The translations under genes were made by a program, and so were the position numbers. This document shows, one piece after another, positions 1 to 64,000 of a stretch of 64,000 nt of DNA (position 1 is the stretch's first letter; every line of letters begins with the position of its first letter). The notes under the pieces were generated by a model. That model was not told where the DNA came from, ran no database searches, and saw only the letters and a list, made by a program, of their open reading frames with translations. Source of the stretch: a virus (Duplodnaviria > Caudoviricetes); the IMG/VR virus record IMGVR_UViG_3300037067_004901, positions 32,001 to 96,000 of that record. One strand, given 5' to 3'.

Positions 1-470
1 TGCCTTTGTTCTTTAATACGTTTGTTTCCGTTTTCAAGCATTGCATTAGTGTTATTAGCTAAATTTATCAACGCATTTGCTCGCTCATATAATTTTAGCA
101 TTGTTAATCTCCTTATTTAAAATGATTTATTATTTTATCTGCTAACATACAATTACTTGATATCCATATGTGTATTGTATTATATAACGCAAATAATATA
201 CTAATGATTATAATTGGTATTATTATACATAATAAGATTATTATGAAACCTTTAACGAATAAACATATACAATCATCTGAATAGACATATGTGAATTTAC
301 TTTTATAATCAAGATATGGTCCATATTCAGTTGTTGGAAATTTCTTTTTTAAATAATTGTTATGAATTTTTCCAATAAAGTAAGGTGCTATAAAACATAA
401 ACAAAAAGCAAAAATTTCCAATATTTTTAATGCAATTACTAATGCGATTTTAAGATACATCGTTTCTCCT

Positions 471-1040
471 TTATTTTAAGTTAAGTACATCTAACGCTAT
501 TCTTGCAGTAGCCTTCATCACCTGTATTAGAGTTTTATATTCACCTATACTTATTTCGCCATTACCTGCTATTTCCATTTTTTCTATCTTCTCAAGTGCC
601 GTACGATATTTATTTAACTGTTTTTTATTTAATTCATTTGAAGCTAATAATCCTTCATACATCGCCAATGTAGTATCTAATCTTTGGTGCAATTTCTTCT
701 GTTCAGTAGGCTCTGATTTGCTTGTGCCGTTACATCCATAGCAATCTTTTATCTCTTTAAAATTATGATATTGTAACTTTCCCGTTCCTCCACATACATC
801 GCACTTCCCCTCTACTTGCGCGGGAGACTTACCAATGATACACTCTTTTGAATAATTATTGCAATTCGTGTTAGTGCAAATATCAGGACATGCAACTTGC
901 TCTTTGTGAGACAGGATGACTTTAATACAATCTTTTATTCCTTGATTATAAGCTTCAATATCATTTAGTTCTTTTTCTCCCATCCAGGTTTCTTTTTTGC
1001 ATAATTTAGGTAATTGCTCAAGTAATTTATCTCTATACAT
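471..1040 (-). CDS. Hypothetical protein with DnaJ-type zinc-finger repeats
   Basis: CDVCGGTG and CYGCNGTS (CxxCxGxG-like) motifs. Confidence 0.55.
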   Translation of the reverse strand: MYRDKLLEQLPKLCKKETWMGEKELNDIEAYNQGIKDCIKVILSHKEQVACPDICTNTNCNNYSKECIIGKSPAQVEGKCDVCGGTGKLQYHNFKEIKDCYGCNGTSKSEPTEQKKLHQRLDTTLAMYEGLLASNELNKKQLNKYRTALEKIEKMEIAGNGEISIGEYKTLIQVMKATARIALDVLNLK

Positions 1041-2008
1041 TTTTCATCTCCTTCAAGATATCATCATAAATATTATTATCTCGGAAACATTTTAATACAA
1101 AATTACGAATTTGTAGGCAACGATTTTCTACTTCGTTCTCTCTACAGGTGCATACGCACATATGATGTTTGGGTATATGATTTTCTATTATCTCTATAAG
1201 CTTCTCTTTTTTAGATATCGTAGATGGCACTTTACCAAATAAAGATTTTGCAGTTTTAATTAAAGATATTACTAAATGGTCTTTGTTCGTTTTACTTACT
1301 TTTAAGGCGTTGTCTATAATGATATTTCTTATTTCCTTTTCACTCGCCAACTCCCCGATACGACCTTCAATTTTGGCGGAGGCGAGAGCGAGTAAAGGTA
1401 TTATAAAATCATTCTGTTCTTGACAATGGTTTGCCATTATTTTTGGTGCTTCCCATTTAGATTTAAGCCCTTCAGATATTACTCTTTTATTTTCTTCTAC
1501 ATAAGAAGAAGCCTTCTTCACCGATTCTTTCAGTTGTTCGTTATTTGGTATATCATTTGGTTTCATCGAATAAACCTCCTGCTGTTTTTATGCCTTGATT
1601 AAAAGTTCGTTTACGCTCACAATCAATATGCATACAAGTAAGTCCTTTAGAAGTTTTACACACACCATCTACATAATTTTCCTAGATTAACTTCTTTAAC
1701 TCCTGTTTGGCGATGGCAAGTTCTCGTTCTCTAAAATCTTCTAAAGAAAATCGTTCTGCACAATGGTATTTTTTAGCGAAAGCTACCAATATTTCATCTA
1801 CCGTATTAATTTTTTTATTCTTCATTTCTTGGGGGGTCATTTTATAGCTCCTTTATAGTCACTTCAACTTTTTTATCATAAAAATCATATTTACTTTTAG
1901 TCAGCACTAACTCTATGCTTGGGTTACTAGGAGTATATTGTAACTTAAATTTTTTGTGCCATTGATTACCTAAATACTCTACCAACGTCTTCTTCCGTTT
2001 CTTCGCTT

Positions 2009-2674
2009 TCATTTAGGCTCCTTTGGTATATTAGTAAGAGCAGATGCAAGATAAGTTAAGTATCCTTCTGCGTTTTCAGAATGTGTATTGTGCCATTCTT
2101 TACTTGCTTCCCATAATTTTTTATTTATTTCGGGTCGTGTCATAAACTTCTCTGCCAATTGCTTTTTAAGCTTCTTATACTTTGTATGAACAATTAAGGC
2201 ATAGTCTACTATATGAGTTTTTATTTTAGTCTCTCCTGGACTAACTATATCTAATAGCATTTTAGAAGCATTGTTATATTCATCTAAAAGCAACTCTTTC
2301 TCTTTCTTTTCCTCTAATAGTTGCTTCTTTAGTTCGGCAATTTCTTGTGGCATTTTGTAACCCTTAATAATATTCCTAAGTTCATCTACCACCTCTTTCT
2401 CCACCAACTCTCCCTTTAAGAGTGAGGTAAGGATAGAGAGAGCAAATTTAACCGAACTAAGACGAGGTGGAACTGCCTCATGTTGTGATAATTCAAAATC
2501 CTCGATAGTCTGTTTCAACTGTAATTTTTTGTTTGTATCTATCACTTTATCAGGACATTTTTCACAAGTTTGACCTGCAAGAAGTTGATGATGTTTCTTA
2601 CAATAGTCTTCGGCAAGTTTAATATCTTTCCGATATTTGATGATATGATGTAAACAATTTTCTTGATTTGTCAT
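2009..2674 (-). CDS. Coiled-coil hypothetical protein, paralog of 2671-3300
   Basis: Shares GELV, EIA.LK, KQL.EKFMT..EI and ASALT blocks with its neighbour. Confidence 0.65.
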   Translation of the reverse strand: MTNQENCLHHIIKYRKDIKLAEDYCKKHHQLLAGQTCEKCPDKVIDTNKKLQLKQTIEDFELSQHEAVPPRLSSVKFALSILTSLLKGELVEKEVVDELRNIIKGYKMPQEIAELKKQLLEEKKEKELLLDEYNNASKMLLDIVSPGETKIKTHIVDYALIVHTKYKKLKKQLAEKFMTRPEINKKLWEASKEWHNTHSENAEGYLTYLASALTNIPKEPK

Positions 2675-3300
2675 TTTTTCTCCTTCGATAGAGATGTTAA
2701 CGCGGATGCAACATCATTCGATACTCTGTCTAATGTTTTTTGGTCGGGTATTAATTCTCCTATACTTATTAATAGCTCATCTTTAACTTTATTTTTAATT
2801 TCATCCAGTGTCATAAACTTCTCTAATAATTGCTTCTCAAAATTTTGATAATGTCTACAATATTTAGGTTTATATACTAAACATTTAGACATAGTTCCTT
2901 CTTCATATTTACATTTATCTTCACAACTAATACAAAGATGATATTGGTTTTCTTCTTTAAGTTTTGCGATTTCTTTTTCCAATTCTTCTACTTTATCATA
3001 TCTCTCTAAAACATCACCTATTTTATGATTTTCGAATATATTTTTATAACGAGAAATTTGTTTCTCCAATTCTTGATTATAAGCAATAGCATCTTTAATG
3101 GCTTGTGAGTGACGTTCGCAACGTTCATTTTTATTAACCAACTCACCATTCATAAATGCGCTAACAATAACGAAAGCAATTTCTTCGTATTTATTTCTTT
3201 CTTCTCCTACTTCACCGATTTCTAAATATCTAGCCGTATCTTTTATTTCTTCATTTGTGAATTGCTTCATATGAATAATTCTCCTTGTTCTATACAACAT
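2671..3300 (-). CDS. Coiled-coil hypothetical protein, paralog of 2009-2674
   Basis: Same conserved blocks plus a Cys-rich insert. Confidence 0.65.
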   Translation of the reverse strand: MLYRTRRIIHMKQFTNEEIKDTARYLEIGEVGEERNKYEEIAFVIVSAFMNGELVNKNERCERHSQAIKDAIAYNQELEKQISRYKNIFENHKIGDVLERYDKVEELEKEIAKLKEENQYHLCISCEDKCKYEEGTMSKCLVYKPKYCRHYQNFEKQLLEKFMTLDEIKNKVKDELLISIGELIPDQKTLDRVSNDVASALTSLSKEKK

Positions 3301-3326
3301 ACTTTATTGTCCATTTGCTCGATTTC

Positions 3327-3500
3327 TTATTTTGTTATCATCAACAATGTTATAAAGATGCCTATTAAAAGCGAAAATATACTCGCTAACATAAGACGCA
3401 ACATATTTTCTTGTTTTTCGCCTGTTATTATGAGCCAAACAAAAATAGCAGAACAAAACATAAAACCCAAAAGATTTACTGATAGCTTTATAAGATACAT
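3327..3500 (-). CDS. 57-aa two-TM membrane protein (not in ORF track), paralog of 9368-9538
   Basis: Hand translation MYLIKLSVNLLGFMFCSAIFVWLIITGEKQENMLRLMLASIFSLLIGIFITLLMITK. Confidence 0.7.
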   Translation of the reverse strand: MYLIKLSVNLLGFMFCSAIFVWLIITGEKQENMLRLMLASIFSLLIGIFITLLMITK

Positions 3501-3572
3501 TTGCTCGCGCCCTTTCTTATATTAAAAATAAATATAGCTTCGCACTTGATAACCGTAAACTATCATCATAAC

Positions 3573-4025
3573 CTACTGTGTGTTATATCTGTATTGAGTC
3601 TTTGCGCAAGCGTCGCCTAATCTCTTATGACATACTTTGTGCCAACCACTAACACGCTTGTTAACAGCCCATTCTTTCTTGCATTCAGGACATATCGCTA
3701 TGAACTTCTTCGCTGGCTGTATTACTGTTGCGCTATCATACGCTCTGCGCGGGGAACAACCTATTTCAACGCATTTTAATTTAAATATTCTATTATGACC
3801 ATTATAACTACCAACTAAAGCGTGCGCTATCTCGTGAAGTATAACATCAGTAACCGTTTCTTCATTATTCAATTCAACTAAACACGCCGAAAGTGTTATA
3901 GTCTGCGTTCTAAAATGAGCGCAACCAAATCTACGCTTTGCGTTATCAAAACAAAAAGTCCAATCAAGCAGATTATGCTTCTGCATTAACTTTTTTGCCT
4001 TTTTTTCGCAATGCTCAATATTCAT
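3573..4025 (-). CDS. SprT-like zinc metalloprotease
   Basis: AKRRFG motif, HEIAH zinc motif, downstream GH, C-terminal CPEC zinc ribbon. Confidence 0.85.
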   Translation of the reverse strand: MNIEHCEKKAKKLMQKHNLLDWTFCFDNAKRRFGCAHFRTQTITLSACLVELNNEETVTDVILHEIAHALVGSYNGHNRIFKLKCVEIGCSPRRAYDSATVIQPAKKFIAICPECKKEWAVNKRVSGWHKVCHKRLGDACAKTQYRYNTQ

Positions 4026-4805
4026 ATATAACCCTTATACTCGACTTCTCAGATAGTCATAACCCATTTCAACGAGTGTTTTATGCTCTTTAAATTTTAG
4101 TTGTAGCTTGTGTTTATTCTTCAGACAATTCATTATCGCATACGAAAAGAATAAACGCCTATTACGACGTTTACGACCGCTCAAATATATAAAATAACTG
4201 AGTGTGGGTTTTATCACACGTTTCCAAGTTTTGCGTTTCTCGGAAATTAATGATGGGTCTTGATACTCTAATACGTGGTCCGTTATTTTCCCGCACGTCT
4301 TGCATACTATATACGGTATGTTCTCTTGTTTACGCCCTAAAACTCGACTATCGTATTGCTTATCTTCTTTATTACTCGCTTTAAATGAAAATTTTGGGAA
4401 AACACGATTATATTCTTTTTGCGCTTCTTCATCGCCTTCTTTAATTAACTCTAACAAACGATTTTTAACTGCCTGCTTATACTGCTTTTGCTTGCTGTCT
4501 TTTAAAAGTATTTCTTCGCTTTCCTGTAACTGTGTTATAGACATTTCGCGCTGTCCTTTCGTTCTATTCTAACTCCTGCATTATAAATACAAGTTCTGCA
4601 TCTGATATACTATACTTATCTTGGAAATTGCTTATAACATCTTTACTCCAATAAGCATTGTAATTATATCGCAATAATATATCCTTTTCTAACATCTTTT
4701 GCAATATTCTCGCCAACTTACTTTTGTGTATTACAGGAAACTTCTTCATTTTTCTCGGCATATTGTTCTCACCTCGCTTTCAGTTTTAATTTACTATATG
4801 ATAAT

Positions 4806-4833
4806 AGTATATCACATAACAAACTAAATGCAA
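4806..4833 (-). promoter_or_regulatory. sigma70-type promoter
   Basis: Minus strand TTGCAT-16 nt-TATACT with extended -10 TG. Confidence 0.7.
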
Positions 4834-7561
4834 CTAGTAGGCGACGATTTACTTCACCTGCGCTATTAACTGCTCAACTTCTTTCTGATAGCTGTAATCA
4901 TTTTTGCGAATACCTAATTTCATCTTCGCTTTCTCGTAATCCATACCAGCATATTTTGATTTCTTTGCGTTCTTTAGATTACGTTCAACTGCTTCTGTAT
5001 ATTTATCGCTTAATGATTTCGCCATTTCTATTCTCCTTTCATTTCATTTTGTATTATAGCTTCTTGTATTGGAAAATGTTGCTGTATTTTACCGCAATCA
5101 GCGCAGTAAGAAAATTCTATATAATCTCCACCTTCACCTAAACCGATTGTAGCGGGTACATAACCATCATAGTTAATATCTTTATAAGTTGCAGAAAAAC
5201 AATCGCTTGTTTTTCCACTTATACTTATTATTCTATCACTTTTACAATGAATACATTTTGGCATTTTTTCTCCTTTTGCTCGACTTCTTATTTACTATCT
5301 AATTCTGAACTATCGAGACCGTACACAACAAAAGTGTTTTTTCTGTCTGTCAATTCTGCAACAACACCTTCTGTGCGTAATATATTTAACTCCTCATCAG
5401 AGCTGAATAATATCTTTGCGTTGTCTGGAATATCATTCAGTATCTTTTTTAAATCTTTAACTAACATCTATTATCACCTCACTTTCATATAATTATCGTT
5501 GCTCTCGTTTGGCTTGTTCTAATATCTCGCTAAACTTTCCATATTTTGATTTATCTACGTAGTTTATATCTTTAAATACGGGAATTAAACGATGATATCC
5601 GCGTTCTATTTTGTTATTTCTCGTCTTCTCGACAAATACAATATCAGCTTCAATAAAACGTGGTCTTACGACCAAATCATTTATGATAGCTATTGCGATT
5701 AAAAGCAAAATTCCAAAAGCAATTGCACATACACTTTCTAAATTTTTCATATCTTTCTCCTTTGTCTTATCGGTCTCCAGCACATATCTTTCTTATCATA
5801 ATAATCTATAAGACCACCGTGCTTTTCTTGTATTTGTATTGCATATTTTAATAAAGAAGATAACCCGAGTATCACATCTTTATCTATTACGCGAAACGGA
5901 TATTTATGAGCGAGAGTGTCAGTATCCTTTTTTCTTATTTTGCATAAAAAATCAAAATCATCTTTTAAATACTGTTCTCTATGATTATGCAGTTGTTGCT
6001 TTATTGAATATAAAACTTTAAAACGCTCTTTATCCGAATCTCGTGTGTCTTGCAATGCTTCTTCAATAACATTGCTCAACACAAATGCTTCGCGACCCGC
6101 TTTAAGCGTTAATGTAATATTTTTGTTTGACATATCGCAGCCTTTCTTATTTTATTTCTTCTAACTGCATTACTTGTTCTGGAATAAACATACTAAATGT
6201 CACCCAATAATATGCACGCAACGTCTTGCGTATTTTTATACCTTTTAACGTGCTATTATATAACGCTTTTGCAGAGGCATATCTGCATATGTAATCGGAT
6301 AAATTCGTTGATTGTTTTATATTGTCGAGTGAGCCATTAAGCAACGTAGCGTTACTCGTGTTACTTTCTTTATAATAGGCTTCGCGCACGCTTTGTATTT
6401 CTGAACCGTATGACAAAACGCTTTCTTTTGACTTAACTAAATCTTCGTAAACATATAAATTGGCTTGATATGCACCTAAAATTCCCATAATCATTACAAT
6501 TGCGATTATGATTGGTGCTATGCAAAATCCAGTCTTAAAATTCTTGCTTTTATCTATAAACGCCCCTAAAATAGACAACACTACAAAGAACAGCGTAAGC
6601 AATATTAAAAACATTTCAATACCCTCCCTTATCTGTTAGAGTTCATTATTTCTTCATTAAGCACGTTTTCGACTTGTGTGAAAGCCATCTCCCAAGTGTC
6701 GAAAATCGCGTTTGGCACACGCGCCATTACATTTTCACGCACTACTCGATAGTCTATACTGTCTGTTATAGAGAACTTGCTCAATTCTTCTCTAACCAAA
6801 CTTTTTATTAACTTAATATTCTTCGCACCTATGCTTCGCATATTATTTCCTTTCTTTTCTTTTCTAAACTCTATTCCTGCTCTTAAATCTTGCTCTAATA
6901 ATTCGGTATAATTATCCGCTAGTTCTGTTTTACCAGATTTTATATTTTCTAAATCTTTTTTTAAAGCTATGATTAGTTTATTTTTAAAATCTTCTATATA
7001 GTGTAGCATGTTTCTCCTTTATGATGAACAAACAGCGCCAAATAATACATTTGTCTTTTCTTGTTTTGGTAATTTTATATTTCCAACAATTTGACAAGTA
7101 GGTATCAATCGTTGTTTATTATCATCGCATTCAAATATTGCTATACCCGCATCAGCAGTATACTTTACAAACTTCACTACTTTATATTTTGCATATCCTT
7201 TTTTCGGCATTACACAAAACCCATTATAGAAAAAGTTCTCGACTTTATATAACATCATACCCTCCAAATTGGTTCGCATAATATCCCATCAGGTGTATTA
7301 GCGTGCGCAATAGCTGTCTTATCTATTGGGTCTTTTATTTTTAAAGCACTTATTGTATATTGATGTTCATTTTTTATCTGCTCATCATTTATAATACCAA
7401 CAACACCGCATACAACATATACTTTTTTACCGGCTCTTATTTCTTCTGTCTTACGAAAGAATAATTGACCACTGAATATGGGTTCTTTTTTATCTGACAT
7501 TTTTAAAAATTCTTTTACTGTTGTTCCTTTAGCAACAAGTTTATTATTTACCATTATCATT

Positions 7562-7870
7562 TTACTTGCTTTGCGCATCTCGCGACTCCTTACAGTTTAT
7601 ATCTTTACCGAGCGTAACAATTGTATATTCAAGACCGCACTTATCACATCTATACACGATAGATGTTGTGCCTAAACAAATGCGTTGTATTGTAACAAAA
7701 TAAGAATTAACGTCATTCGCACTTCCTCTTATGCTTTGCGTGTCTATTCGTTGCGGCTCTGCATAAGTTCGTGCAATCTCCTTATACTCGTGTTTACAAG
7801 TCAATACATTTGTGCAACCTGACAACAAGATACATCCAATCAACGCTATTACTAAAAACTTTTTATTCAT
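7562..7870 (-). CDS. Putative lipoprotein
   Basis: MNKKFLVIALIGCILLSGC signal peptide with lipobox; AGGAG upstream of the ATG at 7870. Confidence 0.6.
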   Translation of the reverse strand: MNKKFLVIALIGCILLSGCTNVLTCKHEYKEIARTYAEPQRIDTQSIRGSANDVNSYFVTIQRICLGTTSIVYRCDKCGLEYTIVTLGKDINCKESRDAQSK

Positions 7871-9367
7871 TTTTATCTCCTTTTTTATCATCAATAGATT
7901 TAAGACAAGTCATAGCCATTGCAAGACGCATAATGAGAGAACATTGCTCGTATTTCTTTCCGACGACTTCTTCCATATCTGTTAGTGTTGTCATATTATA
8001 TTATCTTTTCTCCTTGAAAGTTATAACCTCGCGCTCTTTCTGGTTTAAAATTACGCTTTTGCGCACCTTTTAACCATTGTTTCGCTTGTTTTTCTTTAAT
8101 ATCTTTTTTAGAATATTTCGCTAACAGCCTTCTTAAAAATTGCAATTCTTCTTCGTTTCTATAAATTTCTCGTTGGCTATAGTCTGCGCAACGCATTTGG
8201 CGTCTGTCATTTAATATTCTGCCCATTCGTTTTTTAATTTGTGCTACTGTTAATCTTTTTATCATCTTATTTTTCCTTTTACTATACAAGACTTTTATTC
8301 CATCTTCTTATCTCTTTTTCTTTCTTTACAGCACGCAACACGTGCATAAACTCCTCTTTCTGAATACTATCGAATAAATTCTTTTTCACCACTTGCTCGA
8401 CTTCATTCCCGAATATACTCACAAGTCTATTCGCTATCTGAATAGGCTTTTTCTTTAATAATTGCTGTAACTCGAACGTGCTATGTCTATGATTATCTAT
8501 CACAAACACCCTGTTCATACATCACCTCTTTGGTAGAATACCAGTCGCTAAAAATATTCTTAAAATCTTTTCGTATTTCTCTATTTCTTCTACCCAATAT
8601 TTCTTTTTTTCTTCACTTTTAGCTGTGTTATATCCAAAAACTGCGCCACCATACAAACAAGTAAACTGTCTAACAGTATGTATATTAGCTCCTGTAGCTT
8701 TAAGCTCTACTTGTCTTTCTAAATCGAAATCACATTTTATCATAGTATTAGTTTTTATTGCTTATGCGTTCAATGACTTTTATACTTTTGCATTTCGGAC
8801 ATTCTCTGTATCTTTCAATGCCACTATCAGCTTTTCGAGAACCACCAAATGGTCCACACCCGCGTGTAGCTGGGTCATTATAATGACGTGTCTTTAATAT
8901 ACCATCATGAACGAACCCGCACGCAAGACAAGCATACATAACAGTCTCCTTTTAGAAATGATAAAGTGATATAAATCCATTGATGAAATCTACACGACCG
9001 TCATCCAATATAACTTTAGTATCCATTTTTGTATACGAATCATAATTGCTTAAACACGTTCTGCATTTATCCAAGAATATTTTCTCGGCTTCTTCGTTCG
9101 AATAAAACGGTATATTTTCTTCTATCACATTATCTTTAATAACTATAACAGAGCCAAGCGCAATATCGTCTTTACCCTTAAAGAAATTGTTATGCTTACT
9201 CTTTATATAGTCAGCGAGCTTCTTAGCGCCTATAAGCGATAGTCGCGGCTCGTGTTCTCTTTGACACGCTTCGCATTTACCAGTATATATATCTCTGGCT
9301 ATATCAATATTGACTTCTCTTAACAGCTTAATGAATGGTATTTTATAATACATCGCATTGTTCTCCT

Positions 9368-9538
9368 TTATTTTATCTGTAACAGAAAAGACAGAAACAT
9401 ACCAACCCAAAAAGAGAATATACTCGCTAACATCAAGCGCATTATATTCTTTTCTCTTTCACCGCTTATTATACAGTATACATATAGTGCTGAACACATT
9501 AAAAAGCCAAACATCAATACAAGCATTCTTATAATCAT
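9368..9538 (-). CDS. 56-aa two-TM membrane protein (not in ORF track), paralog of 3327-3500
   Basis: Hand translation MIIRMLVLMFGFLMCSALYVYCIISGEREKNIMRLMLASIFSFWVGMFLSFLLQIK. Confidence 0.7.
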   Translation of the reverse strand: MIIRMLVLMFGFLMCSALYVYCIISGEREKNIMRLMLASIFSFWVGMFLSFLLQIK

Positions 9539-9551
9539 AATAGCCACCTAT

Positions 9552-9929
9552 CTATGCGAGTTTCGTATAACACATTACTTTTTCGCTTCTGTAATAATAT
9601 AATCGTATTTCTACGTTGTTAGGCTTTCGACTTGCAACTTTGCTCAAAGCAAGTCGCTCACGTGGTTCTATATAGCCGTTCTTCTTACACGTTATCCACA
9701 ACTGTCGCTTATTCTTCATCTGAACTACTATATCAATAGCACTATGCGAGCCTGCACTTCGAATAGCGAATAAAACGTCGTTTCTGTTCTTAAATGAGCG
9801 CAGTATTCGAAACTCCATCGCTTCACCTAATTTTCTATTGTTTCGACCGCGTTCTGCGTTCTGTTCATAAATCATTCGCAGGACTGTCTTATCTTCTTTT
9901 GCACAGCTTCGCACTTGCGTTCCACTCAT
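9552..9929 (-). CDS. Hjc-like Holliday junction resolvase (PD-(D/E)xK nuclease)
   Basis: GEAMEFR...RSAGSHSAIDIV...ITCKK pattern; the (E/Q)xK motif is degenerate (TCK). Confidence 0.65.
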   Translation of the reverse strand: MSGTQVRSCAKEDKTVLRMIYEQNAERGRNNRKLGEAMEFRILRSFKNRNDVLFAIRSAGSHSAIDIVVQMKNKRQLWITCKKNGYIEPRERLALSKVASRKPNNVEIRLYYYRSEKVMCYTKLA

Positions 9930-9966
9930 ATGGCTCTCGCTTTCTTTTGTGTTTCTGTATAGTAGA

Positions 9967-9994
9967 AGTATATCACGAGCGCACAGAAAGTCAA
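9967..9994 (-). promoter_or_regulatory. sigma70-type promoter heading the leftward block
   Basis: Minus strand TTGACT-16 nt-TATACT with extended -10 TG. Confidence 0.75.
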
Positions 9995-10252
9995 TGCTAA
10001 ATGTTGCCCATCATCACTACAATTACATTTAAGAATATAAAAAGTTACTTTCTGGGCAATGCGTGAGATAAGCTGATAAATAGGCTTTAAAAAGCGCAGA
10101 GAAAAGAGTATAGTATATCTACAACTAAAATGACGTGATTTGGGTCTCGGGTCTCGTGAGCGAGCCCTTCTCGGATTTTGTCTCAAAAATCAGGTAAAAA
10201 CCGTTTTACTCGCAAGTCGTTTGTCTTTAGTTCGACACCCGAGTATCAATTC

Positions 10253-10342
10253 TCGCAACTCGCAGCCACGTATCGACATACGAATATCGCAACTCGACAT
10301 TCACCAATCGACATTCACTACATATCTCTCAACTCTTAACAG
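10253..10342. repeat. Degenerate heptamer tandem repeat
   Basis: TCGCAAC, TCGCAGC, TCGACAT (x3), TCACCAA, TCACTAC with ~7-nt periodicity. Confidence 0.6.
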
Positions 10343-10975
10343 TAGATTGGTATAATCCGTTCAACTGTCAAGAGTAGAAAACTGGCTTTCGAGACTTAAC
10401 TTTCGAGAACTGGCTTTTAATAGTTGGATTTCGACATTCTATTCTCAACTATATAGAAAGTTAGTTTCTTAACGGAATAGCGGCTATAGTAAGTTCTTAA
10501 CAGAATGAACTGTAAATATGATACTCGCGTCTCGGCAATAGATAAAATCGCTTAAAAACGCTTACATTTTACGCCATTTGCTCTACTTTCTATAGGAACT
10601 AACTTTTGTTTACACAAAAAACTCGAAACTCGGATGAGCTAGTTTCACACTCAAAAGCCAGTTATTTCGCTCGGCAAAAGTTAGAAACTGGCTTTTTGTT
10701 AAGAGAATTTTTTAGTTGGTGATGTCCTAGTCTAATTACACCCGAGTGCTTTTTTCGGGTGCAGGAAAATACACTGCAAAAACACACAACAAACTACGTG
10801 AAAGTGACCAACGGTTACAAAAAAAACGACCTTCCATATGGGTGCCTGTAGGAGTCGTGGAAAATGCTAACCAAAAAAATATCTAACTTTTTATATAAAT
10901 ATATATATTCTTAACAGGAAACTTGTGCTGGTTTTGTTTAACAGATTTTTATACTTTTAACTGTTAAGAGAATTT
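10333..10975. repeat. Dispersed repeated motifs in non-coding region
   Basis: AACTGGCTTT near 10380, 10408, 10686 and inverted at 10654; TCTTAACAG/CTGTTAAGAG near 10334, 10495, 10697, 10909, 10961. Confidence 0.6.
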
Positions 10976-11137
10976 GTGTGATTTCCAATTATATAGACAT
11001 ATATCAACATAGTGCTTTTTTTCGTAACTATTGGTCACATTCGAGCGTCAAAGTGAAGTTTTTTAAATATCCATTTTTTTTACAAAATAGCTGTTTTTCT
11101 TCATTAAAACGATTTTATTTTGCAGGTTAAGATAATG

Positions 11138-11166
11138 TTGACAAGTGTATAGTATTATGATATACT
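11138..11166 (+). promoter_or_regulatory. Consensus sigma70 promoter driving a non-coding RNA
   Basis: TTGACA-17 nt-TATACT with extended -10 TG. Confidence 0.8.
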
Positions 11167-11173
11167 TCTATAT

Positions 11174-11449
11174 GTAAGCAGAGAGTTTTGCGACTTCTCT
11201 TGTTTACTCATGGTTATCGGTTGTGTTGATTACGAAAAGTAGGATAATAGTGTAAACTATGTAATTATGAGCGTAAAATTCTACATTGAACGGCGTAGTT
11301 GCTCGTAACGTGCTTACCAACACAACTCGTGTTTCGCGCAGAGTGGACATCGTGTTCACTCGCTTTCGAAGAAGAAGAAGCTGAGAATAGAAAGTGTTGA
11401 AGTTGATTCCTCCTTCACGAGTATATTTTCAGTTTCTTCTTCTTTTTTT
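11174..11449 (+). ncRNA. Candidate structured ncRNA of unknown class (~275 nt, pseudoknotted)
   Basis: Lies between promoter and terminator, no ORF; several long helices, two of them crossing. Confidence 0.6.
11369..11449 (+). terminator. Intrinsic terminator
   Basis: AAGAAGAAGAAGCTGAGAATA pairs with TATTTTCAGTTTCTTCTTCTT, followed by a T-tract. Confidence 0.7.
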
Positions 11450-11598
11450 CTGGTCAACCTTTTACATTAACCGATATAGCCACAATTCGATTAAAATGTA
11501 ATTATTTTTTTGCGAAAATTGATTGGAAGGATCCTAAATTAAGAGAATTGAAAAGTTAGCCACGGTTTGTAGTAGGCTGAGAAAAATGCTCGTTTAAA

Positions 11599-11627
11599 TT
11601 GACTTTTAGTTGTATATGTGATAAACT
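11599..11627 (+). promoter_or_regulatory. sigma70-type promoter
   Basis: TTGACT-17 nt-TAAACT with extended -10 TG. Confidence 0.6.
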
Positions 11628-11662
11628 ATAAATAAAGAAAGAAAGTTAAAAATAAAGAAAGG

Positions 11663-11905
11663 ATGGGTTGTTATATGAATAAGATAATGTTAGTTATTAG
11701 TATAGCATTAGTTATGCTGTTTGCAAATGAAGCGTCTGCGCTAAATGTAATGCGTGTCAACGGGTCTGTTACGCATAGAAGTATAAATCGAAAAGAAATG
11801 CGTAATATAACAAATCAAGATAGGGTGAATTCATCACGTTATATCTTTATAAATAACAAAAAGAGAGGGGGTGAACAAGATGAAGAAAAGGATAAAGCTG
11901 AATAA
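11663..11905 (+). CDS. Small hypothetical protein with signal-peptide-like N-terminus
   Basis: MNKIMLVISIALVMLFANEASA; downstream of promoter. Confidence 0.45.
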   Translation: MGCYMNKIMLVISIALVMLFANEASALNVMRVNGSVTHRSINRKEMRNITNQDRVNSSRYIFINNKKRGGEQDEEKDKAE

Positions 11906-12194
11906 ATATGTCGTGAACACGACTAAGGCTGGAGGGCTCGTATTTACAGCTTTGAAGACGCTCGCTAATAATAAAAAGCGAACTGACAAAGCAACGTTAT
12001 CGAGAAGTGAAGTCAATGAATTGAAGAGGGCGAAATCGAAAGACGCCTTCTTTTCACTTGTTGATAAATATATCGTAGATAGAGCTAAGATTGGCTCTGC
12101 GGCAAAACGCGCGGGTCAGACACTAAATACCGGTTATGACGCGGCTCATTATCGAGTTGCGAAAGAATTGGGTTTAGCGAAGATAGTAGCGTAA
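11880..12194 (+). CDS. Basic hypothetical protein, paralog of 13706-14125
   Basis: GAGGGGGTG SD before ATG 11880; LK.A....F.S...K...NTGYD..H...AK.L similarity. Confidence 0.7.
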   Translation: MKKRIKLNKYVVNTTKAGGLVFTALKTLANNKKRTDKATLSRSEVNELKRAKSKDAFFSLVDKYIVDRAKIGSAAKRAGQTLNTGYDAAHYRVAKELGLAKIVA

Positions 12195-12197
12195 CGA

Positions 12198-12240
12198 GAA
12201 AAGAGGGGCGAGCGTAGAAATGCGCTCGTCTCTTTTTTTG
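12198..12240 (+). terminator. Intrinsic (possibly bidirectional) terminator
   Basis: AAAAGAGGGGCGAGCG..loop..CGCTCGTCTCTTTTTTT. Confidence 0.75.
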
Positions 12241-12321
12241 GCTTGTGAAATACAGTTGGACGCGCGCTCGTCCAATGACTTTTGCATATTTTGCTCGGTG
12301 AAGTTATAGTTAGCCGAGTGC

Positions 12322-12349
12322 TTGACTTGCGCTTTGCATAGTGTATACT
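12322..12349 (+). promoter_or_regulatory. sigma70-type promoter
   Basis: TTGACT-16 nt-TATACT. Confidence 0.65.
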
Positions 12350-12399
12350 TATAGTAGAAAGCGAGAGAGAAACGAACACAAAAGAAAGCGAGTTGAAAA

Positions 12400-12543
12400 A
12401 TGCCAAAATGTAAAGAATGCAAGAAAAGCGACAAAGTAGTTATTGCGAGTTATAAGTTAAGAAACGGTAAAAAAGATAAGTATTTTGAATGTGAACGCTG
12501 TAACTGTGTTGTTAAAAGAATAAGTAAATTTAAAATAGACTAA
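12400..12543 (+). CDS. 47-aa zinc-ribbon protein (not in ORF track)
   Basis: MPKCKECKK...FECERCNC; GAAAGCGAG SD at 12384. Confidence 0.6.
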   Translation: MPKCKECKKSDKVVIASYKLRNGKKDKYFECERCNCVVKRISKFKID

Positions 12544-12553
12544 TAGAAAGGAG

Positions 12554-12748
12554 ATGAGTAAAATGTTTACACAAATACATTATGTAGAAGTAGCAAAAGT
12601 TATTAACAAGAATATACAGAAAGCAGATAAAGTTGGTATATTCTCGAAACAAGCTGTTGTAAGCGTTGCTGTGGATTTCGCAAAATTGTTTGCAAAAGAT
12701 AATGCGAAATTTGATGTTATGAAATTTAAGTCAGCGTGCGGTATATAA
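12554..12748 (+). CDS. Small hypothetical phage protein
   Basis: AGAAAGGAG SD; C-terminal F..DN..FD..KF..ACG pattern. Confidence 0.65.
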   Translation: MSKMFTQIHYVEVAKVINKNIQKADKVGIFSKQAVVSVAVDFAKLFAKDNAKFDVMKFKSACGI

Positions 12749-12887
12749 AAATAATCGAAAGCGAGGCGCGAAATGACCGAATTATTAAGATTTGTCTATA
12801 AGTTAGAAGCTGAAAGACAGAAGCGAGAGATTAAAGCGGCGCTCATTAAGTTATTAAAGACAAAACGAGCGAGAAAGGCGGTGGCTA

Positions 12888-13478
12888 ATGTCTAATATGT
12901 CGAGATTAGCGCAGGGTATCGAAGAAGCGTGCAATGCGTGTCAAGATATGAAATGCGAGGGTTGCAAAATTGTTGTAGACATTGGCGACAAAGTAGTTAC
13001 TGTCAACGGTAAGACGCACGACATTTTGAGCGTCAAGCTTAAAGAAGAAGTAAAAAAAGAAAAAGTGAAAGAAGCTTGTATGAATTATTCGAAAGGCAAG
13101 TGGAATTTCTCGAAGTTAGCACGTTTTTTGAAACACGTTGCGTGCGTTGTGTTATTGTTGTTAATAACGCACAATGCGTTTGCAGTTGAAATAAATATTG
13201 AGAAATTGGCAGACGCAATATACAAAGCAGAGGGCGGTAGTAAGACTTCGCATCCTTACGGAATATTGAAGCATTACAAGTATACAACTGCAAGACAAGC
13301 CTGCATCAACACTATAAAGCACGCATTAAAAGATTTTAATGAGCAAGGTGACTTTATAGAGTTTTTAGGAAGTCGTTATTGCCCAACACATTGGGAAAAT
13401 ACATATCAAGCTACAAGAGAAGAATATCTATTGAATAGATATTGGGTAAAGAACGTCAAATACTTCTATAATCAATAA
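12888..13478 (+). CDS. Putative lysozyme-like (transglycosylase-fold) protein
   Basis: Internal hydrophobic signal-like segment, then AIYKAEGG (catalytic Glu-like), YGI and LGSRYCP...W; a second start at ~13080 is possible. Confidence 0.5.
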   Translation: MSNMSRLAQGIEEACNACQDMKCEGCKIVVDIGDKVVTVNGKTHDILSVKLKEEVKKEKVKEACMNYSKGKWNFSKLARFLKHVACVVLLLLITHNAFAVEINIEKLADAIYKAEGGSKTSHPYGILKHYKYTTARQACINTIKHALKDFNEQGDFIEFLGSRYCPTHWENTYQATREEYLLNRYWVKNVKYFYNQ

Positions 13479-13541
13479 AATAAAATAATTTTGGGCAACT
13501 AAAAAAAATAACCGATATATTCCTATTACGGTTTGGAGAAA

Positions 13542-13583
13542 ATATAAACAGGTTATCAACATTTTATCAACAGGAAATCCACA
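13542..13583 (+). promoter_or_regulatory. Four DnaA-box-like nonamers at 11-bp period
   Basis: ATATAAACA 13542, TTATCAACA 13553, TTATCAACA 13564, AAATCCACA 13575 versus consensus TTATCCACA. Confidence 0.5.
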
Positions 13584-13705
13584 TTTAAAAAGTTTTTAAA
13601 AAGAAGTTTAAAAAAGAACTTAGGAAGGTTCCTAAAAAAATAAGCAAAAAAAATTCGAGAAGTAAAAGACAATTTGCGCTTTGTGTTTTGTGTGTGTTTT
13701 TATTT

Positions 13706-14125
13706 TTACTTCTTTGCTTTTGCTTTCGTTGTTGTCTTTGATGTCTTCTTGACTTTCGACATCTTGACAAGCGACGCTTTGACTTCTTTCTTACGTCTAT
13801 CGTTTGACGCTGTAAAAGCGTCTTTGTTTAAGAGCTTCGCTATCGACGTATGAACTTTGTCATAGTGCGTGTTTTTCGTTAACATCGCTTTGCGTGCTTG
13901 TGCGTCGAGATGCTCGACTAACAAGAACTTGTTAGCGACGCTTGTAAACTCTTTGAACGTGCGCGCGCTTTTTAGCTTTGCGCTGTCTTGCGCGTCGAAC
14001 ACATAAGCACGCTTTTCGCTTGTGTTGTCGCTGTATAAGCGAACATAAGAGAGAGCGACTTTATTTTTTATCTGCGACGCTGTTAAATTCAGCACTTTCA
14101 AAATCATCTTTTTGAGTTTTGACAT
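13706..14125 (-). CDS. Very basic 139-aa protein with Lys-rich tail, encoded without any GG/CC dinucleotide
   Basis: Own promoter (14286-14313) and GAAAGCGAG RBS; no Gly/Pro/Trp/Cys; paralog at 11880-12194. Confidence 0.8.
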   Translation of the reverse strand: MSKLKKMILKVLNLTASQIKNKVALSYVRLYSDNTSEKRAYVFDAQDSAKLKSARTFKEFTSVANKFLLVEHLDAQARKAMLTKNTHYDKVHTSIAKLLNKDAFTASNDRRKKEVKASLVKMSKVKKTSKTTTKAKAKK

Positions 14126-14285
14126 TGTGTATCTCGCTTTCTTGCGCTTTGTCTTTTACTTCTCGAACTTTACTTTTTAAATGTTTACTTACTCGACGCT
14201 ATGCTTTCGCATTAGTTTATAACGTTTTACGTTCAGCATTTAAATTTCATTATTTGTTAATGAGCGTTTAACTTCTTATGTATAT

Positions 14286-14313
14286 AGTATATCATATTAT
14301 ATACTAAATGCAA
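14286..14313 (-). promoter_or_regulatory. sigma70-type promoter for 13706-14125
   Basis: Minus strand TTGCAT-16 nt-TATACT with extended -10 TG; same layout as the 4806-4833 promoter. Confidence 0.75.
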
Positions 14314-14569
14314 GAATTATTTTATATTTTTTCGTTTTTATTTTTATGCTAATAAGCACGAAAAGATATAACATACCCCCCAGTTATTTCTCGTCGAGAA
14401 AAAAAGTTGAAAAATAAAAATCGATGTCTACTGTATCTTACACTGAAGGTCCGCATTTTTTGTAATTGTAGTATAGAATATCACCAACTAAATATAATAT
14501 GTCATATATGTTATTTTTATTATCGAAACTTCACTTTTATTTCAAAATATATATTTTTTTATTTTTCCC

Positions 14570-14598
14570 TTGACAAAAACGATTTTATATGATATACT
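14570..14598 (+). promoter_or_regulatory. Consensus sigma70 promoter heading the rightward tRNA/groEL block
   Basis: TTGACA-17 nt-TATACT. Confidence 0.8.
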
Positions 14599-14629
14599 TT
14601 ACACGAAAATAAAAGAAAGGAGTTTATGA

Positions 14630-14935
14630 ATGCATAGAGATTATGTTTATTATGGACACGATGCACAGATAGATGTGTCAAATGGGGTTTTTCAAAATCC
14701 TTTTTCAGTAGAAAGTGAAATTGTACATATACACGACAATCCAGATAACATGCGCGCGAGAAGCAAGTATCAAAAAACAAGTAACATAGCAAAATTCTCA
14801 TCTACAGCAACACTTACAATTGCTGATTTAGAAGAAGCAAAACGACGCATATCATCTGTTGAATCATCAGAAATTCCAATTGCACCAATACGTTTTATTA
14901 ATTCTTATTCTATTACAGGCGGTGCTAGCTCATGA
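14630..14935 (+). CDS. Hypothetical protein
   Basis: AGAAAGGAG SD downstream of promoter. Confidence 0.55.
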   Translation: MHRDYVYYGHDAQIDVSNGVFQNPFSVESEIVHIHDNPDNMRARSKYQKTSNIAKFSSTATLTIADLEEAKRRISSVESSEIPIAPIRFINSYSITGGASS

Positions 14936-14999
14936 GTTCTAGCGTCATATCATATATATATTATATTTCGCGCTAGAAAGCATCGCCTTTTTAAATTAT

Positions 15000-15075
15000 T
15001 GCGGGATGGACAAGTGGTTAAGTCGATTGGCTCATAACCAATATATCATGGGTTCAAATCCCATTCCCGCTACCA
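15000..15075 (+). tRNA. tRNA with CAT anticodon (Met or Ile2)
   Basis: Cloverleaf, ATTGG-CTCATAA-CCAAT arm, GGTTCAAATCC T-arm, encoded CCA; 1:72 mismatch but no three G-C anticodon pairs. Confidence 0.9.
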
Positions 15076-15381
15076 ATTTGTCGCTGTGTGTCACGCACTA
15101 GAACGCACGATGTTTTTGCTACTCATCGTAGTTATAAATCATAGACCCAATGATACATATGTTTAATCATGTAGATGTGTATATCTGAAGCACAGACTTG
15201 AAGATATCTAGAGCGACGATTATTTGGGTGCGACAACTTTGCCCAGCTATTTAGTTGTTGTATGTATGATTATCTCGATAAGAGCATATACCCGTCAAAT
15301 AGCTATGGTATACGCGCGGCGGCGTGGAATCGCGTTGAGCATTGAGACACGCATTTTAAAAATAAGAAAGGAGATTTTTGA

Positions 15382-17010
<1,629 letters not shown>

Positions 17011-17041
17011 AATTTTTTTATAGATAAGGAGACTTTTTTTA

Positions 17042-17869
17042 ATGCAAGTCGTTGATTTATCAAAAAAACAAGAATTAGAAAAATTTGATGTTAAAGTAAG
17101 CGAAGAACTTATTGTAGCGATAAGTCAATACAAGAGTATTGATTATACAAAATCGGCTATAGAAGCATTAAAGAAAGAGGGCGTTAAGTTTACAACGCTC
17201 ATTTTGTTTGATGGTAGTTCTGATGAAGATTATGAGAAAATTCAGAATCTTGCTGATATAAGCATTCGAATAAAGAAACGGATAAATAGCTTACCACAAA
17301 TATGGAACATCATGTTTGGCGCAGCCAAGCTCACCGCGGCTAAATATTTGTATTGGCAAGGTTCTGATATGTTATTAAACGAGCATGGTTTAGAAAATAT
17401 GCTCATGACTATGAAGTTAGGTTATGACGCAGTAAGTCCAATTAAAATTGATAATGATGTTGAAAGATTTAAAAATTATAAAAGAGTTTATAATCGCGTA
17501 ATGCGATGTGCTGGTATAAATGATAGCGCATGTCTATTTCGTTTAGATAAGCTAGACTTTTTTTGTTTTGATGAAATGTATGCGCCGTATCAATTCGAGA
17601 CAAGCGCGTTGGGTTATGCGCTGTTTCGTAAAAAATGCAGAATGTGCATAGATGATAACGCTGTCATATTACATTATTGCAGTAAAGATATAGAGCATAG
17701 CCCAAAAGAGCGTGAAATCGGAAGTAAAACTTGGGATATGAAGCGCGATTATTTTTTAAAAGACGCAAGTGAAGATAAGAGATGGTTCTTTGAAAAATCT
17801 ATAATGAACAGCGAAATCGTAAAAGATATTGGGTTCCCAGCGCATATTTATTTAGGAGACCCAAAATGA
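17042..17869 (+). CDS. GT-A (GT2-like) glycosyltransferase
   Basis: ILFDGSSD, IWN, degenerate DxD, C-terminal ILH. Confidence 0.55.
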   Translation: MQVVDLSKKQELEKFDVKVSEELIVAISQYKSIDYTKSAIEALKKEGVKFTTLILFDGSSDEDYEKIQNLADISIRIKKRINSLPQIWNIMFGAAKLTAAKYLYWQGSDMLLNEHGLENMLMTMKLGYDAVSPIKIDNDVERFKNYKRVYNRVMRCAGINDSACLFRLDKLDFFCFDEMYAPYQFETSALGYALFRKKCRMCIDDNAVILHYCSKDIEHSPKEREIGSKTWDMKRDYFLKDASEDKRWFFEKSIMNSEIVKDIGFPAHIYLGDPK

Positions 17870-18924
17870 ACATACTAGTTTGTGTCGGAGCAAGTGAACC
17901 GAGTTATACGAGTAGCAAGAGTTTTATTAGAGCGTTAAAACGCGCTGGGTATGATGTCAGAACGTGTGGTGCATATTATAAATACGATAGAGAACGCACA
18001 GAACAAGTCGATTTTGAATTAGAAGACAAATGTTTTCCAGAATTATATACATATGAAGAAGTATTAAAAAGCACTAAAGATTTTAAAGCAGATATTATAT
18101 TACAAATAGAACCACATTTTTATTTATGTGGGGAAAAACCAAAAGATATAAAAAGTTATTATTGGATTCTAGACCCACATCGAGGTGGTTATGCATACAG
18201 AAATCTTGCTAAACAAGGTGATTTTAATGCATTGTTTATGTCGCAAACTTATTTTTCTGATAGTTATTTAGAATTTGCAAAAAAAATTTATTTCTTTCCA
18301 CAAGCAGTAGATATAGATAGAATTAAATATGATGAAAACATTAAAGCAGAATGCGACATCGCGTTTATCGGTGAAACAGGCATTGCAGATAGATGCATGA
18401 GATACGACAAACGAGATGCAGATAATTATGAATATACGAATTTAATTAATGATAATTATATATTAGATTCAGAAATATATAAAGATTACGCAGAAAGAGC
18501 GAAATTGTTAATGTTGTTATCTCGTGGCTTTGATGTTCGTATATATAAAAAGAATTTTAATACAGATTATTCTAAAATAATACAAAAAGGTAAAATTGCT
18601 TTTCATCGTAGTTTATTTAAAGATATAACATTGCGAAATTTTGAATCTTTAGCTTTAAAGCGTGCGCTTGTATGCGATTACGTACCGAATCTAGAAAAGT
18701 TGATGATAAACTATAAGCATTGTCTTATGTATAAAGCTTTTGGATTCAATACAGAACTTGAAAACTTTAAACTTGATTATGAACAGGCGAAAGAAGCTGT
18801 TGACATTTTGCTAAAAGATGATAAAATGAGAAATGATATTGCAGAGAATGCGTATCAACATGTTATGAAATATCATACTTTTGATAATCGCGTTAAAGAA
18901 ATGATGAGCGTTATTACGGGATAG
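17866..18924 (+). CDS. CgeB/Glyco_trans_1_2-type glycosyltransferase
   Basis: FFPQAVD, DIAFIG, RNFES, IAENAYQHVMKYHTFDNRVKEM C-terminal signature. Confidence 0.8.
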   Translation: MNILVCVGASEPSYTSSKSFIRALKRAGYDVRTCGAYYKYDRERTEQVDFELEDKCFPELYTYEEVLKSTKDFKADIILQIEPHFYLCGEKPKDIKSYYWILDPHRGGYAYRNLAKQGDFNALFMSQTYFSDSYLEFAKKIYFFPQAVDIDRIKYDENIKAECDIAFIGETGIADRCMRYDKRDADNYEYTNLINDNYILDSEIYKDYAERAKLLMLLSRGFDVRIYKKNFNTDYSKIIQKGKIAFHRSLFKDITLRNFESLALKRALVCDYVPNLEKLMINYKHCLMYKAFGFNTELENFKLDYEQAKEAVDILLKDDKMRNDIAENAYQHVMKYHTFDNRVKEMMSVITG

Positions 18925-19005
18925 GGTAATTGGTAGCCCAGCAGACTTTGAATCTGCCAGAACAAAATAGTTCGCGTGGAAGTTCGAATCTTTCTCCCGT
19001 AACCA
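18915..19005 (+). tRNA. tRNA-Gln(TTG) with long variable arm
   Basis: TACGGGA/TCCCGTA acceptor, GCAGA-CTTTGAA-TCTGC, GTTCGAATC, CCA; 91 nt. Confidence 0.85.
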
Positions 19006-19189
19006 AAAAAGATAGGAGAGAATGATATGTATAAAGTAACAATAAAACTAAAGAACGTTGATTCTGTAGTTTATGATGATGTAGAAGATTATGATATTGA
19101 CGAAGTTACTATAGATTTAAGCATTGGTGAAAATAGGAAAATAATTTTTCCTCTTATTAATGTAGAATCAGTAGATATAGCAAAGTTAG

Positions 19190-19453
19190 ATGAATCTTAA
19201 AAAAATGAAGATTATTTTAAGAAACGAGAATATAGAACAGATGAGAAAGCGTCACGAAAAAGAAATCGAGACGCTTCAGAAGAAATGTAAACATAAAGAA
19301 ATTAGTGACTGGATGGAGTATCATTTTGCAATTGGTCACTTTTCGCATTATGTAAAAGTTTGTAAATATTGTGGTAAAATTATAAAAGAAGATAAACCGA
19401 AATTCGTAACACATAATATAGGATTTGAAAAAGCAGTTAAATTGGGGGATTAG
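19190..19453 (+). CDS. Small Cys/His-rich hypothetical protein
   Basis: CKH...CKYCG motifs; stop codon lies inside tRNA-Ala. Confidence 0.55.
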   Translation: MNLKKMKIILRNENIEQMRKRHEKEIETLQKKCKHKEISDWMEYHFAIGHFSHYVKVCKYCGKIIKEDKPKFVTHNIGFEKAVKLGD

Positions 19454-19520
19454 TAGCTAACTGGGAAAACATGTGCTTTGCAAGCATGAATTATCGGTTC
19501 GAATCCGATATCCTCCACCA
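19444..19520 (+). tRNA. tRNA-Ala(TGC)
   Basis: Cloverleaf with G3:U70 identity pair, TGC anticodon, CCA. Confidence 0.92.
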
Positions 19521-19708
19521 AAAAAAGGAGTGAAAGAAAGTGAAAAAAGCAAATAAGACGATACGACGCGAAAAAATAGCAGTAATCAATGCATGGATGA
19601 ATAAATTCCCATGTAAAAATTATTTTAAATATCAAGATGGCGGTTGTATTCATGACCGTATTAATGCACGCGAAATATATAATTTTATAGAAGCAAAATT
19701 TAGATAAT

Positions 19709-19785
19709 CAGGACGTGGGCTAGTTTGGTAAGTCACTCGGCCTGGGACCGAGTAATCGCTGGTTCAAATCCAGCCGTCCTGACCA
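19709..19785 (+). tRNA. tRNA-Pro(TGG)
   Basis: CAGGACG/CGTCCTG acceptor, CTCGG-CCTGGGA-CCGAG arm (C33), CCA. Confidence 0.88.
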
Positions 19786-19876
19786 ATTTTAATAGAGATA
19801 ATATGATTGAAATATGCGAGTTGTGTAAAGAATGTCCATATAAGAATATTTGTACTGAAACAGATAAATATGTGGA

Positions 19877-20218
19877 GTGTATATGACAGATGAAGAAATA
19901 TTACAAAAAGTAATCATCAAAGCAGAGAAGAATGGGTATAAAGGTCATATGCAGTATCTTCCCATGTTTCTCAAACGAGACCCAAGTAAAAAGAAAAAAC
20001 TTTCTAAAAAAGATTTCATGAAGTTTATGTCTCGTATTTGGTTTATTCATAAGAACGATATAATTTACTCACACGAATTTGCAAAAGCGTTTTTTGGTGA
20101 AAAAAAACATATGGAGTGTTGTGGGTCATTAGGTAATAATTTAAAAGAATATCAATATTACTTAATGTGGTTAGTTAAAATTCCACACCCTATAATAGAA
20201 CTGGAAAAATTTTTATGA
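19877..20218 (+). CDS. Hypothetical phage protein
   Basis: IIYSHEFAKAFFGE motif; ORF lies between tRNAs. Confidence 0.65.
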   Translation: MYMTDEEILQKVIIKAEKNGYKGHMQYLPMFLKRDPSKKKKLSKKDFMKFMSRIWFIHKNDIIYSHEFAKAFFGEKKHMECCGSLGNNLKEYQYYLMWLVKIPHPIIELEKFL

Positions 20219-20322
20219 CAATAAAAACTGTAATAAAGAATGGTAAAATTGTAATTAAAGATAAACATATCACACATAGACCAAAAAAATCACCGTGTGG
20301 TCAAAGAGTTAAAAAAATATGA

Positions 20323-20399
20323 GCGCGGTTTGTGTTAATGTTCGAGCATGTCAGTCTTCCAAACTGAAGGGGAGAGTTAAAGTCTCTCACCGCGCACCA
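20323..20399 (+). tRNA. tRNA-Gly(TCC), non-canonical D/T loops
   Basis: GCGCGGT/ACCGCGC acceptor, TCAGT-CTTCCAA-ACTGA, T-loop TTAAAGT, CCA. Confidence 0.85.
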
Positions 20400-20642
20400 A
20401 AATTATGAAACTATTAACATTATTTTCTATATCTATAACATTAATTAGTTTTCAGTTCGGATTTTTCTTTATCCAACAGCAACACAATGAATATAAGATG
20501 AATGATATTTTGAATTATTGTGAAAAAGTTAAGGATAAACTTGATATCAGTATTATAGATGAGCAAATTACAAGAAAAGAAGCTCAAATTTATATTAAAT
20601 CAATACAAAAAGATATAGAACGTAATAGTGTAATAAAAAAAC

Positions 20643-20717
20643 GCCCGCATAGCTTAGTTGGTAAAGCAGTAGTTTTGTAAACTTCAGACAGCCGTTCGAT
20701 TCGACTTGTGGGCTCCA
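20643..20717 (+). tRNA. tRNA-Thr(TGT)
   Basis: GCCCGCA/TGTGGGC acceptor, TTTGTAA loop, GTTCGATTC, CCA; one mismatch each in the anticodon and T stems. Confidence 0.85.
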
Positions 20718-20914
20718 ATAAAATGAGAAAAAATGCATATAAAAACTGAAAAAGGTCTTGAAATCGAATTAAATGTTGAAGAAATAAGGCATTTTAAAAT
20801 AAACAATGCAAAATCACTTAAAACTTTTGTTTCAGAGCTTGTTGAGAACGAGAAGAAGATTGGGTTTCACGCGCATAAAGACGAACCAACGAAAAAGTAA
20901 AGGAAAAATTAAAA

Positions 20915-21256
20915 ATGCACGAAGAAATAGTAAAAAAACCATGGGGCGAAGAATCAATTCTGCATATAACAGATAAAACGAAGTTAAAATATATATCTGT
21001 TAAGAAAGATGAAGCATTAAGTTTACAATATCATGAGAAAAAAAGAGAATTTATCGTTTGTATTAGCGGTGAAGTTCTTATACAAGTAGAAAATGATGTA
21101 TTTAAGTGCAAAGAAAACGATAATTTTTTTGTAGATGTAAATAAAAAACATAGAATCGTAGCAATTACTGATGTAGAAATAGTTGAACTATCTGTTGGTG
21201 ATGATAGTGATATTATACGAATAGAAGATAAGTATGGACGCACAACAAAAGTATAA
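20915..21256 (+). CDS. Cupin, mannose-6-phosphate isomerase type 2 C-terminal-like
   Basis: KPWG, LSLQYH..K.E, KHRI, DIIRIEDKYGR motifs. Confidence 0.85.
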   Translation: MHEEIVKKPWGEESILHITDKTKLKYISVKKDEALSLQYHEKKREFIVCISGEVLIQVENDVFKCKENDNFFVDVNKKHRIVAITDVEIVELSVGDDSDIIRIEDKYGRTTKV

Positions 21257-21625
21257 AATACTGAACAAACTAGCGTATAATTGCGCAGAAATATATAAAT
21301 ATTTTCACACACCAAAATCAAATGACTTTAATTGGAAGAAAGCAGAAGAAGCACTTGAATTAGATAAAAGAATAAATGGCGAAGATTTTTTATTATGTAT
21401 GTTAGAGGAGACTAATGGCTAAAATTAAAGTTTTAATCAATAAAAAGAACGCAGAAGGTTGTGATACAGGTGATAGAATAACAGTCGAAGCAGATTTTTT
21501 AAAAGATAATGCTACGAACATTCTAGTGAAATTACCAGATGGTAATATAGTCACCAGAAAAAAGAAACGCGATATAATAATGTAATTAAGGAAATAGCAG
21601 TTTAATAAAAATTTTAAAAAAATAC

Positions 21626-21654
21626 TTGACAAAATCACATTTATGTGTTATACT
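21626..21654 (+). promoter_or_regulatory. Consensus sigma70 promoter upstream of the Y-RNA/Ro60 unit
   Basis: TTGACA-17 nt-TATACT. Confidence 0.8.
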
Positions 21655-21703
21655 TACTATAATAGAAAAGAAAACGTAAGATTATTTAAAAATCGGGGAT
21701 AAA

Positions 21704-21940
21704 ATGGCAGAAAATGAAAAGGATTTTAAAGTTAATATAAAATGTCCATCTTGTCAAACTATAAATAAAGTAGACTATTCTACTTTTAAGATGGCAATGC
21801 TTGCAAACCATTTTTATAGATATACATGTGATAATGATAAATGTAAATCAAGATTTTTAGTTACTTATAAAATGATGTTTGTACCAATCAAAAGCAATCA
21901 GCTCCCTGAACAAGCTTTTGAATCTTTGATAATCGAATAA
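21704..21940 (+). CDS. Small zinc-finger protein
   Basis: CPSC...CDNDKC. Confidence 0.6.
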   Translation: MAENEKDFKVNIKCPSCQTINKVDYSTFKMAMLANHFYRYTCDNDKCKSRFLVTYKMMFVPIKSNQLPEQAFESLIIE

Positions 21941-21944
21941 GATT

Positions 21945-22028
21945 TTGGGTGGCGTAGATGAGACTTACTTCGTATGATACACGCATGTGGCGTCGAGCCA
22001 CAGTCTGTTTCATCGCTTGTTCCCCCAA
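21945..22028 (+). ncRNA. Y-RNA-like element 1
   Basis: TTGGG/CCCAA terminal stem, GGCGTAG opposite CGCTTG, GATGAGAC/GTTTCATC stem, TACTTCG, internal hairpin TGTGGC/GCCACA. Confidence 0.75.
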
Positions 22029-22035
22029 TTCATTT

Positions 22036-22124
22036 TAAGGTGGCGTAGATTAGGGTTACTTCATACTCAGAGAGTTCGGGCAATTTCCCGGACATAAAAA
22101 GTCCCTTATCGTTTGTTCCCCTTA
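22036..22124 (+). ncRNA. Y-RNA-like element 2
   Basis: TAAGG/CCTTA stem, GGCGTAG opposite CGTTTG, GATTAGGG/CCCTTATC stem, TACTTCA, hairpin GTTCGGG/CCCGGAC. Confidence 0.72.
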
Positions 22125-22131
22125 TTAAAAT

Positions 22132-22192
22132 TGCGGTGACGTAGGCAAGACATACTTCGGCTATGAAAAAGTCTTGTCGCTTGATTCCCGCA
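22132..22192 (+). ncRNA. Y-RNA-like element 3 (minimal)
   Basis: TGCGG/CCGCA stem, GACGTAG opposite CGCTTG, GGCAAGAC/GTCTTGTC stem, TACTTCG. Confidence 0.72.
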
Positions 22193-22206
22193 TCGTTCTT
22201 TTAAAA

Positions 22207-22540
22207 CTGTATTGGGTGCCGTAGAATACGTGATACTTCGTATACTGACAAGTAATGTAAGCGCATAATAAATGAGATATAAGCGCGCTTGATATTTAAT
22301 GATATAAGAATAGACTTACAAAGTTGAAAACTTGTATCATTATGTAAGCAAAGCATTCTTCTACATGTCTTGCATGCGACATTGCTTTTATAGAATGTGT
22401 AACAATAAGATGTGACGGTAAACCGCGTTATAAATTGTCATGTGAACGCCTAGCGTGAGCATAGACAACTTACTATAACAGTTAAGGTTCCCAGCCGTTA
22501 AATGGACCAAGCTCACTGTTCGCTTGTTGCCCCTATATAG
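22207..22540 (+). ncRNA. Y-RNA-like element 4 (giant, ~270-nt inserted domain)
   Basis: CTGTATTGGG/CCCTATATAG stem, GCCGTAG opposite CGCTTG, GAATACGTGA/TCACTGTTC stem, TACTTCG. Confidence 0.68.
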
Positions 22541-22566
22541 TTCTAAAATAAAAAAAGGAGATAAAA

Positions 22567-24090
22567 ATGTCAAGATTTAATCAATCTACAAAAACTGTAA
22601 AATCTTCTAAAACTGTAAATGCAGAAGGTGCAGAAGCATACACTTTAACACCAAAGTTAGAGTTGTATTCGCTTGCTTGTACTTTTCTTGGACAGGATAA
22701 ATTTTATGAGAAAGCAGATAAGCAATTAAAAAGGCTTGTAGAACTGATTAAAAAGAATGACCCGGAATTTGTCGCGAAATTGGCTGTATATGTTCGCGAG
22801 AAAATGTATTTGAGAACATTACCACTTGTATTGTCTGTTGAATTAGCCAAAGTACATAGTGGTGACAATCTAGTATCTCGTGCTGTTGAGCGCGTTATAC
22901 AACGTGTTGATGAATTAACAGAGATACTTGCATATTATCAATTTTCAAACAACAGAAAGGATGTAAAAAAACTTTCTAAACTTTCCAAACAAATCAGATT
23001 AGGTATTGCAAATGCTTTTAATAAATTTGATTCTTATCAATTCTCTAAATATAATCGAGATAATGAGATTAAACTAAAAGACGCTTTATTTATTTCGCAT
23101 CCGTTTCCAAAAGATAACAAACAAGAAAATATTTTTAAAAAGATAGTAGATGATACTTTAGAAGTTCCATATACTTGGGAAGTAGAGCTATCGCGTTTAG
23201 GTCAACAAAAGTTCGATACAGAAGAAGCGAAAGCAGAAGCAGTTTCTAAGAAATGGGAAGAACTGATAGCTAGCAATAAACTTGGTTATATGGCTACTCT
23301 AAGAAATTTAAGAAATATCTTGGATGCTAAAGTCTCTACTATTTATATAGAGAAAGTCTGTCAGTATTTATCGAATGCAAAAGCTGTAAGAAATTCCAAA
23401 CAGTTACCTTTTAGATTTTTCTCTGCATATAGAGAATTAGAAGGGAATGCTTCGAAACATACTGACAAAATACTTTTTGCTTTAGAAGAAGCAGTTAAGA
23501 TAAGCATAGAGAACATACCAACCCTTAATGGTGATGTTCTGATTGCTTGTGATGTGTCTGGGTCTATGCAAACTCCTATCTCTGCTAAATCTAAAGTTGA
23601 ACGTTACGATATTGGGTTATTGTTAGGACAGTTGTTAAGATTGAAATGTGAAAACAATATACTTGGTATCTTTGGAGATACGTTTAAAGTAAAAAGAACA
23701 ACTAGCAAAGAACTACTATCGAATACAATGAGACTTCACGATATTGAAGGCGAAGTAGGGTATTCTACTAATGGTTATCTAGTGATAGATTGGTTGATAA
23801 AAAACAAAGTAGTGATGGATAAAGTAATAATGTTCACTGATTGTCAGATGTGGGATAGTAGATATGGGAACACTCAAAACTTCGCTGATTATTGGAGAAC
23901 ATATAAACAGATTGCACCAAAAGCAAAACTTATTCTCTTTGATATGGCTGGATATGGAAATACTCCTATAGACACAAAAACAAATGATGTGTATTTGATA
24001 GCAGGATGGAGTGATAAAATATTCGATATGATAGAAGCATATGAAAATAAAGAAAGTGCTGTCAAAGAAATAGAAGCGATGGAGATATGA
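22567..24090 (+). CDS. rsr: Ro60/TROVE-domain RNA-binding protein with vWA domain
   Basis: N-terminal NAEGAEAY, TWEVELS, YMATLRNL, LPFRFFSAY, MIDAS DVSGSM, FTDCQ, IAGWSD. Confidence 0.95.
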   Translation: MSRFNQSTKTVKSSKTVNAEGAEAYTLTPKLELYSLACTFLGQDKFYEKADKQLKRLVELIKKNDPEFVAKLAVYVREKMYLRTLPLVLSVELAKVHSGDNLVSRAVERVIQRVDELTEILAYYQFSNNRKDVKKLSKLSKQIRLGIANAFNKFDSYQFSKYNRDNEIKLKDALFISHPFPKDNKQENIFKKIVDDTLEVPYTWEVELSRLGQQKFDTEEAKAEAVSKKWEELIASNKLGYMATLRNLRNILDAKVSTIYIEKVCQYLSNAKAVRNSKQLPFRFFSAYRELEGNASKHTDKILFALEEAVKISIENIPTLNGDVLIACDVSGSMQTPISAKSKVERYDIGLLLGQLLRLKCENNILGIFGDTFKVKRTTSKELLSNTMRLHDIEGEVGYSTNGYLVIDWLIKNKVVMDKVIMFTDCQMWDSRYGNTQNFADYWRTYKQIAPKAKLILFDMAGYGNTPIDTKTNDVYLIAGWSDKIFDMIEAYENKESAVKEIEAMEI

Positions 24091-24509
24091 TTGAACAGTT
24101 TTCAAAAGAATATATAAATTTTTTAGAAAAGAATAAACTATTGCCACTGGATGAAACTGCAAAATATCTAAATATACACCCCGCAACGTTACGTACATTA
24201 GTTAAAAGAAACGAAATAAAAAGTGTAAAAATAGGTAAAAGATATTATTTTAATTTAGAAGATATTAAAAATAATAACAGTAAAGTTGTGTATCCAAGTG
24301 GCATAAGTGTTAGTAATGGATATCTGAAAGTTCTTGTTGGAAAAGATTTCCCAAACGCTGATTTAGATGGATATATTGCTTTACATAAATTAATATTAGA
24401 AGCTTCTTTATTAAGACGATTATTACCAACAGAAGAAATACTTCATAATGATGGTAATACTATGAATAATTTATTAAGTAATTTATTAATAAAGATAGTA
24501 AATTCGTGA
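24087..24509 (+). CDS. Excisionase-type HTH fused to HNH-like domain
   Basis: ETAKYLNIHPATLRTL..SVKIGKRY HTH; GYIALHKL...EEILHNDGNTMNNLLSNL HNH-like. Confidence 0.7.
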   Translation: MIEQFSKEYINFLEKNKLLPLDETAKYLNIHPATLRTLVKRNEIKSVKIGKRYYFNLEDIKNNNSKVVYPSGISVSNGYLKVLVGKDFPNADLDGYIALHKLILEASLLRRLLPTEEILHNDGNTMNNLLSNLLIKIVNS

Positions 24510-24686
24510 TTAAAGAAAATATAAAAAATAATTTTTACAATAAAAAATGTTGTTTTATATGTAAAAAAATATTTACAAAAAGAGATAAAATAGAAAATAA
24601 TATAATCGAAGTTTTTGATACATCATTTGGTTGTGCCGTTAAAATACATAAACAGCACAACAATTTTTTTGTAGGAGGTATGGATA

Positions 24687-24941
24687 ATGCCATATAGTTC
24701 TATTAATGAAATACCTGATTATGTAAAAAAGAAAACAAAAAATTCTAAAAAACGTAGACAATGGATGCAAGTTTTTAATAGTGTATATAGACAAACGAGA
24801 AGCGAAGCACGAGCTTTCGCGGCAGCTAATGCAGTAATGAGTAGAAAGAAAGAATATACAAAAGAAGAAGTAAATAGTATTATCAAAGATTATATAAATT
24901 GTAATAGAAAAGGTAAGTTTATAGAAGAAGATGAAATATAA
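24687..24941 (+). CDS. ChaB-like protein
   Basis: MPYSSINEIPDYVK...RQWMQVFNSVY...ARAFAAANA. Confidence 0.7.
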   Translation: MPYSSINEIPDYVKKKTKNSKKRRQWMQVFNSVYRQTRSEARAFAAANAVMSRKKEYTKEEVNSIIKDYINCNRKGKFIEEDEI

Positions 24942-25846
24942 TGGCCGTAGAAAAAAGAAAAGAATCTGTTGATTTTTCTGATAAAGAAAAAGATAATATC
25001 AATACTGAATCAGAACAAAACAAAGATAATATTGTTATTGCAGTAGAGCCATTGGTATCACACAAAAGAAATGCTTTAAAATTTGATAGTGGTAAAATAT
25101 CTGATTTAAAATATCTAGAAGATATATTTTCTTCAGATTACGATAAATTTCATTCATTAGATTTTTTAAAAAAAATTCATGCCGAATTACTCTCACAAGG
25201 ATATCCACAAACCCCAGCATTAAACGAATATTTATTTTGGACAACCATTTCTAGAAGAATGCAGATTATCTATCAAGAAAATCATAAAAAAGAAATGGGA
25301 GAATTAGAAGAAGGTGAATCCTTAAAAGGTATTGAAGATTTAAAATTCTTAGATTCATTACAAAGTGTAGCTGAACATGTTACGGCATTGCAAAAAGTTA
25401 TAGATGTTTCTTTAGAGACAGCTAAACAAGTTAAAGATGTTGTAGATTTACATAAAGAAACATGTGAACGAGCAGAAAAGTTTTTAGCGGCACATTTTGG
25501 GGAATATGTAAAGAGACATTCAGCTAGTGGTAAAATAACAGATATCATAGATAAAGCTTATTGGGCTTTTATACAGGATGTTATTTATAAAGAAGATGGT
25601 ATAGAAAACGTAGATTATGTTTGGTCTGAAGAATTAAAATTTTTAATTGATAAAAAAATAATACCAGTAGAAATTATGGCTTTTATATTGCGTACTAGTA
25701 TAGAATCATTGTATAATACTGCAAAGATTAGAAAAGATGAAATGATAGAAATTGACAAAGAAAAAGCTGAAAAAAATCTAAAAGAACTTATGTTAGAATT
25801 TGAATTATTACGTGATGCAAAAGATAGAGAAATATTAGAGAAATGA
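24941..25846 (+). CDS. Hypothetical helical protein, positional candidate for terminase small subunit
   Basis: Overlaps the terL start (ATGA); position only. Confidence 0.35.
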   Translation: MAVEKRKESVDFSDKEKDNINTESEQNKDNIVIAVEPLVSHKRNALKFDSGKISDLKYLEDIFSSDYDKFHSLDFLKKIHAELLSQGYPQTPALNEYLFWTTISRRMQIIYQENHKKEMGELEEGESLKGIEDLKFLDSLQSVAEHVTALQKVIDVSLETAKQVKDVVDLHKETCERAEKFLAAHFGEYVKRHSASGKITDIIDKAYWAFIQDVIYKEDGIENVDYVWSEELKFLIDKKIIPVEIMAFILRTSIESLYNTAKIRKDEMIEIDKEKAEKNLKELMLEFELLRDAKDREILEK

Positions 25847-27471
25847 AATTAGACCCAGAAATAAAACGTGCATTAGCATATTATATAGTAATGAAGCATC
25901 AAATAGAGTTTGAAAACTTTTTTGGTCCTATTGCATGGCAAAAACCATTTAAAGTTCGTTATTATCAATATGGATATACCATTGCAGATGATTGTGTTGT
26001 TTATGGTGGTCGTTCTTTTGGAAAATCTATTACACTAGAATTTAATATGGCGCAAAATGCTATTAATATATATAACGAAGAAAGTTTATTAACTACTTTT
26101 AGACGTATGCATATAAAAGATAGATTTGAGAAAGTCATATCTTATTTTACTAGAATCCCTTACTTCAGAAAATTTTTAAAAGGTGCTGGTGATAAATCCA
26201 CAAAAGAATCTATAACGAGAACACCGTTTTATGATATACACTTGCGTAATGGGCACTCTCTTAAAGGTATTAGTGTTGGTGACGACCCATTAGCTGTAGC
26301 TATACAAGGTACTCACCCAGTAAGAAGATATATAGACGAAACACAAATGTTTCCAAGAGAAGCTTGGGTAAAGTTTCAATCTACAAGAGACCCAAAAGGT
26401 AGCAATGATAAATACTTTGGATGTTGTGATGGAAGAATCACTACTCCATATTATGAACTAGAAAAATCTAGAAAGTTTAAAAATAAAAGATTTCATGTAC
26501 CAAGATTATACGAACCATATTTTAATCAAGAAGATAAATTTAATTTAATACAAACACTAGGTTCTGAAAATAGTAATGAATATTTACAACAAGTGCTTGC
26601 ATTGCATGGAGAACCAGAATGGGCTGTATGGCCAGAAGAATCAATAAGAGCTTGTATCGATAAGACAGAAGTTAAAGTGGGAACCGGGATATTGTCTCAT
26701 CATATTGATTTTATAACTATATCTGCAAAAGATTATAAAGATTCTGGTAATCCAATGTTATTTTTACAATCATTAAAAATACCAAAAGGTGTTACAGAAA
26801 CAATATTAGCTATAGATGCTGGATATTCAGAACCGACAGTAGTATTACCTTTTATGAGAATTAATCATAAGTGGCACTTATATACTATTATAGAATTAAT
26901 TGATAGAATGATACCGGATGACCAAACAGAAATTATAGATTATATTGCAAATTTTTATAATGCAATGATAATACCGATAGATTGTACATCTGCTGATGGG
27001 CGCGCAGTAGCATCATCATTACAAAATCCAAAACGGGAAGAATATAAAAATAAGAATTATGACAAGAGAGTTATTTGGGTAGAATTTAATAAATATTTTG
27101 AAGTAGGCAAAAGAATAAATGAAAAAACACAAGAAGAAGAACCAATTAAAGAAAAGGTTAAAGATAAGACAACGACTGTATTAAGACAAATGTTTGCGAA
27201 TCAAGATTTTTTTATGTATTATTCTGAAGAATTACTTGTACAATTTAATGCAGAAAGTCAACGAAGAACAAGTGCTGGTAGAATTGAAATTAAAACTCCT
27301 GATTGGGTGCATATTCCAGAAGCGTTTCGTTGTTTTGCGGCTGCATATTACGAAAAATATATGAATGTTAAACCAGAAATAGAAGAAGATGAGTATGGTG
27401 AAATGGCGCATGCAGAAAATATTGAATTAAATTTTACAATTTTTTCTGATAATAAGGATAGATATGAATAA
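25843..27471 (+). CDS. terL: Terminase large subunit
   Basis: YQ adenine-binding motif, Walker A GGRSFGKS, Walker B RRYIDE, RNase H-like LAIDAG. Confidence 0.85.
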   Translation: MKLDPEIKRALAYYIVMKHQIEFENFFGPIAWQKPFKVRYYQYGYTIADDCVVYGGRSFGKSITLEFNMAQNAINIYNEESLLTTFRRMHIKDRFEKVISYFTRIPYFRKFLKGAGDKSTKESITRTPFYDIHLRNGHSLKGISVGDDPLAVAIQGTHPVRRYIDETQMFPREAWVKFQSTRDPKGSNDKYFGCCDGRITTPYYELEKSRKFKNKRFHVPRLYEPYFNQEDKFNLIQTLGSENSNEYLQQVLALHGEPEWAVWPEESIRACIDKTEVKVGTGILSHHIDFITISAKDYKDSGNPMLFLQSLKIPKGVTETILAIDAGYSEPTVVLPFMRINHKWHLYTIIELIDRMIPDDQTEIIDYIANFYNAMIIPIDCTSADGRAVASSLQNPKREEYKNKNYDKRVIWVEFNKYFEVGKRINEKTQEEEPIKEKVKDKTTTVLRQMFANQDFFMYYSEELLVQFNAESQRRTSAGRIEIKTPDWVHIPEAFRCFAAAYYEKYMNVKPEIEEDEYGEMAHAENIELNFTIFSDNKDRYE

Positions 27472-27965
27472 TAGTGAGATTCCTGTAGGTGTATTAATAA
27501 TTACTAAAATAGTAAAAAAGGGTGCAAGAATATATCAAACTGGTAGTAAACGCCCTATTGCTATAGCAGAAGAAAATTTTTTAGTTGGTGATATGGGGAT
27601 TCTTGATTACTCTACATCATATCCAATAGATGTCAGAAATAAATTATTAATATTACCTGGTCTAAAAAAAAATGCAAATCTAGAGAAATACATAAAAAAC
27701 TTAGTGGAGAAAAAATGTCCGAACAAGAAAAAATAATAACACAAGAAGAAAGAATTAAACAATTATTATCTAAATATGCTTCTTTTATAAATCAATCACA
27801 CGAAGAAAAAATAAAAATTGTAAGATTATGTGGTATACTTTCATATTTAGAGGCATTAAAATCACAAAATATGAATATAGATGGCGCTATAAAGCAATTA
27901 GAAAATTTTTTAGATAAAATCATATTACCTTATATAGGAGGTGATACAAATGGCAAAAAAACCTA

Positions 27966-28538
27966 ATGGTGGCAAAAAAAGTGGAAAGGGTGGTGGGTGT
28001 GGACGTTAAAGATTATTTAAAAAAATATTTAAATGAAAATTTAAAAGAAAAAGTATTATTAATGTATGATGCCATACAAGAAGATTTTTCGCATTGGCCT
28101 GCTAGTATTAAATACCATCATAATTATGAAGGTGGTCTTTACAAACACACACAAGAAGTTATTGAATCTGGTTTAAAACTATATAAAACATTTGAAGAAG
28201 ACTTTAAAAAGAAATTAATTACAGAATCAGATATAGTTTTTGTATGCTTTATACATGATTTGGAAAAACTTACAAAATATAATGATAATAAAAAATTTGA
28301 TTCTGAAAACTGGCAGGCCAATGTATATGAATTTGAATTTAATAATAATAAATTAGATTGTCATGATAGCGCGAAAGTTGTTAATATTTGTGCAAAGTAT
28401 GGAATTTTTTTATCCGATAAACAACTTAACGCAGTTTCTTATCATCATGGTGGCTGGACTAAAGATGGAGGAAAAATGCATGCATTAGCTGTATTATTGC
28501 ATATGTCAGATTTAATGAGTGCAAATGTCAAATCATAA
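27966..28538 (+). CDS. HD-domain protein, YhaM-like
   Basis: PASIKYHHNYEGGLYKHT...IHDLEK...HHG...LHMSD. Confidence 0.8.
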   Translation: MVAKKVERVVGVDVKDYLKKYLNENLKEKVLLMYDAIQEDFSHWPASIKYHHNYEGGLYKHTQEVIESGLKLYKTFEEDFKKKLITESDIVFVCFIHDLEKLTKYNDNKKFDSENWQANVYEFEFNNNKLDCHDSAKVVNICAKYGIFLSDKQLNAVSYHHGGWTKDGGKMHALAVLLHMSDLMSANVKS

Positions 28539-28674
28539 GGAGATGTTATGGCAAATTATTGTATTAATTTAGAAAAATCTGAAAACTGTAAATTTTTATT
28601 TAGAGGTGTTGTTATTGGCACTGATAAAAAATTATGTAATATTTTATCAGGTGTAAAACCATGTCTTACGGAAT

Positions 28675-29349
28675 GTGTTTGCGTGGAAAACTGCAAATGT
28701 GAAAAAAATAATCAAAATGGCTAATATAGACAAAAGAATCGATGTTTTAATACTATCTGCTGGAAAAGGCAGTAGAATTAAATCGCAATTTGGGAACACA
28801 CCAAAAGCATTAATAGAACATAATGGGGAAGTTGCTTTAAATAAAGTATTACATCCATTTACTAAAAGTGTAGATGATTTTAAAATATCTATTAATGTTA
28901 GAAAAGATGAAGTTGATGTATTTAAAAATTTAGGTTTTGATTTATTGATTGAAGATTTTCCATTAGGCAATGCTGGCGCGATTAAATTATTTGGTGCTAA
29001 TTTATCTGACCCATTTATTGTTAGTCATAATGATGTAGATTTACGAGATATCAATGCAATCGATTTTTATATGGAACATTTACAAAATGATAGTTTTGTA
29101 ACGATGTCTGTTTTTAATACTGCGCATGAAAAAGAACGTGGTATAATAGTTAAAAAATATAACAAAGTATTAAACTTTACGCGTGAGCGTTGGGTAAACT
29201 GTGGTTTTTATTGTGTAAGTCATAAAACTTTTGATATTCTTGATGATGGTTTTCAGGATATTGACGAACATATGTTACCAAGATTATCTTCTATACATCA
29301 ATTATCTTGTTATGAGTATAAAGGATTTTATGAAGATTGGGGTAGATAA
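28675..29349 (+). CDS. Sugar-1-phosphate nucleotidyltransferase (HddC-like)
   Basis: LSAGKGSR..PKAL, PLGNAGAI, HND, NCGFY, YEDWG; start may be ATG ~28717. Confidence 0.85.
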   Translation: MFAWKTANVKKIIKMANIDKRIDVLILSAGKGSRIKSQFGNTPKALIEHNGEVALNKVLHPFTKSVDDFKISINVRKDEVDVFKNLGFDLLIEDFPLGNAGAIKLFGANLSDPFIVSHNDVDLRDINAIDFYMEHLQNDSFVTMSVFNTAHEKERGIIVKKYNKVLNFTRERWVNCGFYCVSHKTFDILDDGFQDIDEHMLPRLSSIHQLSCYEYKGFYEDWGR

Positions 29350-29936
29350 TGAATTATAATGAATTAGTAAAAGAAGCACTAGAAAAGTATAGTGTGAATG
29401 GTTTGGGTGGTTGGATGTCTGTTATAGATAGAGATTGGATATCACAATTTTTAACTACTAAATTTGATAGAAATGTTACAATAGAGATAGCTGAAGTAGG
29501 TGTATTTCAGGGTGGTTCGTCATTAATTTATTTAGTTGCGCTTCCTAATTGTAAATTTCACGCAATAGACAATTGGCTTGGTGGACCAGCTTCACCTGGT
29601 TTTGAAACAATTAAAGAAGGATTTATTTATTTTACAAAACAATTTGAAGATAGAATAGTAATGCATAGTGGTGATTCTACAGAAATTGGAAAACAATGGA
29701 ATATAGAATTAGACTTATGTATGGTAGATGCAAATCATGATTTACATTTTCCAAGAGAAGATATATTCTATTATAGTAAATGGATTAAGAAAAATGGTTA
29801 TTTGTTAATTGATGATTATGATATGCCAAACGTAAAACAAGCTGTAGACTTTATGATACTTAATCATCCTAATTGGAAATTTATACATAATACTGTGCCA
29901 GATGGTGGCAAAGTAATAACATTTCAGAGGATGTAA
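29349..29936 (+). CDS. SAM-dependent methyltransferase (Methyltransf_24-like)
   Basis: EVGVFQGGS, DANH, IDDY. Confidence 0.85.
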   Translation: MNYNELVKEALEKYSVNGLGGWMSVIDRDWISQFLTTKFDRNVTIEIAEVGVFQGGSSLIYLVALPNCKFHAIDNWLGGPASPGFETIKEGFIYFTKQFEDRIVMHSGDSTEIGKQWNIELDLCMVDANHDLHFPREDIFYYSKWIKKNGYLLIDDYDMPNVKQAVDFMILNHPNWKFIHNTVPDGGKVITFQRM

Positions 29937-30553
29937 TGTTAAATATAAAACAACAATTTTTAAATAAATGGCATAAATATCTAGAATCAGAAAAATGGAA
30001 TAAACATGGTGGAGATGGATTCAAAACATGGGGTCATGGAAATTTTCCATTTGTTGCATCATTAGTTCCAGATAGTGCAAAAAAAGTTTTAGAAATAGGT
30101 TGCGCAGATGGATATTTATCACATCTTTTAATACAAAAAGGACATGATGTTATAGGTTTAACATATGCAGAAAATGAACAACGTAATTGTATAAAAAATG
30201 GTGTTAATGCTATATTATCAGATATGCATGACTTACCATTTTTAGATGATACATTTGATGCTATTGTATCAAGACAAACATTAGAACATGCTTTATCTCC
30301 ATTAGTAGTTTTATTTGAATGTAATAGAGTATTAAAACATAATGGTTATTTAATAATACATATTCCATATAGTTTAGACGGGACAGATTATTCATTAGAT
30401 TATCATCACTCTCCCTTCACACCAATACAATGGAGATTTTATTTATATAAATCTGGTTTTAGAGAAATACTTAAAGAAGATAGAGATATAGAACAAAACT
30501 CATATTACTTTATAGTAAGAAAAACAGAAGTATTGACTTGGGAGATTTCGTAG
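29936..30553 (+). CDS. Class I SAM-dependent methyltransferase
   Basis: VLEIGCADG, DMHDLPFLDDTFD, LEH, RVLK..G. Confidence 0.9.
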   Translation: MLNIKQQFLNKWHKYLESEKWNKHGGDGFKTWGHGNFPFVASLVPDSAKKVLEIGCADGYLSHLLIQKGHDVIGLTYAENEQRNCIKNGVNAILSDMHDLPFLDDTFDAIVSRQTLEHALSPLVVLFECNRVLKHNGYLIIHIPYSLDGTDYSLDYHHSPFTPIQWRFYLYKSGFREILKEDRDIEQNSYYFIVRKTEVLTWEIS

Positions 30554-31143
30554 TGAACATTGATGAAATATTAAGAACAGTTGATAAAATACCTGGTACT
30601 GGTGGCAGAATGGATTATGCTATGAATTTACATAAAATTGCAATGAAATTACCGGATAATGCGATTATTGTAGAGATTGGAACTCAAAATGGTGGTTCAG
30701 CCGCAACATTTGCATTAACGTTAAAAGAACGTGGTGTTAAAATATATTGCATAGACCCTTGTTTTATCAAAGAAGAAGATAGACCAGCATCATATAGTCA
30801 ATATGCTATTGGGGCATACACTATGAAAGGTATTGTAGAAAAATTTACTGAATTGAATATTTTAAATAACTTTATATTTTTAGCTGGTACAAGTCAAGAG
30901 GTGTTACCTAGATATAATGGTGAAAAATTTGACATGTTATATATTGATGGGTCTCATACATATGAAGAAGTAAAAATTGATATATCTTGGTTAAAACATG
31001 CAAAAGATAAATGTATATTAATGCTTGATGATTGGATAAAACCCGTTGAACAAGCTTGTAATGAAGAAATAATAAAATTTAAAAACTTTACACAACGTAC
31101 AGATAATAATTTTTGGCCTATGTATTTTACTAGAGGATATTAA
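30538..31143 (+). CDS. SAM-dependent methyltransferase (Methyltransf_24-like)
   Basis: VEIGTQNGGS, FDMLYIDGSHTYE, LDDW. Confidence 0.85.
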   Translation: MGDFVVNIDEILRTVDKIPGTGGRMDYAMNLHKIAMKLPDNAIIVEIGTQNGGSAATFALTLKERGVKIYCIDPCFIKEEDRPASYSQYAIGAYTMKGIVEKFTELNILNNFIFLAGTSQEVLPRYNGEKFDMLYIDGSHTYEEVKIDISWLKHAKDKCILMLDDWIKPVEQACNEEIIKFKNFTQRTDNNFWPMYFTRGY

Positions 31144-32078
31144 TGAAAATTTTTATACCATATAGACCATCTCGCGGTGGTTTAGATAGTATTGGAAATA
31201 ATCCAATGCAACTAGATGATTATTCTTTTCAAGCAGATAATAATAACAATAGAAGACATCCTGATGATGATATACATAGATGTTTAAAATCTATAGCTAA
31301 AAATTCAAGATATAGACACGAAGCAGTGGTTTGCATTGATGAAGATTTACAAATATGCGATGATTGGCTTAAACATTTAAATATACAAGATAGACTTGAT
31401 ATTACTATCTTTCGATGTAAAAATAAAGGCATAACAGATGCACATAATAGATTACCAGAATCTTTAAAACAAGCAATATTATCGCTAGCTACAGATAAAG
31501 ATATTATTGCATATGATTTAATAGCAGATGCTATAGTTTGTAAAAACTGGGATGTACAGATTATAAATTGTGTGAAAGAATTTGGAGAAAAATATTATTA
31601 TGCATCAATGTTTGTTGAACCAAGAACAGAGCAATCTAGAGCATTAGTAAGTGATATATCAAGACAAGATGTAATTGAGGATATAAAGAAATGTTCTCCA
31701 CAAACTGTAAATAATATATGGAATTTATGGAGAAAATCTATTTGTTGTCATTCATTAACAATGATACCAAAATTAGATAGAAATTATGCTATTGAATCTG
31801 ATTTCGATGAATATATATCTATAGCAAACCAATTTGATAAAGAATATATAATAGAAAATGCAGGAGAAAGAACTTATGGATATTGGGCTCCATTAATATC
31901 TACGGGTAGAATATTCAAAGAATTATTACAAAAAATGGTGTGTATCTCTGGTTCTGATTTATGGTTAGATAATAATTTCCCAATGCAAAAAATGGTATTA
32001 TGTCGTTCTTATGTGTTTCATATGCACTATAAAACTATTTTAGATGATAAAAAAGTGGAGTATGTAAATGAAAATTGA
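31143..32078 (+). CDS. Probable GT-A glycosyltransferase-like protein
   Basis: IFIPYR, CLKSI, VVCID, degenerate DxD, VFH; cluster context. Confidence 0.5.
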   Translation: MKIFIPYRPSRGGLDSIGNNPMQLDDYSFQADNNNNRRHPDDDIHRCLKSIAKNSRYRHEAVVCIDEDLQICDDWLKHLNIQDRLDITIFRCKNKGITDAHNRLPESLKQAILSLATDKDIIAYDLIADAIVCKNWDVQIINCVKEFGEKYYYASMFVEPRTEQSRALVSDISRQDVIEDIKKCSPQTVNNIWNLWRKSICCHSLTMIPKLDRNYAIESDFDEYISIANQFDKEYIIENAGERTYGYWAPLISTGRIFKELLQKMVCISGSDLWLDNNFPMQKMVLCRSYVFHMHYKTILDDKKVEYVNEN

Positions 32079-33525
32079 TGTATTATTTATACATCCAGGT
32101 AATCATAAACAAACATATCAAGAATTATCTAAAAAATATACAGCGATAGCTCCGCCAGTATGGACATCATTGCTTGCTAATTATGTACGTAATAAAGGTT
32201 ATTCTGTTGCTATACACGACACCAATTTATACGGATTTGATATATATAGGGAAATGAAAAATTATTATGCGAAGTTAATTGTTTTAATGGTATATGGACA
32301 TCATCCTTCAGCTTCTACACAAACCATGCCGAGTGCATCTGTGATTATAAATAAAATAAAAGATTTTGACAAATCTATACCAATTGCTATTGGTGGTACA
32401 CATCCGTCTGCAATACCAAAAAGAACGTTATATGAAGAAAAGGCAGACTTTGTTATTGTCGGAGAGGGTGCATATCAAATTGTTAGTTTATTAGATTATT
32501 TAAATGGAAATATTAAATTAAACGATGTGCAGGGTGTAGTTTATCAAAATGATGTTTTTATATCAATTACTAATACACCATCTCCATTGATTAAAGATTT
32601 AGATAAAGAATTAAATGATTATGCATTTGATTTATTACCTAATTTAAATAAATATAGAGCACATGCACATCATGTATTTGGGTATAATAGTGCTTCCCCA
32701 TATGTTACATTAAATACATCATTAGGTTGTCCATATAATTGTGAATTCTGTTGTATAAATTCTGTTTTTAATAAACCAGGTATAAGATATTGGAATATTG
32801 ATACTGTGTTATCTTGGATAGATAAACTAGTAAAAAAATATCATATACAGCATATTAGATTCGATGATGAATTATTTGTGTTAGATAAAAAACGTTTAGA
32901 AGAATTTTGCGATAAATTAATACAAAGAAATTATAATTTAAATATATGGGTATATGCGCGCGTGGATACTATACCAGAAAAATTATTAAATAAGATGAGA
33001 AAAGCTGGTATTAATTGGATATGTCTTGGTATTGAATCTGCTAATAACATAGTTAGAACTAATGTTAAAAAAAATATTAATAAAGACATAGAACATATTG
33101 TTAAAAGTATAAAAGATAACGACATTAATATTATAGGAAATTATATGTTTGGTTTACCAGACGATACAATAGAAACCATGCAAGAAACATTAGACCTAGC
33201 AATAAAACTAAATTGTGAATATGCTAATTTTTATTGTACTATGGCATATCCCGGTTCTGCATTGTATAATAATTTTGGTGACAATCATTGTGTTATCCCA
33301 AAAACATGGGAAGCGTTTTCACAACATTCATATGAAACACAACCGTTACCTACTAAATATATTTCAGCTAAAGACGTATTACAATTTAGAGATAAAGCAT
33401 TTTATAATTATTTTTCAAACCCAAAATATTTAAATATGATACAAAAAAAATTTGGTGAAAAAGTTAAATTAGACATAGAAGATATGCTAAAAATAAAAAT
33501 AAAACGGAGATTATTAAATGATTGA
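32068..33525 (+). CDS. Cobalamin-binding radical SAM enzyme
   Basis: GGTHPS B12-binding domain, SLGCPYNCEFC, LGIES, MFGLP, YPGS. Confidence 0.92.
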   Translation: MKIDVLFIHPGNHKQTYQELSKKYTAIAPPVWTSLLANYVRNKGYSVAIHDTNLYGFDIYREMKNYYAKLIVLMVYGHHPSASTQTMPSASVIINKIKDFDKSIPIAIGGTHPSAIPKRTLYEEKADFVIVGEGAYQIVSLLDYLNGNIKLNDVQGVVYQNDVFISITNTPSPLIKDLDKELNDYAFDLLPNLNKYRAHAHHVFGYNSASPYVTLNTSLGCPYNCEFCCINSVFNKPGIRYWNIDTVLSWIDKLVKKYHIQHIRFDDELFVLDKKRLEEFCDKLIQRNYNLNIWVYARVDTIPEKLLNKMRKAGINWICLGIESANNIVRTNVKKNINKDIEHIVKSIKDNDINIIGNYMFGLPDDTIETMQETLDLAIKLNCEYANFYCTMAYPGSALYNNFGDNHCVIPKTWEAFSQHSYETQPLPTKYISAKDVLQFRDKAFYNYFSNPKYLNMIQKKFGEKVKLDIEDMLKIKIKRRLLND

Positions 33526-34342
33526 TATGACAGACTTATTACTAAAATCACATCAAATGCGGGAATTATTATATGAGGTATGTGTAAACGCTAAAACAGG
33601 GCATTTAACTTCTTCTTTATCGTGCACTGAAATACTAGTAGCTTTATATTATTCTGGAGTAATGAGACATGACCCAAAAAATCCAAAATGGGAAGGAAGA
33701 GATAGATTTATTTTGAGCAAAGGTCAGGCTAGTCCAATATTGTACGCTATTTTAGCAGATTTAGGATATTATAATAAAAAAGAATTAAAAAAATTTGCGC
33801 AACTTGATGGTATCTTTGGGGTACATTTACAAAAAAGTGTGCCCGGTGTAGAAATTACTGCTGGTTCTTTAGGACACGGATTTAATATTGCAACTGGAAT
33901 GGCGTTAGTTTCAAAAAAAGATAGAACTTACAATATGGTGTTTACTTTACTTGGAGATGGAGAATGTTATGAAGGTTCTATTTGGGAAGCCGCTATGTTC
34001 GCTGGTCATAATAATTTGAATAATTTAGTTGCAATTATGGACAGAAATTTTATGTGCGCTACTGACTTTACTGAAGAATGCTTATCATTAGAACCATTAG
34101 AGGATAAATTTAAATCATTTAATTGGGAAGTGCAGAGAATAAATGGTAATAATATTTGGGAAGTTGTTAATGCTTTAAAATATGTACGTTCAAGACGTTC
34201 TGTGAAACCCAAATTGATTATTGCTGATACTGTAAAAGGGTCAGGTATAAAAAGCACTTGTGATGAAACATTATGGCACTCCAGAACACCACTAAAGAAA
34301 GAAGATATTGATAAATGTAGGAAGGAGTTGAAAGATGAATAA
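33518..34342 (+). CDS. Transketolase-like, N-terminal TPP-binding subunit
   Basis: GHLTSSLS, DRFILSKG, GSLGHG, GDGE...N. Confidence 0.93.
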   Translation: MIDMTDLLLKSHQMRELLYEVCVNAKTGHLTSSLSCTEILVALYYSGVMRHDPKNPKWEGRDRFILSKGQASPILYAILADLGYYNKKELKKFAQLDGIFGVHLQKSVPGVEITAGSLGHGFNIATGMALVSKKDRTYNMVFTLLGDGECYEGSIWEAAMFAGHNNLNNLVAIMDRNFMCATDFTEECLSLEPLEDKFKSFNWEVQRINGNNIWEVVNALKYVRSRRSVKPKLIIADTVKGSGIKSTCDETLWHSRTPLKKEDIDKCRKELKDE

Positions 34343-35252
34343 TACACAGCAAAGAGATGCATTTTTTAATACACTTTATGAAATAGCAAAAAATGATAAA
34401 AATGTTTATTTAGTTAGTGCAGATATGTCTGCCCCATCTTTAGATAAATTTAGAAAAGACTTAGCACATCAGTATGTAAATGTAGGTATAGCTGAACAGA
34501 ATGCAATTAGCATAGCTTCTGGAATGGCACTCGAAGGTAAGAAAGTGTTTGTATATGGTATAGCATCTTTCATATCTACTAGATGTTTAGAACAAATAAG
34601 AATTAGTTGTGGTCTTATGAAAATACCATTAACAATAGTTGCTATAGGGTCTGGTTTTAGTTATGAAGAATCTGGACCAACACATCATATTTTTGAAGAT
34701 ATATCATTAATACGTGCTATACCAAATGTTATAATAAATAATTGCACAGATTCAATTATGGCGTCTCAATTAGCATATTCATCGTATGGTTGTAATGTTG
34801 CTAATTATGTTAGATTAGATAGAAAAAAAACAGATAATATATATTATACAAACTCTGTATATTATAGTGGATATAATGTACTTCAAGATGGGAAAAGATA
34901 TATCTTATCTACAGGTATTATGACACATACCGCACTAAAGATAGCACATACCATGCAGGATGTTGGGGTGATAGATGTACATACATTCCCATTTAGTTAT
35001 GCACTATATGATGTTTTAAAACATTGTGATAAGATAATAACAATGGAAGAACATATATTAAATGGTGGGATGGGAAGTGCTGTGCTTGAATTTTTAAGCG
35101 ATTGTAACAGTAATATACCAGTTTTAAGAATAGGTATAAAAAATGCAGATGGATATTGTTATAAATACGGTGGTAGAGAGAGCGTAATATGGAAATATTA
35201 TGGAATAGATGAAGCAACATCAACCAATAAAATTAAGGAGTTTTTATCTTGA
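34335..35252 (+). CDS. Transketolase-like, C-terminal subunit
   Basis: NVGIAEQN, GPTHH, EEH...GGMGS. Confidence 0.93.
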   Translation: MNNTQQRDAFFNTLYEIAKNDKNVYLVSADMSAPSLDKFRKDLAHQYVNVGIAEQNAISIASGMALEGKKVFVYGIASFISTRCLEQIRISCGLMKIPLTIVAIGSGFSYEESGPTHHIFEDISLIRAIPNVIINNCTDSIMASQLAYSSYGCNVANYVRLDRKKTDNIYYTNSVYYSGYNVLQDGKRYILSTGIMTHTALKIAHTMQDVGVIDVHTFPFSYALYDVLKHCDKIITMEEHILNGGMGSAVLEFLSDCNSNIPVLRIGIKNADGYCYKYGGRESVIWKYYGIDEATSTNKIKEFLS

Positions 35253-35776
35253 GAAGTTCATTTGAATATGTAATAGAACACATACATCCCAAAATAGTGG
35301 CTGAAATAGGTGTAGCATCTGGAGACAATGCATTTGATATGTTATTTAATTATCCTTTAGAATACATGTTACTTGTAGATAGTTATATACCATATCGTGA
35401 TAATGCAAATCATGGTATAATAAATTTAGAACAACAAAATAATAATTTTATGAATGTGTTAAGTAAGTTTATACCAAGACAACTTTTTGGAAAAGTAATT
35501 TTTTCATGTATGCCATCAGAAAAAATAGTGAAATATTATCCAGATAATTTTTTTGATTATGTATATATCGATGCTAATCATGAATATGAAAATGTAAAAC
35601 CAGATATAGAACTGTGGTTTCCAAAAGTAAAAAACAAGTGTTTTTTAGCTGGACATGATTATGAAGGATATTATCCAGATGTAACAAGAGCAGTTAATGA
35701 ATTTAAAGACAATCATAAAGATACTATAGAATTTATTAAATGTTCTGAATATGATTGGTTGTTTTATAAAAAATAA
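35249..35776 (+). CDS. SAM-dependent methyltransferase (Methyltransf_24-like)
   Basis: EIGVASG, DYVYIDANHEYE, AGHDY. Confidence 0.85.
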   Translation: MRSSFEYVIEHIHPKIVAEIGVASGDNAFDMLFNYPLEYMLLVDSYIPYRDNANHGIINLEQQNNNFMNVLSKFIPRQLFGKVIFSCMPSEKIVKYYPDNFFDYVYIDANHEYENVKPDIELWFPKVKNKCFLAGHDYEGYYPDVTRAVNEFKDNHKDTIEFIKCSEYDWLFYKK

Positions 35777-35791
35777 ACAATAGGATAAAAA

Positions 35792-36505
35792 ATGCCTTGT
35801 TGGTTAGATAAATGCGCTGTTGAACAAACATTAAAATTAAGAGACGAATTCGATATAAATGTTTTTGTAGAAACTGGTACATTTAAAGGTTGTGGTGCAG
35901 AATTATATTCAAATTATTTTGGATATGTTGTGACATGTGATATTAATGAAGACTATTGCAATATTGCACGGGAACGTTTAAAAAATAAAAATAATGTCAG
36001 TATTGTACATGATAATAGTTTTAATGTTATATCTAGAATAGTAAATGCACATAAAGAAGATGATTTTAAAGAACATATATTTTTATTTTTAGATGCTCAT
36101 ATCTATAATAAAGATGCTAAAACAGATGATGAGAAGTGGGTAATTATAAAAGAATTGCAAGCATTAAAAGATTTTAAATATTCCATAATAGCAATACATG
36201 ATTTTGATTGTAGTAATCTTGGTCATATTAAATATAATGGAGAATCATTTAATTGGAGCGTAGTTGGAAAATATTTACAAGAAGTAAATCCAGACTTCAG
36301 TTATTATTGTAATACAAAAGAATTTTGTGACCCAAGAAATTATGATAGAGTTAAAGAAATACCAGTAACTATGAATGAGGATACAATAGATATGATTCAA
36401 CATGCTAATAGCGCAGATGAGAAGAAATATCGTGGTATATTATATGCTATACCTAAAGAACTTGACTTATCTAAATATAAATTGGTAAAATTTCAACATG
36501 TTTAA
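35792..36505 (+). CDS. Methyltransferase-fold protein
   Basis: FVETGTFKG, FLDAH, IHD. Confidence 0.65.
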   Translation: MPCWLDKCAVEQTLKLRDEFDINVFVETGTFKGCGAELYSNYFGYVVTCDINEDYCNIARERLKNKNNVSIVHDNSFNVISRIVNAHKEDDFKEHIFLFLDAHIYNKDAKTDDEKWVIIKELQALKDFKYSIIAIHDFDCSNLGHIKYNGESFNWSVVGKYLQEVNPDFSYYCNTKEFCDPRNYDRVKEIPVTMNEDTIDMIQHANSADEKKYRGILYAIPKELDLSKYKLVKFQHV

Positions 36506-37816
36506 AACAGCTATAATTATACCAACATTACACTTTTGGAGAAATCCAAATAAACAACAACCGATTAATGAGTTATATTTTGCTACAGTATTAGATGAAA
36601 GATGCGATACTGCAATTGATATTATCGACTTACGAGAATTGAGAAAAGAAGATTGTCAATATACACTTGATAATGTAGCAGATTTTATTGAAGAACGTGA
36701 TTTATATATTCACTGGATAGATAGAACCGCGAACTTTGCTGAAATTATTAATGTAACGAAACAGTTACGTGTAAAATATCCAAATTCAAAACATGTTGCT
36801 GGCGGGTTTCATGTTGCAAACTTACAAAAAGAATGTCTAGAAATATTTGATTCTATTGTTATTGGTCCAGGCGAAGAATCTTTTATACGAATAGTTAATG
36901 ATTGTATAAACAATAATTTAAAAAACATTTATAAAGATGATTGGAAAGATGTTCCATTTTATCAATATCCTTTTCCAAGAAGACACTATTTACGTAAAGA
37001 ACTTATATTAGATAAAGAATTATTTCAAGATTATAATGTTAATGAAGGGACGTGTGCAATCTTCTCGCGAGGTTGCCCATATACATGCGCATACTGCTGT
37101 TATAATTATCCTAATATGGCATGTCAATTAAGACGTATAGAATCTATAGAACAAGAAATAAAATATCTTAAAAAAGAATATCATGTTAAGGGTATCACAC
37201 TACGAGATGAATTATGTATACCAGTACAGACAAATAGTGCAATAGCGCAACTAGAAGCTATTGACGTAATAATATCATATGGCGTGGTCAGGGTCGTGTA
37301 TGTGTAAGCAAAGATTTACTTTTTATAGCTAAACAAAGTGGGCTAGTTGAAATATCAATAGGTGTTGAAAGCGTATCACAAAAAGTTTTAGATATCGTTA
37401 ATAAACGTCAAACAATAGTAGAAGTTAAGGAATTTATAGAACTATGCAAGAAATTAAACATTAAAGTAAAAGTTGGATTAATATTTGGACTACCCGGAGA
37501 AGAAAAAGATATAGTTAAACAAACATGTAATTTCATTAAAGAAACTCAACCAGAATATGTAAATATATCTGGATTTTGTCCTTATCCAGGTTCACCAATA
37601 TATCAAAATGCAGAGTATTATGGTATTGATTATATCGATAAAAATTGGAATAATTATGGACATTTAATATCTAATTATGATGATACAAATGATGATTTTG
37701 GTTTACCATTTAGATATAAAAAAACAACACGATTTGGAGATTCTTTTACTAGAGAAGAAATATTAAATAATATTATTACATTTAAAGAATTTTTAAAGGA
37801 ACAAAAAAATGATTAA
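36498..37816 (+). pseudogene. Second cobalamin-binding radical SAM gene, frameshifted at ~37263
   Basis: SRGCPYTCAYC in frame 1; the -1 frame from 37265 gives RNNIIWRGQGRV...IGVES...IFGLPGE...PYPGS to TAA 37814-37816. Confidence 0.8.
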
Positions 37817-38354
37817 AAAAATAGAAGACACAAAATTGCCAGAAGTTGTTTTAATAAAAAAAGATTATTTTGAAGATTTTCGTGGTAAATATATAGAAAT
37901 ATACAATGGGTTAGAGTTTAACAACATTTTTGCAGATAAGTGTATTGATTTTGTAGAAGATGATATATCTATTACAGAACATCATTGTTTAAAAGGAATA
38001 CATTGTGATACAGAAGCTTGGAAGTTAATATCTTGTTTATATGGTAAATTCTATTTAGTAATTTTAAATCTAGATAAGAACTCGAAATATTATGGTAAGT
38101 GGGAATCATTTACATTGTCAGATTCTACGTTTAAACAAGTGCTAGTTCCACCGATGCATGGGGTTGGACATTTATGTTTAAGCGACAAAAGCATATTTCA
38201 CTATAAACAAAGTAAACAATATAATATAGCTAGACAATCAACTATTGTATATAATGATAAACGATTTAATATATTTTGGCCAATAAATAATCCGATAGTA
38301 TCGTTGCGCGATAAAACAGGTGACAAATCTTTTGTGATAAAAAATGATAATTAA
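37809..38354 (+). CDS. rmlC: dTDP-4-dehydrorhamnose 3,5-epimerase family
   Basis: DFRG, LKGIH, KLISC..G, VPP..GVGH, I.WP...SLRD. Confidence 0.85.
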   Translation: MIKKIEDTKLPEVVLIKKDYFEDFRGKYIEIYNGLEFNNIFADKCIDFVEDDISITEHHCLKGIHCDTEAWKLISCLYGKFYLVILNLDKNSKYYGKWESFTLSDSTFKQVLVPPMHGVGHLCLSDKSIFHYKQSKQYNIARQSTIVYNDKRFNIFWPINNPIVSLRDKTGDKSFVIKNDN

Positions 38355-39336
38355 TAGAACTCCATTCAGAATAAGTTTTTTTGGAGGTGGTACGGATTAT
38401 CAATCATGGTGTGATGATAATGTTGGCGCAGTATTAAATACTACTATAAATAAATATTGTTATATTATGACGCGTTATTTACCACCATTCTTAAAATATA
38501 AATATAATATTCGATACAGGAAAACAGAGAGAAAAAATAAATTAAATAATATTCTACATCCTACAGTTAGAGAATGTATTAAATATATGCACATAAATGA
38601 TGGTATTGAAATGGTACATACAGCAGATTTGCCAGCAGGTTCTGGTATAGGTTCTAGTTCATCATTTACTGTTGGTTTTTTGCAATCACTTAATGCATTA
38701 CAAGGTAAGATGATTACAAAACGTAATTTAGCTAAAGATGCGATTCACATTGAACAAGACTTGATTAACGAAAATATTGGTTCGCAGGACCAAGTTGCGG
38801 CATCTTTTGGTGGTTTTAATAAAGTTATATTTAGTAAAAATGATTTTGTGGTAGAAAAAATAATATTAAATGATAATACATTACAAAAATTACAAGATAA
38901 TTTATTAATGGTGTTTACTGGATATACAAGAACTTCTTCTGAAATAGCGGGTAAATATATTAATACATTACAAAAAAAGAAAAACAAAGAATTAAAGATT
39001 ATGTATCATATGGTAGACATATCAATTGATATGTTAAAAAATAACAATATTGATGATTTTGGAAAATTATTAAATGAGAGTTGGTGTTTAAAGAAAAGTT
39101 TCTCTGATGTTATTTCTAATAAAAATATTGATGATATGTATGCATGTGCTAGACATAATGGTGCTTTAGGTGGTAAATTATGTGGTTCTGGCGGGGGTGG
39201 GTTTTTTATATTATATGTTCCACAAGAAAAACAATATGCGGTAAAAAAAGCACTTAAAAAAATGTTATTTGTTCCAATAAAATTTGAAAATTTAGGTAGT
39301 CAAATAATAATGTATAATATACAGGATTTTCATTAA
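38344..39336 (+). CDS. hddA: GHMP kinase, heptose-7-phosphate kinase-like
   Basis: RTPFRISFFGGGTD, PAGSGIGSSS, GSQDQ, GGKLCGSGGGG. Confidence 0.85.
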   Translation: MIINRTPFRISFFGGGTDYQSWCDDNVGAVLNTTINKYCYIMTRYLPPFLKYKYNIRYRKTERKNKLNNILHPTVRECIKYMHINDGIEMVHTADLPAGSGIGSSSSFTVGFLQSLNALQGKMITKRNLAKDAIHIEQDLINENIGSQDQVAASFGGFNKVIFSKNDFVVEKIILNDNTLQKLQDNLLMVFTGYTRTSSEIAGKYINTLQKKKNKELKIMYHMVDISIDMLKNNNIDDFGKLLNESWCLKKSFSDVISNKNIDDMYACARHNGALGGKLCGSGGGGFFILYVPQEKQYAVKKALKKMLFVPIKFENLGSQIIMYNIQDFH

Positions 39337-40304
39337 TGATATATAAAAACATTGGAAGTGACAAAATATCTGCAATAGGGTATGGAAGTTATGGTATTTA
39401 TAACAAAAAACATATAGATTCTATAAAATACGCACTAGATTGTGGCATTAATTTTATTGATACAGCAGAAAGTTATAATAATGGTGATTCAGAAATAATG
39501 ATAGGTCGTGCTATCAAAGATGTGCGTAAAAAAGTTTTTTTAGCGACTAAAGTTTCTGCTGAAAATTTAAGTTATAATGATGTATTGAATTCGTGTTATT
39601 TAAGTTTAATGCGCTTGAATACAAATTATATAGACTTGTATCAAATACATTGGCCAAATTCTAATATACCATTACTATCTACTTTAGAAGCTATGCGAAC
39701 ATTATTAAAAAGTGGTCATATACGTTATGTCGGGGTTAGTAATTTTACATATAAACAGTTAGAAAAAGCTTATGAATTTTTAGGTAATTCATTAGTGTCT
39801 ATACAGAATGAATATAATCCAATAGAGCGTACTGTAGAAGATGAAATTTTACCATTTTGTGAAAAAAATGGTATCATATTAATTTCATATAGTCCATATA
39901 AATTTTCAAGTTATATTGATTTAAAAAATTCTACATTTATATTATCTTGGATTATAAGTCACAGTAATGTTGTAACGCTTGTTAAATCATTAAATAAAAA
40001 ACATATTAAAATGAATTGTAATGAATTAGAATACATAGAATATGACGGTGACGATTTTATAAACGCAAAGAAATGTATATATCTTCCAATTAAATATATT
40101 TATAATGTAAATAAAGAATGTGATTACATACCAACTCCGTTAGATTTATCTAAAGATATAATTAACTATGGTATTTTAAAACCAATAAAAGTTAAAGAAA
40201 TACATAAAAATCGATATGAAATTTTAGAAGGAAAATTGAGATTTTTAGCATGGTGCATTGCTAATCCCAATAAAGATATACCAGTAATAATTTTAAATCG
40301 TTAG
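39336..40304 (+). CDS. Aldo/keto reductase with C-terminal ParB/Srx-like domain
   Basis: FIDTAESY, ATKV, DLYQIHWP, GVSNF; C-terminal GILKPIKV...YEILEGKLRF. Confidence 0.8.
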   Translation: MIYKNIGSDKISAIGYGSYGIYNKKHIDSIKYALDCGINFIDTAESYNNGDSEIMIGRAIKDVRKKVFLATKVSAENLSYNDVLNSCYLSLMRLNTNYIDLYQIHWPNSNIPLLSTLEAMRTLLKSGHIRYVGVSNFTYKQLEKAYEFLGNSLVSIQNEYNPIERTVEDEILPFCEKNGIILISYSPYKFSSYIDLKNSTFILSWIISHSNVVTLVKSLNKKHIKMNCNELEYIEYDGDDFINAKKCIYLPIKYIYNVNKECDYIPTPLDLSKDIINYGILKPIKVKEIHKNRYEILEGKLRFLAWCIANPNKDIPVIILNR

Positions 40305-41237
40305 TTCCCCAAAAATCTAGCGAGAGACGTTGATAAAAATAAAATAACGCGCTTGGCAACGTCGGCGTAAGGAGGTAGTAAATATGTATAAAAATGGGTT
40401 CGTGGTTGCAGTAAAAATCAATGATAAGAGTGTTGAAGAAAAAGACAATAAGGTTATATTGCCTTTTGACTCTGAATATACTCTTATGTTGAAGAATAAA
40501 AACGATAGAAAGGCTGTCGCACGCGTCTTCATAGATGATGAAGAAGCAACGGAAAAAGGTAGACTTATTATAGATGCTAATGGAGTTGTAAATCTAGAAC
40601 GTTTTATAGATGATATTAATAAAGGTAAACGTTTTAAGTTTGTACCTATTTCTAATAATGCAGTAAAAGATAAAGGTAGTTCAGAGAAAGGTTTTATAGA
40701 AGTTCATTTTCAACTTGTAAAACCTGTTGTAAATAACGTGGTTATACATGAACATCATTATCGTAGATATCGTCCATTTGATTTCTATTATAGTGATGGT
40801 CCGTTTTATGTAGATTATGATTTTCCAGTTTTTGGAAGTAGCAAGTTTTTATGTTCAAATTCTGGTGGTGGCACGGGAATGTCTATGTCTGCTGGTAGTA
40901 AGAATTTTACATTAAATTCTTACGAAACAAGCGAATTAAAAACTACTAATGAAGCATTTATACAAGATAATCATTTAGTAGAAGAACGCGGTGCGACAAT
41001 TAAGGGTAGCAATTCTAGTCAAAAATTTTGCTATTCATATGTAGGTGAACTTGAAGCACAAGAAACTATTATACGTTTTCAATTAGTTGGAACGCGAGAT
41101 TCGAAAATTGCAGACCAGTATTTGAAGACACATTGTACTCAATGTGGAAAAGCATATGATATTAATGATGTTTATTGTGCTAAATGTGGAACGAAAAAAT
41201 AAATAACTATCGATAGATTCTTGGGGAACTAATGATT
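40296..41237. repeat. 31-bp imperfect inverted repeat flanking ORF 40384-41202
   Basis: 40296-40326 AATCGTTAGTTCCCCAAAAATCTAGCGAGAG versus 41207-41237 CTATCGATAGATTCTTGGGGAACTAATGATT. Confidence 0.8.
40384..41202 (+). CDS. Hypothetical beta-rich protein with C-terminal zinc ribbon
   Basis: AAGGAGG SD; CTQCG...CAKCG. Confidence 0.75.
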   Translation: MYKNGFVVAVKINDKSVEEKDNKVILPFDSEYTLMLKNKNDRKAVARVFIDDEEATEKGRLIIDANGVVNLERFIDDINKGKRFKFVPISNNAVKDKGSSEKGFIEVHFQLVKPVVNNVVIHEHHYRRYRPFDFYYSDGPFYVDYDFPVFGSSKFLCSNSGGGTGMSMSAGSKNFTLNSYETSELKTTNEAFIQDNHLVEERGATIKGSNSSQKFCYSYVGELEAQETIIRFQLVGTRDSKIADQYLKTHCTQCGKAYDINDVYCAKCGTKK

Positions 41238-41436
41238 AAAATAATACAGTATAAAGTCGGAATAAGTCCTAAATTAATGATACAAAAAATTGTTGATATG
41301 ATGAATATCGATAATGGACAAATAGTTATAAAGGTACAAAACAAAAAATTTGTTCATATTTCGTTACAACCTTCATTTAAACCCGACGAGATTGATGCTA
41401 CAGAAATAAATAATGAATAAAATATATAAAAAATAC

Positions 41437-41465
41437 TTGACAAAACCGTATTTATGTGATATACT
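41437..41465 (+). promoter_or_regulatory. Consensus promoter heading the virion-structure operon
   Basis: TTGACA-17 nt-TATACT with extended -10 TG. Confidence 0.8.
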
Positions 41466-41507
41466 TATAGTGTATTATAGAGATATTATAAACAGATAGT
41501 GGCGGTG

Positions 41508-41547
41508 AAGGCCGAGCTATGTCTTATGACATATTAGGCCTTTTTTT
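41508..41547 (+). terminator. Leader terminator/attenuator
   Basis: AAGGCC..TATGTC-TTAT-GACATA..GGCC followed by T7, before the SD (GGAGG) and ATG 41561. Confidence 0.6.
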
Positions 41548-41560
41548 ATGGAGGAATTTT

Positions 41561-41851
41561 ATGAGTGTATTAAAATATATAACGTATACGTCTAATGGAG
41601 TTGTAGTACAATCTGGTTCTGGCGTATCGGGTAAAGTATTTGTAGAACGTGCAAAGTTAATCGGCACCGGTAATTCTACACTCACGATTTATGATGGTGC
41701 TGATGCTACAAACGGTAGAATTATAGCATTATTAGCTTGTGTTGCGAATGGGGCAGATGAATCTTTTATTAATGAGCCGTGTATCGGTGGTGTGTTTCAA
41801 GTATTAACTACTGGTTCTGGATTAGCACAAGCTTTAATTTACGATAGATAA
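41561..41851 (+). CDS. Small beta-rich putative virion protein
   Basis: GGAGG SD; first gene before the portal. Confidence 0.55.
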   Translation: MSVLKYITYTSNGVVVQSGSGVSGKVFVERAKLIGTGNSTLTIYDGADATNGRIIALLACVANGADESFINEPCIGGVFQVLTTGSGLAQALIYDR

Positions 41852-41853
41852 TA

Positions 41854-43593
41854 ATGGCAAAAAAAATAATTAAAAAAAATGACTTAGAAGGTAATAGAGA
41901 AGTATTTGTTGATTTTGGGCATCGTGTTAAATATGGGTTAATGGATGCTCAAGAAGAACAACGATATGTTAAAGGCACTTTTTCTAAGTCTAATCGTTCT
42001 GATTATGCTAGAGTAATTGATATTCGCATACCACAAGGTTATCATGCGCAAGTCAAAAAAAGCTGGGAGATGTATGAACTCGACCGGCTTTTTCGTTATC
42101 TAATAGATAGACAAGTTGATTTTGCAGCCAATGGTTTTGAGTGGGAGTTAGCTTATCCAAAAGAACAAAAACAAGGTTGGTGGGATTTTGTTCAAAGTAT
42201 TATTGGTGGTAAAAATAAAATTGTAGAACAAATAGAAAATGAAAAATTATTTTGGGATGCTTGGTCTGCCACTATAAATAAAGATGTTCCGAATGTTCTA
42301 CCTGGATTAGATGAAGTTATAAAATGGATTTTTAAATCATTTAAATTAAATGCCATGGCTCCTATAAACTGGGAGTGGGGCACAATAGAAGTTGATAAAG
42401 TTACATACGAAGTTCCGATTAGAATGACTTTACAAAATGCATTATCTACTGTTTTAGTAAGAAAAACATCAAATTTTGTAGATGAACAATTTTGGTTAAA
42501 AATATCTTCGCAAGAAAACGTAACTGAATATAATAAAAATTCTACAGCAATTGCTAATAGTTTGTCTGAAACACCTACAGAAGAAAATCAGTATTGGCAT
42601 AGAATACCAATATTAAATGCTAGTGGTGAAGAAGATTCACCAGAACAAGGTTTTGTTTTAAAATATCAATGGTCTCCATCTGACAACACCGCTTTAAATC
42701 AAGGAAGAAACACTACAATTGGACAAGGACTATACCCAACCCCACCATATGTTGCACTATACGACGTTTTGATGCTTCGTCGTTCATTATCTGCTTCTGA
42801 TTTAGCAATTCTTGATGGTGTTATACATTATATACTTGATTGGAGTATTGGTGATGATACGGCAGATAAACAAGGTAGACTTGTTAATCAACCGCGTATA
42901 GCAAGAAAAGATGCAAGTGGAAATATAACTGAAAAATCATCGATACAACTTGCAAAAGAAGCTATTACTAATGATAATCGTGGACCTGTAATGCAAATAT
43001 TTCATCCTTATTATTACAAATTAGAAATTAAAGTTCCAGATGTTAAGTCATTGGTATCAGTCGAAAAATACACACACTCTACTTCTGAACTATATTCTTC
43101 ATTTGGAATTCTTATTGGACCAGTAAGTGCAAATAATAATTTTGATTCAATTAATATACAAAATTTTGAAGAAGAAATTGATGGTATGCGTAGATATGTT
43201 AAAAGATTTTTTGAATCTTTGTGTAGTGAAATAGTAAGAAGAAATGAAAAAAAACTTACTGTATTACCAAATATGATTTTTAATGTATTAAATACTAAAT
43301 TAGAAGCATTTAGAGAATCATTAATAAATCTTATGAAGATAGGGAAGGTGTCAACAAAGACATTATTACAAGCACATGATTTAGATGATAAAGTAGAAAT
43401 CATGCGTATAGGCAAAGAACTTGCTTCAGGTGAAAAAGAATTAACTGATAAAAATGTACCAATAAGTTATAAACAAGTAGCTGTTGGTCCAGATGGAGAA
43501 ATTGTTGAAAGTACAGTTTCTTCTGGGGCACAAGGTGGACGTCCAACAGGAAAGACTGGAAAAAATAAAACAAAGAAAGAATTGGAGGAATAA
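41854..43593 (+). CDS. Portal protein
   Basis: 579 aa, directly upstream of the protease/capsid genes; helical pattern and GGRP C-terminal tail common in portals. Confidence 0.7.
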   Translation: MAKKIIKKNDLEGNREVFVDFGHRVKYGLMDAQEEQRYVKGTFSKSNRSDYARVIDIRIPQGYHAQVKKSWEMYELDRLFRYLIDRQVDFAANGFEWELAYPKEQKQGWWDFVQSIIGGKNKIVEQIENEKLFWDAWSATINKDVPNVLPGLDEVIKWIFKSFKLNAMAPINWEWGTIEVDKVTYEVPIRMTLQNALSTVLVRKTSNFVDEQFWLKISSQENVTEYNKNSTAIANSLSETPTEENQYWHRIPILNASGEEDSPEQGFVLKYQWSPSDNTALNQGRNTTIGQGLYPTPPYVALYDVLMLRRSLSASDLAILDGVIHYILDWSIGDDTADKQGRLVNQPRIARKDASGNITEKSSIQLAKEAITNDNRGPVMQIFHPYYYKLEIKVPDVKSLVSVEKYTHSTSELYSSFGILIGPVSANNNFDSINIQNFEEEIDGMRRYVKRFFESLCSEIVRRNEKKLTVLPNMIFNVLNTKLEAFRESLINLMKIGKVSTKTLLQAHDLDDKVEIMRIGKELASGEKELTDKNVPISYKQVAVGPDGEIVESTVSSGAQGGRPTGKTGKNKTKKELEE

Positions 43594-44213
43594 TGGACGA
43601 GTTAAAAGTTACAGTTAAAATAACATCAGAAGAATTAAATGCATTGCAATTAAGAGAAGATATATTATTTAAAAAAGATTTAGAAAAAAAATTATTGCAA
43701 AATGAAAGAGATATGTATTGGATAACTTTGATAAAAAAATACAATCTAGATGAGAAGAAAACTTATTCTATTGATAAAGATGGGAACGTGATAGAGAAAA
43801 AAGATAAATAGCATAATAATTTTTTCTGTCTATAAAATATAGGTATATAATATTATGGCAAAAAATGGTAATAATAGTTCAAGTAGTAACAACAGTTCAG
43901 GAGGGTTGATATTTAGACTAGCAACTACATTAATTGGGTCATTATTAACTATTATAACAACATTAAGTTTATTTATTACGACCGGTATAAAAAGTGATGT
44001 TAAAGATATAGATGCAAAATTATTTTCACATTTGACAAATCATGATTTACATAGAATAGATGTAGTTTCAATGTCAGAATATAAAGTACAATTAGAAGCT
44101 AATCGAATTACACAAAATGAATTTGCTCAATGTATAAAGGAATTGAGAGCAACAACTTTAAAAGATAAAGAAATATTAAATGAATTACGTGTTAAGCAAG
44201 GTAAAGAATAATA

Positions 44214-45590
44214 TTGGGGGCGAATAACTTGACTATTGAAAAATATAAAATACCATTTGATGCACAATTAGATATTGCTAAAACATATGAGGATGCTGGT
44301 CAACAGTATGTAGAGGGTTATGCCGCTACGACAGATTATGACGACCAAGGCGACATAATTACTCCAGAAGCACTTAAACAATCAGAAGGTGATTTATTAG
44401 AACGTTCTACTGTATTGTTTAATCATGATAAAGAAAGACCGATTGGTAAAGTAGAAAAAGCAACGGGGGATAATAAAGGGCTTAAAATAAAAGTTCTAAT
44501 CTCTAAAGCTGAACCAGATATATGGCAAAAAATAAAGGAAGGAGTTATTAATAAATTTTCTATTCGTGGTGCTATTTTAGAAGCAAATAAAGAAAAAGTA
44601 AAACAATCTGGTAAAGAAATTTGGGCGAATATTATTAAAGCCATGAAACTTATAGAAGTTAGTATGGTATCTGTGCCGGCTAATTCTGAAGCAAAAGCAT
44701 TGTCTTGGTATATGTCTAAAGCTATAGAAGAAAGCACAAATAATGCAAATGATAAAGAAAATTTATTAAAAGAAATAGAAGATTATAAGAAAAAAATAGA
44801 AGTATTAGACAATATTATAAAAGAATTGAAAGGTTATAGTGTAGTCAATGGAGTTATGCAACCTACGTCTAGACTGCGTGCCTATGCTACACATATACTA
44901 GGACTGAAAGATTGTAAACTTGGGCAGAATATTAATATAAGTGCAAGTGGTTCTATAAAATCTCTAGAATCTGATGAATATTATGGGGATACTTGTCTTA
45001 TAGATATTAATAAAGGTGAATTAACGGAGGTGCAAAAAACAATGGCAGATATTAAGAAAAAAGATGGTACTGTATATACGCAAGAAGAAATAGATGCGTT
45101 AGAATCAAAATTGGTTTCTACAGCTAAAGAACTTGAAACTGCGAAAGCGGCTGATGCTACTGCGAAAGCAGAAATTGAATCAGCAAAAGTTGAAGCAAAG
45201 AAAAGTTTAGACGTTGTTGTTGCTGAAAAATCTAGCGCAGAAACTAAACTTGCTGATTTACAGAAAAAATTTGATGATGTCACGAAAGAACTTAATGATG
45301 CAAAAGCTAAACAAGCTGATGAAGATGTGAATAAGAAAGTTGATGTTAAATGGGCGGAATTAGAAGGAAAAGCTTATAAAAAAGAAGATTCTTCTATTAT
45401 TAAACCTATTTTAAAGAAAGGATTTTTAAGTCAAGCACTTACTCCTGAAGAAACTGATTCTTTAATCAGTAAAAAAATTCAAGGTAGTGTATTGAAACTT
45501 GGTTTCGAAGCAGTAGTTACAAAATCTATGTCGAAAGAACGTCATGATGAAATCGTAAAATATGCAGGAATCAAAGTAAAAAAACAATAG
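44214..45590 (+). CDS. HK97-type prohead protease fused to coiled-coil scaffold
   Basis: VEGYA, D..GDII, LFNH...PIG, FSIRG, EVSMVSVPAN; Ala/Lys/Glu coiled-coil C-terminal half. Confidence 0.9.
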   Translation: MGANNLTIEKYKIPFDAQLDIAKTYEDAGQQYVEGYAATTDYDDQGDIITPEALKQSEGDLLERSTVLFNHDKERPIGKVEKATGDNKGLKIKVLISKAEPDIWQKIKEGVINKFSIRGAILEANKEKVKQSGKEIWANIIKAMKLIEVSMVSVPANSEAKALSWYMSKAIEESTNNANDKENLLKEIEDYKKKIEVLDNIIKELKGYSVVNGVMQPTSRLRAYATHILGLKDCKLGQNINISASGSIKSLESDEYYGDTCLIDINKGELTEVQKTMADIKKKDGTVYTQEEIDALESKLVSTAKELETAKAADATAKAEIESAKVEAKKSLDVVVAEKSSAETKLADLQKKFDDVTKELNDAKAKQADEDVNKKVDVKWAELEGKAYKKEDSSIIKPILKKGFLSQALTPEETDSLISKKIQGSVLKLGFEAVVTKSMSKERHDEIVKYAGIKVKKQ

Positions 45591-45610
45591 ATTTTAGGAG
45601 GTGTTAACAA

Positions 45611-45982
45611 ATGTCTGATATAAATAGTTTAGAAAGAAGTTTTGGTGCGAAGATAGCTACTGGGGAATACACATCACCAGGTTGTTTACTTCACATCAAT
45701 AGTGGTGCTGGTACAGTTCAACCTGCTCTATCTCCTGGTCTGTGGGCACATGGAGTTGCAGTAGTTTCTGGTGCTGGTACTAAAACTGGTGGTATATCAC
45801 AATATGCTACGCTTGTAAGATGTGCCAGAGTAGTCAACTCTGATTGGAGTTGGTCGAAAGGTTCTCCAGTTTATTTGAGTACAACTGCTGGGCTGATTGC
45901 TCAAACTGGAACACAAAAAGTAGGTTTTGCTTTGGATTCTGATGAAGTATTCATTGATTTAGACTTACAAACAATAACATAA
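45611..45982 (+). CDS. Putative capsid decoration/cement protein
   Basis: G.PVYLS...G...VG pattern; lies between protease and capsid genes. Confidence 0.55.
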   Translation: MSDINSLERSFGAKIATGEYTSPGCLLHINSGAGTVQPALSPGLWAHGVAVVSGAGTKTGGISQYATLVRCARVVNSDWSWSKGSPVYLSTTAGLIAQTGTQKVGFALDSDEVFIDLDLQTIT

Positions 45983-46008
45983 TATTATATATAATGGAGG
46001 TGAATTAA

Positions 46009-47043
46009 ATGGCTGTTGAAAATAGAGGTTTCACAACTACTGATGGGATAGATATAAATGAAGTATATTACAACACAGTTCTACCTATCATCGACATATA
46101 TAATGCAGAAGAAGTATTAGATATTCGTACGATGGTTTGTATAGACGGTGATGAATCATATTATAAATTTCCTGTCAATACTGCGAAATGGAAATTCCAA
46201 AAACTAGGTGAAGTTGAAAAACCAACTTCTCATAAATTAGTTTGGGGGAAAAGACAAAAAGATACCGAAAAATATGGTCTTGGTATAACTTATACTTTTG
46301 ATTGGTTAATGAGCGAACAAGCAAGTTCTGACCAGATAGCAAGAATGGCTGCAAAAGCTGTTGCTACTGATAGAGACTTACAAACCGCTGTTATCATAGA
46401 AAATTGCTTAAAAAGCGCAAGTTCGGATGGATTTTACGCTGGTGCAAGTTATTATGATACCAATGAAAAACAAGATAGACCTCAACCATATGGTAATAAT
46501 GTCTTCTTGACTACACATACTCACTATAATGCGACTGGCTCTGCAACGTTAAGAGTTTCTGACTTAACTGCGGCAAAAGAACATTTGAAAGAGCATGGAT
46601 GGGGTGCACCATTTGTAGGATTCTGTAATGCAGATTTCATAAAAAAGCTAGAAGATTTAATTGGTCTGTTCATTACAACTACTGCAAATTATGCAAGTTT
46701 GGGTCAAGCAATACCTGACCAAACAATGAGAGAAGGTTTCAAAGGTAGTCTACTTGGAATAAACTGGGTTGAAACAGAATGGATGCCCGATGATTATTTC
46801 TTAATCATAGCATCGAAAGCTGGAGAAGACAAACCAGTAAGATTTATCCAAAAAAAGAATCCATCTGCACAAGGATTGATTCTTGTTCCTGGTAGTTATA
46901 ATGTGCAATATCCATTAATCGAAGCATCTTATTTAAGATGGTTCACAACACAAGTATTATACAGAGCCGCTGGATACGTAGGTTATATTACTGCGAGTTC
47001 ATATTCTGACCCTGATTTAATATCTAATGTTGTAGACACTTAA
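46009..47043 (+). CDS. Major capsid protein
   Basis: 344 aa, GGAGGTG SD, position after protease/decoration gene, followed by strong hairpin. Confidence 0.75.
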   Translation: MAVENRGFTTTDGIDINEVYYNTVLPIIDIYNAEEVLDIRTMVCIDGDESYYKFPVNTAKWKFQKLGEVEKPTSHKLVWGKRQKDTEKYGLGITYTFDWLMSEQASSDQIARMAAKAVATDRDLQTAVIIENCLKSASSDGFYAGASYYDTNEKQDRPQPYGNNVFLTTHTHYNATGSATLRVSDLTAAKEHLKEHGWGAPFVGFCNADFIKKLEDLIGLFITTTANYASLGQAIPDQTMREGFKGSLLGINWVETEWMPDDYFLIIASKAGEDKPVRFIQKKNPSAQGLILVPGSYNVQYPLIEASYLRWFTTQVLYRAAGYVGYITASSYSDPDLISNVVDT

Positions 47044-47074
47044 TTAAGTTGAATAGATTGTAAGATATAAAAAT

Positions 47075-47114
47075 TATACCGGGTACGGGATAAAATCTCG
47101 TCCCGGTATACTTT
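47075..47114 (+). terminator. Stem-loop after the capsid gene
   Basis: TATACCGGG.ACGGGA-loop-TCTCGTCCCGGTATA. Confidence 0.65.
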
Positions 47115-47562
47115 AAAAGATAGGGGGATTGAAAATGGCTAAAAAATATAGAATAATTTCGGGTTTCACTTATAAGGGTGAAGATGGTAAAGCAAAACAA
47201 GAAAAATGGGTTAGAATAGGTCCCGGTGAAGAGGTACCAAAATTAAATAGTGATGAATTAAATAAATTTATTTCACAAGAAAAAATAGCAGAAATTAGCG
47301 CAGAAACTGGTGAAGTTATACAAACAAAAAAAGTTACTACTCTTAATGATATAGAAATGGAAAGATTTATTAGAAAAAGTACACCATCTATTTTAGCGGC
47401 GTTACAAACTGATGAATTCTCTATTGAAACATTAGGTAAAATGATTATTATAGCTGAAAGAGAAAAATTAGATAATAGAATTAAAACAGCATTAGAAGAA
47501 AAACTAAATAAAAAAGTTTCTGCTTAATATAAAATTTTTAGATAGAAAGAAGGAGAGTATAT

Positions 47563-49815
47563 ATGAGTAAAAAAAAGTTATTGATTATTTCTGATTCTCC
47601 AACATTGACAACAGGTTTAGGTAGAATTTGTAGAGAAATAGCAACTCGGCTCTTTGACAAATATGATTTAGCTGTGGCTGGTTGGCATCAGCAACCAGTA
47701 AAACATCAATTTCCATTTTTTATTTATCCATTTACTAAAACATTAGCATTTGAAACTGAAAATCAATTACGTTCTATTGTGCAGGATTTTTCACCAGATA
47801 TAGTGCTTTGCATAGGAGATATTTGGGATTTTATACCAGCGAGTAGAGTATTTGCGCAATGTAGAGATGTTAATGAAAATTTTAAAGCTATTCTATGGGT
47901 AACAGTAGATGGTGAGTGGATAGAGCTAAGTTGGAGTGATATATTAAGACAATTTGATTCTGTTGCATCTATGTCTCAATTTGGTGTAAAAGAAATAAAA
48001 AAAATATCACCGCGTTTTAAAGATATTGTTATTTATCCTGGATTAGATAAAAATACATTCAAATCATTAAATGCTAATTTAAATGTAAAAGAAATTAATT
48101 TAGATATTAACAATACTTTTACAATACTAAATATTGGTCAAAATTGCGATAGAAAAAACATTCCAGCTACAATAGATGCTTTTGCGGAATTTCAAAAAAA
48201 TAAAAAAGATACTTTTTTATTTTTAGGAACAGACCCAGAATCATCAACAGGTCACAATTTATGGGCTATTATCAAACGTAATAAATTAGAACGTAATGTT
48301 ACTGTAGTTAAAAATATTAAACCTATACAAGGTATAGAAGATAATAGATTAAATTTACTTTATAATATATGTAAAGTAAATATTAATTCTTCTATAGGTG
48401 AAGGACTTTGTTTACCAATTTTAGAAGGCATGTCGTCAGGATGTATACCTATTGTAACAGATTATGCGGCCACACCAGAGTTAGTTGAAAAATGCGGTTT
48501 AAAAATCAAAGTTTCAGAATTTATATATGGTGCATATGGTGTAGTTAGAGCTGTAATATCAAAAAAAGACTTAATAGAAAAACTTGAAATTTTATATTCT
48601 GACTGGAAAAAATATAAAGATTTACCAAATAAAGAAGATAGTTTATATTTTTCTCTAAAAGATAAATGTAAAAAAGAAGTTTCAAAATATACATGGGAAG
48701 AAACAGTAAAACAAATTTCAGAGTTAATAGAAGACACATGCGAAAACAAAAAGAATAGAGAGTTTTTAAAATCTTCGATTAAAATAGAAGACTTAAAACT
48801 TTTAATGGTTATACCATCATGGGGAAAAAATTGTGGTATAGCTGAATATACTAAGCAACTTGGTGAAAGTATGGAAAAAAATGGAACAAAAGTTTCCATT
48901 TATAGTAACAATAATTTAAAAGATTTAATACCGCACTTGAGTAAATTCAATTGCATTTATATACAACATGAATATTCGTTCTTTCAAAACAGAACAGATT
49001 TAGAAGAATTTTTAGATAAGGCACGAGAATCGAAAGTCAAAACAGTAATATTAATGCACACGTTTGCACCACTATACCCATATTTAAACATGGTAATAGA
49101 TAAAGCAGATGCTGTAATATTTCATAATGAGACATTCAAAAAATTTGCTATGAAACAGCGTATTGATGCAAAAAATGTGCATGTCGTATCGATGGGTTGT
49201 TATGCTAAATTTATAGAAGATAACACAGAAATAAAAAATAAATTAAATATTTCTGATAAATACCCAATAATTGGTTCTTTCGGATTTTTACGTGACCAAA
49301 AGGGATATAACGAACTTGTCTTAGCTGTAAAAGCTATGAAAGAAAAATATCCTAATATTCTTTGTCTAATAGTTGCTCCACCGCATGAGTTTGGTAGCAA
49401 GTCATATGATGAGACGTTCTTTAGATTTATCGAAGATGAGCAAATGCAGAGTAATGTTTTATTAATAAGAGAGTATCTTGATGATGCAAAATTATTAAAA
49501 ACATTAAACGCGTGTGACTTATTCGTATTGAATTATAAAGATAACCCAACAATGGGTGGAAATTCTGCGGCTTGTAAGACATTATTGAGATTATGTAAAC
49601 CAATAATAGTACCAAATGGTATAGCATTTCTTGATATGCAAGATGAAGTTTATAAAGTTAATAATTTAAATAAACAACTCATTATACAAAGCGTAGATAA
49701 AATATTAGAAAATAAAGAATTACAAAATAAGATTTCCCAAAACGCTGAGGCGTTTTTAAATAAGAATGATTGGTTGAATGTTGCAAAATCGCATTTAGCG
49801 ATTTGCAAAGAATAA
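47563..49815 (+). CDS. Double-domain GT-B (GT4-like) glycosyltransferase
   Basis: SDSPTLTTGLG, RKNI, GEGLCLPILEGM in domain 1; CGIAEYT, FGFL...KG in domain 2. Confidence 0.9.
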   Translation: MSKKKLLIISDSPTLTTGLGRICREIATRLFDKYDLAVAGWHQQPVKHQFPFFIYPFTKTLAFETENQLRSIVQDFSPDIVLCIGDIWDFIPASRVFAQCRDVNENFKAILWVTVDGEWIELSWSDILRQFDSVASMSQFGVKEIKKISPRFKDIVIYPGLDKNTFKSLNANLNVKEINLDINNTFTILNIGQNCDRKNIPATIDAFAEFQKNKKDTFLFLGTDPESSTGHNLWAIIKRNKLERNVTVVKNIKPIQGIEDNRLNLLYNICKVNINSSIGEGLCLPILEGMSSGCIPIVTDYAATPELVEKCGLKIKVSEFIYGAYGVVRAVISKKDLIEKLEILYSDWKKYKDLPNKEDSLYFSLKDKCKKEVSKYTWEETVKQISELIEDTCENKKNREFLKSSIKIEDLKLLMVIPSWGKNCGIAEYTKQLGESMEKNGTKVSIYSNNNLKDLIPHLSKFNCIYIQHEYSFFQNRTDLEEFLDKARESKVKTVILMHTFAPLYPYLNMVIDKADAVIFHNETFKKFAMKQRIDAKNVHVVSMGCYAKFIEDNTEIKNKLNISDKYPIIGSFGFLRDQKGYNELVLAVKAMKEKYPNILCLIVAPPHEFGSKSYDETFFRFIEDEQMQSNVLLIREYLDDAKLLKTLNACDLFVLNYKDNPTMGGNSAACKTLLRLCKPIIVPNGIAFLDMQDEVYKVNNLNKQLIIQSVDKILENKELQNKISQNAEAFLNKNDWLNVAKSHLAICKE

Positions 49816-49837
49816 AGACAGATAGGAGGTTTATTTT

Positions 49838-50806
49838 ATGGAACATAAAATTTCCATAGGTGTGCCAACCTACAATGACTTTATGCGAGTTAACAATTTG
49901 TTAACGAGTATCTTCTTATTTACTCCTACCAAATTTAACTTCAAAGTCGTCGTATTAGATGATGGAACACCAGATAAAGAATGTGTACAAAAACTAAAAG
50001 AAGTATGCGATTCATTTGGTGTGCATTTCATAGAGCATGAATCAAATAAAGGCATACCTGTAAGTTGGAATGATTTAACAAAGACATACGATGATTGTGA
50101 TATACAAATATTATTTAATGATGATATTTGTATTAATGATAAGAATTGGTTAGATTCTGTCATTTATTTCTTTGACAATAACGAAAATGTTGGTAGTATT
50201 GGTTGGAATCTAATACAAATAGACCCAAATACAAGCTCACCAAATAAGAATTATAGTTTACCAAACTATGATGTTCCACCAGGTAGGGTGGGTAGCCCTG
50301 TTGGTTGTTGCTTTGCTTTTTTACGAGAACACTGGAAACAAGTAACATATCCTGATGGGTCATATGGATTCCCAGAGTTAATACGAAGTTTTTATGAAGA
50401 AACTTGGTTTAACTTCGAACAATGGAAACGTGGGTGGTGGTCTTTTCACGTACCTTATCCAGCTCAAGAACACTGGGGTTCGCAGACATTTGGGAAAAAT
50501 GCGATTCTTGCTGTAACTGAATTTAATGATTATCTTAAAAAAGAAGAATATATAAATATTATTAAAAATTGTCCTAGCAAGATGTCTTTGACAATAGAAC
50601 AGCATGTCGAATTAGCTGAAAAACACAACTTAGCTTATCGCATGGATTATTCACGCGCTATATTTGCTAAATATTGGGGTGTAGAAGATTTTTGGCATGT
50701 ACCACAAGTAAAAGTGCATGATGAGATATTAAAAATTAATGATTTTGCAAGACGTAAAATAAAATATCTTGATAAGAATATGAAAGAATGTGAGGTCGAT
50801 GCATGA
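49838..50806 (+). CDS. GT2 glycosyltransferase
   Basis: ISIGVPTYN, VLDDGT, N.G....WN, FNDD. Confidence 0.88.
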   Translation: MEHKISIGVPTYNDFMRVNNLLTSIFLFTPTKFNFKVVVLDDGTPDKECVQKLKEVCDSFGVHFIEHESNKGIPVSWNDLTKTYDDCDIQILFNDDICINDKNWLDSVIYFFDNNENVGSIGWNLIQIDPNTSSPNKNYSLPNYDVPPGRVGSPVGCCFAFLREHWKQVTYPDGSYGFPELIRSFYEETWFNFEQWKRGWWSFHVPYPAQEHWGSQTFGKNAILAVTEFNDYLKKEEYINIIKNCPSKMSLTIEQHVELAEKHNLAYRMDYSRAIFAKYWGVEDFWHVPQVKVHDEILKINDFARRKIKYLDKNMKECEVDA

Positions 50807-51822
50807 AGATATTATATTTAGTTGACCCACAACAAGATTATTTAACATCAATGATTTTTGATGGTTTGTGTTCTTTGATAAAAGAAGAAAATGTGTATGT
50901 ATATCCAATGTTAAAACGTTGGAAATATGGTACTACTGACGATTGGTATATTTTACCAGATGGCAAAAAAGGTTGGACAGGTAAATCTGATTATGAACCA
51001 ATACGAGCAAATTTGCCAGAATTGACTTTAGATGAAATATGTGCACATATTGAAGAATTCGACTACATTATACTTTGTAGCCCAAGAGAATATGTAATTA
51101 AATCTTTTCGATATATTCGTGATAAATTAGGAATATTAACCAATAAGGTCGCATTTTTAGATGGAGAAGATGGTAATAATATACACACAGAATTGATTGA
51201 TATATTTCAACCGAATTATTTATTCAAGAGAGAAATATTTTATGATGCTCAATATAAAAATAAAAAAATATATCCGTTACCATTTTCATCGTTTGCTTTA
51301 AATTTATATATAAATAGTGATAGTATAAAAACATTAAATGTCTTTGGAGTATTTGGCAATACAAATTATTTAAGAGTGAGATTAGTAGAAGAATTTCATA
51401 GATTAAATATTGATAAAAGTATTGTTGATATAGATTCGGGGGCTACTATAGACAGCGATAAAGCTAGATATGGTAAAATGTCATATAATGATTATATGCA
51501 AAAGATTGCTTCTTCAAAAATAGGGCTCTCGTGCATAGGACATGGAAAAGATTGTGTTCGTTATTGGGAGATACCATCATATAGAACGATGATGATGTGC
51601 GTTAATCCTAAAATTGTTATACCTTTTCCATTTAAAGATAGAGAGACGGCAGTATTTATTAAAGAAGATTTATCAAATTTACGAGAACTTTTAGAATACT
51701 ATTTGTCTCATGATGATGAACGCAAAGCAATAGCGCAAGCAGGACATGAACATCTAATGAAATATCATACTAATAAAAAAAGAGTGCAATATATGCTAGA
51801 TATTATGGAGGCAAATGCATGA
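50803..51822 (+). CDS. CgeB/Glyco_trans_1_2-type glycosyltransferase
   Basis: RYWEI, IAQAGHEHLMKYHT. Confidence 0.8.
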   Translation: MKILYLVDPQQDYLTSMIFDGLCSLIKEENVYVYPMLKRWKYGTTDDWYILPDGKKGWTGKSDYEPIRANLPELTLDEICAHIEEFDYIILCSPREYVIKSFRYIRDKLGILTNKVAFLDGEDGNNIHTELIDIFQPNYLFKREIFYDAQYKNKKIYPLPFSSFALNLYINSDSIKTLNVFGVFGNTNYLRVRLVEEFHRLNIDKSIVDIDSGATIDSDKARYGKMSYNDYMQKIASSKIGLSCIGHGKDCVRYWEIPSYRTMMMCVNPKIVIPFPFKDRETAVFIKEDLSNLRELLEYYLSHDDERKAIAQAGHEHLMKYHTNKKRVQYMLDIMEANA

Positions 51823-52463
51823 AAGTTATAAATTTTGATAGATGTGAATTGGCAGATACTTTACAAAAACGAAGCGAAGAAGATAGACAACGTATTCAAA
51901 AAATAATAAAAAAAATAGATGAAACTCGTAATATTGGATGGTGGGATTCAACAGAAGTTTATGAGTTTGTTAATAGAAATATAATATCTCGTGCTCAACG
52001 TGATACAATGGCCTATATGGTACAAGCATTATGCAAACATCTAGGTGTCGGTATTGGTGTTGGTGGAACACCAATTGCAAACGTATTGAGTGTCAACACA
52101 AAAGAATGTGACGTTATAGTAACAGATTATCATTTACCATTTGAAGATGAAAGTGTTGGATATATTATAAGTAATCATACATTAGAACATATACCAGAAA
52201 CAGATGAAACGTTACAAGAATGGGCACGAGTATTGAAAACAGATGGTTTAATATCGATTACAATGCCAGATAAAAGATATTTTTTACATCAAAACGAAGA
52301 AGGAATTAGCAAATATGATTATGCATATTGTGAGATGGATCCAAGTGAATTAAAGATACATTTAGAAAAAATATCAGATAAATTAGAATTGTTACTTTTT
52401 AATACAAATAATAATAATTTTGATATGAATGTATTGTTAAGAAAGAAAGGAGTAACAAAATGA
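51819..52463 (+). CDS. SAM-dependent methyltransferase (degenerate motif I)
   Basis: LPFEDES, HTLEHI, EWARVLK..G. Confidence 0.75.
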   Translation: MKVINFDRCELADTLQKRSEEDRQRIQKIIKKIDETRNIGWWDSTEVYEFVNRNIISRAQRDTMAYMVQALCKHLGVGIGVGGTPIANVLSVNTKECDVIVTDYHLPFEDESVGYIISNHTLEHIPETDETLQEWARVLKTDGLISITMPDKRYFLHQNEEGISKYDYAYCEMDPSELKIHLEKISDKLELLLFNTNNNNFDMNVLLRKKGVTK

Positions 52464-53464
52464 AAATATTAGTTACTGGCAGTGCGGGTCTTATAGGGAG
52501 TTATATAGCAGATGAACTTACGAAAATTGGGTATGATGTTGTTGGTGTTGATAATTTGTCTGGTGGGTATATACGCAATACTAGAAATCATAAATTCCAT
52601 CTCTGTGATTTACGTGATAAATTCGCTACAGAAGTTATAGTAAAAGCAATACAACCAACACATGTATTTCATTGCGCGGCAAGTGCAAGAGAAATAGGTT
52701 CACTTTTTGAACCTTTAAAAAGTACGGAAGATAATTATTTATCTTATATGAATTTACTCAATGCTTGTATAAAAGTAAAATTTAAAAAAATGATTTTATT
52801 TAGTACGATGGCTACATATGGTGCACAACAACCACCGTTTAATGAAGATATGCAGTGTATGCCTGAAGATGTGTATGCAATAAATAAAACAGCAATGGAA
52901 TTATCTACTAAATGTTTATCAGAGATACATGATTTTAAATATACTATTGTTAAACCACACAATGTATTTGGAATACGTCAAGCATTTGATTTATATCGTA
53001 ATGTTTTTGCCATATGGATGAATCGCATAATGCATAAAGAAAAACAGATATATGTATTTGGAGATGGTGAACAAAAGCGTGCTTTCTCATATATTACATT
53101 TTCATTACCATGTTATATTAAATGTCTAGAAGATTTTACGAATAGCAAGACCTATAATATAGGTGGAATAAAAGCTATTACATTAAATGAAGCGGCAGAA
53201 TTAACATTACAAGCTATGGATGTTTGTGGAAAAGTTTGTATTGAACATTTGCCAAGTAGACCAAGAGAAGTTAAAATGGCGTTTTCTACGTATCAAAAAA
53301 GTATCGATGAACTTGGTTATAAAGAAGATATAGAGTTATTAGATTGTTTGAAAGAAATGGCGTTATGGTGTAAATCATTAGGTCCACAGCAATTTTTAAA
53401 TGAACCATTAGAACTTGAAAATGAAAAAACACCAATTGTATGGAGGAGTAAAAAGAATGAATGA
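52460..53464 (+). CDS. NAD-dependent nucleotide-sugar epimerase/dehydratase
   Basis: TGSAGLIG, DNLSGG, YAINK, GDGEQKR. Confidence 0.92.
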   Translation: MKILVTGSAGLIGSYIADELTKIGYDVVGVDNLSGGYIRNTRNHKFHLCDLRDKFATEVIVKAIQPTHVFHCAASAREIGSLFEPLKSTEDNYLSYMNLLNACIKVKFKKMILFSTMATYGAQQPPFNEDMQCMPEDVYAINKTAMELSTKCLSEIHDFKYTIVKPHNVFGIRQAFDLYRNVFAIWMNRIMHKEKQIYVFGDGEQKRAFSYITFSLPCYIKCLEDFTNSKTYNIGGIKAITLNEAAELTLQAMDVCGKVCIEHLPSRPREVKMAFSTYQKSIDELGYKEDIELLDCLKEMALWCKSLGPQQFLNEPLELENEKTPIVWRSKKNE

Positions 53465-54326
53465 AGATAAAGTTAATATTGGAATATGGGGAAAAGGTAT
53501 AGTTGGAAGTGCAACTGGTATGCTATTTGAAGAATCAGATAAAACAAAAGTTTACTATTATGATAAATATAAAAATATAGGTTCTAAAATAGATGTTGTA
53601 GATAGTTGTGATTTCATCTTTCTATGTTTACCGACACCAATGAAAGTAAATGGAGAAATTTGTCTTGATTATTTAGAAACAACAATTGCTGAAATAGATA
53701 AACTTACAGAAAAGAAAAAAATTATTATTATACGCAGTACAGCCGTATCTGGTAGTACAGATAAATTCGCAGATAAATATACAAAGTTCGATTTTGTATT
53801 CTGTCCAGAGTTTTTGACAGAAAAGAATGCAGAAGAAGATATGAAACTTGCTGGACGTATTGTTATTGGGGCTAATTCAGACACTACTTTTGAAGCGGTA
53901 AAATCTATATTTAAATATGCTTATAATGATAAAGTAACATATATAAGATTAACTAGAAAAGAAGCTGAAACATTAAAATATATCAGTAATATATTTTTAG
54001 CAGGTCAAGTAATGCTTGCTAATGAATTATATTTTATATGTGATAAGCTTAATGTGAATTATAATAAATTACGCGAACAATTAAAATATGATGGTAGAAT
54101 TGGTTCACATACACAAGTTCCTGGTCCAGATGGAGATTATGGTATTGGTGGAAAGTGTTTCCCAAAAGATGTTTCGGCTTTTATTTATTTATCGAAACAA
54201 AATGGGATAGAACCACGAATACTAGAAGAAATGATGAGATTAAACGAGAAAGTTCGTATTAATAAAGATTGGTTAGACATAGCGGGTGCATGCGAATCTA
54301 ACAAAAAATTTAAAACAGGAGATTAA
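53457..54326 (+). CDS. UDP-glucose/GDP-mannose dehydrogenase family (short, lacks C-terminal domain)
   Basis: GKGIVG, CLPTP, RST, PEFL, GIGGKCFPKD; ATG 53457 preferred (GGAGG SD). Confidence 0.85.
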   Translation: MNEDKVNIGIWGKGIVGSATGMLFEESDKTKVYYYDKYKNIGSKIDVVDSCDFIFLCLPTPMKVNGEICLDYLETTIAEIDKLTEKKKIIIIRSTAVSGSTDKFADKYTKFDFVFCPEFLTEKNAEEDMKLAGRIVIGANSDTTFEAVKSIFKYAYNDKVTYIRLTRKEAETLKYISNIFLAGQVMLANELYFICDKLNVNYNKLREQLKYDGRIGSHTQVPGPDGDYGIGGKCFPKDVSAFIYLSKQNGIEPRILEEMMRLNEKVRINKDWLDIAGACESNKKFKTGD

Positions 54327-54330
54327 AAGA

Positions 54331-55341
54331 ATGAAAGCATTAATAACTGGAATTAATGGTCAAGATGGAAGTTATCTTGCAGAATTATTATTAAGTAAAG
54401 GTTATGAAGTTCATGGCATTGTTCGTCGTGTTGCTATAGAAGACATGGAGCATCGTCTTTCTAGAATTATGCATATACTTGATAAAATTACTTTACATTC
54501 TGCAAGTTTAGAATCTTATCCTAGTTTATGTAAAGTAGTTGAAAAAGTTAAGCCTGACGAATGCTATCATTTAGCCGCACAAAGTTTTGTTAGTTATTCA
54601 TTTGAAGATGAGTTTTCTACAATGAATACAAATATAAATGGAACGCATTATATGCTTTCTGCTATAAAACAATATGCTCCAAAATGCAAGTTTTATTTTG
54701 CCGCTTCAAGTGAAATGTTTGGGAAAGTACATGAAGTTCCACAAAATGAGAACACTATATTTCACCCACGTTCTACATATGGAATATCTAAGGTTGCAGG
54801 GTATGATTTAACGCGTAATTATAGAGAAGCTTATAATCTTTTTGCATGTAGTGGAATTTTATCTAATCATGAATCACCTCGTAGAGGTTTTGAATTTGTT
54901 ACTAGAAAAATAACAAACGCTGTAGCAAAAATAAAATATGGTAAATTAGATAAACTATATTTAGGTGACTTAACAGCGAAACGTGATTGGGGTTTTTCTG
55001 GAGATTATGTTAACGCAATGTGGTTAATGTTGCAACAAAACATACCCGATGATTATGTAATTGCTACAAACGAAACACACACAGTGCAAGAGTTTGTAAC
55101 TTTAGCTTTCGCTCGTGCTGGGTTAGATTATCATGACTATATTGCTATTGATGCAAGATATATGAGACCATCAGATGTGAATCTTTTAATTGGAGATTAT
55201 TCTAAAGCGAAAGCAATATTAAAATGGGAACCAAAAATAAAATTTAATGATTTAGTAAATATGATGGTAGACTATGATTTAACATTAGAGGGTGTAGGTA
55301 ATGTCAATAAGCAATTCACTTTATCCAAGTTATCCGGGTAA
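54331..55341 (+). CDS. gmd: GDP-mannose 4,6-dehydratase
   Basis: ALITGINGQDGSYLAE, LAAQSFV, NHESPRRG..FVTRKI, RDWG. Confidence 0.95.
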   Translation: MKALITGINGQDGSYLAELLLSKGYEVHGIVRRVAIEDMEHRLSRIMHILDKITLHSASLESYPSLCKVVEKVKPDECYHLAAQSFVSYSFEDEFSTMNTNINGTHYMLSAIKQYAPKCKFYFAASSEMFGKVHEVPQNENTIFHPRSTYGISKVAGYDLTRNYREAYNLFACSGILSNHESPRRGFEFVTRKITNAVAKIKYGKLDKLYLGDLTAKRDWGFSGDYVNAMWLMLQQNIPDDYVIATNETHTVQEFVTLAFARAGLDYHDYIAIDARYMRPSDVNLLIGDYSKAKAILKWEPKIKFNDLVNMMVDYDLTLEGVGNVNKQFTLSKLSG

Positions 55342-57871
55342 CCCACAAAGACTAGACCCAGCTTATACTGAAGGCGATGATACTGTCGCTGGAGCTACTG
55401 ATTATAATAAACATGATGATGAAATATTAAAACATCAAGATTTAATAAAAAATCTTAATACGATATCTGGTGCTGGTGGCGGTACTGGTGTTTCAGACCA
55501 TGCATTGTTATCAAACTTATCATATGCATCCGCAAATCATACTGGGTTTCAAGCTTCTCTAATTACAGGAGCTGGCATAGCTATAGTTGGTACTGTTATA
55601 AATGGTACGCAAGACCAGAATTTGTTTAATGTTATTGATGTAGAAAACATTGACGTAGTGGCTAATAGTTTAACTACTGAATTAAAAATTAGAACTGGTG
55701 CTGGTATTTCAGTTGTCGCAGACAATGACACTAAAACTATAACTTTTTCTGCTGGTGCTGGAACTACAAATCATTCTGAATTATTAGAACTTGATTACGA
55801 TTCATCAGCTCATACTGGTTTTCAAGCATCTCTGACTACTGGTGCTGATGGTATAATTATTTTTAATGACGGTATAAAAACTGGTATTGATGGTTATATA
55901 TATACTAACCGTATTGCTAATATTAATGGAACGTATATTATATCATTAGCCAGTGGTAATGTGGGAATAAAAGGTGACTTTACCCCATTTGTTAATAGTT
56001 CACAAGATATTGGAACATCTATATATTCTCAATGGAAAGATATATATTGTCAAGTTCTTCGACCTAGTAGTAGACGTATTATTACAAGTTCTAATTTGAT
56101 ATCTAATGGAAGTTTTGCATCAGCGGCTGATTGGACTTGGGGGGCGAACGGTGAATGGGTCCCAGCAGGTTCCTATTATACGTGGGCCCAATATACATAT
56201 GATTTGACGAATATAGATTATTTGTCTCAACAAATTGCTACGACTGCGGGTAAAACATATCGTATAGAACTTCAAGTTCCTTTTTATGGAGATTGGGATG
56301 ATACAACTCTATTAAGAATAAAATTGGGTGAAAGTGGAGAAGCTGATGCAGAAGCAACAGTTGTTCCACTTGCGGGAGGTACTCCAAGTTGTACAGTCGA
56401 ATTAGTATCTTATGGTACTAATGAGACACTATATTTTATACCAGTTCACGATGAAGACAGCGAAGTTCATACAATTAATTTTTCATCGGTATTTGTATAT
56501 GAAACAGAAATGATGTCAATATATGATAATTCAGGTGGTTTTTGGTATGCGGGAACTTCTAGAATTGCGACTAATGGAAATATTACAGCTGATACATTAA
56601 CAGTAAGTGGTGCTTCTTCAATAGGTGGCAATCTAAATTTATTTTTAGATTATCTAAAAGGAGTTGGAGAAGATGGCAATGCAATTTATATAAATAGAAG
56701 ATGGGGTCCTGGACAGTGGACAACAATGCAAATATATATTGACCACGATAATAATTATTGTTGGGTTGGTACTGACCCCGGAACTTTTATTATAAATGCG
56801 GCAACTTCTCTTGGTAGTTCTGTTATTATAGGTGGTTCAAAAGGTGGTCAATCATGGGTTGGTCCTGGTGGTGATGTTACCATATATGGTGGTGATGGTG
56901 GCGGTGGATTTCCTTTAGGACAAGCGGCAGATGGTGGCGATGTTACTATATATGGTGGTGCGCAACAGGGTGCAGGTACAGCTGGGTCAGTTCTTATTAC
57001 AGGTAAATTTAATCCTTCTGGTATTACAGGAAACATAGATTGGGGTATGAATAATCATACTACTAGTGGTTCAGGTACTTTTAGTTCACTTCGCATACCT
57101 CAAATTGGTGGTACAGCAGGGAAATACTCTATCTTTCAGGGGGGAGCGAATACCGTAGATTTGAACTATACTTTACCATCGGCATACCCAGTAACTTTAT
57201 CAGGTAATCTTCGTAGCACAACTTCGGGAATATTATCTTTTGACGAGACTGTTTATGCACCGATTGATGCGCCTACATTTACAGGTGTTCCTAGTGCCCC
57301 AACAGCTATTGCAGGAACAAATACTACACAAATTGCGACTACCGCATTTGTAAATGCTATTGATAACAATGCTCGTTATACAACAGTTCAAATGGCTCAT
57401 AGTTCTCACACAGATGGTAAAGTTGCAGGAAAATATATTTTTGCCGCAGGTCAAGGAGCGGCAGCAGTAAGCGGGACTGGGACATTATATCCTCAAAAGG
57501 TTTTCTATTTAACTGGGGTAGACTTTCCGACTATAAATGGTAAGGCAACAGTATTACGAATTAAGGGTAGTGTCTTTTGCAATGATGTTGCCCCGTTTGT
57601 AGGAACATTTACCTTTGGACTGTATCCAGTTACACGACCTGCAACATCGGGTGGAGCTGGTTTATGTATTTATACAGCAGGAACTGTTGTAAGCGGTTCA
57701 AATGGTGCGGTAGTAACAAATCCGGCTGCGGATTCAAGCAATAACGCTATTGGTTCGGATTTTGCAATACCAGCTGATGGTTGGTATGCTTTAGCTTTTG
57801 TAACAACTGCTACAGTAGCAACAAATGCTCATACCCACGTTAATTGTGAATTACAAATGAGAAATGCTTAA
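55301..57871 (+). CDS. Gly/Thr-rich virion fibre/receptor-binding-type protein
   Basis: Repeated H..L..L.Y..S.HTGFQASL.TGA units, GGDVTIYGG repeats, AP.D.P.FTG.P.APT...TNTTQIATTAFV tail-fibre motif. Confidence 0.75.
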   Translation: MSISNSLYPSYPGNPQRLDPAYTEGDDTVAGATDYNKHDDEILKHQDLIKNLNTISGAGGGTGVSDHALLSNLSYASANHTGFQASLITGAGIAIVGTVINGTQDQNLFNVIDVENIDVVANSLTTELKIRTGAGISVVADNDTKTITFSAGAGTTNHSELLELDYDSSAHTGFQASLTTGADGIIIFNDGIKTGIDGYIYTNRIANINGTYIISLASGNVGIKGDFTPFVNSSQDIGTSIYSQWKDIYCQVLRPSSRRIITSSNLISNGSFASAADWTWGANGEWVPAGSYYTWAQYTYDLTNIDYLSQQIATTAGKTYRIELQVPFYGDWDDTTLLRIKLGESGEADAEATVVPLAGGTPSCTVELVSYGTNETLYFIPVHDEDSEVHTINFSSVFVYETEMMSIYDNSGGFWYAGTSRIATNGNITADTLTVSGASSIGGNLNLFLDYLKGVGEDGNAIYINRRWGPGQWTTMQIYIDHDNNYCWVGTDPGTFIINAATSLGSSVIIGGSKGGQSWVGPGGDVTIYGGDGGGGFPLGQAADGGDVTIYGGAQQGAGTAGSVLITGKFNPSGITGNIDWGMNNHTTSGSGTFSSLRIPQIGGTAGKYSIFQGGANTVDLNYTLPSAYPVTLSGNLRSTTSGILSFDETVYAPIDAPTFTGVPSAPTAIAGTNTTQIATTAFVNAIDNNARYTTVQMAHSSHTDGKVAGKYIFAAGQGAAAVSGTGTLYPQKVFYLTGVDFPTINGKATVLRIKGSVFCNDVAPFVGTFTFGLYPVTRPATSGGAGLCIYTAGTVVSGSNGAVVTNPAADSSNNAIGSDFAIPADGWYALAFVTTATVATNAHTHVNCELQMRNA

Positions 57872-57955
57872 AAAATATAATAATATATGAAATGGGGCAG
57901 TAAGTGGGGATTAAGATGGGGTTTATATACAGATAATAGAATTAAGTCTGTTTCT

Positions 57956-58120
57956 GATTTAAATAGAATAGATGTGGTATCAGATATAAATCGTGTTTTA
58001 ACAGTTTCTGATACCGATAGAATAAGTTCAATTACTTCGGATTTAAATAGAATAGATGTGGTATCAGATATAAATCGTGTTTTAACAGTTTCTGATACCG
58101 ATAGAATAAGTTCAATTACT
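57956..58120 (+). repeat. Exact tandem duplication (84-nt period) within ORF 57887-58177
   Basis: 57956-58036 is identical to 58040-58120; encodes SDLNRIDVVSDINRVLTVSDTDRISSIT twice. Confidence 0.9.
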
Positions 58121-58191
58121 TATTATGAAGATTTGCTAAAAATAGCGTCTGATATGATAAGATTAAAACAAATGTAATAGGTGATAATAAA

Positions 58192-58719
58192 ATGTCAATA
58201 TATGAAAAAGATTTGATTCCAGCATTAGCAAGAGAAATGGGTGATACCGATTCTTCGTCTTATTTTTATACAACAAATCAATTATTTTCTGCAATAAATG
58301 ACGGTTACGCAGAATTAAATAGACGTGGATATAAAACAATATTCTCTGTAACAGGTTCTGGTGATGTAGCATATTTTTCCCCTGAACCATCAAAGGATGA
58401 ACAACGTGCTATTGTATTATGTTCTGCATTAGTTTTAACAGAAGGTGAGATACAGAAATCTGCACGTAATTCTATCATACATCAGAATGTAGCTGGTAGG
58501 ACAGATTTAACGCAAATTGCGAATTTTTTGTTACAGATTAGAGATAGACTTGAAGAACAGATTAATGATTTTATTGATTCTACCGCTCGTACTACTGATT
58601 CTACTACTGAAGATGGTGAAACATTAATAGAAGGACATGAATTAAAATCAACACAAACACCAAAAGCAGATAATTATTCTGAAGGTCTTGTAAGAACAGA
58701 AATTATTACGGGTATATAA
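58192..58719 (+). CDS. Putative head-tail adaptor
   Basis: LAREMGDTD...Y helical pattern; first gene of the neck module. Confidence 0.5.
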   Translation: MSIYEKDLIPALAREMGDTDSSSYFYTTNQLFSAINDGYAELNRRGYKTIFSVTGSGDVAYFSPEPSKDEQRAIVLCSALVLTEGEIQKSARNSIIHQNVAGRTDLTQIANFLLQIRDRLEEQINDFIDSTARTTDSTTEDGETLIEGHELKSTQTPKADNYSEGLVRTEIITGI

Positions 58720-58720
58720 A

Positions 58721-59098
58721 ATGTTAAATCAGTCTCAAAAAAATAAATTAAAAAATGTACGTTCTTTATTTAGAACAATCCCATGTACATTATGGACTAT
58801 AACAAAAAACACAATATCTTCAAATGATTTTTATAGACGTCCAACAACCATTACTAGCGGTTCGCATTTATTTTCTGGTTCTGTTGCATGGTCTAATGTA
58901 ATTTATCGTACAGATTCAGCAGGGGGATTTTATAAAACCAGTGAAGTTGCAATAGTTACTAGTTATGATGAAAAAGATTATTTAGATTCAGAAAATTCTT
59001 ATTTAGTTTGTGAAGGCGTGCCACTTCGTATGAAAAATATGGCACAAGCAACAGATACTAATGAACTCGTTATCTATTGCGAAAGATTAAATGAGTGA
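58721..59098 (+). CDS. Putative head-closure protein
   Basis: 125 aa, beta-rich; neck-module position. Confidence 0.4.
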   Translation: MLNQSQKNKLKNVRSLFRTIPCTLWTITKNTISSNDFYRRPTTITSGSHLFSGSVAWSNVIYRTDSAGGFYKTSEVAIVTSYDEKDYLDSENSYLVCEGVPLRMKNMAQATDTNELVIYCERLNE

Positions 59099-59423
59099 TA
59101 AAAAATAGGAGAATAATATTTATGGAAAATAAAAAAGATATTTGGTCTGAAGGTATTAAAGCTATTTTTGGTTCTTCAAAGCGTTCATTATTGGATTTTA
59201 TTGATATGATACCAACAAGTACAAGTCGCGAAAAAGAAATTATCGGTTCGATTAAAGGTCGTATTCATAATGATTTATCTTCTGCTTGTTTAAGCGTTGG
59301 CGCAATGATGGCTGCATTTAGAGCTGGTGGGGATATAACTCCTTTTGAAGACACTATTATAAAAAAAGAAAATAATGCTAGAACAAGAGCAGATAACATT
59401 TTAGGTGGCGGAAAAAAATAATA

Positions 59424-60143
59424 ATGATAAGTGCTACTTTTAAAATCAATTCTGTGCAACTTACAAATATGCTTCGTAATCATTTTAATAGTCGCGTAGC
59501 ACCAGTAATAGTTAAAGAAGCGAAAGAGGTTATTAAAGATACTATAAGATATAGTGTAAATAAACATATGAAGAATGAGGTTATAAAATATGCGCCATCT
59601 CCTACAATAGAAAAACTTGCTTTAACAAGTGGTATTGATGATAAAAGTCGATTTGTTGGTTATCCATCTACTTCATCTACGTTTATGAAAGAACCAGAAT
59701 TTTTATATTTAGTAGATGCGATAGCGCGAGATGCGAAATTCGCGATACAAGAAATAGATTCAAAAAATATGTATACTTTATTATTTTCACTTTCTGAAGA
59801 AAGTAGAAAAAAAATAAACAATGAAATTGGTTTTGCATGGATGAAGAAAATTGGGAATAATATGTTAGAACGTCGCTCTACATTAGATATGAATGCATAT
59901 CATCCTACATGGGATAAATTACTTGATATGTGGGAATATGGTGCTTCTAATCCAACATTTACTGTAAGAGCAAGAGATATAAATTCAAAATTACATGCAG
60001 GTCCTGATAAACGTATTGCATCTAGCTCTATTATAAAAACAATTACGCCTCATCGCATGTTTTATTTAGGTATGAAAAGTGCGAAAGATAAAATTATAGA
60101 AGATATTCAAATAAAATTAAAAGCGAGATTTTCTAAAAAATGA
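59424..60143 (+). CDS. Putative neck/tail-completion protein
   Basis: WEYG and TPHRMF motifs like HK97 gp10-type proteins; position. Confidence 0.45.
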   Translation: MISATFKINSVQLTNMLRNHFNSRVAPVIVKEAKEVIKDTIRYSVNKHMKNEVIKYAPSPTIEKLALTSGIDDKSRFVGYPSTSSTFMKEPEFLYLVDAIARDAKFAIQEIDSKNMYTLLFSLSEESRKKINNEIGFAWMKKIGNNMLERRSTLDMNAYHPTWDKLLDMWEYGASNPTFTVRARDINSKLHAGPDKRIASSSIIKTITPHRMFYLGMKSAKDKIIEDIQIKLKARFSKK

Positions 60144-60649
60144 TAACAGGCAGTGGATATATACAAAAAACATTACAATCATTATTTTATTATTTGCGTA
60201 CTACACAATATGATAAAAGTGGTACAACAAAAACATTACTAACTGCATTTGATAATTTAGAAATATTACCAAATTATCCTGATTCGTTGGAAAAATTGAA
60301 TTTACCAACAATAGCGATTATGATGAATCCTGTTGGACAACAAGAAGTTACATATCATTCGTCTACAAAATCTGTACCATTATCATTTTCTATTTATGGA
60401 TTTTGTGGTGGTAAACAGACAGATGGAGATAATCAAGCATTACGTGATGAACTATGCAGTGATGTACGCGAAATATTAGAAGATACGGATTATATAAATT
60501 TATATGAATATCCTAATTTTTCTAATCAAATGGGAGACATGAGTGTAGAATCTGTAGTTTCGCGTTTTATAGAACCAATTGGAACATTGAGTGCTGAAAA
60601 ATATAGATTTGTAATTGATATAGAATGTGAATATTTGAAAAGTGTTTGA
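60140..60649 (+). CDS. Putative tail terminator
   Basis: LPTIAI motif; directly before the tail tube gene. Confidence 0.5.
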   Translation: MITGSGYIQKTLQSLFYYLRTTQYDKSGTTKTLLTAFDNLEILPNYPDSLEKLNLPTIAIMMNPVGQQEVTYHSSTKSVPLSFSIYGFCGGKQTDGDNQALRDELCSDVREILEDTDYINLYEYPNFSNQMGDMSVESVVSRFIEPIGTLSAEKYRFVIDIECEYLKSV

Positions 60650-60702
60650 TAGATAGATTTCAAAAATAATATTAAAATAAAAAATAAGTGAGGTGAAACA
60701 AA

Positions 60703-61515
60703 ATGGCAAATATTTTAGCTTCTGATTTAGTAAAACGTAAAAAAGAACATGTGTTTGTAGAAGGTTATAATATAGATTGCGCTACAGAGTTAACAGGTAG
60801 TGTTGACGCAACAGCAGACGTTATGCATGTATATGGTCAAGACGACGCTATTAAAGATATCACTATTAATAGTGGTACATTGTCTTTAACTGTATATGAT
60901 AAGAAAACAAATAACGTTCTATTAGATGCATTGCAAAAAGTTGACCCAGATGATACTGCACTTCGTGCATATAATTGGAACAATATTTATAATTCATCTG
61001 TATGGGCAAATAGATTCAATGCTGATAATAGTCAATATACTCGTAGTGTATTTTATGGTAGATGGCTACCTACGCCTGGCATGACAGCTGGAGATACAAA
61101 CGCAAAAGGTACTCGTACATTTGCTGGTAATTGCGACGTTCCAAAAGAATATACACAACCTATTCTTGGGGAAAAAGTAAAAATCACAACTGGTGCTACT
61201 GGAACTACTGGTTGGACTGCAACATTAACTAATACACCATTACAAGTTAATCCTGGACAAACTCCAGCTTTATATGCAATACGTGTTGTTGCTGTTAATG
61301 AGCAAAGAAGTGGCACTACTATTAAATCGATTGACCAAGAAGATTTGACAATTGATTCTACAATGGTAGTTGCTAATAAAACAGTCACGCTTGATTTAGC
61401 TGATTGTGCTTCAAATAGTTGGATAACACACGTTTATGTAAATTATCTATATGATAAAACATTAGGTGTGTCTCCTACTATCGCGAATATTGGAATGTAT
61501 AAGCTTGTAGCTTAA
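60703..61515 (+). CDS. Major tail (tube) protein
   Basis: Thr/Gly-rich 270 aa, GAGGTG SD, precedes chaperone and tape measure genes. Confidence 0.7.
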   Translation: MANILASDLVKRKKEHVFVEGYNIDCATELTGSVDATADVMHVYGQDDAIKDITINSGTLSLTVYDKKTNNVLLDALQKVDPDDTALRAYNWNNIYNSSVWANRFNADNSQYTRSVFYGRWLPTPGMTAGDTNAKGTRTFAGNCDVPKEYTQPILGEKVKITTGATGTTGWTATLTNTPLQVNPGQTPALYAIRVVAVNEQRSGTTIKSIDQEDLTIDSTMVVANKTVTLDLADCASNSWITHVYVNYLYDKTLGVSPTIANIGMYKLVA

Positions 61516-61582
61516 AGATAGTGATTATATGGGTGCATACAAGTAATTGTATGCATCCATACAATTAAGAGAGGTGAGCAAA

Positions 61583-62278
61583 ATGTCTGAAAAAAAGAAA
61601 GTTGATATATTTTCTTTATATGAAAGAGAGAAAAAATTAACATTAAGTGATAACGAAAATACTGTTGATGTATTATTTGTAAAAATGACGCAAGGTGAAC
61701 TTGATAATGCATTAGAAATATATAATAAAATAGTACGCGAAGAACGAGAAAAAATTAAAAATGATACTACGATTCTTCAGGAAATAAAAGATTTAATAGA
61801 TTCTTTTACAAAAGATGAGATTATAGAAGCATTGACTAGTGCGGCAAAATTTTATAGAGAATCTGAGTTAGATAAATTTCCAATTGACGATGAGAATGTA
61901 AAGACAGAGGAAGATAAGAAATTATATAGAGAAAAACTTTTAAAAGATTGGGAAATAACTTATCGTGAAGAACTGAAAAAAGAAGAAAAAGAGACATTAT
62001 CAAAACGTTTGGTTAATCTTCGTATTGAAAGTTTAATTATGATGCGCGCTGTTTCTTGTATGAATAATTATTCATTAAGTGTTATGGTACGAGATGTGGA
62101 TACAAAAGAAAGAATCTTTAAAAACGTAGAAGATGTTTTAAAAATAAAAGATAGACGCGTAATGGATAAATTATTAACAACGTTGAATGAATTTACTAGA
62201 AGTGTGAATGAAAAGACTGTTCGAGAGGTCAGTCAATCTACAAATTTTACACCAGCTGGTCAGTCGCTAGAAAAATAA
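61583..62278 (+). CDS. Tail assembly chaperone (gpG-like)
   Basis: GAGGTG SD before ATG 61583; slippery A AAT TTT at 62242-62248. Confidence 0.75.
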   Translation: MSEKKKVDIFSLYEREKKLTLSDNENTVDVLFVKMTQGELDNALEIYNKIVREEREKIKNDTTILQEIKDLIDSFTKDEIIEALTSAAKFYRESELDKFPIDDENVKTEEDKKLYREKLLKDWEITYREELKKEEKETLSKRLVNLRIESLIMMRAVSCMNNYSLSVMVRDVDTKERIFKNVEDVLKIKDRRVMDKLLTTLNEFTRSVNEKTVREVSQSTNFTPAGQSLEK

Positions 62279-62634
62279 ATAAATTACCTTGTTATAATAA
62301 TATAGACATAGTAAGACTACCAGCAGATTTTTTTAAGGTTATTGAATTTAGATTATATCTTGATAATGTTGAAGAAATCATTGTATTACATTCTAGAGTT
62401 ACACGTCCACCACAATATGTTATATTGACACCATATCTTTTTAATATTTGGGAAGAATGGGCGCAAACTTATGAAGATGAGAAAAATTCCACAGATATGA
62501 TATTAGATAAACAAAATAATACGAATATTAGACCAATTGGAGAAACAATTTCTCCTAATTGGATGAAATATGAATTTCAAAACTTTGAAGAATTCTATCA
62601 ATACTATATGCAACTATTAGGAATTGGTGATTAA
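62249..62634 (+). CDS. -1 frameshift extension of the chaperone (gpGT-like)
   Basis: The -1 frame is open from 62212 to 62634 without its own SD/ATG. Confidence 0.7.
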
Positions 62635-62636
62635 TT

Positions 62637-64000
62637 ATGCCAGCAAATAATAATTTTAAAGTAGAAACTACATTAATTTTAAAACCAGAAGTCAATACTG
62701 CTGATTTAAAATCTGCTGTAGGTCAAATAAATAGTTTAATTGATAGAATGGGTGTACGAGGTGGTGCATATCGCACTACGCAAGGTAATCTTGCAATTCA
62801 ATTAGGAAGTGGTGTTTCTCCACAACAACGTGGTGCTATTACTAAACTTAGCAATGAATTACTTGGTCTTAAAAACGCACAAGATAAAGTCAATGAATCA
62901 CAAGATAATTTTTATGGTAAATCAAAACGTAATATAGGAACAATTTTACTTTGGGCCGCAGGTTGGCAAGTAGCTTATGGTGCAATTAATACGGTTAAAC
63001 AAGCTATTTCTACTACGCTAAAAGATTTTGGTGATTTAGAAATGGCTTTTATTCGTATTAAACAAGCTTCTGGTGAATCGGGTGCTTCTTTTTCTAAATT
63101 TTCAGATAGTGCATTTAAAGTAGCTCGTATCACTGGTACATCTGTTACGGATATAGCGCAAGCTTCTAAAATATGGGCACAACAAGGTAAAAGTATTGCT
63201 GAATCTTTAAAATTAACAGAGACAGCTACTATTGCTGTTAATTTAACCGGTCAGACAACACAAGAAACAATCAGTGAGCTTACAGGTGTTATGAATGCTT
63301 GGGGTTTTACAGCAGAACAAACGTCTTTTGCACTTGATAAATTCGCTAAAGTTGCTGATAAAGAAGCTGTTGAAGTTAAAGACTTAATGGAAGGATTTTT
63401 AAATGTTGGTCTTACAGCTAAAACAGCGGGTGTATCTTTCGAAGAATTAACTGGTCTTTTAACAGCAGTTGTTACTGTAACTCGTAAAGCTGGAAGAGAA
63501 GTTGGTGATGCTTTCAGAACAATGTTTACACGTTTTATGCGTGCTGATACATTAAGTACAATACAAACTTTATCAAAAGTCGCTGTTTATGTAGATGAAT
63601 TTGGTAATGCTACATATGCTAATACAGGTCGTATTAGAAACTTTACAGCAGTTTATCAAGATTTAGTAAAAGTTATGCCGCAACTTGCAGAAACAACACA
63701 AGCTAAAATTCTTGAACAATTAACTGGTGCAAGACGTAGTGAAATTGGACGTGCTATGTTTGCAGGTGAAGGTATTGTTAATCGTACTATGATAGAACAA
63801 GCTAATGCGTTTGGTTATTCTGCTCAAAAAAATACAGAGATAATGGATTCATGGAATAAAAAAGTTGCAGTGCTTGGTATATCTTTTCAACAACTTGGAC
63901 AATCAATAGCACAAAGTGGATTAATGGATGCACTTAAAAATATAGTCGATTCTCTTACATCTTTTTTAGATATTCTTAGTGAATCAAAAGAATCACTATA
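62637..64000 (+). CDS. Tape measure protein, TP901-type (truncated by window end; not in ORF track)
   Basis: MPANNNFKVE...DIAQASKIWAQQG...LTETATIAVNLTG...AKTAGVSFEELTGLL...GREVGDAFRTMFTR; open to the window end. Confidence 0.88.
   Translation, partial: MPANNNFKVETTLILKPEVNTADLKSAVGQINSLIDRMGVRGGAYRTTQGNLAIQLGSGVSPQQRGAITKLSNELLGLKNAQDKVNESQDNFYGKSKRNIGTILLWAAGWQVAYGAINTVKQAISTTLKDFGDLEMAFIRIKQASGESGASFSKFSDSAFKVARITGTSVTDIAQASKIWAQQGKSIAESLKLTETATIAVNLTGQTTQETISELTGVMNAWGFTAEQTSFALDKFAKVADKEAVEVKDLMEGFLNVGLTAKTAGVSFEELTGLLTAVVTVTRKAGREVGDAFRTMFTRFMRADTLSTIQTLSKVAVYVDEFGNATYANTGRIRNFTAVYQDLVKVMPQLAETTQAKILEQLTGARRSEIGRAMFAGEGIVNRTMIEQANAFGYSAQKNTEIMDSWNKKVAVLGISFQQLGQSIAQSGLMDALKNIVDSLTSFLDILSESKESL

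Follow-up and report, generated by a model that had tools for sequence, protein, structure and literature searches.

A candidate anti-ribosome-binding-site RNA in the early control region of a siphovirus-like phage

What is made from a phage early promoter that has no gene behind it on its own strand? This question is raised by a unit at positions 11138-11449 of a 64,000-nucleotide stretch of phage DNA, here called the window. The window corresponds to bases 32001-96000 of the 105.5-kb IMG/VR virus record IMGVR_UViG_3300037067_004901 (G000 below). The record has ~31% G+C and carries siphovirus-like structural genes (major head protein and tape measure); GroEL and six tRNAs are also encoded. 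Genes occupy the minus strand left of ~9930 and the plus strand right of ~11660. Hence, the unit lies within a 1.7-kb divergent early control region. This region is without a convincing gene, and its surroundings are apparently a lytic early region. Note that an 86-aa ORF at its left edge (minus strand, 9926-10186) overlaps the leftward early promoter, at 9994-9967, and also the ribosome-binding site of a gene for a 125-aa nuclease-like protein. The ORF is probably spurious and not a gene. The nuclease-like protein matches Hjc resolvase only below threshold (E 0.12).

The promoter of the unit agrees with TTGACA/TATAAT at 11 of 12 positions (coordinates of all features are in Table 1). It is also a perfect fit to the early-promoter consensus of the phage itself, TTGACA-16/17-TGnTATACT. 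In a census of the whole 105-kb record, seven perfect copies of this consensus were found, the promoter described here among them. Six are followed by a gene, and the present one is the sole exception. Placing the RNA start near 11172-11174, from the position of the -10 element, gives a product of ~275 nt (~11172-11449) with a predicted fold of -87.8 kcal/mol (z -5.05 on the plus strand and -3.3 on the minus strand). The plus strand contains no ORF; its longest ATG frames, of 10 and 13 codons, lack a ribosome-binding site. The unit hence has what is expected of a stand-alone small RNA gene: its own promoter, its own intrinsic terminator, and a transcribed strand without an ORF. Promoter, terminator and hairpins are read from sequence and statistics, from which we infer transcription. 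We conclude that an early, strongly promoted and terminator-bounded RNA, ORF-free on its own strand, is a well supported prediction for this unit.

A first-pass annotation of the same DNA had described a consensus promoter, the absence of any ORF, and an early phage RNA. The promoter was as described. The early phage RNA also agrees with our data, given the top-class early promoter, the 5' hairpin, the strong terminator and the bias of the fold towards the plus strand. Conversely, the absence of an ORF is true of the plus strand only, because the minus strand holds a frame of 48 codons (11350-11204) behind a non-canonical 9-mer that, as set out below, is used by early genes for ribosome binding.

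Table 1. Features of the unit and of the strand opposite, in window coordinates
Feature	Position	Strand	Details
Early promoter	11138-11166	+	TTGACA (11138-11143), 17 nt, TG-n-TATACT (11158-11166)
5' hairpin	11174-11207	+	-12.3 kcal/mol; z -3.0 on +, -1.7 on -
Core, holding the proposed pseudoknot	11207-11330	+	z -0.9 on +, -1.6 on -
Hairpin ATAGT/ACTAT	11247-11260	+	Present in sequence
Hairpin with GAGTGGACA/TGTTCACTC (11341-11361)	11338-11363	+	-13.4 kcal/mol; z -3.5 on +, -2.0 on -
CUCGCUUUC, exact complement of GAAAGCGAG	11359-11367	+	Directly 5' of terminator stem
Intrinsic terminator	11368-11449	+	22-bp stem 11368-11389 / 11424-11445, apical hairpin, U7 tract
UUCCUCCUUCA, anti-Shine-Dalgarno	11407-11417	+	Terminator hairpin apex; 11407-11412 mostly unpaired
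Candidate small gene	11204-11367	-	GAAAGCGAG (11367-11359), 8 nt, ATG (11350), 48 codons, TAA (11206-11204)
Candidate promoter of minus-strand ORF	11699-11727	-	TTTGCA, 17 nt, TG-n-TATACT; weaker match

At first pass the RNA was also not recognized as a known family, and an Rfam scan bears this out. At gathering score the whole window yielded tRNAs only, and no family for the unit. At E<=10, the interval 10400-11700 gave noise, with no C4, riboswitch, T-box or leader family. No homologue of the RNA was found by blastn among 50,697 phage records, or by blastn and nhmmer in syntenic metagenome loci and in G001 (also L012). The latter, of 130 kb and with a major capsid protein 80% identical, is the only close relative in IMG/VR. 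Similarly, a 25-mer and a 26-mer from the RNA had no exact match in viral, metagenome and genome collections. We therefore sought relatives through flanking proteins. The closest of them show 55-69% identity in the anchor protein, too little for intergenic alignment, and none has a counterpart of the RNA core. The RNA is thus without a sequence relative, and what relatives contribute is support at the level of design, not alignment.

Does the RNA have a defined fold? The terminator folds at -33.7 kcal/mol (z -6.2 on the plus strand, -4.75 on the minus strand), and there is no U tract after this hairpin on the minus strand. Everything before the terminator scores z -1.7 on the plus strand and -1.1 on the minus strand. 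The 5' hairpin, the ATAGT/ACTAT hairpin, the GAGTGGACA/TGTTCACTC hairpin and the long terminator had all been noticed at first pass, and each was recovered. The strand asymmetry of the local hairpins, together with G-U pairs, favours the plus strand. A pseudoknot had also been proposed, in the core, which coincides with the body of the minus-strand ORF. Both of its helices exist, with 11207-16/11262-71 (10 bp, two of them G-U) crossing 11220-28/11318-26 (9 bp, perfect). Among 1000 dinucleotide-shuffled versions of the core, 2.8% contained a 9-bp Watson-Crick helix and 0.2% a crossing pair of this kind, although this test was picked after the helices had been seen. While the two crossing helices are unusual, the stability of the core is at chance. 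Dissecting the z-scores therefore leaves the ends of the RNA solid and the core fold suggestive.

These data bear on the function proposed at first pass, namely that a pseudoknotted RNA serves as a decoy, protein sponge or ribozyme by virtue of its fold. The frequencies of the perfect long-range helix and of the crossing pair are in keeping with such a role, as are the stable end hairpins, which suggest a long-lived RNA. However, the minimum free energy of the core is no better than that of shuffled sequence, Rfam holds no matching family, the collections searched gave neither homologue nor covariation, and the core is not conserved in relatives. The decoy, sponge and ribozyme proposals found no support, and we regard action through the fold as improbable.

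We now consider the 9-mer. GAAAGCGAG, laid out as GAAAG, a bulged C and then GAG, occurs seven times in the window, where 0.26 copies are expected, and eight times in the 105-kb record. All eight copies are in the early region (window 4773-14141, plus genome position 23379, equivalent to window -8621). Six precede, by 6-11 nt, the ATG of a frame of 40-139 codons; the copy beneath the RNA is one of these. The other two are in early 5' leaders. Variants with one mismatch are seldom at ribosome-binding positions, so the exact 9-mer is under selection. Late genes of the phage have GGAGG instead. The enrichment, the start-proximal positions and the rarity of variants together argue that GAAAGCGAG is, as far as sequence can tell, a private and non-canonical ribosome-binding site of the early genes. 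An early promoter on the minus strand, at genome 23300-23530 (window ~-8700 to -8470), has a ~210-nt leader with two hairpins after it. This leader has one GAAAGCGAG away from the start codon, and the real site of the small gene, GAAAGGAGA, comes later.

Since the minus strand has GAAAGCGAG at 11367-11359, the plus-strand RNA carries CUCGCUUUC. This is the only copy, of the eight, that is antisense to local transcription. The 3' arm of the preceding hairpin supplies the first five bases of the anti-ribosome-binding-site (anti-RBS) motif. Hence, 11359-11363 are predicted to be paired, 11364-11366 fully unpaired, and 11367 largely so (0.79). Complementarity extends to 10-11 nt at the early sites at 12384 and 12757, and we found no trans complementarity to phage mRNAs longer than 9-11 nt. 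Duplexfold energies, which involved large loops, were judged meaningless and set aside.

The second motif is in the terminator apex. In sense orientation, CCTCCT is found once in ~104 kb, in this loop. On the minus strand, the corresponding AAGGAGGAA has no start codon after it. Canonical Shine-Dalgarno sites, of which GGAGGAAT at 41550 and 43584 is an example, might be bound by the terminator loop. Taken together, the complement of the private site, the anti-Shine-Dalgarno loop and the underlying minus-strand ORF point, at the sequence level, to regulation of an antisense or anti-RBS type.

The minus-strand ORF suggests a different emphasis. It could be the primary gene, encoding a small early protein, with the plus-strand RNA being its cis-antisense controller, as in a type I toxin-antitoxin-like or sar-like pair, and having no role in trans. 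The ORF is fully covered by the RNA. An ATG at such spacing with at least 40 open codons is found at ~0.2% of positions in the intergenic region, and this is the joint chance of the exact early site, the 8-nt spacer, the ATG and the 48 codons. Furthermore, the part of the RNA without above-chance structure is the ORF body, and type I modules usually combine a strong antisense promoter with a weak sense promoter, as seen here (11727). The peptide, however, has no Pfam match and no homologue in an exhaustive HMMER search of 1.84 billion representatives. Its best 15-residue hydropathy, 1.9, is equalled by 31% of random ORFs of similar length. Hydropathy thus gives no clear sign of a membrane toxin. 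The sole promoter candidate for the ORF (11727-11699) is inside an 80-aa gene of the plus strand, ~330 nt upstream of the ribosome-binding site, and matches of this quality turn up by chance about once per 15-20 kb. Nor does the ORF have a minus-strand terminator. Control in cis would also leave unexplained the unique CCUCCU loop and the 9-bp inverted repeat inside the ORF. We consider it unlikely that the RNA acts on this ORF alone. Even so, cis-antisense control is the main rival to anti-RBS regulation, or its complement. The two are compatible, because an antisense RNA to one early start also recognizes the 9-mer elsewhere.

If the complement of the private site has a function, a similar arrangement might be seen in relatives. 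L024 is distant (46% identity in the anchor protein) and has the same 9-mer, GAAAGCGAG, at eight ribosome-binding positions. A single mirror copy is present. It lies within a 3'UTR hairpin of the gene homologous to the window's 196-aa gene, and a strong terminator (z -6.7) begins 11 nt further on. Behind this mirror copy there is no antisense start or ORF, which does not fit a purely cis-acting antisense RNA. The retention of GAAAGCGAG between phages that differ so much in a neighbouring protein calls for an explanation of its own. In G001, rightward early genes use another site, AGGAGGTC. All six copies in the 130 kb are at 1405-4762. Once again a single mirror copy is seen. It belongs to an early unit with a strong promoter and an ORF-free transcribed strand, where it occupies a hairpin apex. 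In this instance an ATG comes 8 nt after the mirror copy and opens a frame of 25 codons, as the cis-antisense explanation would have it. The hairpin apex is GTTGACCTCCTTCA (GTTGA..CCTCCTTCA), and the terminator apex in G000 is GTTGATTCCTCCTTCA; 14 bases are shared, with a 2-nt indel.

Hence, each of the three phages, which between them use two different private sites, has one mirror copy. It is on an early transcript, and in two of the three it is beside a terminator. These single mirror copies are the main positive evidence, from sequence comparison, for a putative functional anti-RBS element. The elements of G001 and L024 cannot be aligned with the RNA, and so the homology is one of logic, not sequence. 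Three other loci (L015, L017 and L028) have ordinary AAAGGAGG sites, and no mirror copy was seen in the short stretches that they cover.

Some further observations concern these relatives. Leftward genes of G001 have AAAGGAGA as their site. With AGGAGGTC used rightward, this makes two ribosome-binding dialects in one early region. The first early unit of G001, with its ORF-free transcribed strand, contains 3.5 copies of a 30-nt tandem repeat, and GGTTCCATCC-like motifs are found upstream of early promoters in both G001 and L024. Positional orthology was considered between our unit and the first early unit of each of G001 and L024, also ORF-free on the transcribed strand. It was rejected, as iteron-like repeats abound in those units, which could not be aligned.

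The position of the unit could be read in another way. The divergent region around it, 1.7 kb long and ORF-free, contains iteron-like repeats, the unit is at a switch in strand (GC-)skew, and genes begin ~215 nt downstream. This would suit a leader or attenuator that controls the downstream operon (11663 onward) via a regulated terminator, or an origin-associated transcript that activates the iteron-rich region. Yet the downstream operon is served by a promoter of its own (11599-11627). We found no alternative antiterminator pairing for the terminator, which is very strong, and there is no riboswitch or T-box match. As regards an origin, transcription is directed away from the iterons, and gene orientation alone explains the skew switch. 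A leader or origin transcript is hence hardly to be expected here.

The same region has several other features. Iteron-like repeats (TCGACAT, AACTGGCTTT and CTCGCAACTCG) are spread across its left half, at window 10200-10700. A 17-nt element, TGATACTCGCGTCTCGG (10519-10535), has a 94% identical copy in the equivalent region of G001 (L012 3950-4200). The repeats and this element could be origin or operator sites. Three exact copies of TTAAGAGAATT (10699-10709, 10964-10974 and 11539-11549) are within 850 bp, with none elsewhere in the window, and a near copy at 11127-11137 abuts the -35 element of the RNA promoter. The first two copies are in mutually similar units of ~58 nt, 265 nt apart. TTAAGAGAATT may be a binding site for a regulator. 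Finally, immediately upstream of the promoter of the RNA is a 243-nt element bounded by a 27-nt inverted repeat (85% complementary; 10800-10826 / 11016-11042). This element (10800-11042; fold z -2.9 on the plus strand) could be another RNA or a DNA-level feature.

Might the unit simply be what is left of an early gene cassette after decay, with promoter and terminator retained, the coding sequence gone and no function of its own? A precedent may be found in G001, where an early unit reads MRKY-stop and resembles a truncated duplicate of the next gene (MSKYSEV...); this unit and the 30-nt tandem repeat noted above are at L012 2230-2600 and 2646-2749. In G000, however, the plus strand has neither a ribosome-binding site nor a start after the promoter, and none of the six frames has protein similarity to G000 or its relatives. 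Moreover, hairpins specific to the plus strand and two anti-RBS motifs are not expected of a remnant. We think decay very improbable. Like action through the fold and a leader or origin role, it is a weaker explanation than anti-RBS or cis-antisense regulation.

On balance, we favour the interpretation that the plus-strand unit is an early anti-RBS regulatory RNA of ~275 nt, like c4 of phage P1 or sar of phage P22, although we place its probability a little below even. The RNA mirrors the unusual ribosome-binding sequence of the early genes, so it would probably be a brake on their translation. The motif and its distribution are matters of sequence and statistics; pairing and repression we infer. 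We envisage that the 5' hairpin and the very long terminator hairpin would stabilize the RNA, which would have two working parts, CUCGCUUUC and the UUCCUCCUUCA segment of the terminator apical loop. As it accumulated, the RNA would pair with early mRNAs over their ribosome-binding regions. Pairing in trans would involve a seed of 9-11 nt and six or more sites. In cis, pairing could run along the whole 48-codon minus-strand ORF, if the ORF is expressed. Initiation would be blocked and early-gene translation thereby timed or damped.

Several further points count against anti-RBS regulation. First, a stable stem takes up five of the nine bases of the anti-RBS motif. Second, complementarity in trans is 9-11 nt only. 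Third, each mirror copy could be the site of a real antisense gene. Fourth, a repressor of early genes that is itself made from an early promoter requires a delay, for which there is so far no explanation.

How does the unit compare with known systems? Citron and Schuster, in 1990, reportedly found that exposed segments of c4 pair with the ribosome-binding region of the icd-ant mRNA and block expression. Full repression of ant requires the C4 antisense RNA (PMC8198154). Like c4 of P1 and P7, the RNA described here is a phage RNA with segments complementary to a ribosome-binding region of phage mRNA, and the likeness is one of analogy only. The c4 RNA is ~77 nt, is processed from the operon under its control and serves lysogeny. 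Ours, in contrast, is a stand-alone unit of 275 nt, whose early region is apparently lytic and whose possible targets comprise several genes. It falls outside the C4 family, whose covariance model gives no match. The sar RNA of P22 (immI) is said, from work in 1987 by Liao, Wu, Susskind and co-workers, to be transcribed opposite a gene and to cover its ribosome-binding site and start. Our RNA similarly covers a ribosome-binding site, an ATG and the whole of a minus-strand ORF. However, sar is ~69 nt and acts in cis only, on ant, whereas the minus-strand gene here is a candidate, and the 9-mer is at seven other early leader or start positions (six in the window).

Type I toxin-antitoxin modules (the fully overlapping Ibs/Sib, and bsrG/SR4 and yonT/SR6 of Bacillus prophages) likewise have a strongly promoted antisense RNA over a small ORF, with the start region in a hairpin. 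Here, by contrast, the peptide is not clearly a membrane toxin, belongs to no family, and has a doubtful promoter. In phage T4, RegA and RegB shut off early genes through sequence in ribosome-binding regions. The functional logic is the same and our RNA, if it acts as proposed, would be an RNA counterpart; RegA and RegB are proteins and share no sequence relation with it. Some Firmicutes small RNAs with C-rich loops (the RNAIII terminator hairpin, and RsaE/RoxS) pair with target ribosome-binding sites through an anti-Shine-Dalgarno loop. The RNA described here also has an anti-Shine-Dalgarno sequence in a hairpin loop, as those RNAs do, terminator hairpins included. Those, however, are host RNAs and not phage RNAs, and there is no Rfam match here. 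If it acts as proposed, the unit would be a variant within a known class, the phage antisense translational repressors.

A broader possibility, which we regard as doubtful, is that a private site (GAAAGCGAG in G000 and L024; AGGAGGTC in G001) and its terminator-adjacent RNA complement form a global switch for early translation throughout the clade, with site and mirror co-evolving. If anti-RBS regulation does operate, the early regulon would be defined both by promoters and by translation. Early genes would bear the private 9-mer as their mark, which a single abundant RNA could recognize. This would be a simple model for early-to-middle timing in lytic growth that needs no protein repressor. 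Site and mirror would also be a short sequence pair, usable as an orthogonal translational switch.

Follow-up and report, generated by a model that had tools for sequence, protein, structure and literature searches.

Phage genomes are known to lose the short motifs that host defences read, among them restriction sites and CRISPR PAMs (PMC4246573; PMC12174588). In phage T5, only the DNA of the first-step transfer is exposed to restriction and CRISPR, and sites elsewhere in the genome are harmless (bioRxiv 10.1101/866236). Other viruses mark their own DNA at short motifs. The DpdA-dependent 7-deazaguanine marks are placed at motifs of 2-3 nt (GA and GGC in phage CAjan, GA in phage iggy) and block restriction enzymes and Cas9 (PMC7544227; PMC10484667), and chlorella virus enzymes read essentially CC and methylate its first C (PMC9636781).

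Here we describe a tailed-phage genome (Duplodnaviria; Caudoviricetes) in which one transcription unit contains neither GG nor CC from promoter to 3' end. The window analysed is a stretch of 64,000 nucleotides, corresponding to bases 32001-96000 of a linear, 105,537-base IMG/VR record (IMGVR_UViG_3300037067_004901; G000 below) that is ~60% complete; positions are those of the window unless a record or lineage is named. The major capsid protein is only ~27% identical to its actinophage counterparts, which indicates that the source phage represents a new lineage.

A gene-sized tract lacks GG and CC

The GG/CC count is zero over positions 13632-14375, a gap of 745 bases bounded by a CC (13631-13632) on one side and a C-run (14376-14381) on the other. 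This is far below the 45.1 occurrences expected from local base composition; in 20,000 shuffles the count averaged 45.1 and never fell under 27. The original prediction, a reading of the letters by eye, had proposed that GG and CC are absent from this tract and had guessed that 30-40 would be expected; the computed count bears out the absence and raises the expectation. It had also held that equally long voids should not be common elsewhere, and a search of the whole 105,537-base record found a next-longest GG/CC gap of 229 bases, leaving the 745-base tract unique. No other dinucleotide class has a comparable gap outlier anywhere in the record. Further features read from the letters were recovered by computation: the coding sequence, put at roughly 40% G+C, has 41.9% (31% for the genome); the whole 139-aa open reading frame is devoid of Gly, Pro and Trp; the promoter and the ribosome-binding site GAAAGCGAG lie inside the tract; and the tract ends abruptly at CCCCCC (14376-14381).

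CG and GC each occur in the tract at about twice their expected frequency. The rest of the genome carries GG/CC at a near-expected level (observed/expected 0.84-0.97). Two runs from different studies, one of groundwater and one of landfill, contain the identical void sequence.

Homologs were collected through protein-cluster and Logan/ENA look-ups, and the void was compared between G000 and seven further lineages; IMG/VR, JGI metagenome contigs, GTDB genomes and the INPHARED phage collection yielded no further relatives. The prediction had called for dinucleotide counts in relatives, and in all seven other lineages the same gene lies inside a void: 906 bp in L005, 783 bp in L011, 837 bp in L022, 806 bp with one exception in L008, at least 917 bp in L016, at least 910 bp in L024, and at least 453 bp in L023. 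In L015 the constraint is relaxed, and the gene contains 6 GG/CC.

The void spans a complete transcription unit

The GG/CC-free tract (13632-14375; 0 GG/CC against 45 expected) coincides with a whole transcription unit read from the minus strand. A SigA/sigma-70-type promoter with an extended -10, TTGCAT-N14-TGATATACT (14286-14313, minus strand), is conserved in L005, L011, L022, and L015. It is followed by a 5' leader of ~150 nt (14126-14279, minus strand; transcription start inferred from the -10), which ends in the GG-less ribosome-binding site GAAAGCGAG (14133-14141, minus strand). This site is kept in five lineages and, by inference, could still base-pair with a 16S rRNA of the Firmicutes type through its CUUUC end. 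Downstream of the coding sequence is a 3' untranslated region of 74 nt (13633-13705, minus strand), in which the relatives have clear, GG/CC-free terminator hairpins followed by T-runs; the hairpin of the window phage is weak.

The promoter of the unit is one of ~13 in its class, which is represented on both genome arms, and the other operons under the same class of promoter contain GG/CC. These ~13 near-identical promoters, TTGACA-N14-TGATATACT, head operons on both arms (window positions 816, 4833, 9994, 11138, 11726, 14313, 14570, 21626 and 41437, with others outside the window). Transcription of the gene converges on that of a plus-strand operon (11663-13478) and diverges from that of a long rightward arm, which starts at the promoter at 14570. 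In having a promoter of the host-polymerase type and a conserved cis element at the edge of the region, the unit shares two features with the pre-early region of T5.

Homing-endonuclease genes (HNH-like, LAGLIDADG) stand on both sides of the GG/CC-free gene in L005 (L005:9028-9444 and 10645-11061) and in L011 (L011:1776-2192 and 3299-3715); they are absent at the locus of the window phage.

The edges of the void are sharp

A G-run on the gene strand lies near the upstream edge in seven lineages, and the void starts at it or within a few bases of it. The run is six G in the window (14376-14381, minus strand), 5-6 G across G000, L005, L011, L008, L022, and L015, and 3 G in L016; in L024, the void begins near the -10. 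Immediately upstream of the run lies a conserved, GG/CC-dense element (14382-14460, minus strand), which is single-copy in the genome. Its parts come in the order of a CGGACC/CCGGACC-like box, an invariant TACAGT, a T-rich stretch, the palindrome TTCTCGTCGAGAA (14388-14400, minus strand), TAACT, and then the G-run. The 100 bases upstream of every void hold 7-16 GG/CC, against a genome mean of 4.4, and then switch abruptly to zero.

At the downstream edge of the void, a quasi-palindrome, AGGAAGGTTCCT (13622-13633), is also found 3' of the gene in L005, L011, and L015. Neither Rfam nor a search for a consensus fold gave evidence of an RNA element upstream of the gene or in its leader. Tandem repeats lie upstream of the edge element in L008 (L008:5100-5159, a 7-nt TAGATAC unit) and L024 (L024:1-120, 6-nt periodic and CC-containing), and three independent contigs end at the L008 repeat.

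Selection against GG/CC acts on the DNA duplex

The void has been kept in eight diverged lineages despite synonymous sites that are saturated between them, and dN/dS is 0.06-0.16. Saturated dS together with these ratios indicates that the 139-aa protein is functional and that the void is held by ongoing selection, as opposed to being inherited by descent.

Several observations bear on the level at which this selection operates. GG and CC are equally absent, and the codon junctions of the window gene hold 0 GG/CC against 14.9 expected from codon-order shuffles (7-15 expected across the clean copies of the gene). GG/CC is also missing from the 62 untranscribed bases that precede the -35 in the window, and in four lineages together the untranscribed DNA upstream of the -35 (62-151 bases each, 425 bases) has 0 GG/CC against 7.7 expected (P = 4e-4); all of the other promoters of this class in the genome (~13) have at least one GG/CC in the equivalent upstream stretch. 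The equal loss of both dinucleotides, the clean junctions, and the clean untranscribed DNA argue that the constraint is on duplex DNA and not on codons or mRNA. A cause at the level of codons or tRNAs is rejected because junctions and non-coding DNA are clean too, and general restriction-site avoidance is rejected as the cause of the void, since the void retains, or is even enriched in, GCGC, TCGA, ACGT, and AGCT. We conclude that the tract is an autonomous, complete and presumably early transcription unit under selection against GG/CC in the duplex.

The encoded protein and its paralogs

The coding sequence (13706-14125, minus strand) specifies a basic, 139-aa protein of an orphan family, with a pI of 10.3, 28 Lys residues and a Lys-rich tail. 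From genome amino acid frequencies, a protein of this length lacking Gly, Pro, and Trp has a probability of ~1e-6, and every clean copy in the relatives lacks the same three residues. The AlphaFold model has three strands followed by helices, with pLDDT ~90 over residues 10-100. No usable match was returned by Pfam, NCBIfam, a PDB sequence profile, Foldseek (PDB and BFVD), VIA-align wide, or the ESM Atlas, and the sole PHROGs match is to phrog_3790, a family of unknown function (E = 4e-4). Comparison with described anti-defence proteins found no sequence or fold likeness, and no fold match exceeded Z 4.7. Homologs in metagenome protein sets number 15 close and 5 distant.

Members of the family are not confined to voids. 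A diverged paralog of normal composition (17 GG/CC, 6 Gly) is located in the convergent operon of the window phage (11871-12194, plus strand), and in L008 a normal copy and the clean one, 73% identical, are 700 bp apart. Both deep branches of the family tree contain clean copies, and normal copies arise four times, with the L008 normal clade being sister to the L008 clean copy. This distribution suggests that the clean state is probably ancestral and that duplicates in ordinary operons lose the GG/CC ban. The presence of normal-composition paralogs in two phages further indicates that the constraint is a property of the locus and not of the protein.

The whole family, clean and normal copies alike (13706-14125, 11871-12194, L008, and L014), has a GC3 of 0.27-0.55 against 0.18 for the genome, with a preference for codons ending in C (Asn, Asp, and Phe) and for NCG codons (Ala, Thr, and Ser). 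This codon bias could reflect either high expression or a foreign origin.

Restriction sites survive where they overlap GG or CC

Several restriction sites are strongly avoided across the whole record. GATC occurs 3 times against 291 expected, GCWGC 15 times against ~88, and GAGTC/GACTC 14 times against ~41; AGCGCT, CTTAAG, CTGCAG, AGTACT, CTCGAG, and GTCGAC have zero copies in the record. Avoidance on this scale indicates that the phage DNA is for the most part open to attack by Type II enzymes.

The few sites that survive do so in a particular context. All 15 surviving GCWGC sites are GGCWGC or GCWGCC (binomial P = 2e-9) and all three surviving GATC sites are GGATC, compared with 9-38% in a GG/CC-flanked context for ten control motifs. 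GCWGC followed by C occurs 16 times, against 16.4 expected, and unflanked GCWGC is absent. Seven of the GCWGC survivors come after GCG, an Ala codon that is otherwise rare, which would fit selection for the flanking G at those seven sites. The same rule is followed in those relatives that avoid these sites, for GATC in L005 (1/1) and L015 (2/2), and for GCWGC in L011 (2/2). GTAC survivors, 48% of which are in a GG/CC context against up to 38% for the controls, are weakly consistent with it, and the 6-bp palindromes that contain GG/CC (26 against 34 expected) are too rare to show relaxed avoidance.

Sites of the form C...G (CATG and CTAG) have no enrichment of the GG/CC context. There, a flanking base would place the 3' C of CC within the site but not the 5' C, and the lack of enrichment implicates the 5' C. 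Most simply, phage DNA would carry a modification on this 5' C of CC, or on its paired G, that blocks these enzymes. GATC is still strongly depleted in the GGATC context (5 against 73, with GATCC at 0.07 of expectation), so that protection from the GATC enzyme would be partial at best. The survivor pattern could instead come from host enzymes with longer sites, or from a host CC methylase.

A candidate for the modifying enzyme is P0022, the sole DNA methyltransferase identified in the 105 kb, which is encoded outside the window (G000:10655-11590, minus strand; locus L019) and belongs to the N6_N4 family. It matches PF01555 at 1.8e-24 and has an AdoMet motif, DPCAGHN, followed by a catalytic TSPPYY, as methyltransferases of this class do. 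It also matches the solved N4-cytosine methyltransferases 8s9m and 8s9n; its closest NCBIfam models are adenine enzymes, far below cut-off. The SPPY tetrapeptide is typical of N4-cytosine enzymes rather than N6-adenine enzymes, an indication and not a proof of the base modified. We infer from the surviving sites that the target of P0022 would be CC. Genes for DpdA/TGT, the preQ0 pathway, and C5 methyltransferases were looked for, and none are present in the 105 kb (~60% of the genome). The original prediction had offered as an alternative that the phage modifies GG/CC sites in its own DNA, and both the GG/CC-flanked survivors and the TSPPY-type methyltransferase lend this indirect support. The prediction's added idea, that the gene needs to be unmodified so as to be transcribed before the rest, is conjectural. 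The P0022 gene has no adjoining nuclease gene and lies beside genes for an integrase-family recombinase and a RuvB-like ATPase.

Other genes of the phage

Approximately 30 kb are taken up by sugar-nucleotide, glycosyltransferase, SAM methyltransferase, B12-radical-SAM, transketolase, and GHMP kinase genes (28675-40301 and 47563-55341, and also 17042-18924), and this block lies partly between the capsid and tail genes. Its content suggests glycosylation of the virion (or of the DNA) with an unusual sugar. The window also codes for a GroEL-type chaperonin (15382-17010, plus strand) and a Ro60/TROVE protein (22567-24090, plus strand), and the left arm has RtcB, NAD synthase, nicotinamidase-like, PRTase-like, ThiF/E1, DenV-like glycosylase, peptide deformylase, and SprT-like genes. 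The chaperonin, the Ro60/TROVE protein, and these left-arm genes likely constitute a heavy load of counter-defence and repair functions.

What could keep one unit free of GG and CC

Selection that strips three amino acids from a protein and polices every codon junction implies that a two-letter DNA word is being read by some factor in the infected cell. To our knowledge, no bacterial or phage system with exact GG/CC two-letter specificity has been described.

Our leading explanation, which we advance tentatively and at not quite an even chance, is that GG/CC steps are modified genome-wide and that the unit is a modification-free island. A mark on the 5' C of CC, or on its paired G, would be present across the phage chromosome, possibly placed there by P0022, the phage's own methyltransferase of N4-cytosine type, and would shield overlapping restriction sites. 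A motif of two letters is too short to be eliminated genome-wide, and the phage would for that reason keep one unit that is free of the target and never modified. Being unmarked, this unit would be exempt from whatever reads the mark, be it Type IV nucleases, mark-binding proteins of phage or host, or interference with transcription, and an abundant, probably DNA-binding protein could be made from the incoming genome in any modification state. Paralogs in ordinary operons would be released from the GG/CC rule. We know of no case in which methylation blocks bacterial RNA polymerase, and this weakens unimpeded transcription as the benefit.

A fuller version of this explanation is a counter-defence in two parts and gives the protein a role: a blanket GG/CC mark would be accompanied by one clean early gene, bracketed by GG/CC-dense elements, whose basic product reads, coats, or makes usable the marked DNA, or else blocks modification-dependent restriction. 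We regard this added detail as possible and distinctly less probable than the island itself. If island and mark both hold, the gene would represent a new protein family acting at the first moments of infection, and P0022 would be a candidate CC-specific N4-cytosine methyltransferase and a possible tool for epigenomic footprinting. The surviving restriction sites are a purely computational handle on a hidden DNA modification, and one that is applicable to any phage genome.

The original prediction favoured a different account, namely a 'stealth' module at the leading end of the genome. The unit would evade a host reader of unmodified GG/CC, such as a CRISPR system with an NGG/CC PAM or a nuclease or nickase that recognises two letters. 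Its product would then neutralise that reader, or shield against it, before the rest of the genome enters. Part of this has stood, in that the unit is complete, under selection, and GG/CC-free at the level of the duplex. The void is strand-symmetric, as evasion of such a reader would have it, and T5 offers a precedent, since only its first-entering DNA is vulnerable to EcoRI and CRISPR (bioRxiv 10.1101/866236). The promoter faces into the unit from the G-run edge, and the terminator of the relatives lies inside the void, such that ~0.8 kb could be a first-transfer unit with a conserved, single-copy element exactly at its edge; the phage also avoids motifs and carries many likely counter-defence genes. 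However, the unit is mid-contig in every long contig, between two divergent arms, with nothing to mark a leading end. Logan contigs cross the region without informative ends, save for one low-coverage break in X2 at 14426-14450, and no terminase gene was identified in the record. The simple PAM or restriction-site form of the account fares poorly against a genome whose remainder keeps its GG/CC undepleted. Moreover, the promoter is one of ~13 alike, the basic protein resembles no known inhibitor, and the survival of restriction sites only in a GG/CC context is left unexplained. We consider evasion at first entry doubtful, and a little less probable than the version of the island in which the basic product acts on marked DNA.

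A protein that itself binds or acts on GG/CC DNA, by coating or silencing it, might need its own gene to be motif-free in order to stay expressed. Small size, strong basicity and the Lys-rich tail would suit such self-immunity, as would the shift to C-ending codons, which suggests high expression, and the position of the gene between conserved, GG/CC-dense elements. Yet the same phages carry paralogs with normal GG/CC, one of them a recent sister of a clean copy, and all other phage genes carry the motif and need to be expressed nonetheless, which makes this explanation improbable.

Escape at the level of RNA, with the mRNA dodging a dinucleotide-specific RNase or a CmdT-like RNA ADP-ribosyltransferase, seems slightly less probable again. 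In the relatives the entire transcript is clean, terminator hairpins included, the L024 void starts near the -10, and an mRNA defence that reads a dinucleotide does exist, in that CmdT reads GA (PMC11618068). Against this, GG and CC are both banned, for which one RNA reader would be insufficient, and the untranscribed upstream DNA is as clean as the transcript; the relatives showed no strand-asymmetric relaxation of the void.

Motif absence taken alone would also fit a mutational by-product, chance, or an assembly artefact, and these we dismiss, hypermutation by a CC-specific deaminase because G+C is above the genome average, CG and GC are enriched twofold, and the reading frame is under strong purifying selection, and chance or misassembly because the same sequence was recovered in two independent studies and the void in eight lineages.

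Comparison with described systems

The unit can be set beside several described systems. As in the T5 pre-early region, there is a limited early stretch in which sites matter, bounded by conserved repeat or palindrome elements. The T5 region is ~10 kb in a mapped terminal repeat and is without particular 6-bp sites, whereas here one unit of ~0.75-0.9 kb bans a 2-bp step, to the extent of altering the amino acid alphabet of its protein.

The DpdA systems resemble the proposed mark in being phage-made and placed on a short motif. The motif here is GG/CC, and TGT/DpdA and preQ0 genes are missing from the 105 kb. The chlorella virus methyltransferases act at the same first-C position that the surviving sites suggest here. 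They are C5-type enzymes of viruses of eukaryotic algae, unlike P0022, which is a candidate of the N6/N4 family with TSPPY, and a motif-free island is not described for those viruses.

The window phage also behaves like other phages that avoid restriction sites and PAMs, purging GATC, GCWGC, and several 6-mers genome-wide. The known cases of avoidance are genome-wide and partial, whereas the void is local and absolute, and runs from the promoter to the terminator of one gene. New here is a purge of GATC and GCWGC in which every survivor overlaps a flanking GG or CC.

What the first reader, a model, noticed from the sequence alone, without database searches (positions are those of the whole stretch)
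21945..24090. Modular array of four Y-RNA-like RNAs in front of a phage Ro60
Seen: four tandem units share one scaffold: terminal stem, GGTG(G/A/C)CGTAG opposite TCG(C/T)TTG, an 8-9-bp upper stem and an invariant TACTTC. Both stems differ in sequence between units yet still pair, which is covariation within one genome. The loops differ: almost none (unit 3), single hairpins (units 1 and 2) and ~270 nt (unit 4). Established: Ro60/Rsr binds Y RNAs at a bulged helix with CUUG on the 3' strand (bacterial 5' strand about GNCGAAG); in Deinococcus, Y RNA tethers Rsr to PNPase; the common bacterial/phage YrlA type is tRNA-like. These units are not tRNA-like. Inference: one Ro60 with interchangeable RNA adaptors that recruit different partners or targets, co-transcribed from the promoter at 21626.
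Basis: partly seen in the sequence, partly recalled or inferred. Interest (0 to 1): 0.86.

Follow-up and report, generated by a model that had tools for sequence, protein, structure and literature searches.

The report
Four Y RNA genes before phage Ro60
An uncultured phage carries four small RNA genes in a row that share one conserved Ro60-binding "handle" but have different interiors, directly in front of its Ro60 gene; the same handle occurs in arrays of 1-8 beside Ro60 genes in about 110 other phage and bacterial loci, so this is a tRNA-less, partly oversized variant of a known RNA-protein partnership, not a new system.

Summary
Four tandem units (21945-22028, 22036-22124, 22132-22192, 22210-22537, all +) share a handle. 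It consists of a terminal stem, a bulged U, a covarying G-N:N'-C step, a CGUAG / CGYUUGWU internal loop, a 7-8 bp upper stem and a UACUUC box. They lie 30 nt upstream of a TROVE+vWA (Ro60) gene.

A covariance model of the handle alone finds 306 further copies next to Ro60 genes in about 110 phage, metagenome and bacterial-MAG loci. All are on the Ro60 strand, in arrays of 1-8, including Caulobacter phage CcrColossus. Covariation is strong: 95% of cells paired against 59% when shuffled.

In relatives the interior is often a permuted tRNA-like (YrlA-type) domain. The handle is therefore the YrlA/YrlB-type Ro-binding stem (GNCGAAG with A to U, plus the known YUAY) and not a new scaffold.

Three things are unusual here:
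- None of the four units is tRNA-like. That is also true of 23 of 49 of the closest loci.
- Unit 4 carries a 273-nt interior with no homologue found.
- Rfam has no model that captures this handle.

Ro60 binding, processing into separate RNAs and distinct partners remain untested inference. This scan has noted similar arrays on other DNA before. Verdict: new variant of a known kind.

The parts
21626..21654 (+). Promoter-like site, TTGACA-17-TATACT with an extended -10 TG; candidate start of the operon transcript
   Evidence: Best match of the region, 11 of 12. It is a consensus match only; the total count of promoter-like sites does not exceed that in shuffles.
21704..21940 (+). 78-aa ORF with two Cys pairs (CPSC...CDNDKC, zinc-ribbon-like) between the promoter and the array. 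Function unknown; membership in the system is uncertain
   Evidence: ORF list. No Pfam or PHROG family. No homologue beside the Ro60 genes of relatives.
21945..22028 (+). Y RNA unit 1 (84 nt): handle plus one GC-rich hairpin (UGUGGC-GUCGA-GCCACA)
   Evidence: CM R1 61.9 bits, E 1e-13; fold z -2.33.
22036..22124 (+). Y RNA unit 2 (89 nt): handle plus one hairpin (GUUCGGG-CAAUUU-CCCGGAC) flanked by A-rich single strands
   Evidence: CM R1 67 bits, E 4e-15; fold.
22132..22192 (+). Y RNA unit 3 (61 nt): minimal unit, the handle closed by an interior of about 14 nt. The N:N' pair is A-U
   Evidence: CM R1 60.8 bits, E 2e-13. The minimum-energy and centroid folds both equal the handle structure, z -2.18.
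22210..22537 (+). Y RNA unit 4 (328 nt). The 5' half of the handle is 22210-22239 and the 3' half is 22513-22537. They enclose a 273-nt interior (22240-22512) with no ORF of 40 aa or more on the + strand. The N:N' pair is C-G
   Evidence: Both handle halves match the family consensus at every invariant position. The minimum-energy fold of 22208-22547 closes the terminal stem and the G-N pairs across about 310 nt. The interior folds with z -2.28 on + and -1.58 on -. The CM cannot span the insert.
22567..24090 (+). Ro60 orthologue (507 aa): TROVE plus vWA with the MIDAS motif DVSGS and T..D; AAAGGAG ribosome-binding site upstream of the ATG
   Evidence: Pfam; phrog_850 at 4.5e-60; nearest solved structure is Thermus phage phiLo Ro60, 9KOP/9L5Y, E 1e-26; invariant D329-S331-S333 and T424-D425 in alignment A2.

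Best explanation
The stretch is an operon of four Y RNA genes followed by the phage's Ro60 gene.

Shown:
- Each unit ends in the same handle, whose helices are kept by compensatory changes.
- The same handle accompanies Ro60 genes, always on their strand, in over a hundred unrelated loci.

Inferred:
- One transcript starts at the promoter at 21626 and runs through the 78-aa ORF, the four units and Ro60.
- Host RNases cut in the AU-rich spacers of 7, 7 and 17 nt.
- The phage Ro60 ring binds each handle at the bulged-U / G-N / CGUAG region and so stabilises four separate RNAs of about 84, 89, 61 and 328 nt.
- The variable interiors then gate the Ro60 cavity or tether Ro60 to host enzymes. The exoribonuclease PNPase is the precedent, from Deinococcus, Salmonella and phage phiLo. 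This would redirect degradation or handling of structured RNA during infection.

The tRNA-like interior that defines YrlA is absent here, so whatever it contributes is either dispensable for this phage or supplied otherwise.
For: 1. Four exact handle matches against 0 expected, beside a TROVE+vWA gene.
2. Within the window the G-N:N'-C pair changes on both sides (GG:CC, GA:UC, GC:GC). Both stems differ in sequence between units yet still pair.
3. The handle-only model R1 finds 124, 138, 36 and 8 copies in the Ro60 loci of IMG/VR phages, metagenomes, bacterial MAGs and CcrColossus. All are on the Ro60 strand, and in the 64-kb window the only hits are units 1-3.
4. Pair counts: 96.0% of cells paired against 54.3% shuffled and 42-50% slid; 94.7% against 58.6% on 121 distinct sequences, with 13 of 14 pairs changed on both sides. 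Many G-U pairs, for example 30 at one position, would be A-C on the other strand. The structure is therefore RNA of the + strand.
5. The 3' consensus CGNUUGUU was not required by my partner finder, yet it appears in nearly every partner found.
6. The same handle carries YrlA-type permuted tRNA domains in relatives. This ties it to RNAs that Chen et al. 2014 (PMC4201824) showed to bind Rsr.
7. The array has 40.5% G+C in a 31% genome.
8. There is precedent for non-tRNA Y RNAs upstream of a phage Ro60 that bind it and host PNPase: phiLo Yrl1 and Yrl2 (PMC12135203).
Against: - There is no expression, processing or binding data.
- The literal bacterial motif GNCGAAN0-1G is not met: the window has GNCGUAG.
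- R1 finds nothing in phiLo, so the only phage Y RNAs with binding data are not sequence relatives of these units.
- The seed units were chosen by a script that required pairing, and alignment A5 is fitted to the model. Both inflate the percentage paired.
- The promoter is a consensus match only (25 sites found against 22.6 expected).
- In unit 4 the minimum-energy fold replaces the upper stem by a local hairpin (AUACG/CGUAU), and no homologue of its interior exists to test it.
Confidence: 0.8

Rival explanations
1. The units are not free RNAs. They are cis-acting Ro60-binding sites in the 5' leader of the Ro60 mRNA, and the protein uses them to control its own translation or mRNA stability.
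For: The units lie between the promoter-like site and the Ro60 start with no convincing terminator. Unit 4 ends 30 nt before the ATG.
Against: In relatives the same units lie downstream of Ro60 as often as upstream, for example L001, L191, L203 and L240, or on both sides, as in L181, L197 and L226. Four to eight different interiors are not needed for an operator. Bacterial Y RNAs processed from a single precursor upstream of rsr are documented in M. smegmatis (PMC4201824).
Confidence: 0.08
2. Unit 4 is not one giant Y RNA. It is an ordinary unit split by a 273-nt insertion (a mobile or unrelated element, or a separate small RNA gene), and is either dead or cut into pieces after transcription.
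For: No relative has an interior longer than about 200 nt. The interior has no homologue in the roughly 230 loci fetched by then or in 50,697 phage records. Its fold is only modestly better than shuffles (z -2.28, 4 of 200). A homing-type HTH-HNH gene sits just after Ro60. The minimum-energy fold disrupts the upper stem.
Against: Both halves of the handle remain intact at every invariant position, and they keep a private compensatory pair (C-G) and a matching terminal stem. That argues for selection on the closed unit. No Rfam intron or other family matches. Interiors of 150-200 nt occur in relatives, so size varies continuously.
Confidence: 0.25
3. The repeats act as DNA (protein-binding iterons or recombination sites), or they are decayed tRNA genes of the neighbouring tRNA cluster.
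For: Six tRNA genes lie 1.2-7 kb upstream. Ro60 loci of relatives are often embedded in tRNA clusters.
Against: The pairs are kept through G-U wobble on one strand only, and compensatory changes preserve helices and not sequence. ARAGORN and the Rfam tRNA and YrlA models find nothing. In every locus the units keep the strand of Ro60.
Confidence: 0.02

Closest known systems
Bacterial and phage YrlA Y RNAs bound by Rsr/Ro60 (Rfam RF02553; Chen et al. 2014, PMC4201824)
   Same: Encoded beside Ro60 on its strand. The 5' and 3' ends pair into a stem with a G-N-C-G-purine-rich motif on the 5' strand and YUUG on the 3' strand. A conserved YUAY follows the stem (here UUAC or AUAC, within UACUUC). In relatives the identical handle encloses a permuted tRNA-like domain (T-arm, closed acceptor-like hairpin, D-arm).
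   Different: None of the four window units has the tRNA-like domain that defines YrlA. The motif is GNCGUAG, not GNCGAAN0-1G. RF02553 gives no hit here, and only 35-45 bits (cut-off 69) on the tRNA-like units of relatives.
Second, non-tRNA Y RNAs: Salmonella and M. smegmatis YrlB, Deinococcus Yrn2 (PMC4201824)
   Same: Shorter hairpin-type Ro60 partners with the same 5' motif, encoded in the same cluster and, in M. smegmatis, processed from one precursor. They are proposed to let Ro60 form particles with other components. Unit 3 has this architecture.
   Different: One such RNA per species is described there.
Thermus phage phiLo Ro60 with Yrl1 and Yrl2 (PMC12135203; PDB 9KOP, 9L5Y)
   Same: A phage Ro60 (the nearest solved structure, E 1e-26) with several non-tRNA Y-like RNAs directly upstream. 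Binding to the phage Ro60 and to host PNPase was shown in vitro.
   Different: phiLo has two units with a CGAA bulge. The handle model R1 finds no match in phiLo, so the RNAs are analogous and not demonstrably homologous.
Unannotated Y-like array of Caulobacter phage CcrColossus (NC_019406, between gp140 and gp139)
   Same: Same handle (R1 at 32-49 bits), same position directly upstream of the Ro60 gene, and variable interiors.
   Different: It has eight units, most with tRNA-like interiors, in a GC-rich genome. Only one 'tRNA-Gln' is annotated there, and it lies inside a unit.
Metazoan Y RNAs (hY1, hY3, hY4, hY5)
   Same: Several paralogous RNAs share one Ro60-binding stem with a bulged helix and differ in the loop, which binds other proteins.
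   Different: No sequence homology can be shown. The genes are dispersed and transcribed by RNA polymerase III, not arranged as an operon with Ro60.

Membership tests
Y RNA (Ro60-associated non-coding RNA, functional class) | Encoded close to a Ro60/Rsr gene on the same strand (bacterial and phage members) | tested here: met
   The array ends 30 nt before the TROVE+vWA ORF. All 306 handle copies found in other loci are on the Ro60 strand.
Y RNA (Ro60-associated non-coding RNA, functional class) | The 5' and 3' ends pair into a long stem that holds the conserved Ro-binding region | tested here: met
   14 pairs; 95-96% of cells paired against 54-59% shuffled; 13 of 14 pairs show changes on both sides.
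Y RNA (Ro60-associated non-coding RNA, functional class) | Physically bound by Ro60, with accumulation that depends on Ro60 | not testable with these tools
   Needs RIP, EMSA or a Ro60 deletion.
Bacterial Yrl family as defined by Chen et al. 2014 | 5' motif GNCGAAN0-1G | tested here: not met
   All four units have GNCGUAG, and 120 of 121 close relatives have U at that position. CGAAG versions of the same handle exist in L134-L137 and L141, so this is a one-base variant of the motif.
Bacterial Yrl family as defined by Chen et al. 2014 | Conserved YUAY after the stem | tested here: met
   UUAC in u1 and u2, AUAC in u3 and u4. In the family the bases U, C, U and C of UACUUC are invariant in 121 of 121 sequences.
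YrlA (Rfam RF02553) | tRNA-like domain: T-arm, D-arm and acceptor-like stem-loop | tested here: not met
   No RF02553 or tRNA match at E<=10 in 21600-22700. The best YrlA score in the whole 105-kb record is 17 bits, elsewhere. ARAGORN finds nothing.
YrlA (Rfam RF02553) | Score at or above Rfam's gathering cut-off (69 bits) | tested here: not met
YrlB / Yrn2-type hairpin Y RNA | [quoted passage not shown] | tested here: inconclusive
   Unit 3 is a long hairpin whose interior begins with UACUUC. Units 1, 2 and 4 carry extra hairpins or a large domain.
phiLo Yrl1/Yrl2 | Sequence or structure similarity to the RNAs shown to bind a phage Ro60 | tested here: not met
   R1 finds no match at E<=1 in the phiLo Ro60 locus L238. 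Only the general stem-bulge-stem plan and the upstream position are shared.

The most novel reading that the evidence does not exclude
The handle is a general 'Ro60 tag' that phages fuse to arbitrary RNA cargos. In this phage Ro60 works entirely without tRNA mimicry, using a set of four adaptors. One of them is a 328-nt structured RNA that acts as an independent functional domain (scaffold, decoy or catalytic RNA) delivered to or guarded by Ro60. That would make it the first giant Y RNA and a natural, programmable RNA-display system.
Probability: 0.2. Interest if true: 0.75.

Novelty: new variant of a known kind. Interest (0 to 1): 0.45.

Why it matters
Ro60 and Y RNAs have been studied for decades because of lupus and Sjogren autoimmunity and because of RNA quality control. 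What the variable part of a Y RNA does is still largely open.

This locus and its relatives form a natural series: one invariant handle carrying dozens of different interiors (tRNA mimics, simple hairpins, a 273-nt domain). That makes two questions directly testable by pull-downs in a phage-host pair: which interior recruits which partner, and whether tRNA mimicry is required at all.

In practical terms, the handle model fills a gap in annotation. Rfam's YrlA model misses these RNAs, and in the published CcrColossus genome one unit appears to be miscalled as a tRNA.

Tried and rejected
- **Rfam:** at gathering and at E<=10 on the array there were only chance hits (mir-357, tsr32, Mu-gpT-DE, 15-16 bits).
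- **Phage records:** megablast and blastn of the array against 50,697 records found nothing.
- **Pattern scan of IMG/VR:** mostly single chance hits, but it gave the decisive lead, L040.
- **Unit 4 interior:**
  - blastn and nhmmer against all fetched loci found nothing below E 0.1.
  - Comparison with the phage's own genome on either strand gave only chance matches of 12 nt or less, so there is no sign of an antisense target.
- **Neighbouring ORFs:** the 78-aa ORF, the HNH gene and the downstream ORFs have no counterpart next to the Ro60 genes of relatives, so only Ro60 and the RNAs travel together.
- **CM R1 on unit 4 with filters off:** it cannot bridge 273 nt.
- **R1 on phiLo:** no match.
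- **Box pairing idea:** I considered that UACUUCG pairs with the CGWAG motif, because CGAAG and CUUCG are exact complements. I rejected it as unsupported: the middle base varies (A, U or C) while the box stays CUUC, so there is no covariation.
- **Review article:** the Sim et al. 2020 review (PMC10870794) is not held. A published description of multi-unit arrays there cannot be excluded.
Full report
**1. What is in the sequence**

The window is part of a 105.5-kb virus record with 31% G+C. The pattern GGTGNCGTAG-N6-11-TACTTC occurs four times, at 21948, 22039, 22135 and 22215, all on the + strand. None is expected by chance, and there is no further copy in the whole record.

Thirty bases after the fourth unit an ORF starts (22567-24090) that carries the TROVE domain and the Ro60-type vWA domain. 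It matches phrog_850 'RNA-binding protein' over its full length. It keeps the MIDAS residues DxSxS...T..D. Its nearest solved structure is the Ro60 of Thermus phage phiLo.

ARAGORN and Rfam find six ordinary tRNA genes 1.2-7 kb upstream but nothing in the array, even at E<=10.

**2. Anatomy of a unit**

Reading the four units side by side gives this plan, from 5' to 3':
- a 5-6 bp terminal stem;
- a bulged U;
- two further pairs, G-C and N-N';
- an internal loop, with CGUAG on the 5' strand and CG(C/U)UUG(U/A)U on the 3' strand;
- a 7-8 bp upper stem;
- the box (U/A)UACUUC;
- a variable interior.

It is G-C in units 1 and 2, A-U in unit 3 and C-G in unit 4. Both stems differ in sequence between the units and still pair.

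The units are 84, 89, 61 and 328 nt long, and the spacers between them are 7, 7 and 17 nt of AU-rich sequence. RNAfold recovers the handle for units 1-3 (z -1.5 to -2.3). For unit 4 it closes the terminal stem and the G-N pairs across about 310 nt.

**3. The same handle elsewhere**

A scan of IMG/VR with the 5' pattern gave mostly single chance hits. One 308-kb phage, however, had the handle seven times in a row directly upstream of its TROVE gene. There most interiors are permuted tRNA-like domains: a T-arm GGUUCGAAUCC, a closed acceptor-like hairpin that sometimes ends in CCA, and a D-arm GUAGCUCAGCGGUUAGAGC. These give weak Rfam YrlA hits of 30-33 bits. A sister array lies in the published Caulobacter phage CcrColossus.

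The phage with the Ro60 closest to the window's in IMG/VR (50% identity, L001) has four units downstream of Ro60. Three have simple interiors and one is tRNA-like.

I then built a covariance model of the handle alone (R1: 14 pairs, 23 short seed units, interiors left unstructured). Its hits were:
- 124 in the window plus 48 IMG/VR Ro60 loci;
- 138 in 60 metagenome loci whose Ro60 is 36-62% identical, most 46-62%;
- 36 in 26 bacterial-MAG loci of Bacteroidota, Alphaproteobacteria and Acidobacteriota;
- 8 in CcrColossus.

Every hit is on the Ro60 strand and within about 3.5 kb of the gene. Arrays hold 1-8 units and lie upstream, downstream or on both sides of Ro60. In the 64-kb window the only hits are units 1-3.

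**4. Is the structure real**

On the seed alignment, 96.0% of cells form standard pairs, against 54.3% after shuffling and 42-50% when partners are slid. The covariation score is 1.07 against 0.22. On 121 distinct sequences aligned by the model the figures are 94.7% against 58.6%, with 13 of 14 pairs changed on both sides.

Two caveats apply. My seed units were picked by a script that demanded pairing, and the second alignment is fitted to the model. Three independent points offset this:
- The compensatory changes are visible inside the window without any selection.
- The 3' consensus CGNUUGUU turned up in nearly every partner although the script did not require it.
- Frequent G-U pairs would be A-C mismatches on the other strand.

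This is therefore an RNA of the + strand. The invariant positions are the bulged U, the G of G-N, G and U of CGUAG, U, C, U and C of UACUUC, and U and C near the 3' end.

**5. What it is**

Chen et al. 2014 (PMC4201824) defined bacterial and phage Y RNAs by three features:
- location within a few kb of rsr on the same strand;
- a 5' motif GNCGAAN0-1G thought to be the Rsr-binding site;
- in YrlA, a tRNA-like domain whose variable loop begins with a conserved YUAY.

They also showed that each species studied has at least one further Y RNA without a full tRNA-like domain (YrlB, Yrn2). In M. smegmatis both RNAs are cut from one precursor upstream of rsr. They proposed that the extra Y RNAs let Ro60 join other components.

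The window's handle is that stem with one base changed (GNCGUAG), plus the YUAY (UUAC or AUAC). In relatives it carries genuine YrlA-type domains.

The 2025 phiLo study (PMC12135203) shows that a phage Ro60 binds two non-tRNA Y-like RNAs encoded upstream of it and forms ternary complexes with host PNPase. That is the nearest functional precedent, although R1 finds no match in phiLo.

**6. What is unusual here**

- **No tRNA-like unit.** None of the four units is tRNA-like, and no YrlA-like element exists in the 105 kb held (CheckV puts the record at 60% complete). [quoted passage not shown] It is not unique, though: among the closest relatives 94 of 138 units lack a T-arm, and 23 of 49 loci have no T-arm unit within 3 kb.
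- **Size of unit 4.** At 328 nt it is the largest unit seen. The next largest are about 200 nt. Its 273-nt interior has no ORF of 40 aa or more on the + strand, no Rfam match and no homologue. Its folding signal is modest (z -2.28 on the + strand, -1.58 on the - strand). Whether it is one giant Y RNA or a unit split by an insertion cannot be decided without RNA data.
- **A gap in Rfam.** RF02553 misses this handle altogether and scores relatives' tRNA-like units at only 35-45 bits against a cut-off of 69. The family is effectively uncurated.

**7. How it probably works**

The helices, the association with Ro60 and the strand are shown. The rest is inferred.

Transcription probably starts at TTGACA-17-TATACT (21626-21654, the best site of the region). 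No convincing terminator lies before Ro60; the only terminator-like hit is the interior hairpin of unit 1. Host endonucleases would cut in the AU-rich spacers. Ro60 would bind and protect each handle. The interiors would then either occlude the Ro60 cavity or tether the ring to host enzymes such as PNPase.

Only Ro60 and the RNAs are conserved together. The flanking genes, including the 78-aa Cys-rich ORF and the HTH-HNH gene, are not. The pair therefore behaves as a self-contained cassette.

**8. Verdict**

Earlier notes of this scan describe similar handle-sharing arrays beside phage Ro60 genes on other DNA. My own searches reach the same general picture independently.

I rate it a new variant of a known kind: a tRNA-less four-unit array with one oversized member, using a CGUAG sub-type of the handle.

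Noticed in passing
window 24087-24509 (+): A 140-aa ORF overlaps the Ro60 stop codon (ATGA). It has an N-terminal HTH_17 domain and a C-terminal region that matches phage HNH endonucleases. It looks like a free-standing homing endonuclease lodged right after Ro60. Phage cr112_1 also has an HNH gene annotated at its Ro60.
   Followed up: partly
window 21704-21940 (+): A 78-aa ORF between the promoter and the Y RNA array has two Cys pairs (CPSC...CDNDKC), like a zinc ribbon. It has no Pfam or PHROG family and no counterpart beside the Ro60 genes of relatives.
   Followed up: partly
L174 1263-2454 (Caulobacter phage CcrColossus NC_019406, about 108503-109694): Eight handle units lie between gp140 and the Ro60 gene gp139, with no annotation apart from two predicted terminators and a 'tRNA-Gln' (109217-109284). 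That tRNA annotation falls inside one unit (L174 1670-1832), and ARAGORN calls no tRNA there, so it is probably a miscalled Y RNA.
   Followed up: partly
window 21957-21971 and the same positions of units 2-4; also L134, L141: The conserved box CUUCG is the exact complement of the CGAAG form of the 5' motif and is separated from it only by the 7-9 nt of the upper-stem strand. With CGUAG or CGCAG the middle base mismatches, and the box does not compensate. A possible alternative hairpin or switch, but without covariation support.
   Followed up: partly
L191, L153, L203 (relatives) and window 15000-20717: Ro60 and its Y RNA arrays are repeatedly embedded in or next to large phage tRNA gene clusters. 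L153 also holds an alpha-type permuted tmRNA (134.8 bits) 1.3 kb upstream of its units.
   Followed up: no
L240-L242, L247, L251 (MAG contigs of Ferruginibacter, Haliscomenobacter, Roseivirga, Saprospiraceae): The Ro60 proteins closest to the window's (54-59% identity) in genome collections sit on contigs binned to Bacteroidota. This hints at the host phylum of this uncultured phage. L240 (107-kb contig) has eight units downstream of Ro60 and may itself be a phage.
   Followed up: no
window 21945-22537: The array has 40.5% G+C in a 31% genome. Its handle needs runs of G and C (GGGUGG, CCCC), which are otherwise scarce in this phage. Another note of this scan reports GG/CC avoidance nearby.
   Followed up: no

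What the first reader, a model, noticed from the sequence alone, without database searches (positions are those of the whole stretch)
22241..22512. Large multi-helix cargo domain inside Y-like unit 4
Seen: TGTAAG/CTTACA, palindromic AAGCGCGCTT, GCATTCT/AGAATGT enclosing ATGTC/GACAT, GTGACG/CGTTAT, TTGTC.ATG/CAT.AGACAA and a GGTTCCCA/TGGACC hairpin, all inside the Ro-binding scaffold. The 334-nt total is about three times a typical Y RNA. Inference: an effector domain such as a protein scaffold, mimic or catalytic RNA.
Basis: partly seen in the sequence, partly recalled or inferred. Interest (0 to 1): 0.7.

Follow-up and report, generated by a model that had tools for sequence, protein, structure and literature searches.

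The report
Oversized orphan Y-like RNA beside phage Ro60
A phage gene for the ring-shaped RNA-binding protein Ro60 is preceded by four partner "Y-like" RNA genes, and the fourth carries a 272-base insert that makes it larger than any related unit found here; the insert matches nothing known, so it may or may not do anything.

Summary
The window comes from a 105-kb IMG/VR phage contig. One strong promoter precedes a 78-aa ORF, four tandem Y-like RNAs (U1-U4), a Ro60 gene (TROVE plus vWA) and an HNH endonuclease-like ORF.

The shared handle is real. In 18 units from other loci, 95.8% of cells pair against 65.8% in shuffles, and 12 of 16 pairs show compensatory changes. A model built from those units finds U1-U3 at 53-60 bits.

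U4's two handle halves (22211-22240 and 22513-22536) form 16 of 17 handle pairs, including the covarying C22219:G22529. They are therefore one unit of about 326 nt enclosing 22241-22512.

The insert is an orphan. It has no Rfam family, tRNA-like module, ORF homology or second copy. It has no relative in about 230 loci, two sequence databases or 401 Bacteroidota genomes. Pattern scans found no other single unit of this size.

Its predicted folding is ordinary for this genome (z -1.0), although two sub-domains beat shuffles.

My best reading is a genuine Ro60-bound Y-like RNA with a lineage-specific giant loop. Whether that loop is an effector or neutral DNA is open.

Earlier notes of this scan describe Ro60-like genes with handle-RNA arrays on other phage DNA; none describes a unit this large.

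The parts
21626..21654 (+). Sigma-70-type promoter (TTGACA-17-TATACT, TG-extended) in front of the ORF78 / Y-array / Ro60 block
   Evidence: 11 of 12 matches, the best site in 21400-24300. The only terminator-like site before Ro60 is the U1 hairpin (21986-22002), and one such site is the number expected by chance.
21704..21940 (+). 78-aa ORF of unknown function upstream of the array
   Evidence: no Pfam or PHROG family. It is not homologous to the 78-aa ORF at the same position in L003.
21944..22030 (+). Y-like unit U1 (handle plus hairpin module)
   Evidence: model R1, 53.4 bits, E 1.5e-14; 15 of 16 handle pairs.
22035..22126 (+). Y-like unit U2
   Evidence: 59.8 bits, E 1.3e-16; 14 of 16 pairs.
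22131..22194 (+). Y-like unit U3 (minimal, 18-nt loop)
   Evidence: 54.1 bits, E 8.4e-15; 15 of 16 pairs.
22211..22240 (+). U4 5' handle half: outer stem, G-C-CGUAG motif, inner-stem strand AAUA(C)GUGA, conserved UACUUCG
   Evidence: It carries the invariant 5'-half positions of alignment A1.
22241..22512 (+). U4 insert, 272 nt, orphan sequence
   Evidence: No Rfam family. No similarity in other loci, the phage or plasmid collections, or 401 Bacteroidota genomes. No second copy in the phage record.
22250..22387 (+). Predicted 5' domain of the insert: three-way junction closed by AAGUAAUGU/ACAUUGCUU, containing hairpin 22297-22342; 31% G+C
   Evidence: (-37.0 kcal/mol, z -3.12; hairpin z -4.75, p 0.98).
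22413..22500 (+). Predicted 3' domain of the insert: one long irregular hairpin of about 32 bp; 43% G+C, close to the tRNAs and U1-U3 of this phage
   Evidence: -26.9 kcal/mol, z -3.24, 1 of 200 shuffles as good; apical helices p >= 0.95, basal helices p about 0.4. for composition.
22513..22536 (+). U4 3' handle half: UCACUGUU, CGCUUGUU, GC, CCCUAU
   Evidence: 1 mismatch to TCGCTTGTTCCCC. That motif occurs 6 times in the window against 0.43 expected, and 4 of the 6 are U1-U4. for the pairing.
22567..24090 (+). Ro60 / Rsr ortholog, 507 aa
   Evidence: TROVE 7.9e-27, vWA_Ro60 5e-10; 4690 relatives; the nearest are 62-63% identical and most named ones are Bacteroidota.
24087..24509 (+). HTH_17 plus HNH endonuclease-like ORF overlapping the Ro60 stop codon
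   Evidence: HTH_17 5.2e-11; several HNH endonuclease PHROGs, best 1.2e-07.

Best explanation
U4 is a single Y-like (Yrl) RNA gene in the phage's Ro60 operon. It is transcribed from the promoter at 21626 together with U1-U3 and the Ro60 mRNA.

Its 5' end (22211-22240) and 3' end (22513-22536) pair to form the family's conserved handle. By analogy with bacterial and phage Y RNAs, that handle is the Ro60-binding site.

The loop, which in sister units holds a hairpin, a tRNA-like module or almost nothing, has grown here to 272 nt. It probably folds into two parts: an AU-rich three-way 5' domain (22250-22387) and a more G+C-rich long hairpin (22413-22500). Ro60 would hold these parts out, either to tether it to a partner or to act as a decoy for one. 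The documented precedent for a partner is a host RNA-handling factor such as PNPase.

Shown: the handle family, its covariation, the pairing of U4's two halves, the operon layout, and the uniqueness of the insert. Inferred: Ro60 binding, excision of the unit from the transcript, the fold of the insert, and any effector role.
For: Handle family. In 18 short units from other Ro60 loci, 95.8% of cells pair against 65.8% in shuffles and about 50% when the partner is slid. Twelve of 16 pairs carry compensatory changes. Model R1, built without window sequences, finds U1-U3 at 53-60 bits and nothing else in the 105-kb record. It finds 112 units beside Ro60 in 50 other loci, all on the Ro60 strand.

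U4 halves. Sixteen of 17 handle pairs form. The variable handle pair is G:C in U1 and U2, A:U in U3 and C:G in U4, and it is a standard pair in 82 of 93 units elsewhere. U1-U3 are each complete, so the 5' motif at 22215 and the 3' motif at 22520 have no other partner.

Same kind as YrlA. Sister units in related phages match Rfam YrlA RF02553 at 38.9 bits, E 1.5e-05, which is below the gathering score. The 5' motif GNCGUAG is one base from the GNCGAAN0-1G motif of PMC4201824.

Large non-tRNA modules occur in the same handle elsewhere: L205 about 204 nt, L171 about 205 nt, L163 about 171 nt and L228 about 185 nt.

Signs of retention. The handle keeps its invariant positions despite the insert. 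The 3' hairpin has 43% G+C, close to the tRNAs and U1-U3 (44-57%), while stretches between long + strand ORFs fall as low as 20-27%. Sub-domains have z -3.1 to -4.75 against shuffles.

Precedent. Phage phiLo Ro60 binds two upstream Yrl RNAs and host PNPase (PMC12135203).
Against: No homolog of the insert exists in anything searched, so there is no conservation or covariation for it. Against GC-matched windows of the same genome it folds only at z -1.0. Hairpins of the 12-bp class are common in this genome. The sub-domain windows were chosen after folding, which inflates their z-scores.

The unconstrained MFE (-81.5 kcal/mol) does not form the inner handle stem. It uses AUACG/CGUAU (22226-30 / 22239-43) and CAAGC/GCUUG (22508-12 / 22522-26) instead. 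Forcing the handle costs about 7 kcal/mol.

The 5' domain has genome-average G+C of 31%. Model R1 cannot score U4, because the insert far exceeds the span of anything the model matched.
Confidence: 0.44

Rival explanations
1. The insert is neutral DNA. U4 was an ordinary short unit whose loop took up about 270 nt recently. This could have happened by illegitimate recombination, or by fusion of two sister units whose inner halves decayed. The handle may still bind Ro60, but the insert does nothing specific.
For: The insert is a singleton. Scans for the strict handle pattern with a loop gap of 176-326 nt found no comparable single unit in IMG/VR. A scan of the metagenome collection for gaps of 266-296 nt gave 36 hits, all of them two or three adjacent normal units.

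The folding is ordinary for this genome, the MFE competes with the handle, and the 5' domain has average G+C.

R1 gives weak matches inside U4. One is a possible decayed 5' half at 22482-22505 (UUAAGGU..GCCGUUAAAUGG, 5.0 bits, E 0.23). The other is a possible decayed 3' half at about 22255-22269 (3.4 bits, E 0.79).

An HNH endonuclease-like gene next to Ro60 suggests mobile-DNA activity at this locus.
Against: There are no terminal inverted repeats, and I saw no target duplication on reading the borders. There is no ORF homology and no second copy. The R1 matches are not significant and lack the invariant G14 and UACUUC. The insert holds no remnants of T or D arms. The handle is undecayed. The 3' hairpin has RNA-gene-like G+C.
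Confidence: 0.33
2. The insert is a separate functional element that only happens to lie in the loop. One option is an sRNA released by processing, with the handle acting as a processing or stability signal. Another is a structured leader through which Ro60, by binding the U4 handle 30 nt upstream of its own start codon, regulates its own translation.
For: The 3' handle half ends at 22536, the ribosome-binding site AAAGGAG lies at about 22554, and the Ro60 start is at 22567. Related loci also place a unit directly before the Ro60 start (L126, L005). No terminator separates U4 from Ro60. The competing helices at both handle borders could make the handle conditional.
Against: This is inference only. 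Short units sit in the same position elsewhere, so the position does not explain the 272 nt. No riboswitch or leader family matched. Promoter-like sites are no more frequent than in shuffles.
Confidence: 0.14
3. The two ends belong to different RNAs: a truncated 5' remnant at 22211 and an unrelated 3' remnant at 22520.
For: The MFE folds the 5' end into a local hairpin and the 3' motif into CAAGC/GCUUG. R1 does not report U4 as one hit.
Against: Sixteen of 17 pairs form in the exact family register, including the covarying C:G pair and an 8-bp inner stem specific to this unit. By my rough estimate the chance of such an inner stem with one bulge allowed is below 0.01.
Confidence: 0.06
4. The insert is a self-splicing intron or another mobile RNA element interrupting a Y-like gene.
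For: Its size (272 nt) is in the range of minimal group I introns (my own knowledge). An HNH endonuclease-like gene is nearby.
Against: No match to Intron_gpI or any ribozyme family at E <= 10. By eye, the R-like and S-like words occur in the wrong order. The insert holds no ORF with homology and has no other copy in the genome.
Confidence: 0.03

Closest known systems
Bacterial and phage Y RNA-like RNAs (YrlA/YrlB, Rfam RF02553; Chen et al. 2014, PMC4201824)
   Same: Encoded next to a Ro60 ortholog on the same strand. The 5' and 3' ends pair into a handle with a conserved motif on the 5' strand (GNCGUAG here, GNCGAAN0-1G there). There are several units per locus, and the loop is a variable module. 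Sister units in related phages (L003, L002) score on RF02553.
   Different: U4 has no tRNA-like T, D or acceptor module. It is about 326 nt against the 59-151 nt of units the model detects. No unit of this window matches RF02553 even at E <= 10. The handle also carries a conserved UACUUC(G) that I did not find mentioned in the passages I read.
Thermus phage phiLo Ro60 with Yrl1 and Yrl2 (PMC12135203)
   Same: A phage Ro60 with Y-like RNAs just upstream of the gene. There, binding to Ro60 and to host PNPase was shown experimentally.
   Different: phiLo has two stem-and-hairpin RNAs with a CGAA motif. Here there are four units with a CGUA motif, and one has a 272-nt loop. Nothing has been tested biochemically here.
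Larger non-tRNA modules in the same handle family (L205:3206-3410, L163:2882-3052, L228 first unit, L171:2956-3160)
   Same: The same handle holds 120-150 nt of non-tRNA sequence, or an expanded acceptor-like arm. The L163 and L228 modules look related to each other by eye.
   Different: They are about half the size of U4's insert and show no detectable sequence similarity to it (nhmmer and blastn).

Membership tests
Y RNA / Yrl (Ro60-associated RNA) | Encoded adjacent to a Ro60 (TROVE) gene on the same strand | tested here: met
   The Ro60 ORF is 22567-24090. U4 ends 30 nt upstream of it on the same strand.
Y RNA / Yrl (Ro60-associated RNA) | The 5' and 3' ends pair into a stem that carries the conserved Ro-binding motif on the 5' strand | tested here: met
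   Sixteen of 17 handle pairs form. Covariation of the handle in 18 independent units. The motif G-C-CGUAG differs by one base from GNCGAAN0-1G.
Y RNA / Yrl (Ro60-associated RNA) | Bound by Ro60 in vivo or in vitro | not testable with these tools
   Needs EMSA or RIP.
Y RNA / Yrl (Ro60-associated RNA) | Small size (roughly 60-150 nt) | tested here: not met
   About 326 nt against 59-151 nt for 112 model-detected units. The longest other single units seen are about 205 nt.
YrlA (Rfam RF02553) | tRNA-like domain with T arm, acceptor-like stem and D arm | tested here: not met
   No RF02553 or tRNA match in 21600-22700 at E <= 10 or in the insert alone. ARAGORN finds nothing there. Positive control: L003 and L002 units do match RF02553.
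Group I intron and other ribozymes | Conserved catalytic core recognised by the Rfam models | tested here: not met
   No match at E <= 10.
Known large structured RNAs curated in Rfam | A match to the family's covariance model | tested here: not met
   None of the 4227 Rfam 15 families matched at gathering score. At E <= 10 there were only chance hits to tsr32 and snoZ223. I did not check which large RNA families this release holds.
Transposable element / MITE | Terminal inverted repeats, target-site duplication and multiple copies | tested here: not met
   No terminal inverted repeats, no target duplication seen on reading the borders, and a single copy in the 105-kb record.

The most novel reading that the evidence does not exclude
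The 272-nt loop is an autonomous, folded RNA domain that Ro60 carries on the Y handle. That would make U4 the first 'giant' Y RNA: a new effector module, neither a tRNA mimic nor a simple hairpin, that tethers phage Ro60 to a host factor or RNA, or decoys that factor, during infection.
Probability: 0.3. Interest if true: 0.6.

Novelty: new variant of a known kind. Interest (0 to 1): 0.35.

Why it matters
Y RNAs are thought to work as adaptors: the handle holds Ro60 and the loop decides what Ro60 is tethered to. So far the described bacterial and phage loops are tRNA mimics or short hairpins.

A handle that tolerates, or exploits, a loop of about 270 nt would show that the Ro60 handle can present large RNA cargo. 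That bears on how phages use Ro60 and on using the handle as a display scaffold.

As a singleton without relatives it is for now a curiosity. Its value lies mainly in the surrounding picture of diverse module types in one covarying handle family across phages and Bacteroidota.

Tried and rejected
Rfam: the whole window at gathering score, 21600-22700 at E <= 10, and the insert alone at E <= 10 gave nothing but chance hits.

ARAGORN found no tRNA or tmRNA in the array.

Similarity searches with the insert all failed:
- phage collection, distant mode: only matches of about 30-36 nt at E 0.9;
- plasmid collection: none;
- the phage's own record: only itself;
- about 230 fetched loci by blastn word 7 and nhmmer: nothing;
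- 2 and then 401 Bacteroidota genomes: only 19-48-nt AT-rich matches. The best per-genome E was 1.9e-4, which is about what 401 tries give by chance.

Closest Ro60 relatives. The nearest protein is 62-63% identical. I fetched six relatives' contexts, one IMG/VR locus and 49 genome loci. All have Y-like arrays and none has a related insert.

Pattern scans for the strict handle with long loop gaps found no other giant unit: five 30-nt windows spanning 176-326 nt in IMG/VR, and 266-296 nt in the metagenome collection.

My first pattern scan had 15 specified bases and returned mostly chance hits. My first two pairing scripts were too noisy and one script timed out.

ORFs in the insert (51 aa and 61 aa on the minus strand, 27 aa on the plus strand) have no PHROG family.

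The possible antisense target at 51724-51748 (21 of 25 matches, E 0.048) is not significant, and I did not pursue it.

I considered a T-arm reading of GGTTCCCAGCC and rejected it: by my reading of tRNA conventions the loop lacks the usual purine 57 and A58, and the stem needs a bulge.

I considered a group I intron and rejected it: no model match, and the R-like and S-like words are in the wrong order.

Full report
**Context**

The window is bases 32001-96000 of a 105.5-kb IMG/VR viral contig with estimated completeness of 60%. It has 31% G+C and six tRNA genes.

ORF 22567-24090 encodes a 507-aa Ro60 ortholog (TROVE 7.9e-27, Ro60 vWA 5e-10). Its nearest relatives among 5.8 billion proteins are 62-63% identical. 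Most hits that carry a source name are from Bacteroidota. The 49 genome loci fetched later are nearly all Bacteroidota too.

A strong sigma-70-type promoter at 21626-21654 (11 of 12 matches, TG-extended) precedes a 78-aa ORF, the RNA array and Ro60. The only terminator-like site before Ro60 is the U1 hairpin, and one such site is the number expected by chance. An HTH plus HNH endonuclease-like ORF overlaps the Ro60 stop codon.

**The array and its handle**

Four tandem units share three elements: GGTG-N-CGTAG, an 8-9-nt stem strand followed by TACTTC, and, on the far side, the other stem strand followed by CGCTTGTT-N-CCC.
- The 3' word occurs 6 times in the window at two or fewer mismatches, against 0.43 expected. 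Four of the six are U1-U4.
- The same handle lies beside Ro60 in related phage contigs and in Bacteroidota genomes.
- I aligned 18 short units from other loci (A1). With a two-helix handle structure, 95.8% of cells pair, against 65.8% in shuffles and 42-55% when the partner is slid. Twelve of 16 pairs show changes on both sides.
- A covariance model (R1) built from those 18 units finds U1, U2 and U3 at 53-60 bits (E about 1e-15). It finds nothing else in the window or in the whole phage record.
- R1 finds 112 units in 50 other Ro60 loci, all on the Ro60 strand, spanning 59-151 nt.

Some sister units carry the tRNA-like module of YrlA and score on Rfam RF02553. L003 gives 38.9 bits (E 1.5e-05) and L002 gives 35.7 bits, both below the gathering score of 69. 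The handle's GNCGUAG is one base from the GNCGAAN0-1G Ro-binding motif of Chen et al. 2014 (PMC4201824). The array is therefore a branch of the known Ro60/Y-RNA system. Phage phiLo, whose Ro60 binds two upstream Yrl RNAs and host PNPase, is the experimental precedent (PMC12135203).

**Is U4 one unit?**

Yes, with good confidence.
- The 5' half (22211-22240) and the 3' half (22513-22536) form 16 of 17 pairs in the family register, with one bulged C22229.
- The variable handle pair covaries within the array: G:C in U1 and U2, A:U in U3, and C22219:G22529 in U4. Across 93 units elsewhere it is a standard pair in 82; from the longest rows listed, the exceptions appear to be mostly cross-unit mis-assignments.
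- U1-U3 are each complete, so the two U4 halves have no other partner.
- The unit is about 326 nt, not 334.

One caveat is that the unconstrained MFE (-81.5 kcal/mol) keeps the outer handle pairs but replaces the inner stem. It uses local helices AUACG/CGUAU (22226-30 / 22239-43) and CAAGC/GCUUG (22508-12 / 22522-26). Forcing the full handle gives -74.3 kcal/mol. Protein binding could pay this cost, but that is inference.

**What is the insert (22241-22512)?**

By every search available it is an orphan.
- No Rfam family matches at gathering score, at E <= 10 in 1.1 kb, or at E <= 10 for the insert alone. That covers every family in the library, ribozymes, introns and rRNAs included.
- There is no tRNA-like element.
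- ORFs overlapping it have no PHROG match.
- It has no second copy in the phage, no terminal inverted repeats, and no target duplication that I could see on reading the borders.
- It has no similarity in the phage or plasmid collections, in about 230 fetched loci, or in 401 sampled Bacteroidota genomes beyond chance-level AT-rich matches.

Size census. Scans for the strict handle pattern with loop gaps of 176-326 nt found no comparable single unit in IMG/VR. A scan for gaps of 266-296 nt in the metagenome collection (described as 241 million records) returned 36 places. All of them are two or three adjacent normal units.

The longest other single units I saw are:
- L171:2956-3160, about 205 nt, a YrlA-like unit with an expanded acceptor-like arm;
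- L205:3206-3410, about 204 nt;
- the first unit of L228, about 185 nt;
- L163:2882-3052, about 171 nt.

The last three carry non-tRNA modules. U4 is thus the extreme of a real tail of large modules, but it is unrelated in sequence to the others.

**Is the insert structured?**

The evidence is mixed.
- Against dinucleotide shuffles, the whole unit has z -2.5.
- Three sub-regions stand out: hairpin 22297-22342 (z -4.75, p 0.98), the long hairpin 22413-22500 (-26.9 kcal/mol, z -3.24) and a three-way domain 22250-22387 (z -3.12).
- I chose those windows after folding, which inflates their z-scores.
- Against 425 GC-regressed 279-nt windows of the same phage, the insert is at z -1.0, and 13% of windows fold better.
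- Inverted repeats with arms of 12 nt or more occur 54 times in the 64 kb.
The GCATTCT/AGAATGT region and the GGTTCC/GGACC hairpin are no better than shuffles.

Composition is suggestive. The tRNAs and U1-U3 have 44-57% G+C and the 3' hairpin has 43%. The 5' domain has 31%, which is the genome average. Some stretches between long + strand ORFs fall to 20-27%.

**Origin**

R1 gives two weak, non-significant matches inside U4. One is a possible decayed 5' half at 22482-22505 (5.0 bits, E 0.23). The other is a possible decayed 3' half near 22255-22269 (3.4 bits, E 0.79).

U4 could therefore descend from two sister units whose inner halves decayed. However, both candidates lack the invariant positions, and no T or D arm remnants are present.

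**Verdict**

The scaffold and the giant insert are real, but the listed helices are mostly not robust.

The insert lies inside a Ro-binding handle, but an effector, mimic or catalytic role is not shown.

My best reading (confidence 0.44) is a genuine Ro60-bound Y-like RNA with a lineage-specific giant loop displayed as two domains. The main rival (0.33) is neutral, recently acquired or fused DNA in the loop of an otherwise ordinary unit.

I class it as a new variant of a known kind. Interest is modest because it is a singleton.

Earlier notes of this scan describe Ro60-like genes with handle-RNA arrays in other phage genomes. None of them describes a unit of this size.

Noticed in passing
L126:4108-4236; L005:2908-3038; L042 about 4060-4230: Circularly permuted YrlA-like RNAs. 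They form a tRNA cloverleaf (acceptor stem, D arm, variable hairpin, T arm) whose anticodon arm is the Ro handle, written 3' half first and closed by a 4-nt loop, so the RNA ends lie at the acceptor stem. For L126 the MFE is -50.6 kcal/mol with z -3.75. ARAGORN calls no tRNA there.
   Followed up: partly
L128:1840-2790: An array of about eight Y-like units downstream of a phage Ro60. One unit has a T loop interrupted by an extra hairpin (gggttccc-tgcctgtcggcagaca-gggaatcccg).
   Followed up: no
L205:3206-3410; L163:2882-3052; first unit of the L228 match (minus strand): Handle units of 170-205 nt with large non-tRNA modules. The L163 and L228 modules share words (CGTTAG..TTCGG..CTAACAACCGG..GTCGGA) and may be a conserved second module class.
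   Followed up: partly
L184 about 3668-3790; L171:2956-3160; L212:3665-3793: In some units TACTTCG runs straight into GTAGAGC, and the 3' side carries TAGCTCA. The handle then appears to sit in the D loop of the tRNA-like part rather than at the anticodon-stem position. The conserved UACUUCG may therefore be part of a D-loop-like element.
   Followed up: no
window 24087-24509: An HTH_17 plus HNH endonuclease-like 140-aa ORF overlaps the Ro60 stop codon. The crAss-like phage cr112_1 also has an HNH endonuclease annotated beside its TROVE gene.
   Followed up: partly
L196:3300-4518; L201:3100-4310: Bacteroidota chromosomes carry seven or more handle motifs in a row downstream of Ro60. That is more than the two Y RNAs (YrlA, YrlB) named for Salmonella and M. 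smegmatis in the passages of PMC4201824 that I read.
   Followed up: partly
window 21626-21654: The operon promoter is a near-consensus TTGACA-17-TATACT with an extended -10. As far as I know, Bacteroidota promoters look different, yet the Ro60 gene's nearest relatives are from that phylum. The host is therefore uncertain.
   Followed up: no
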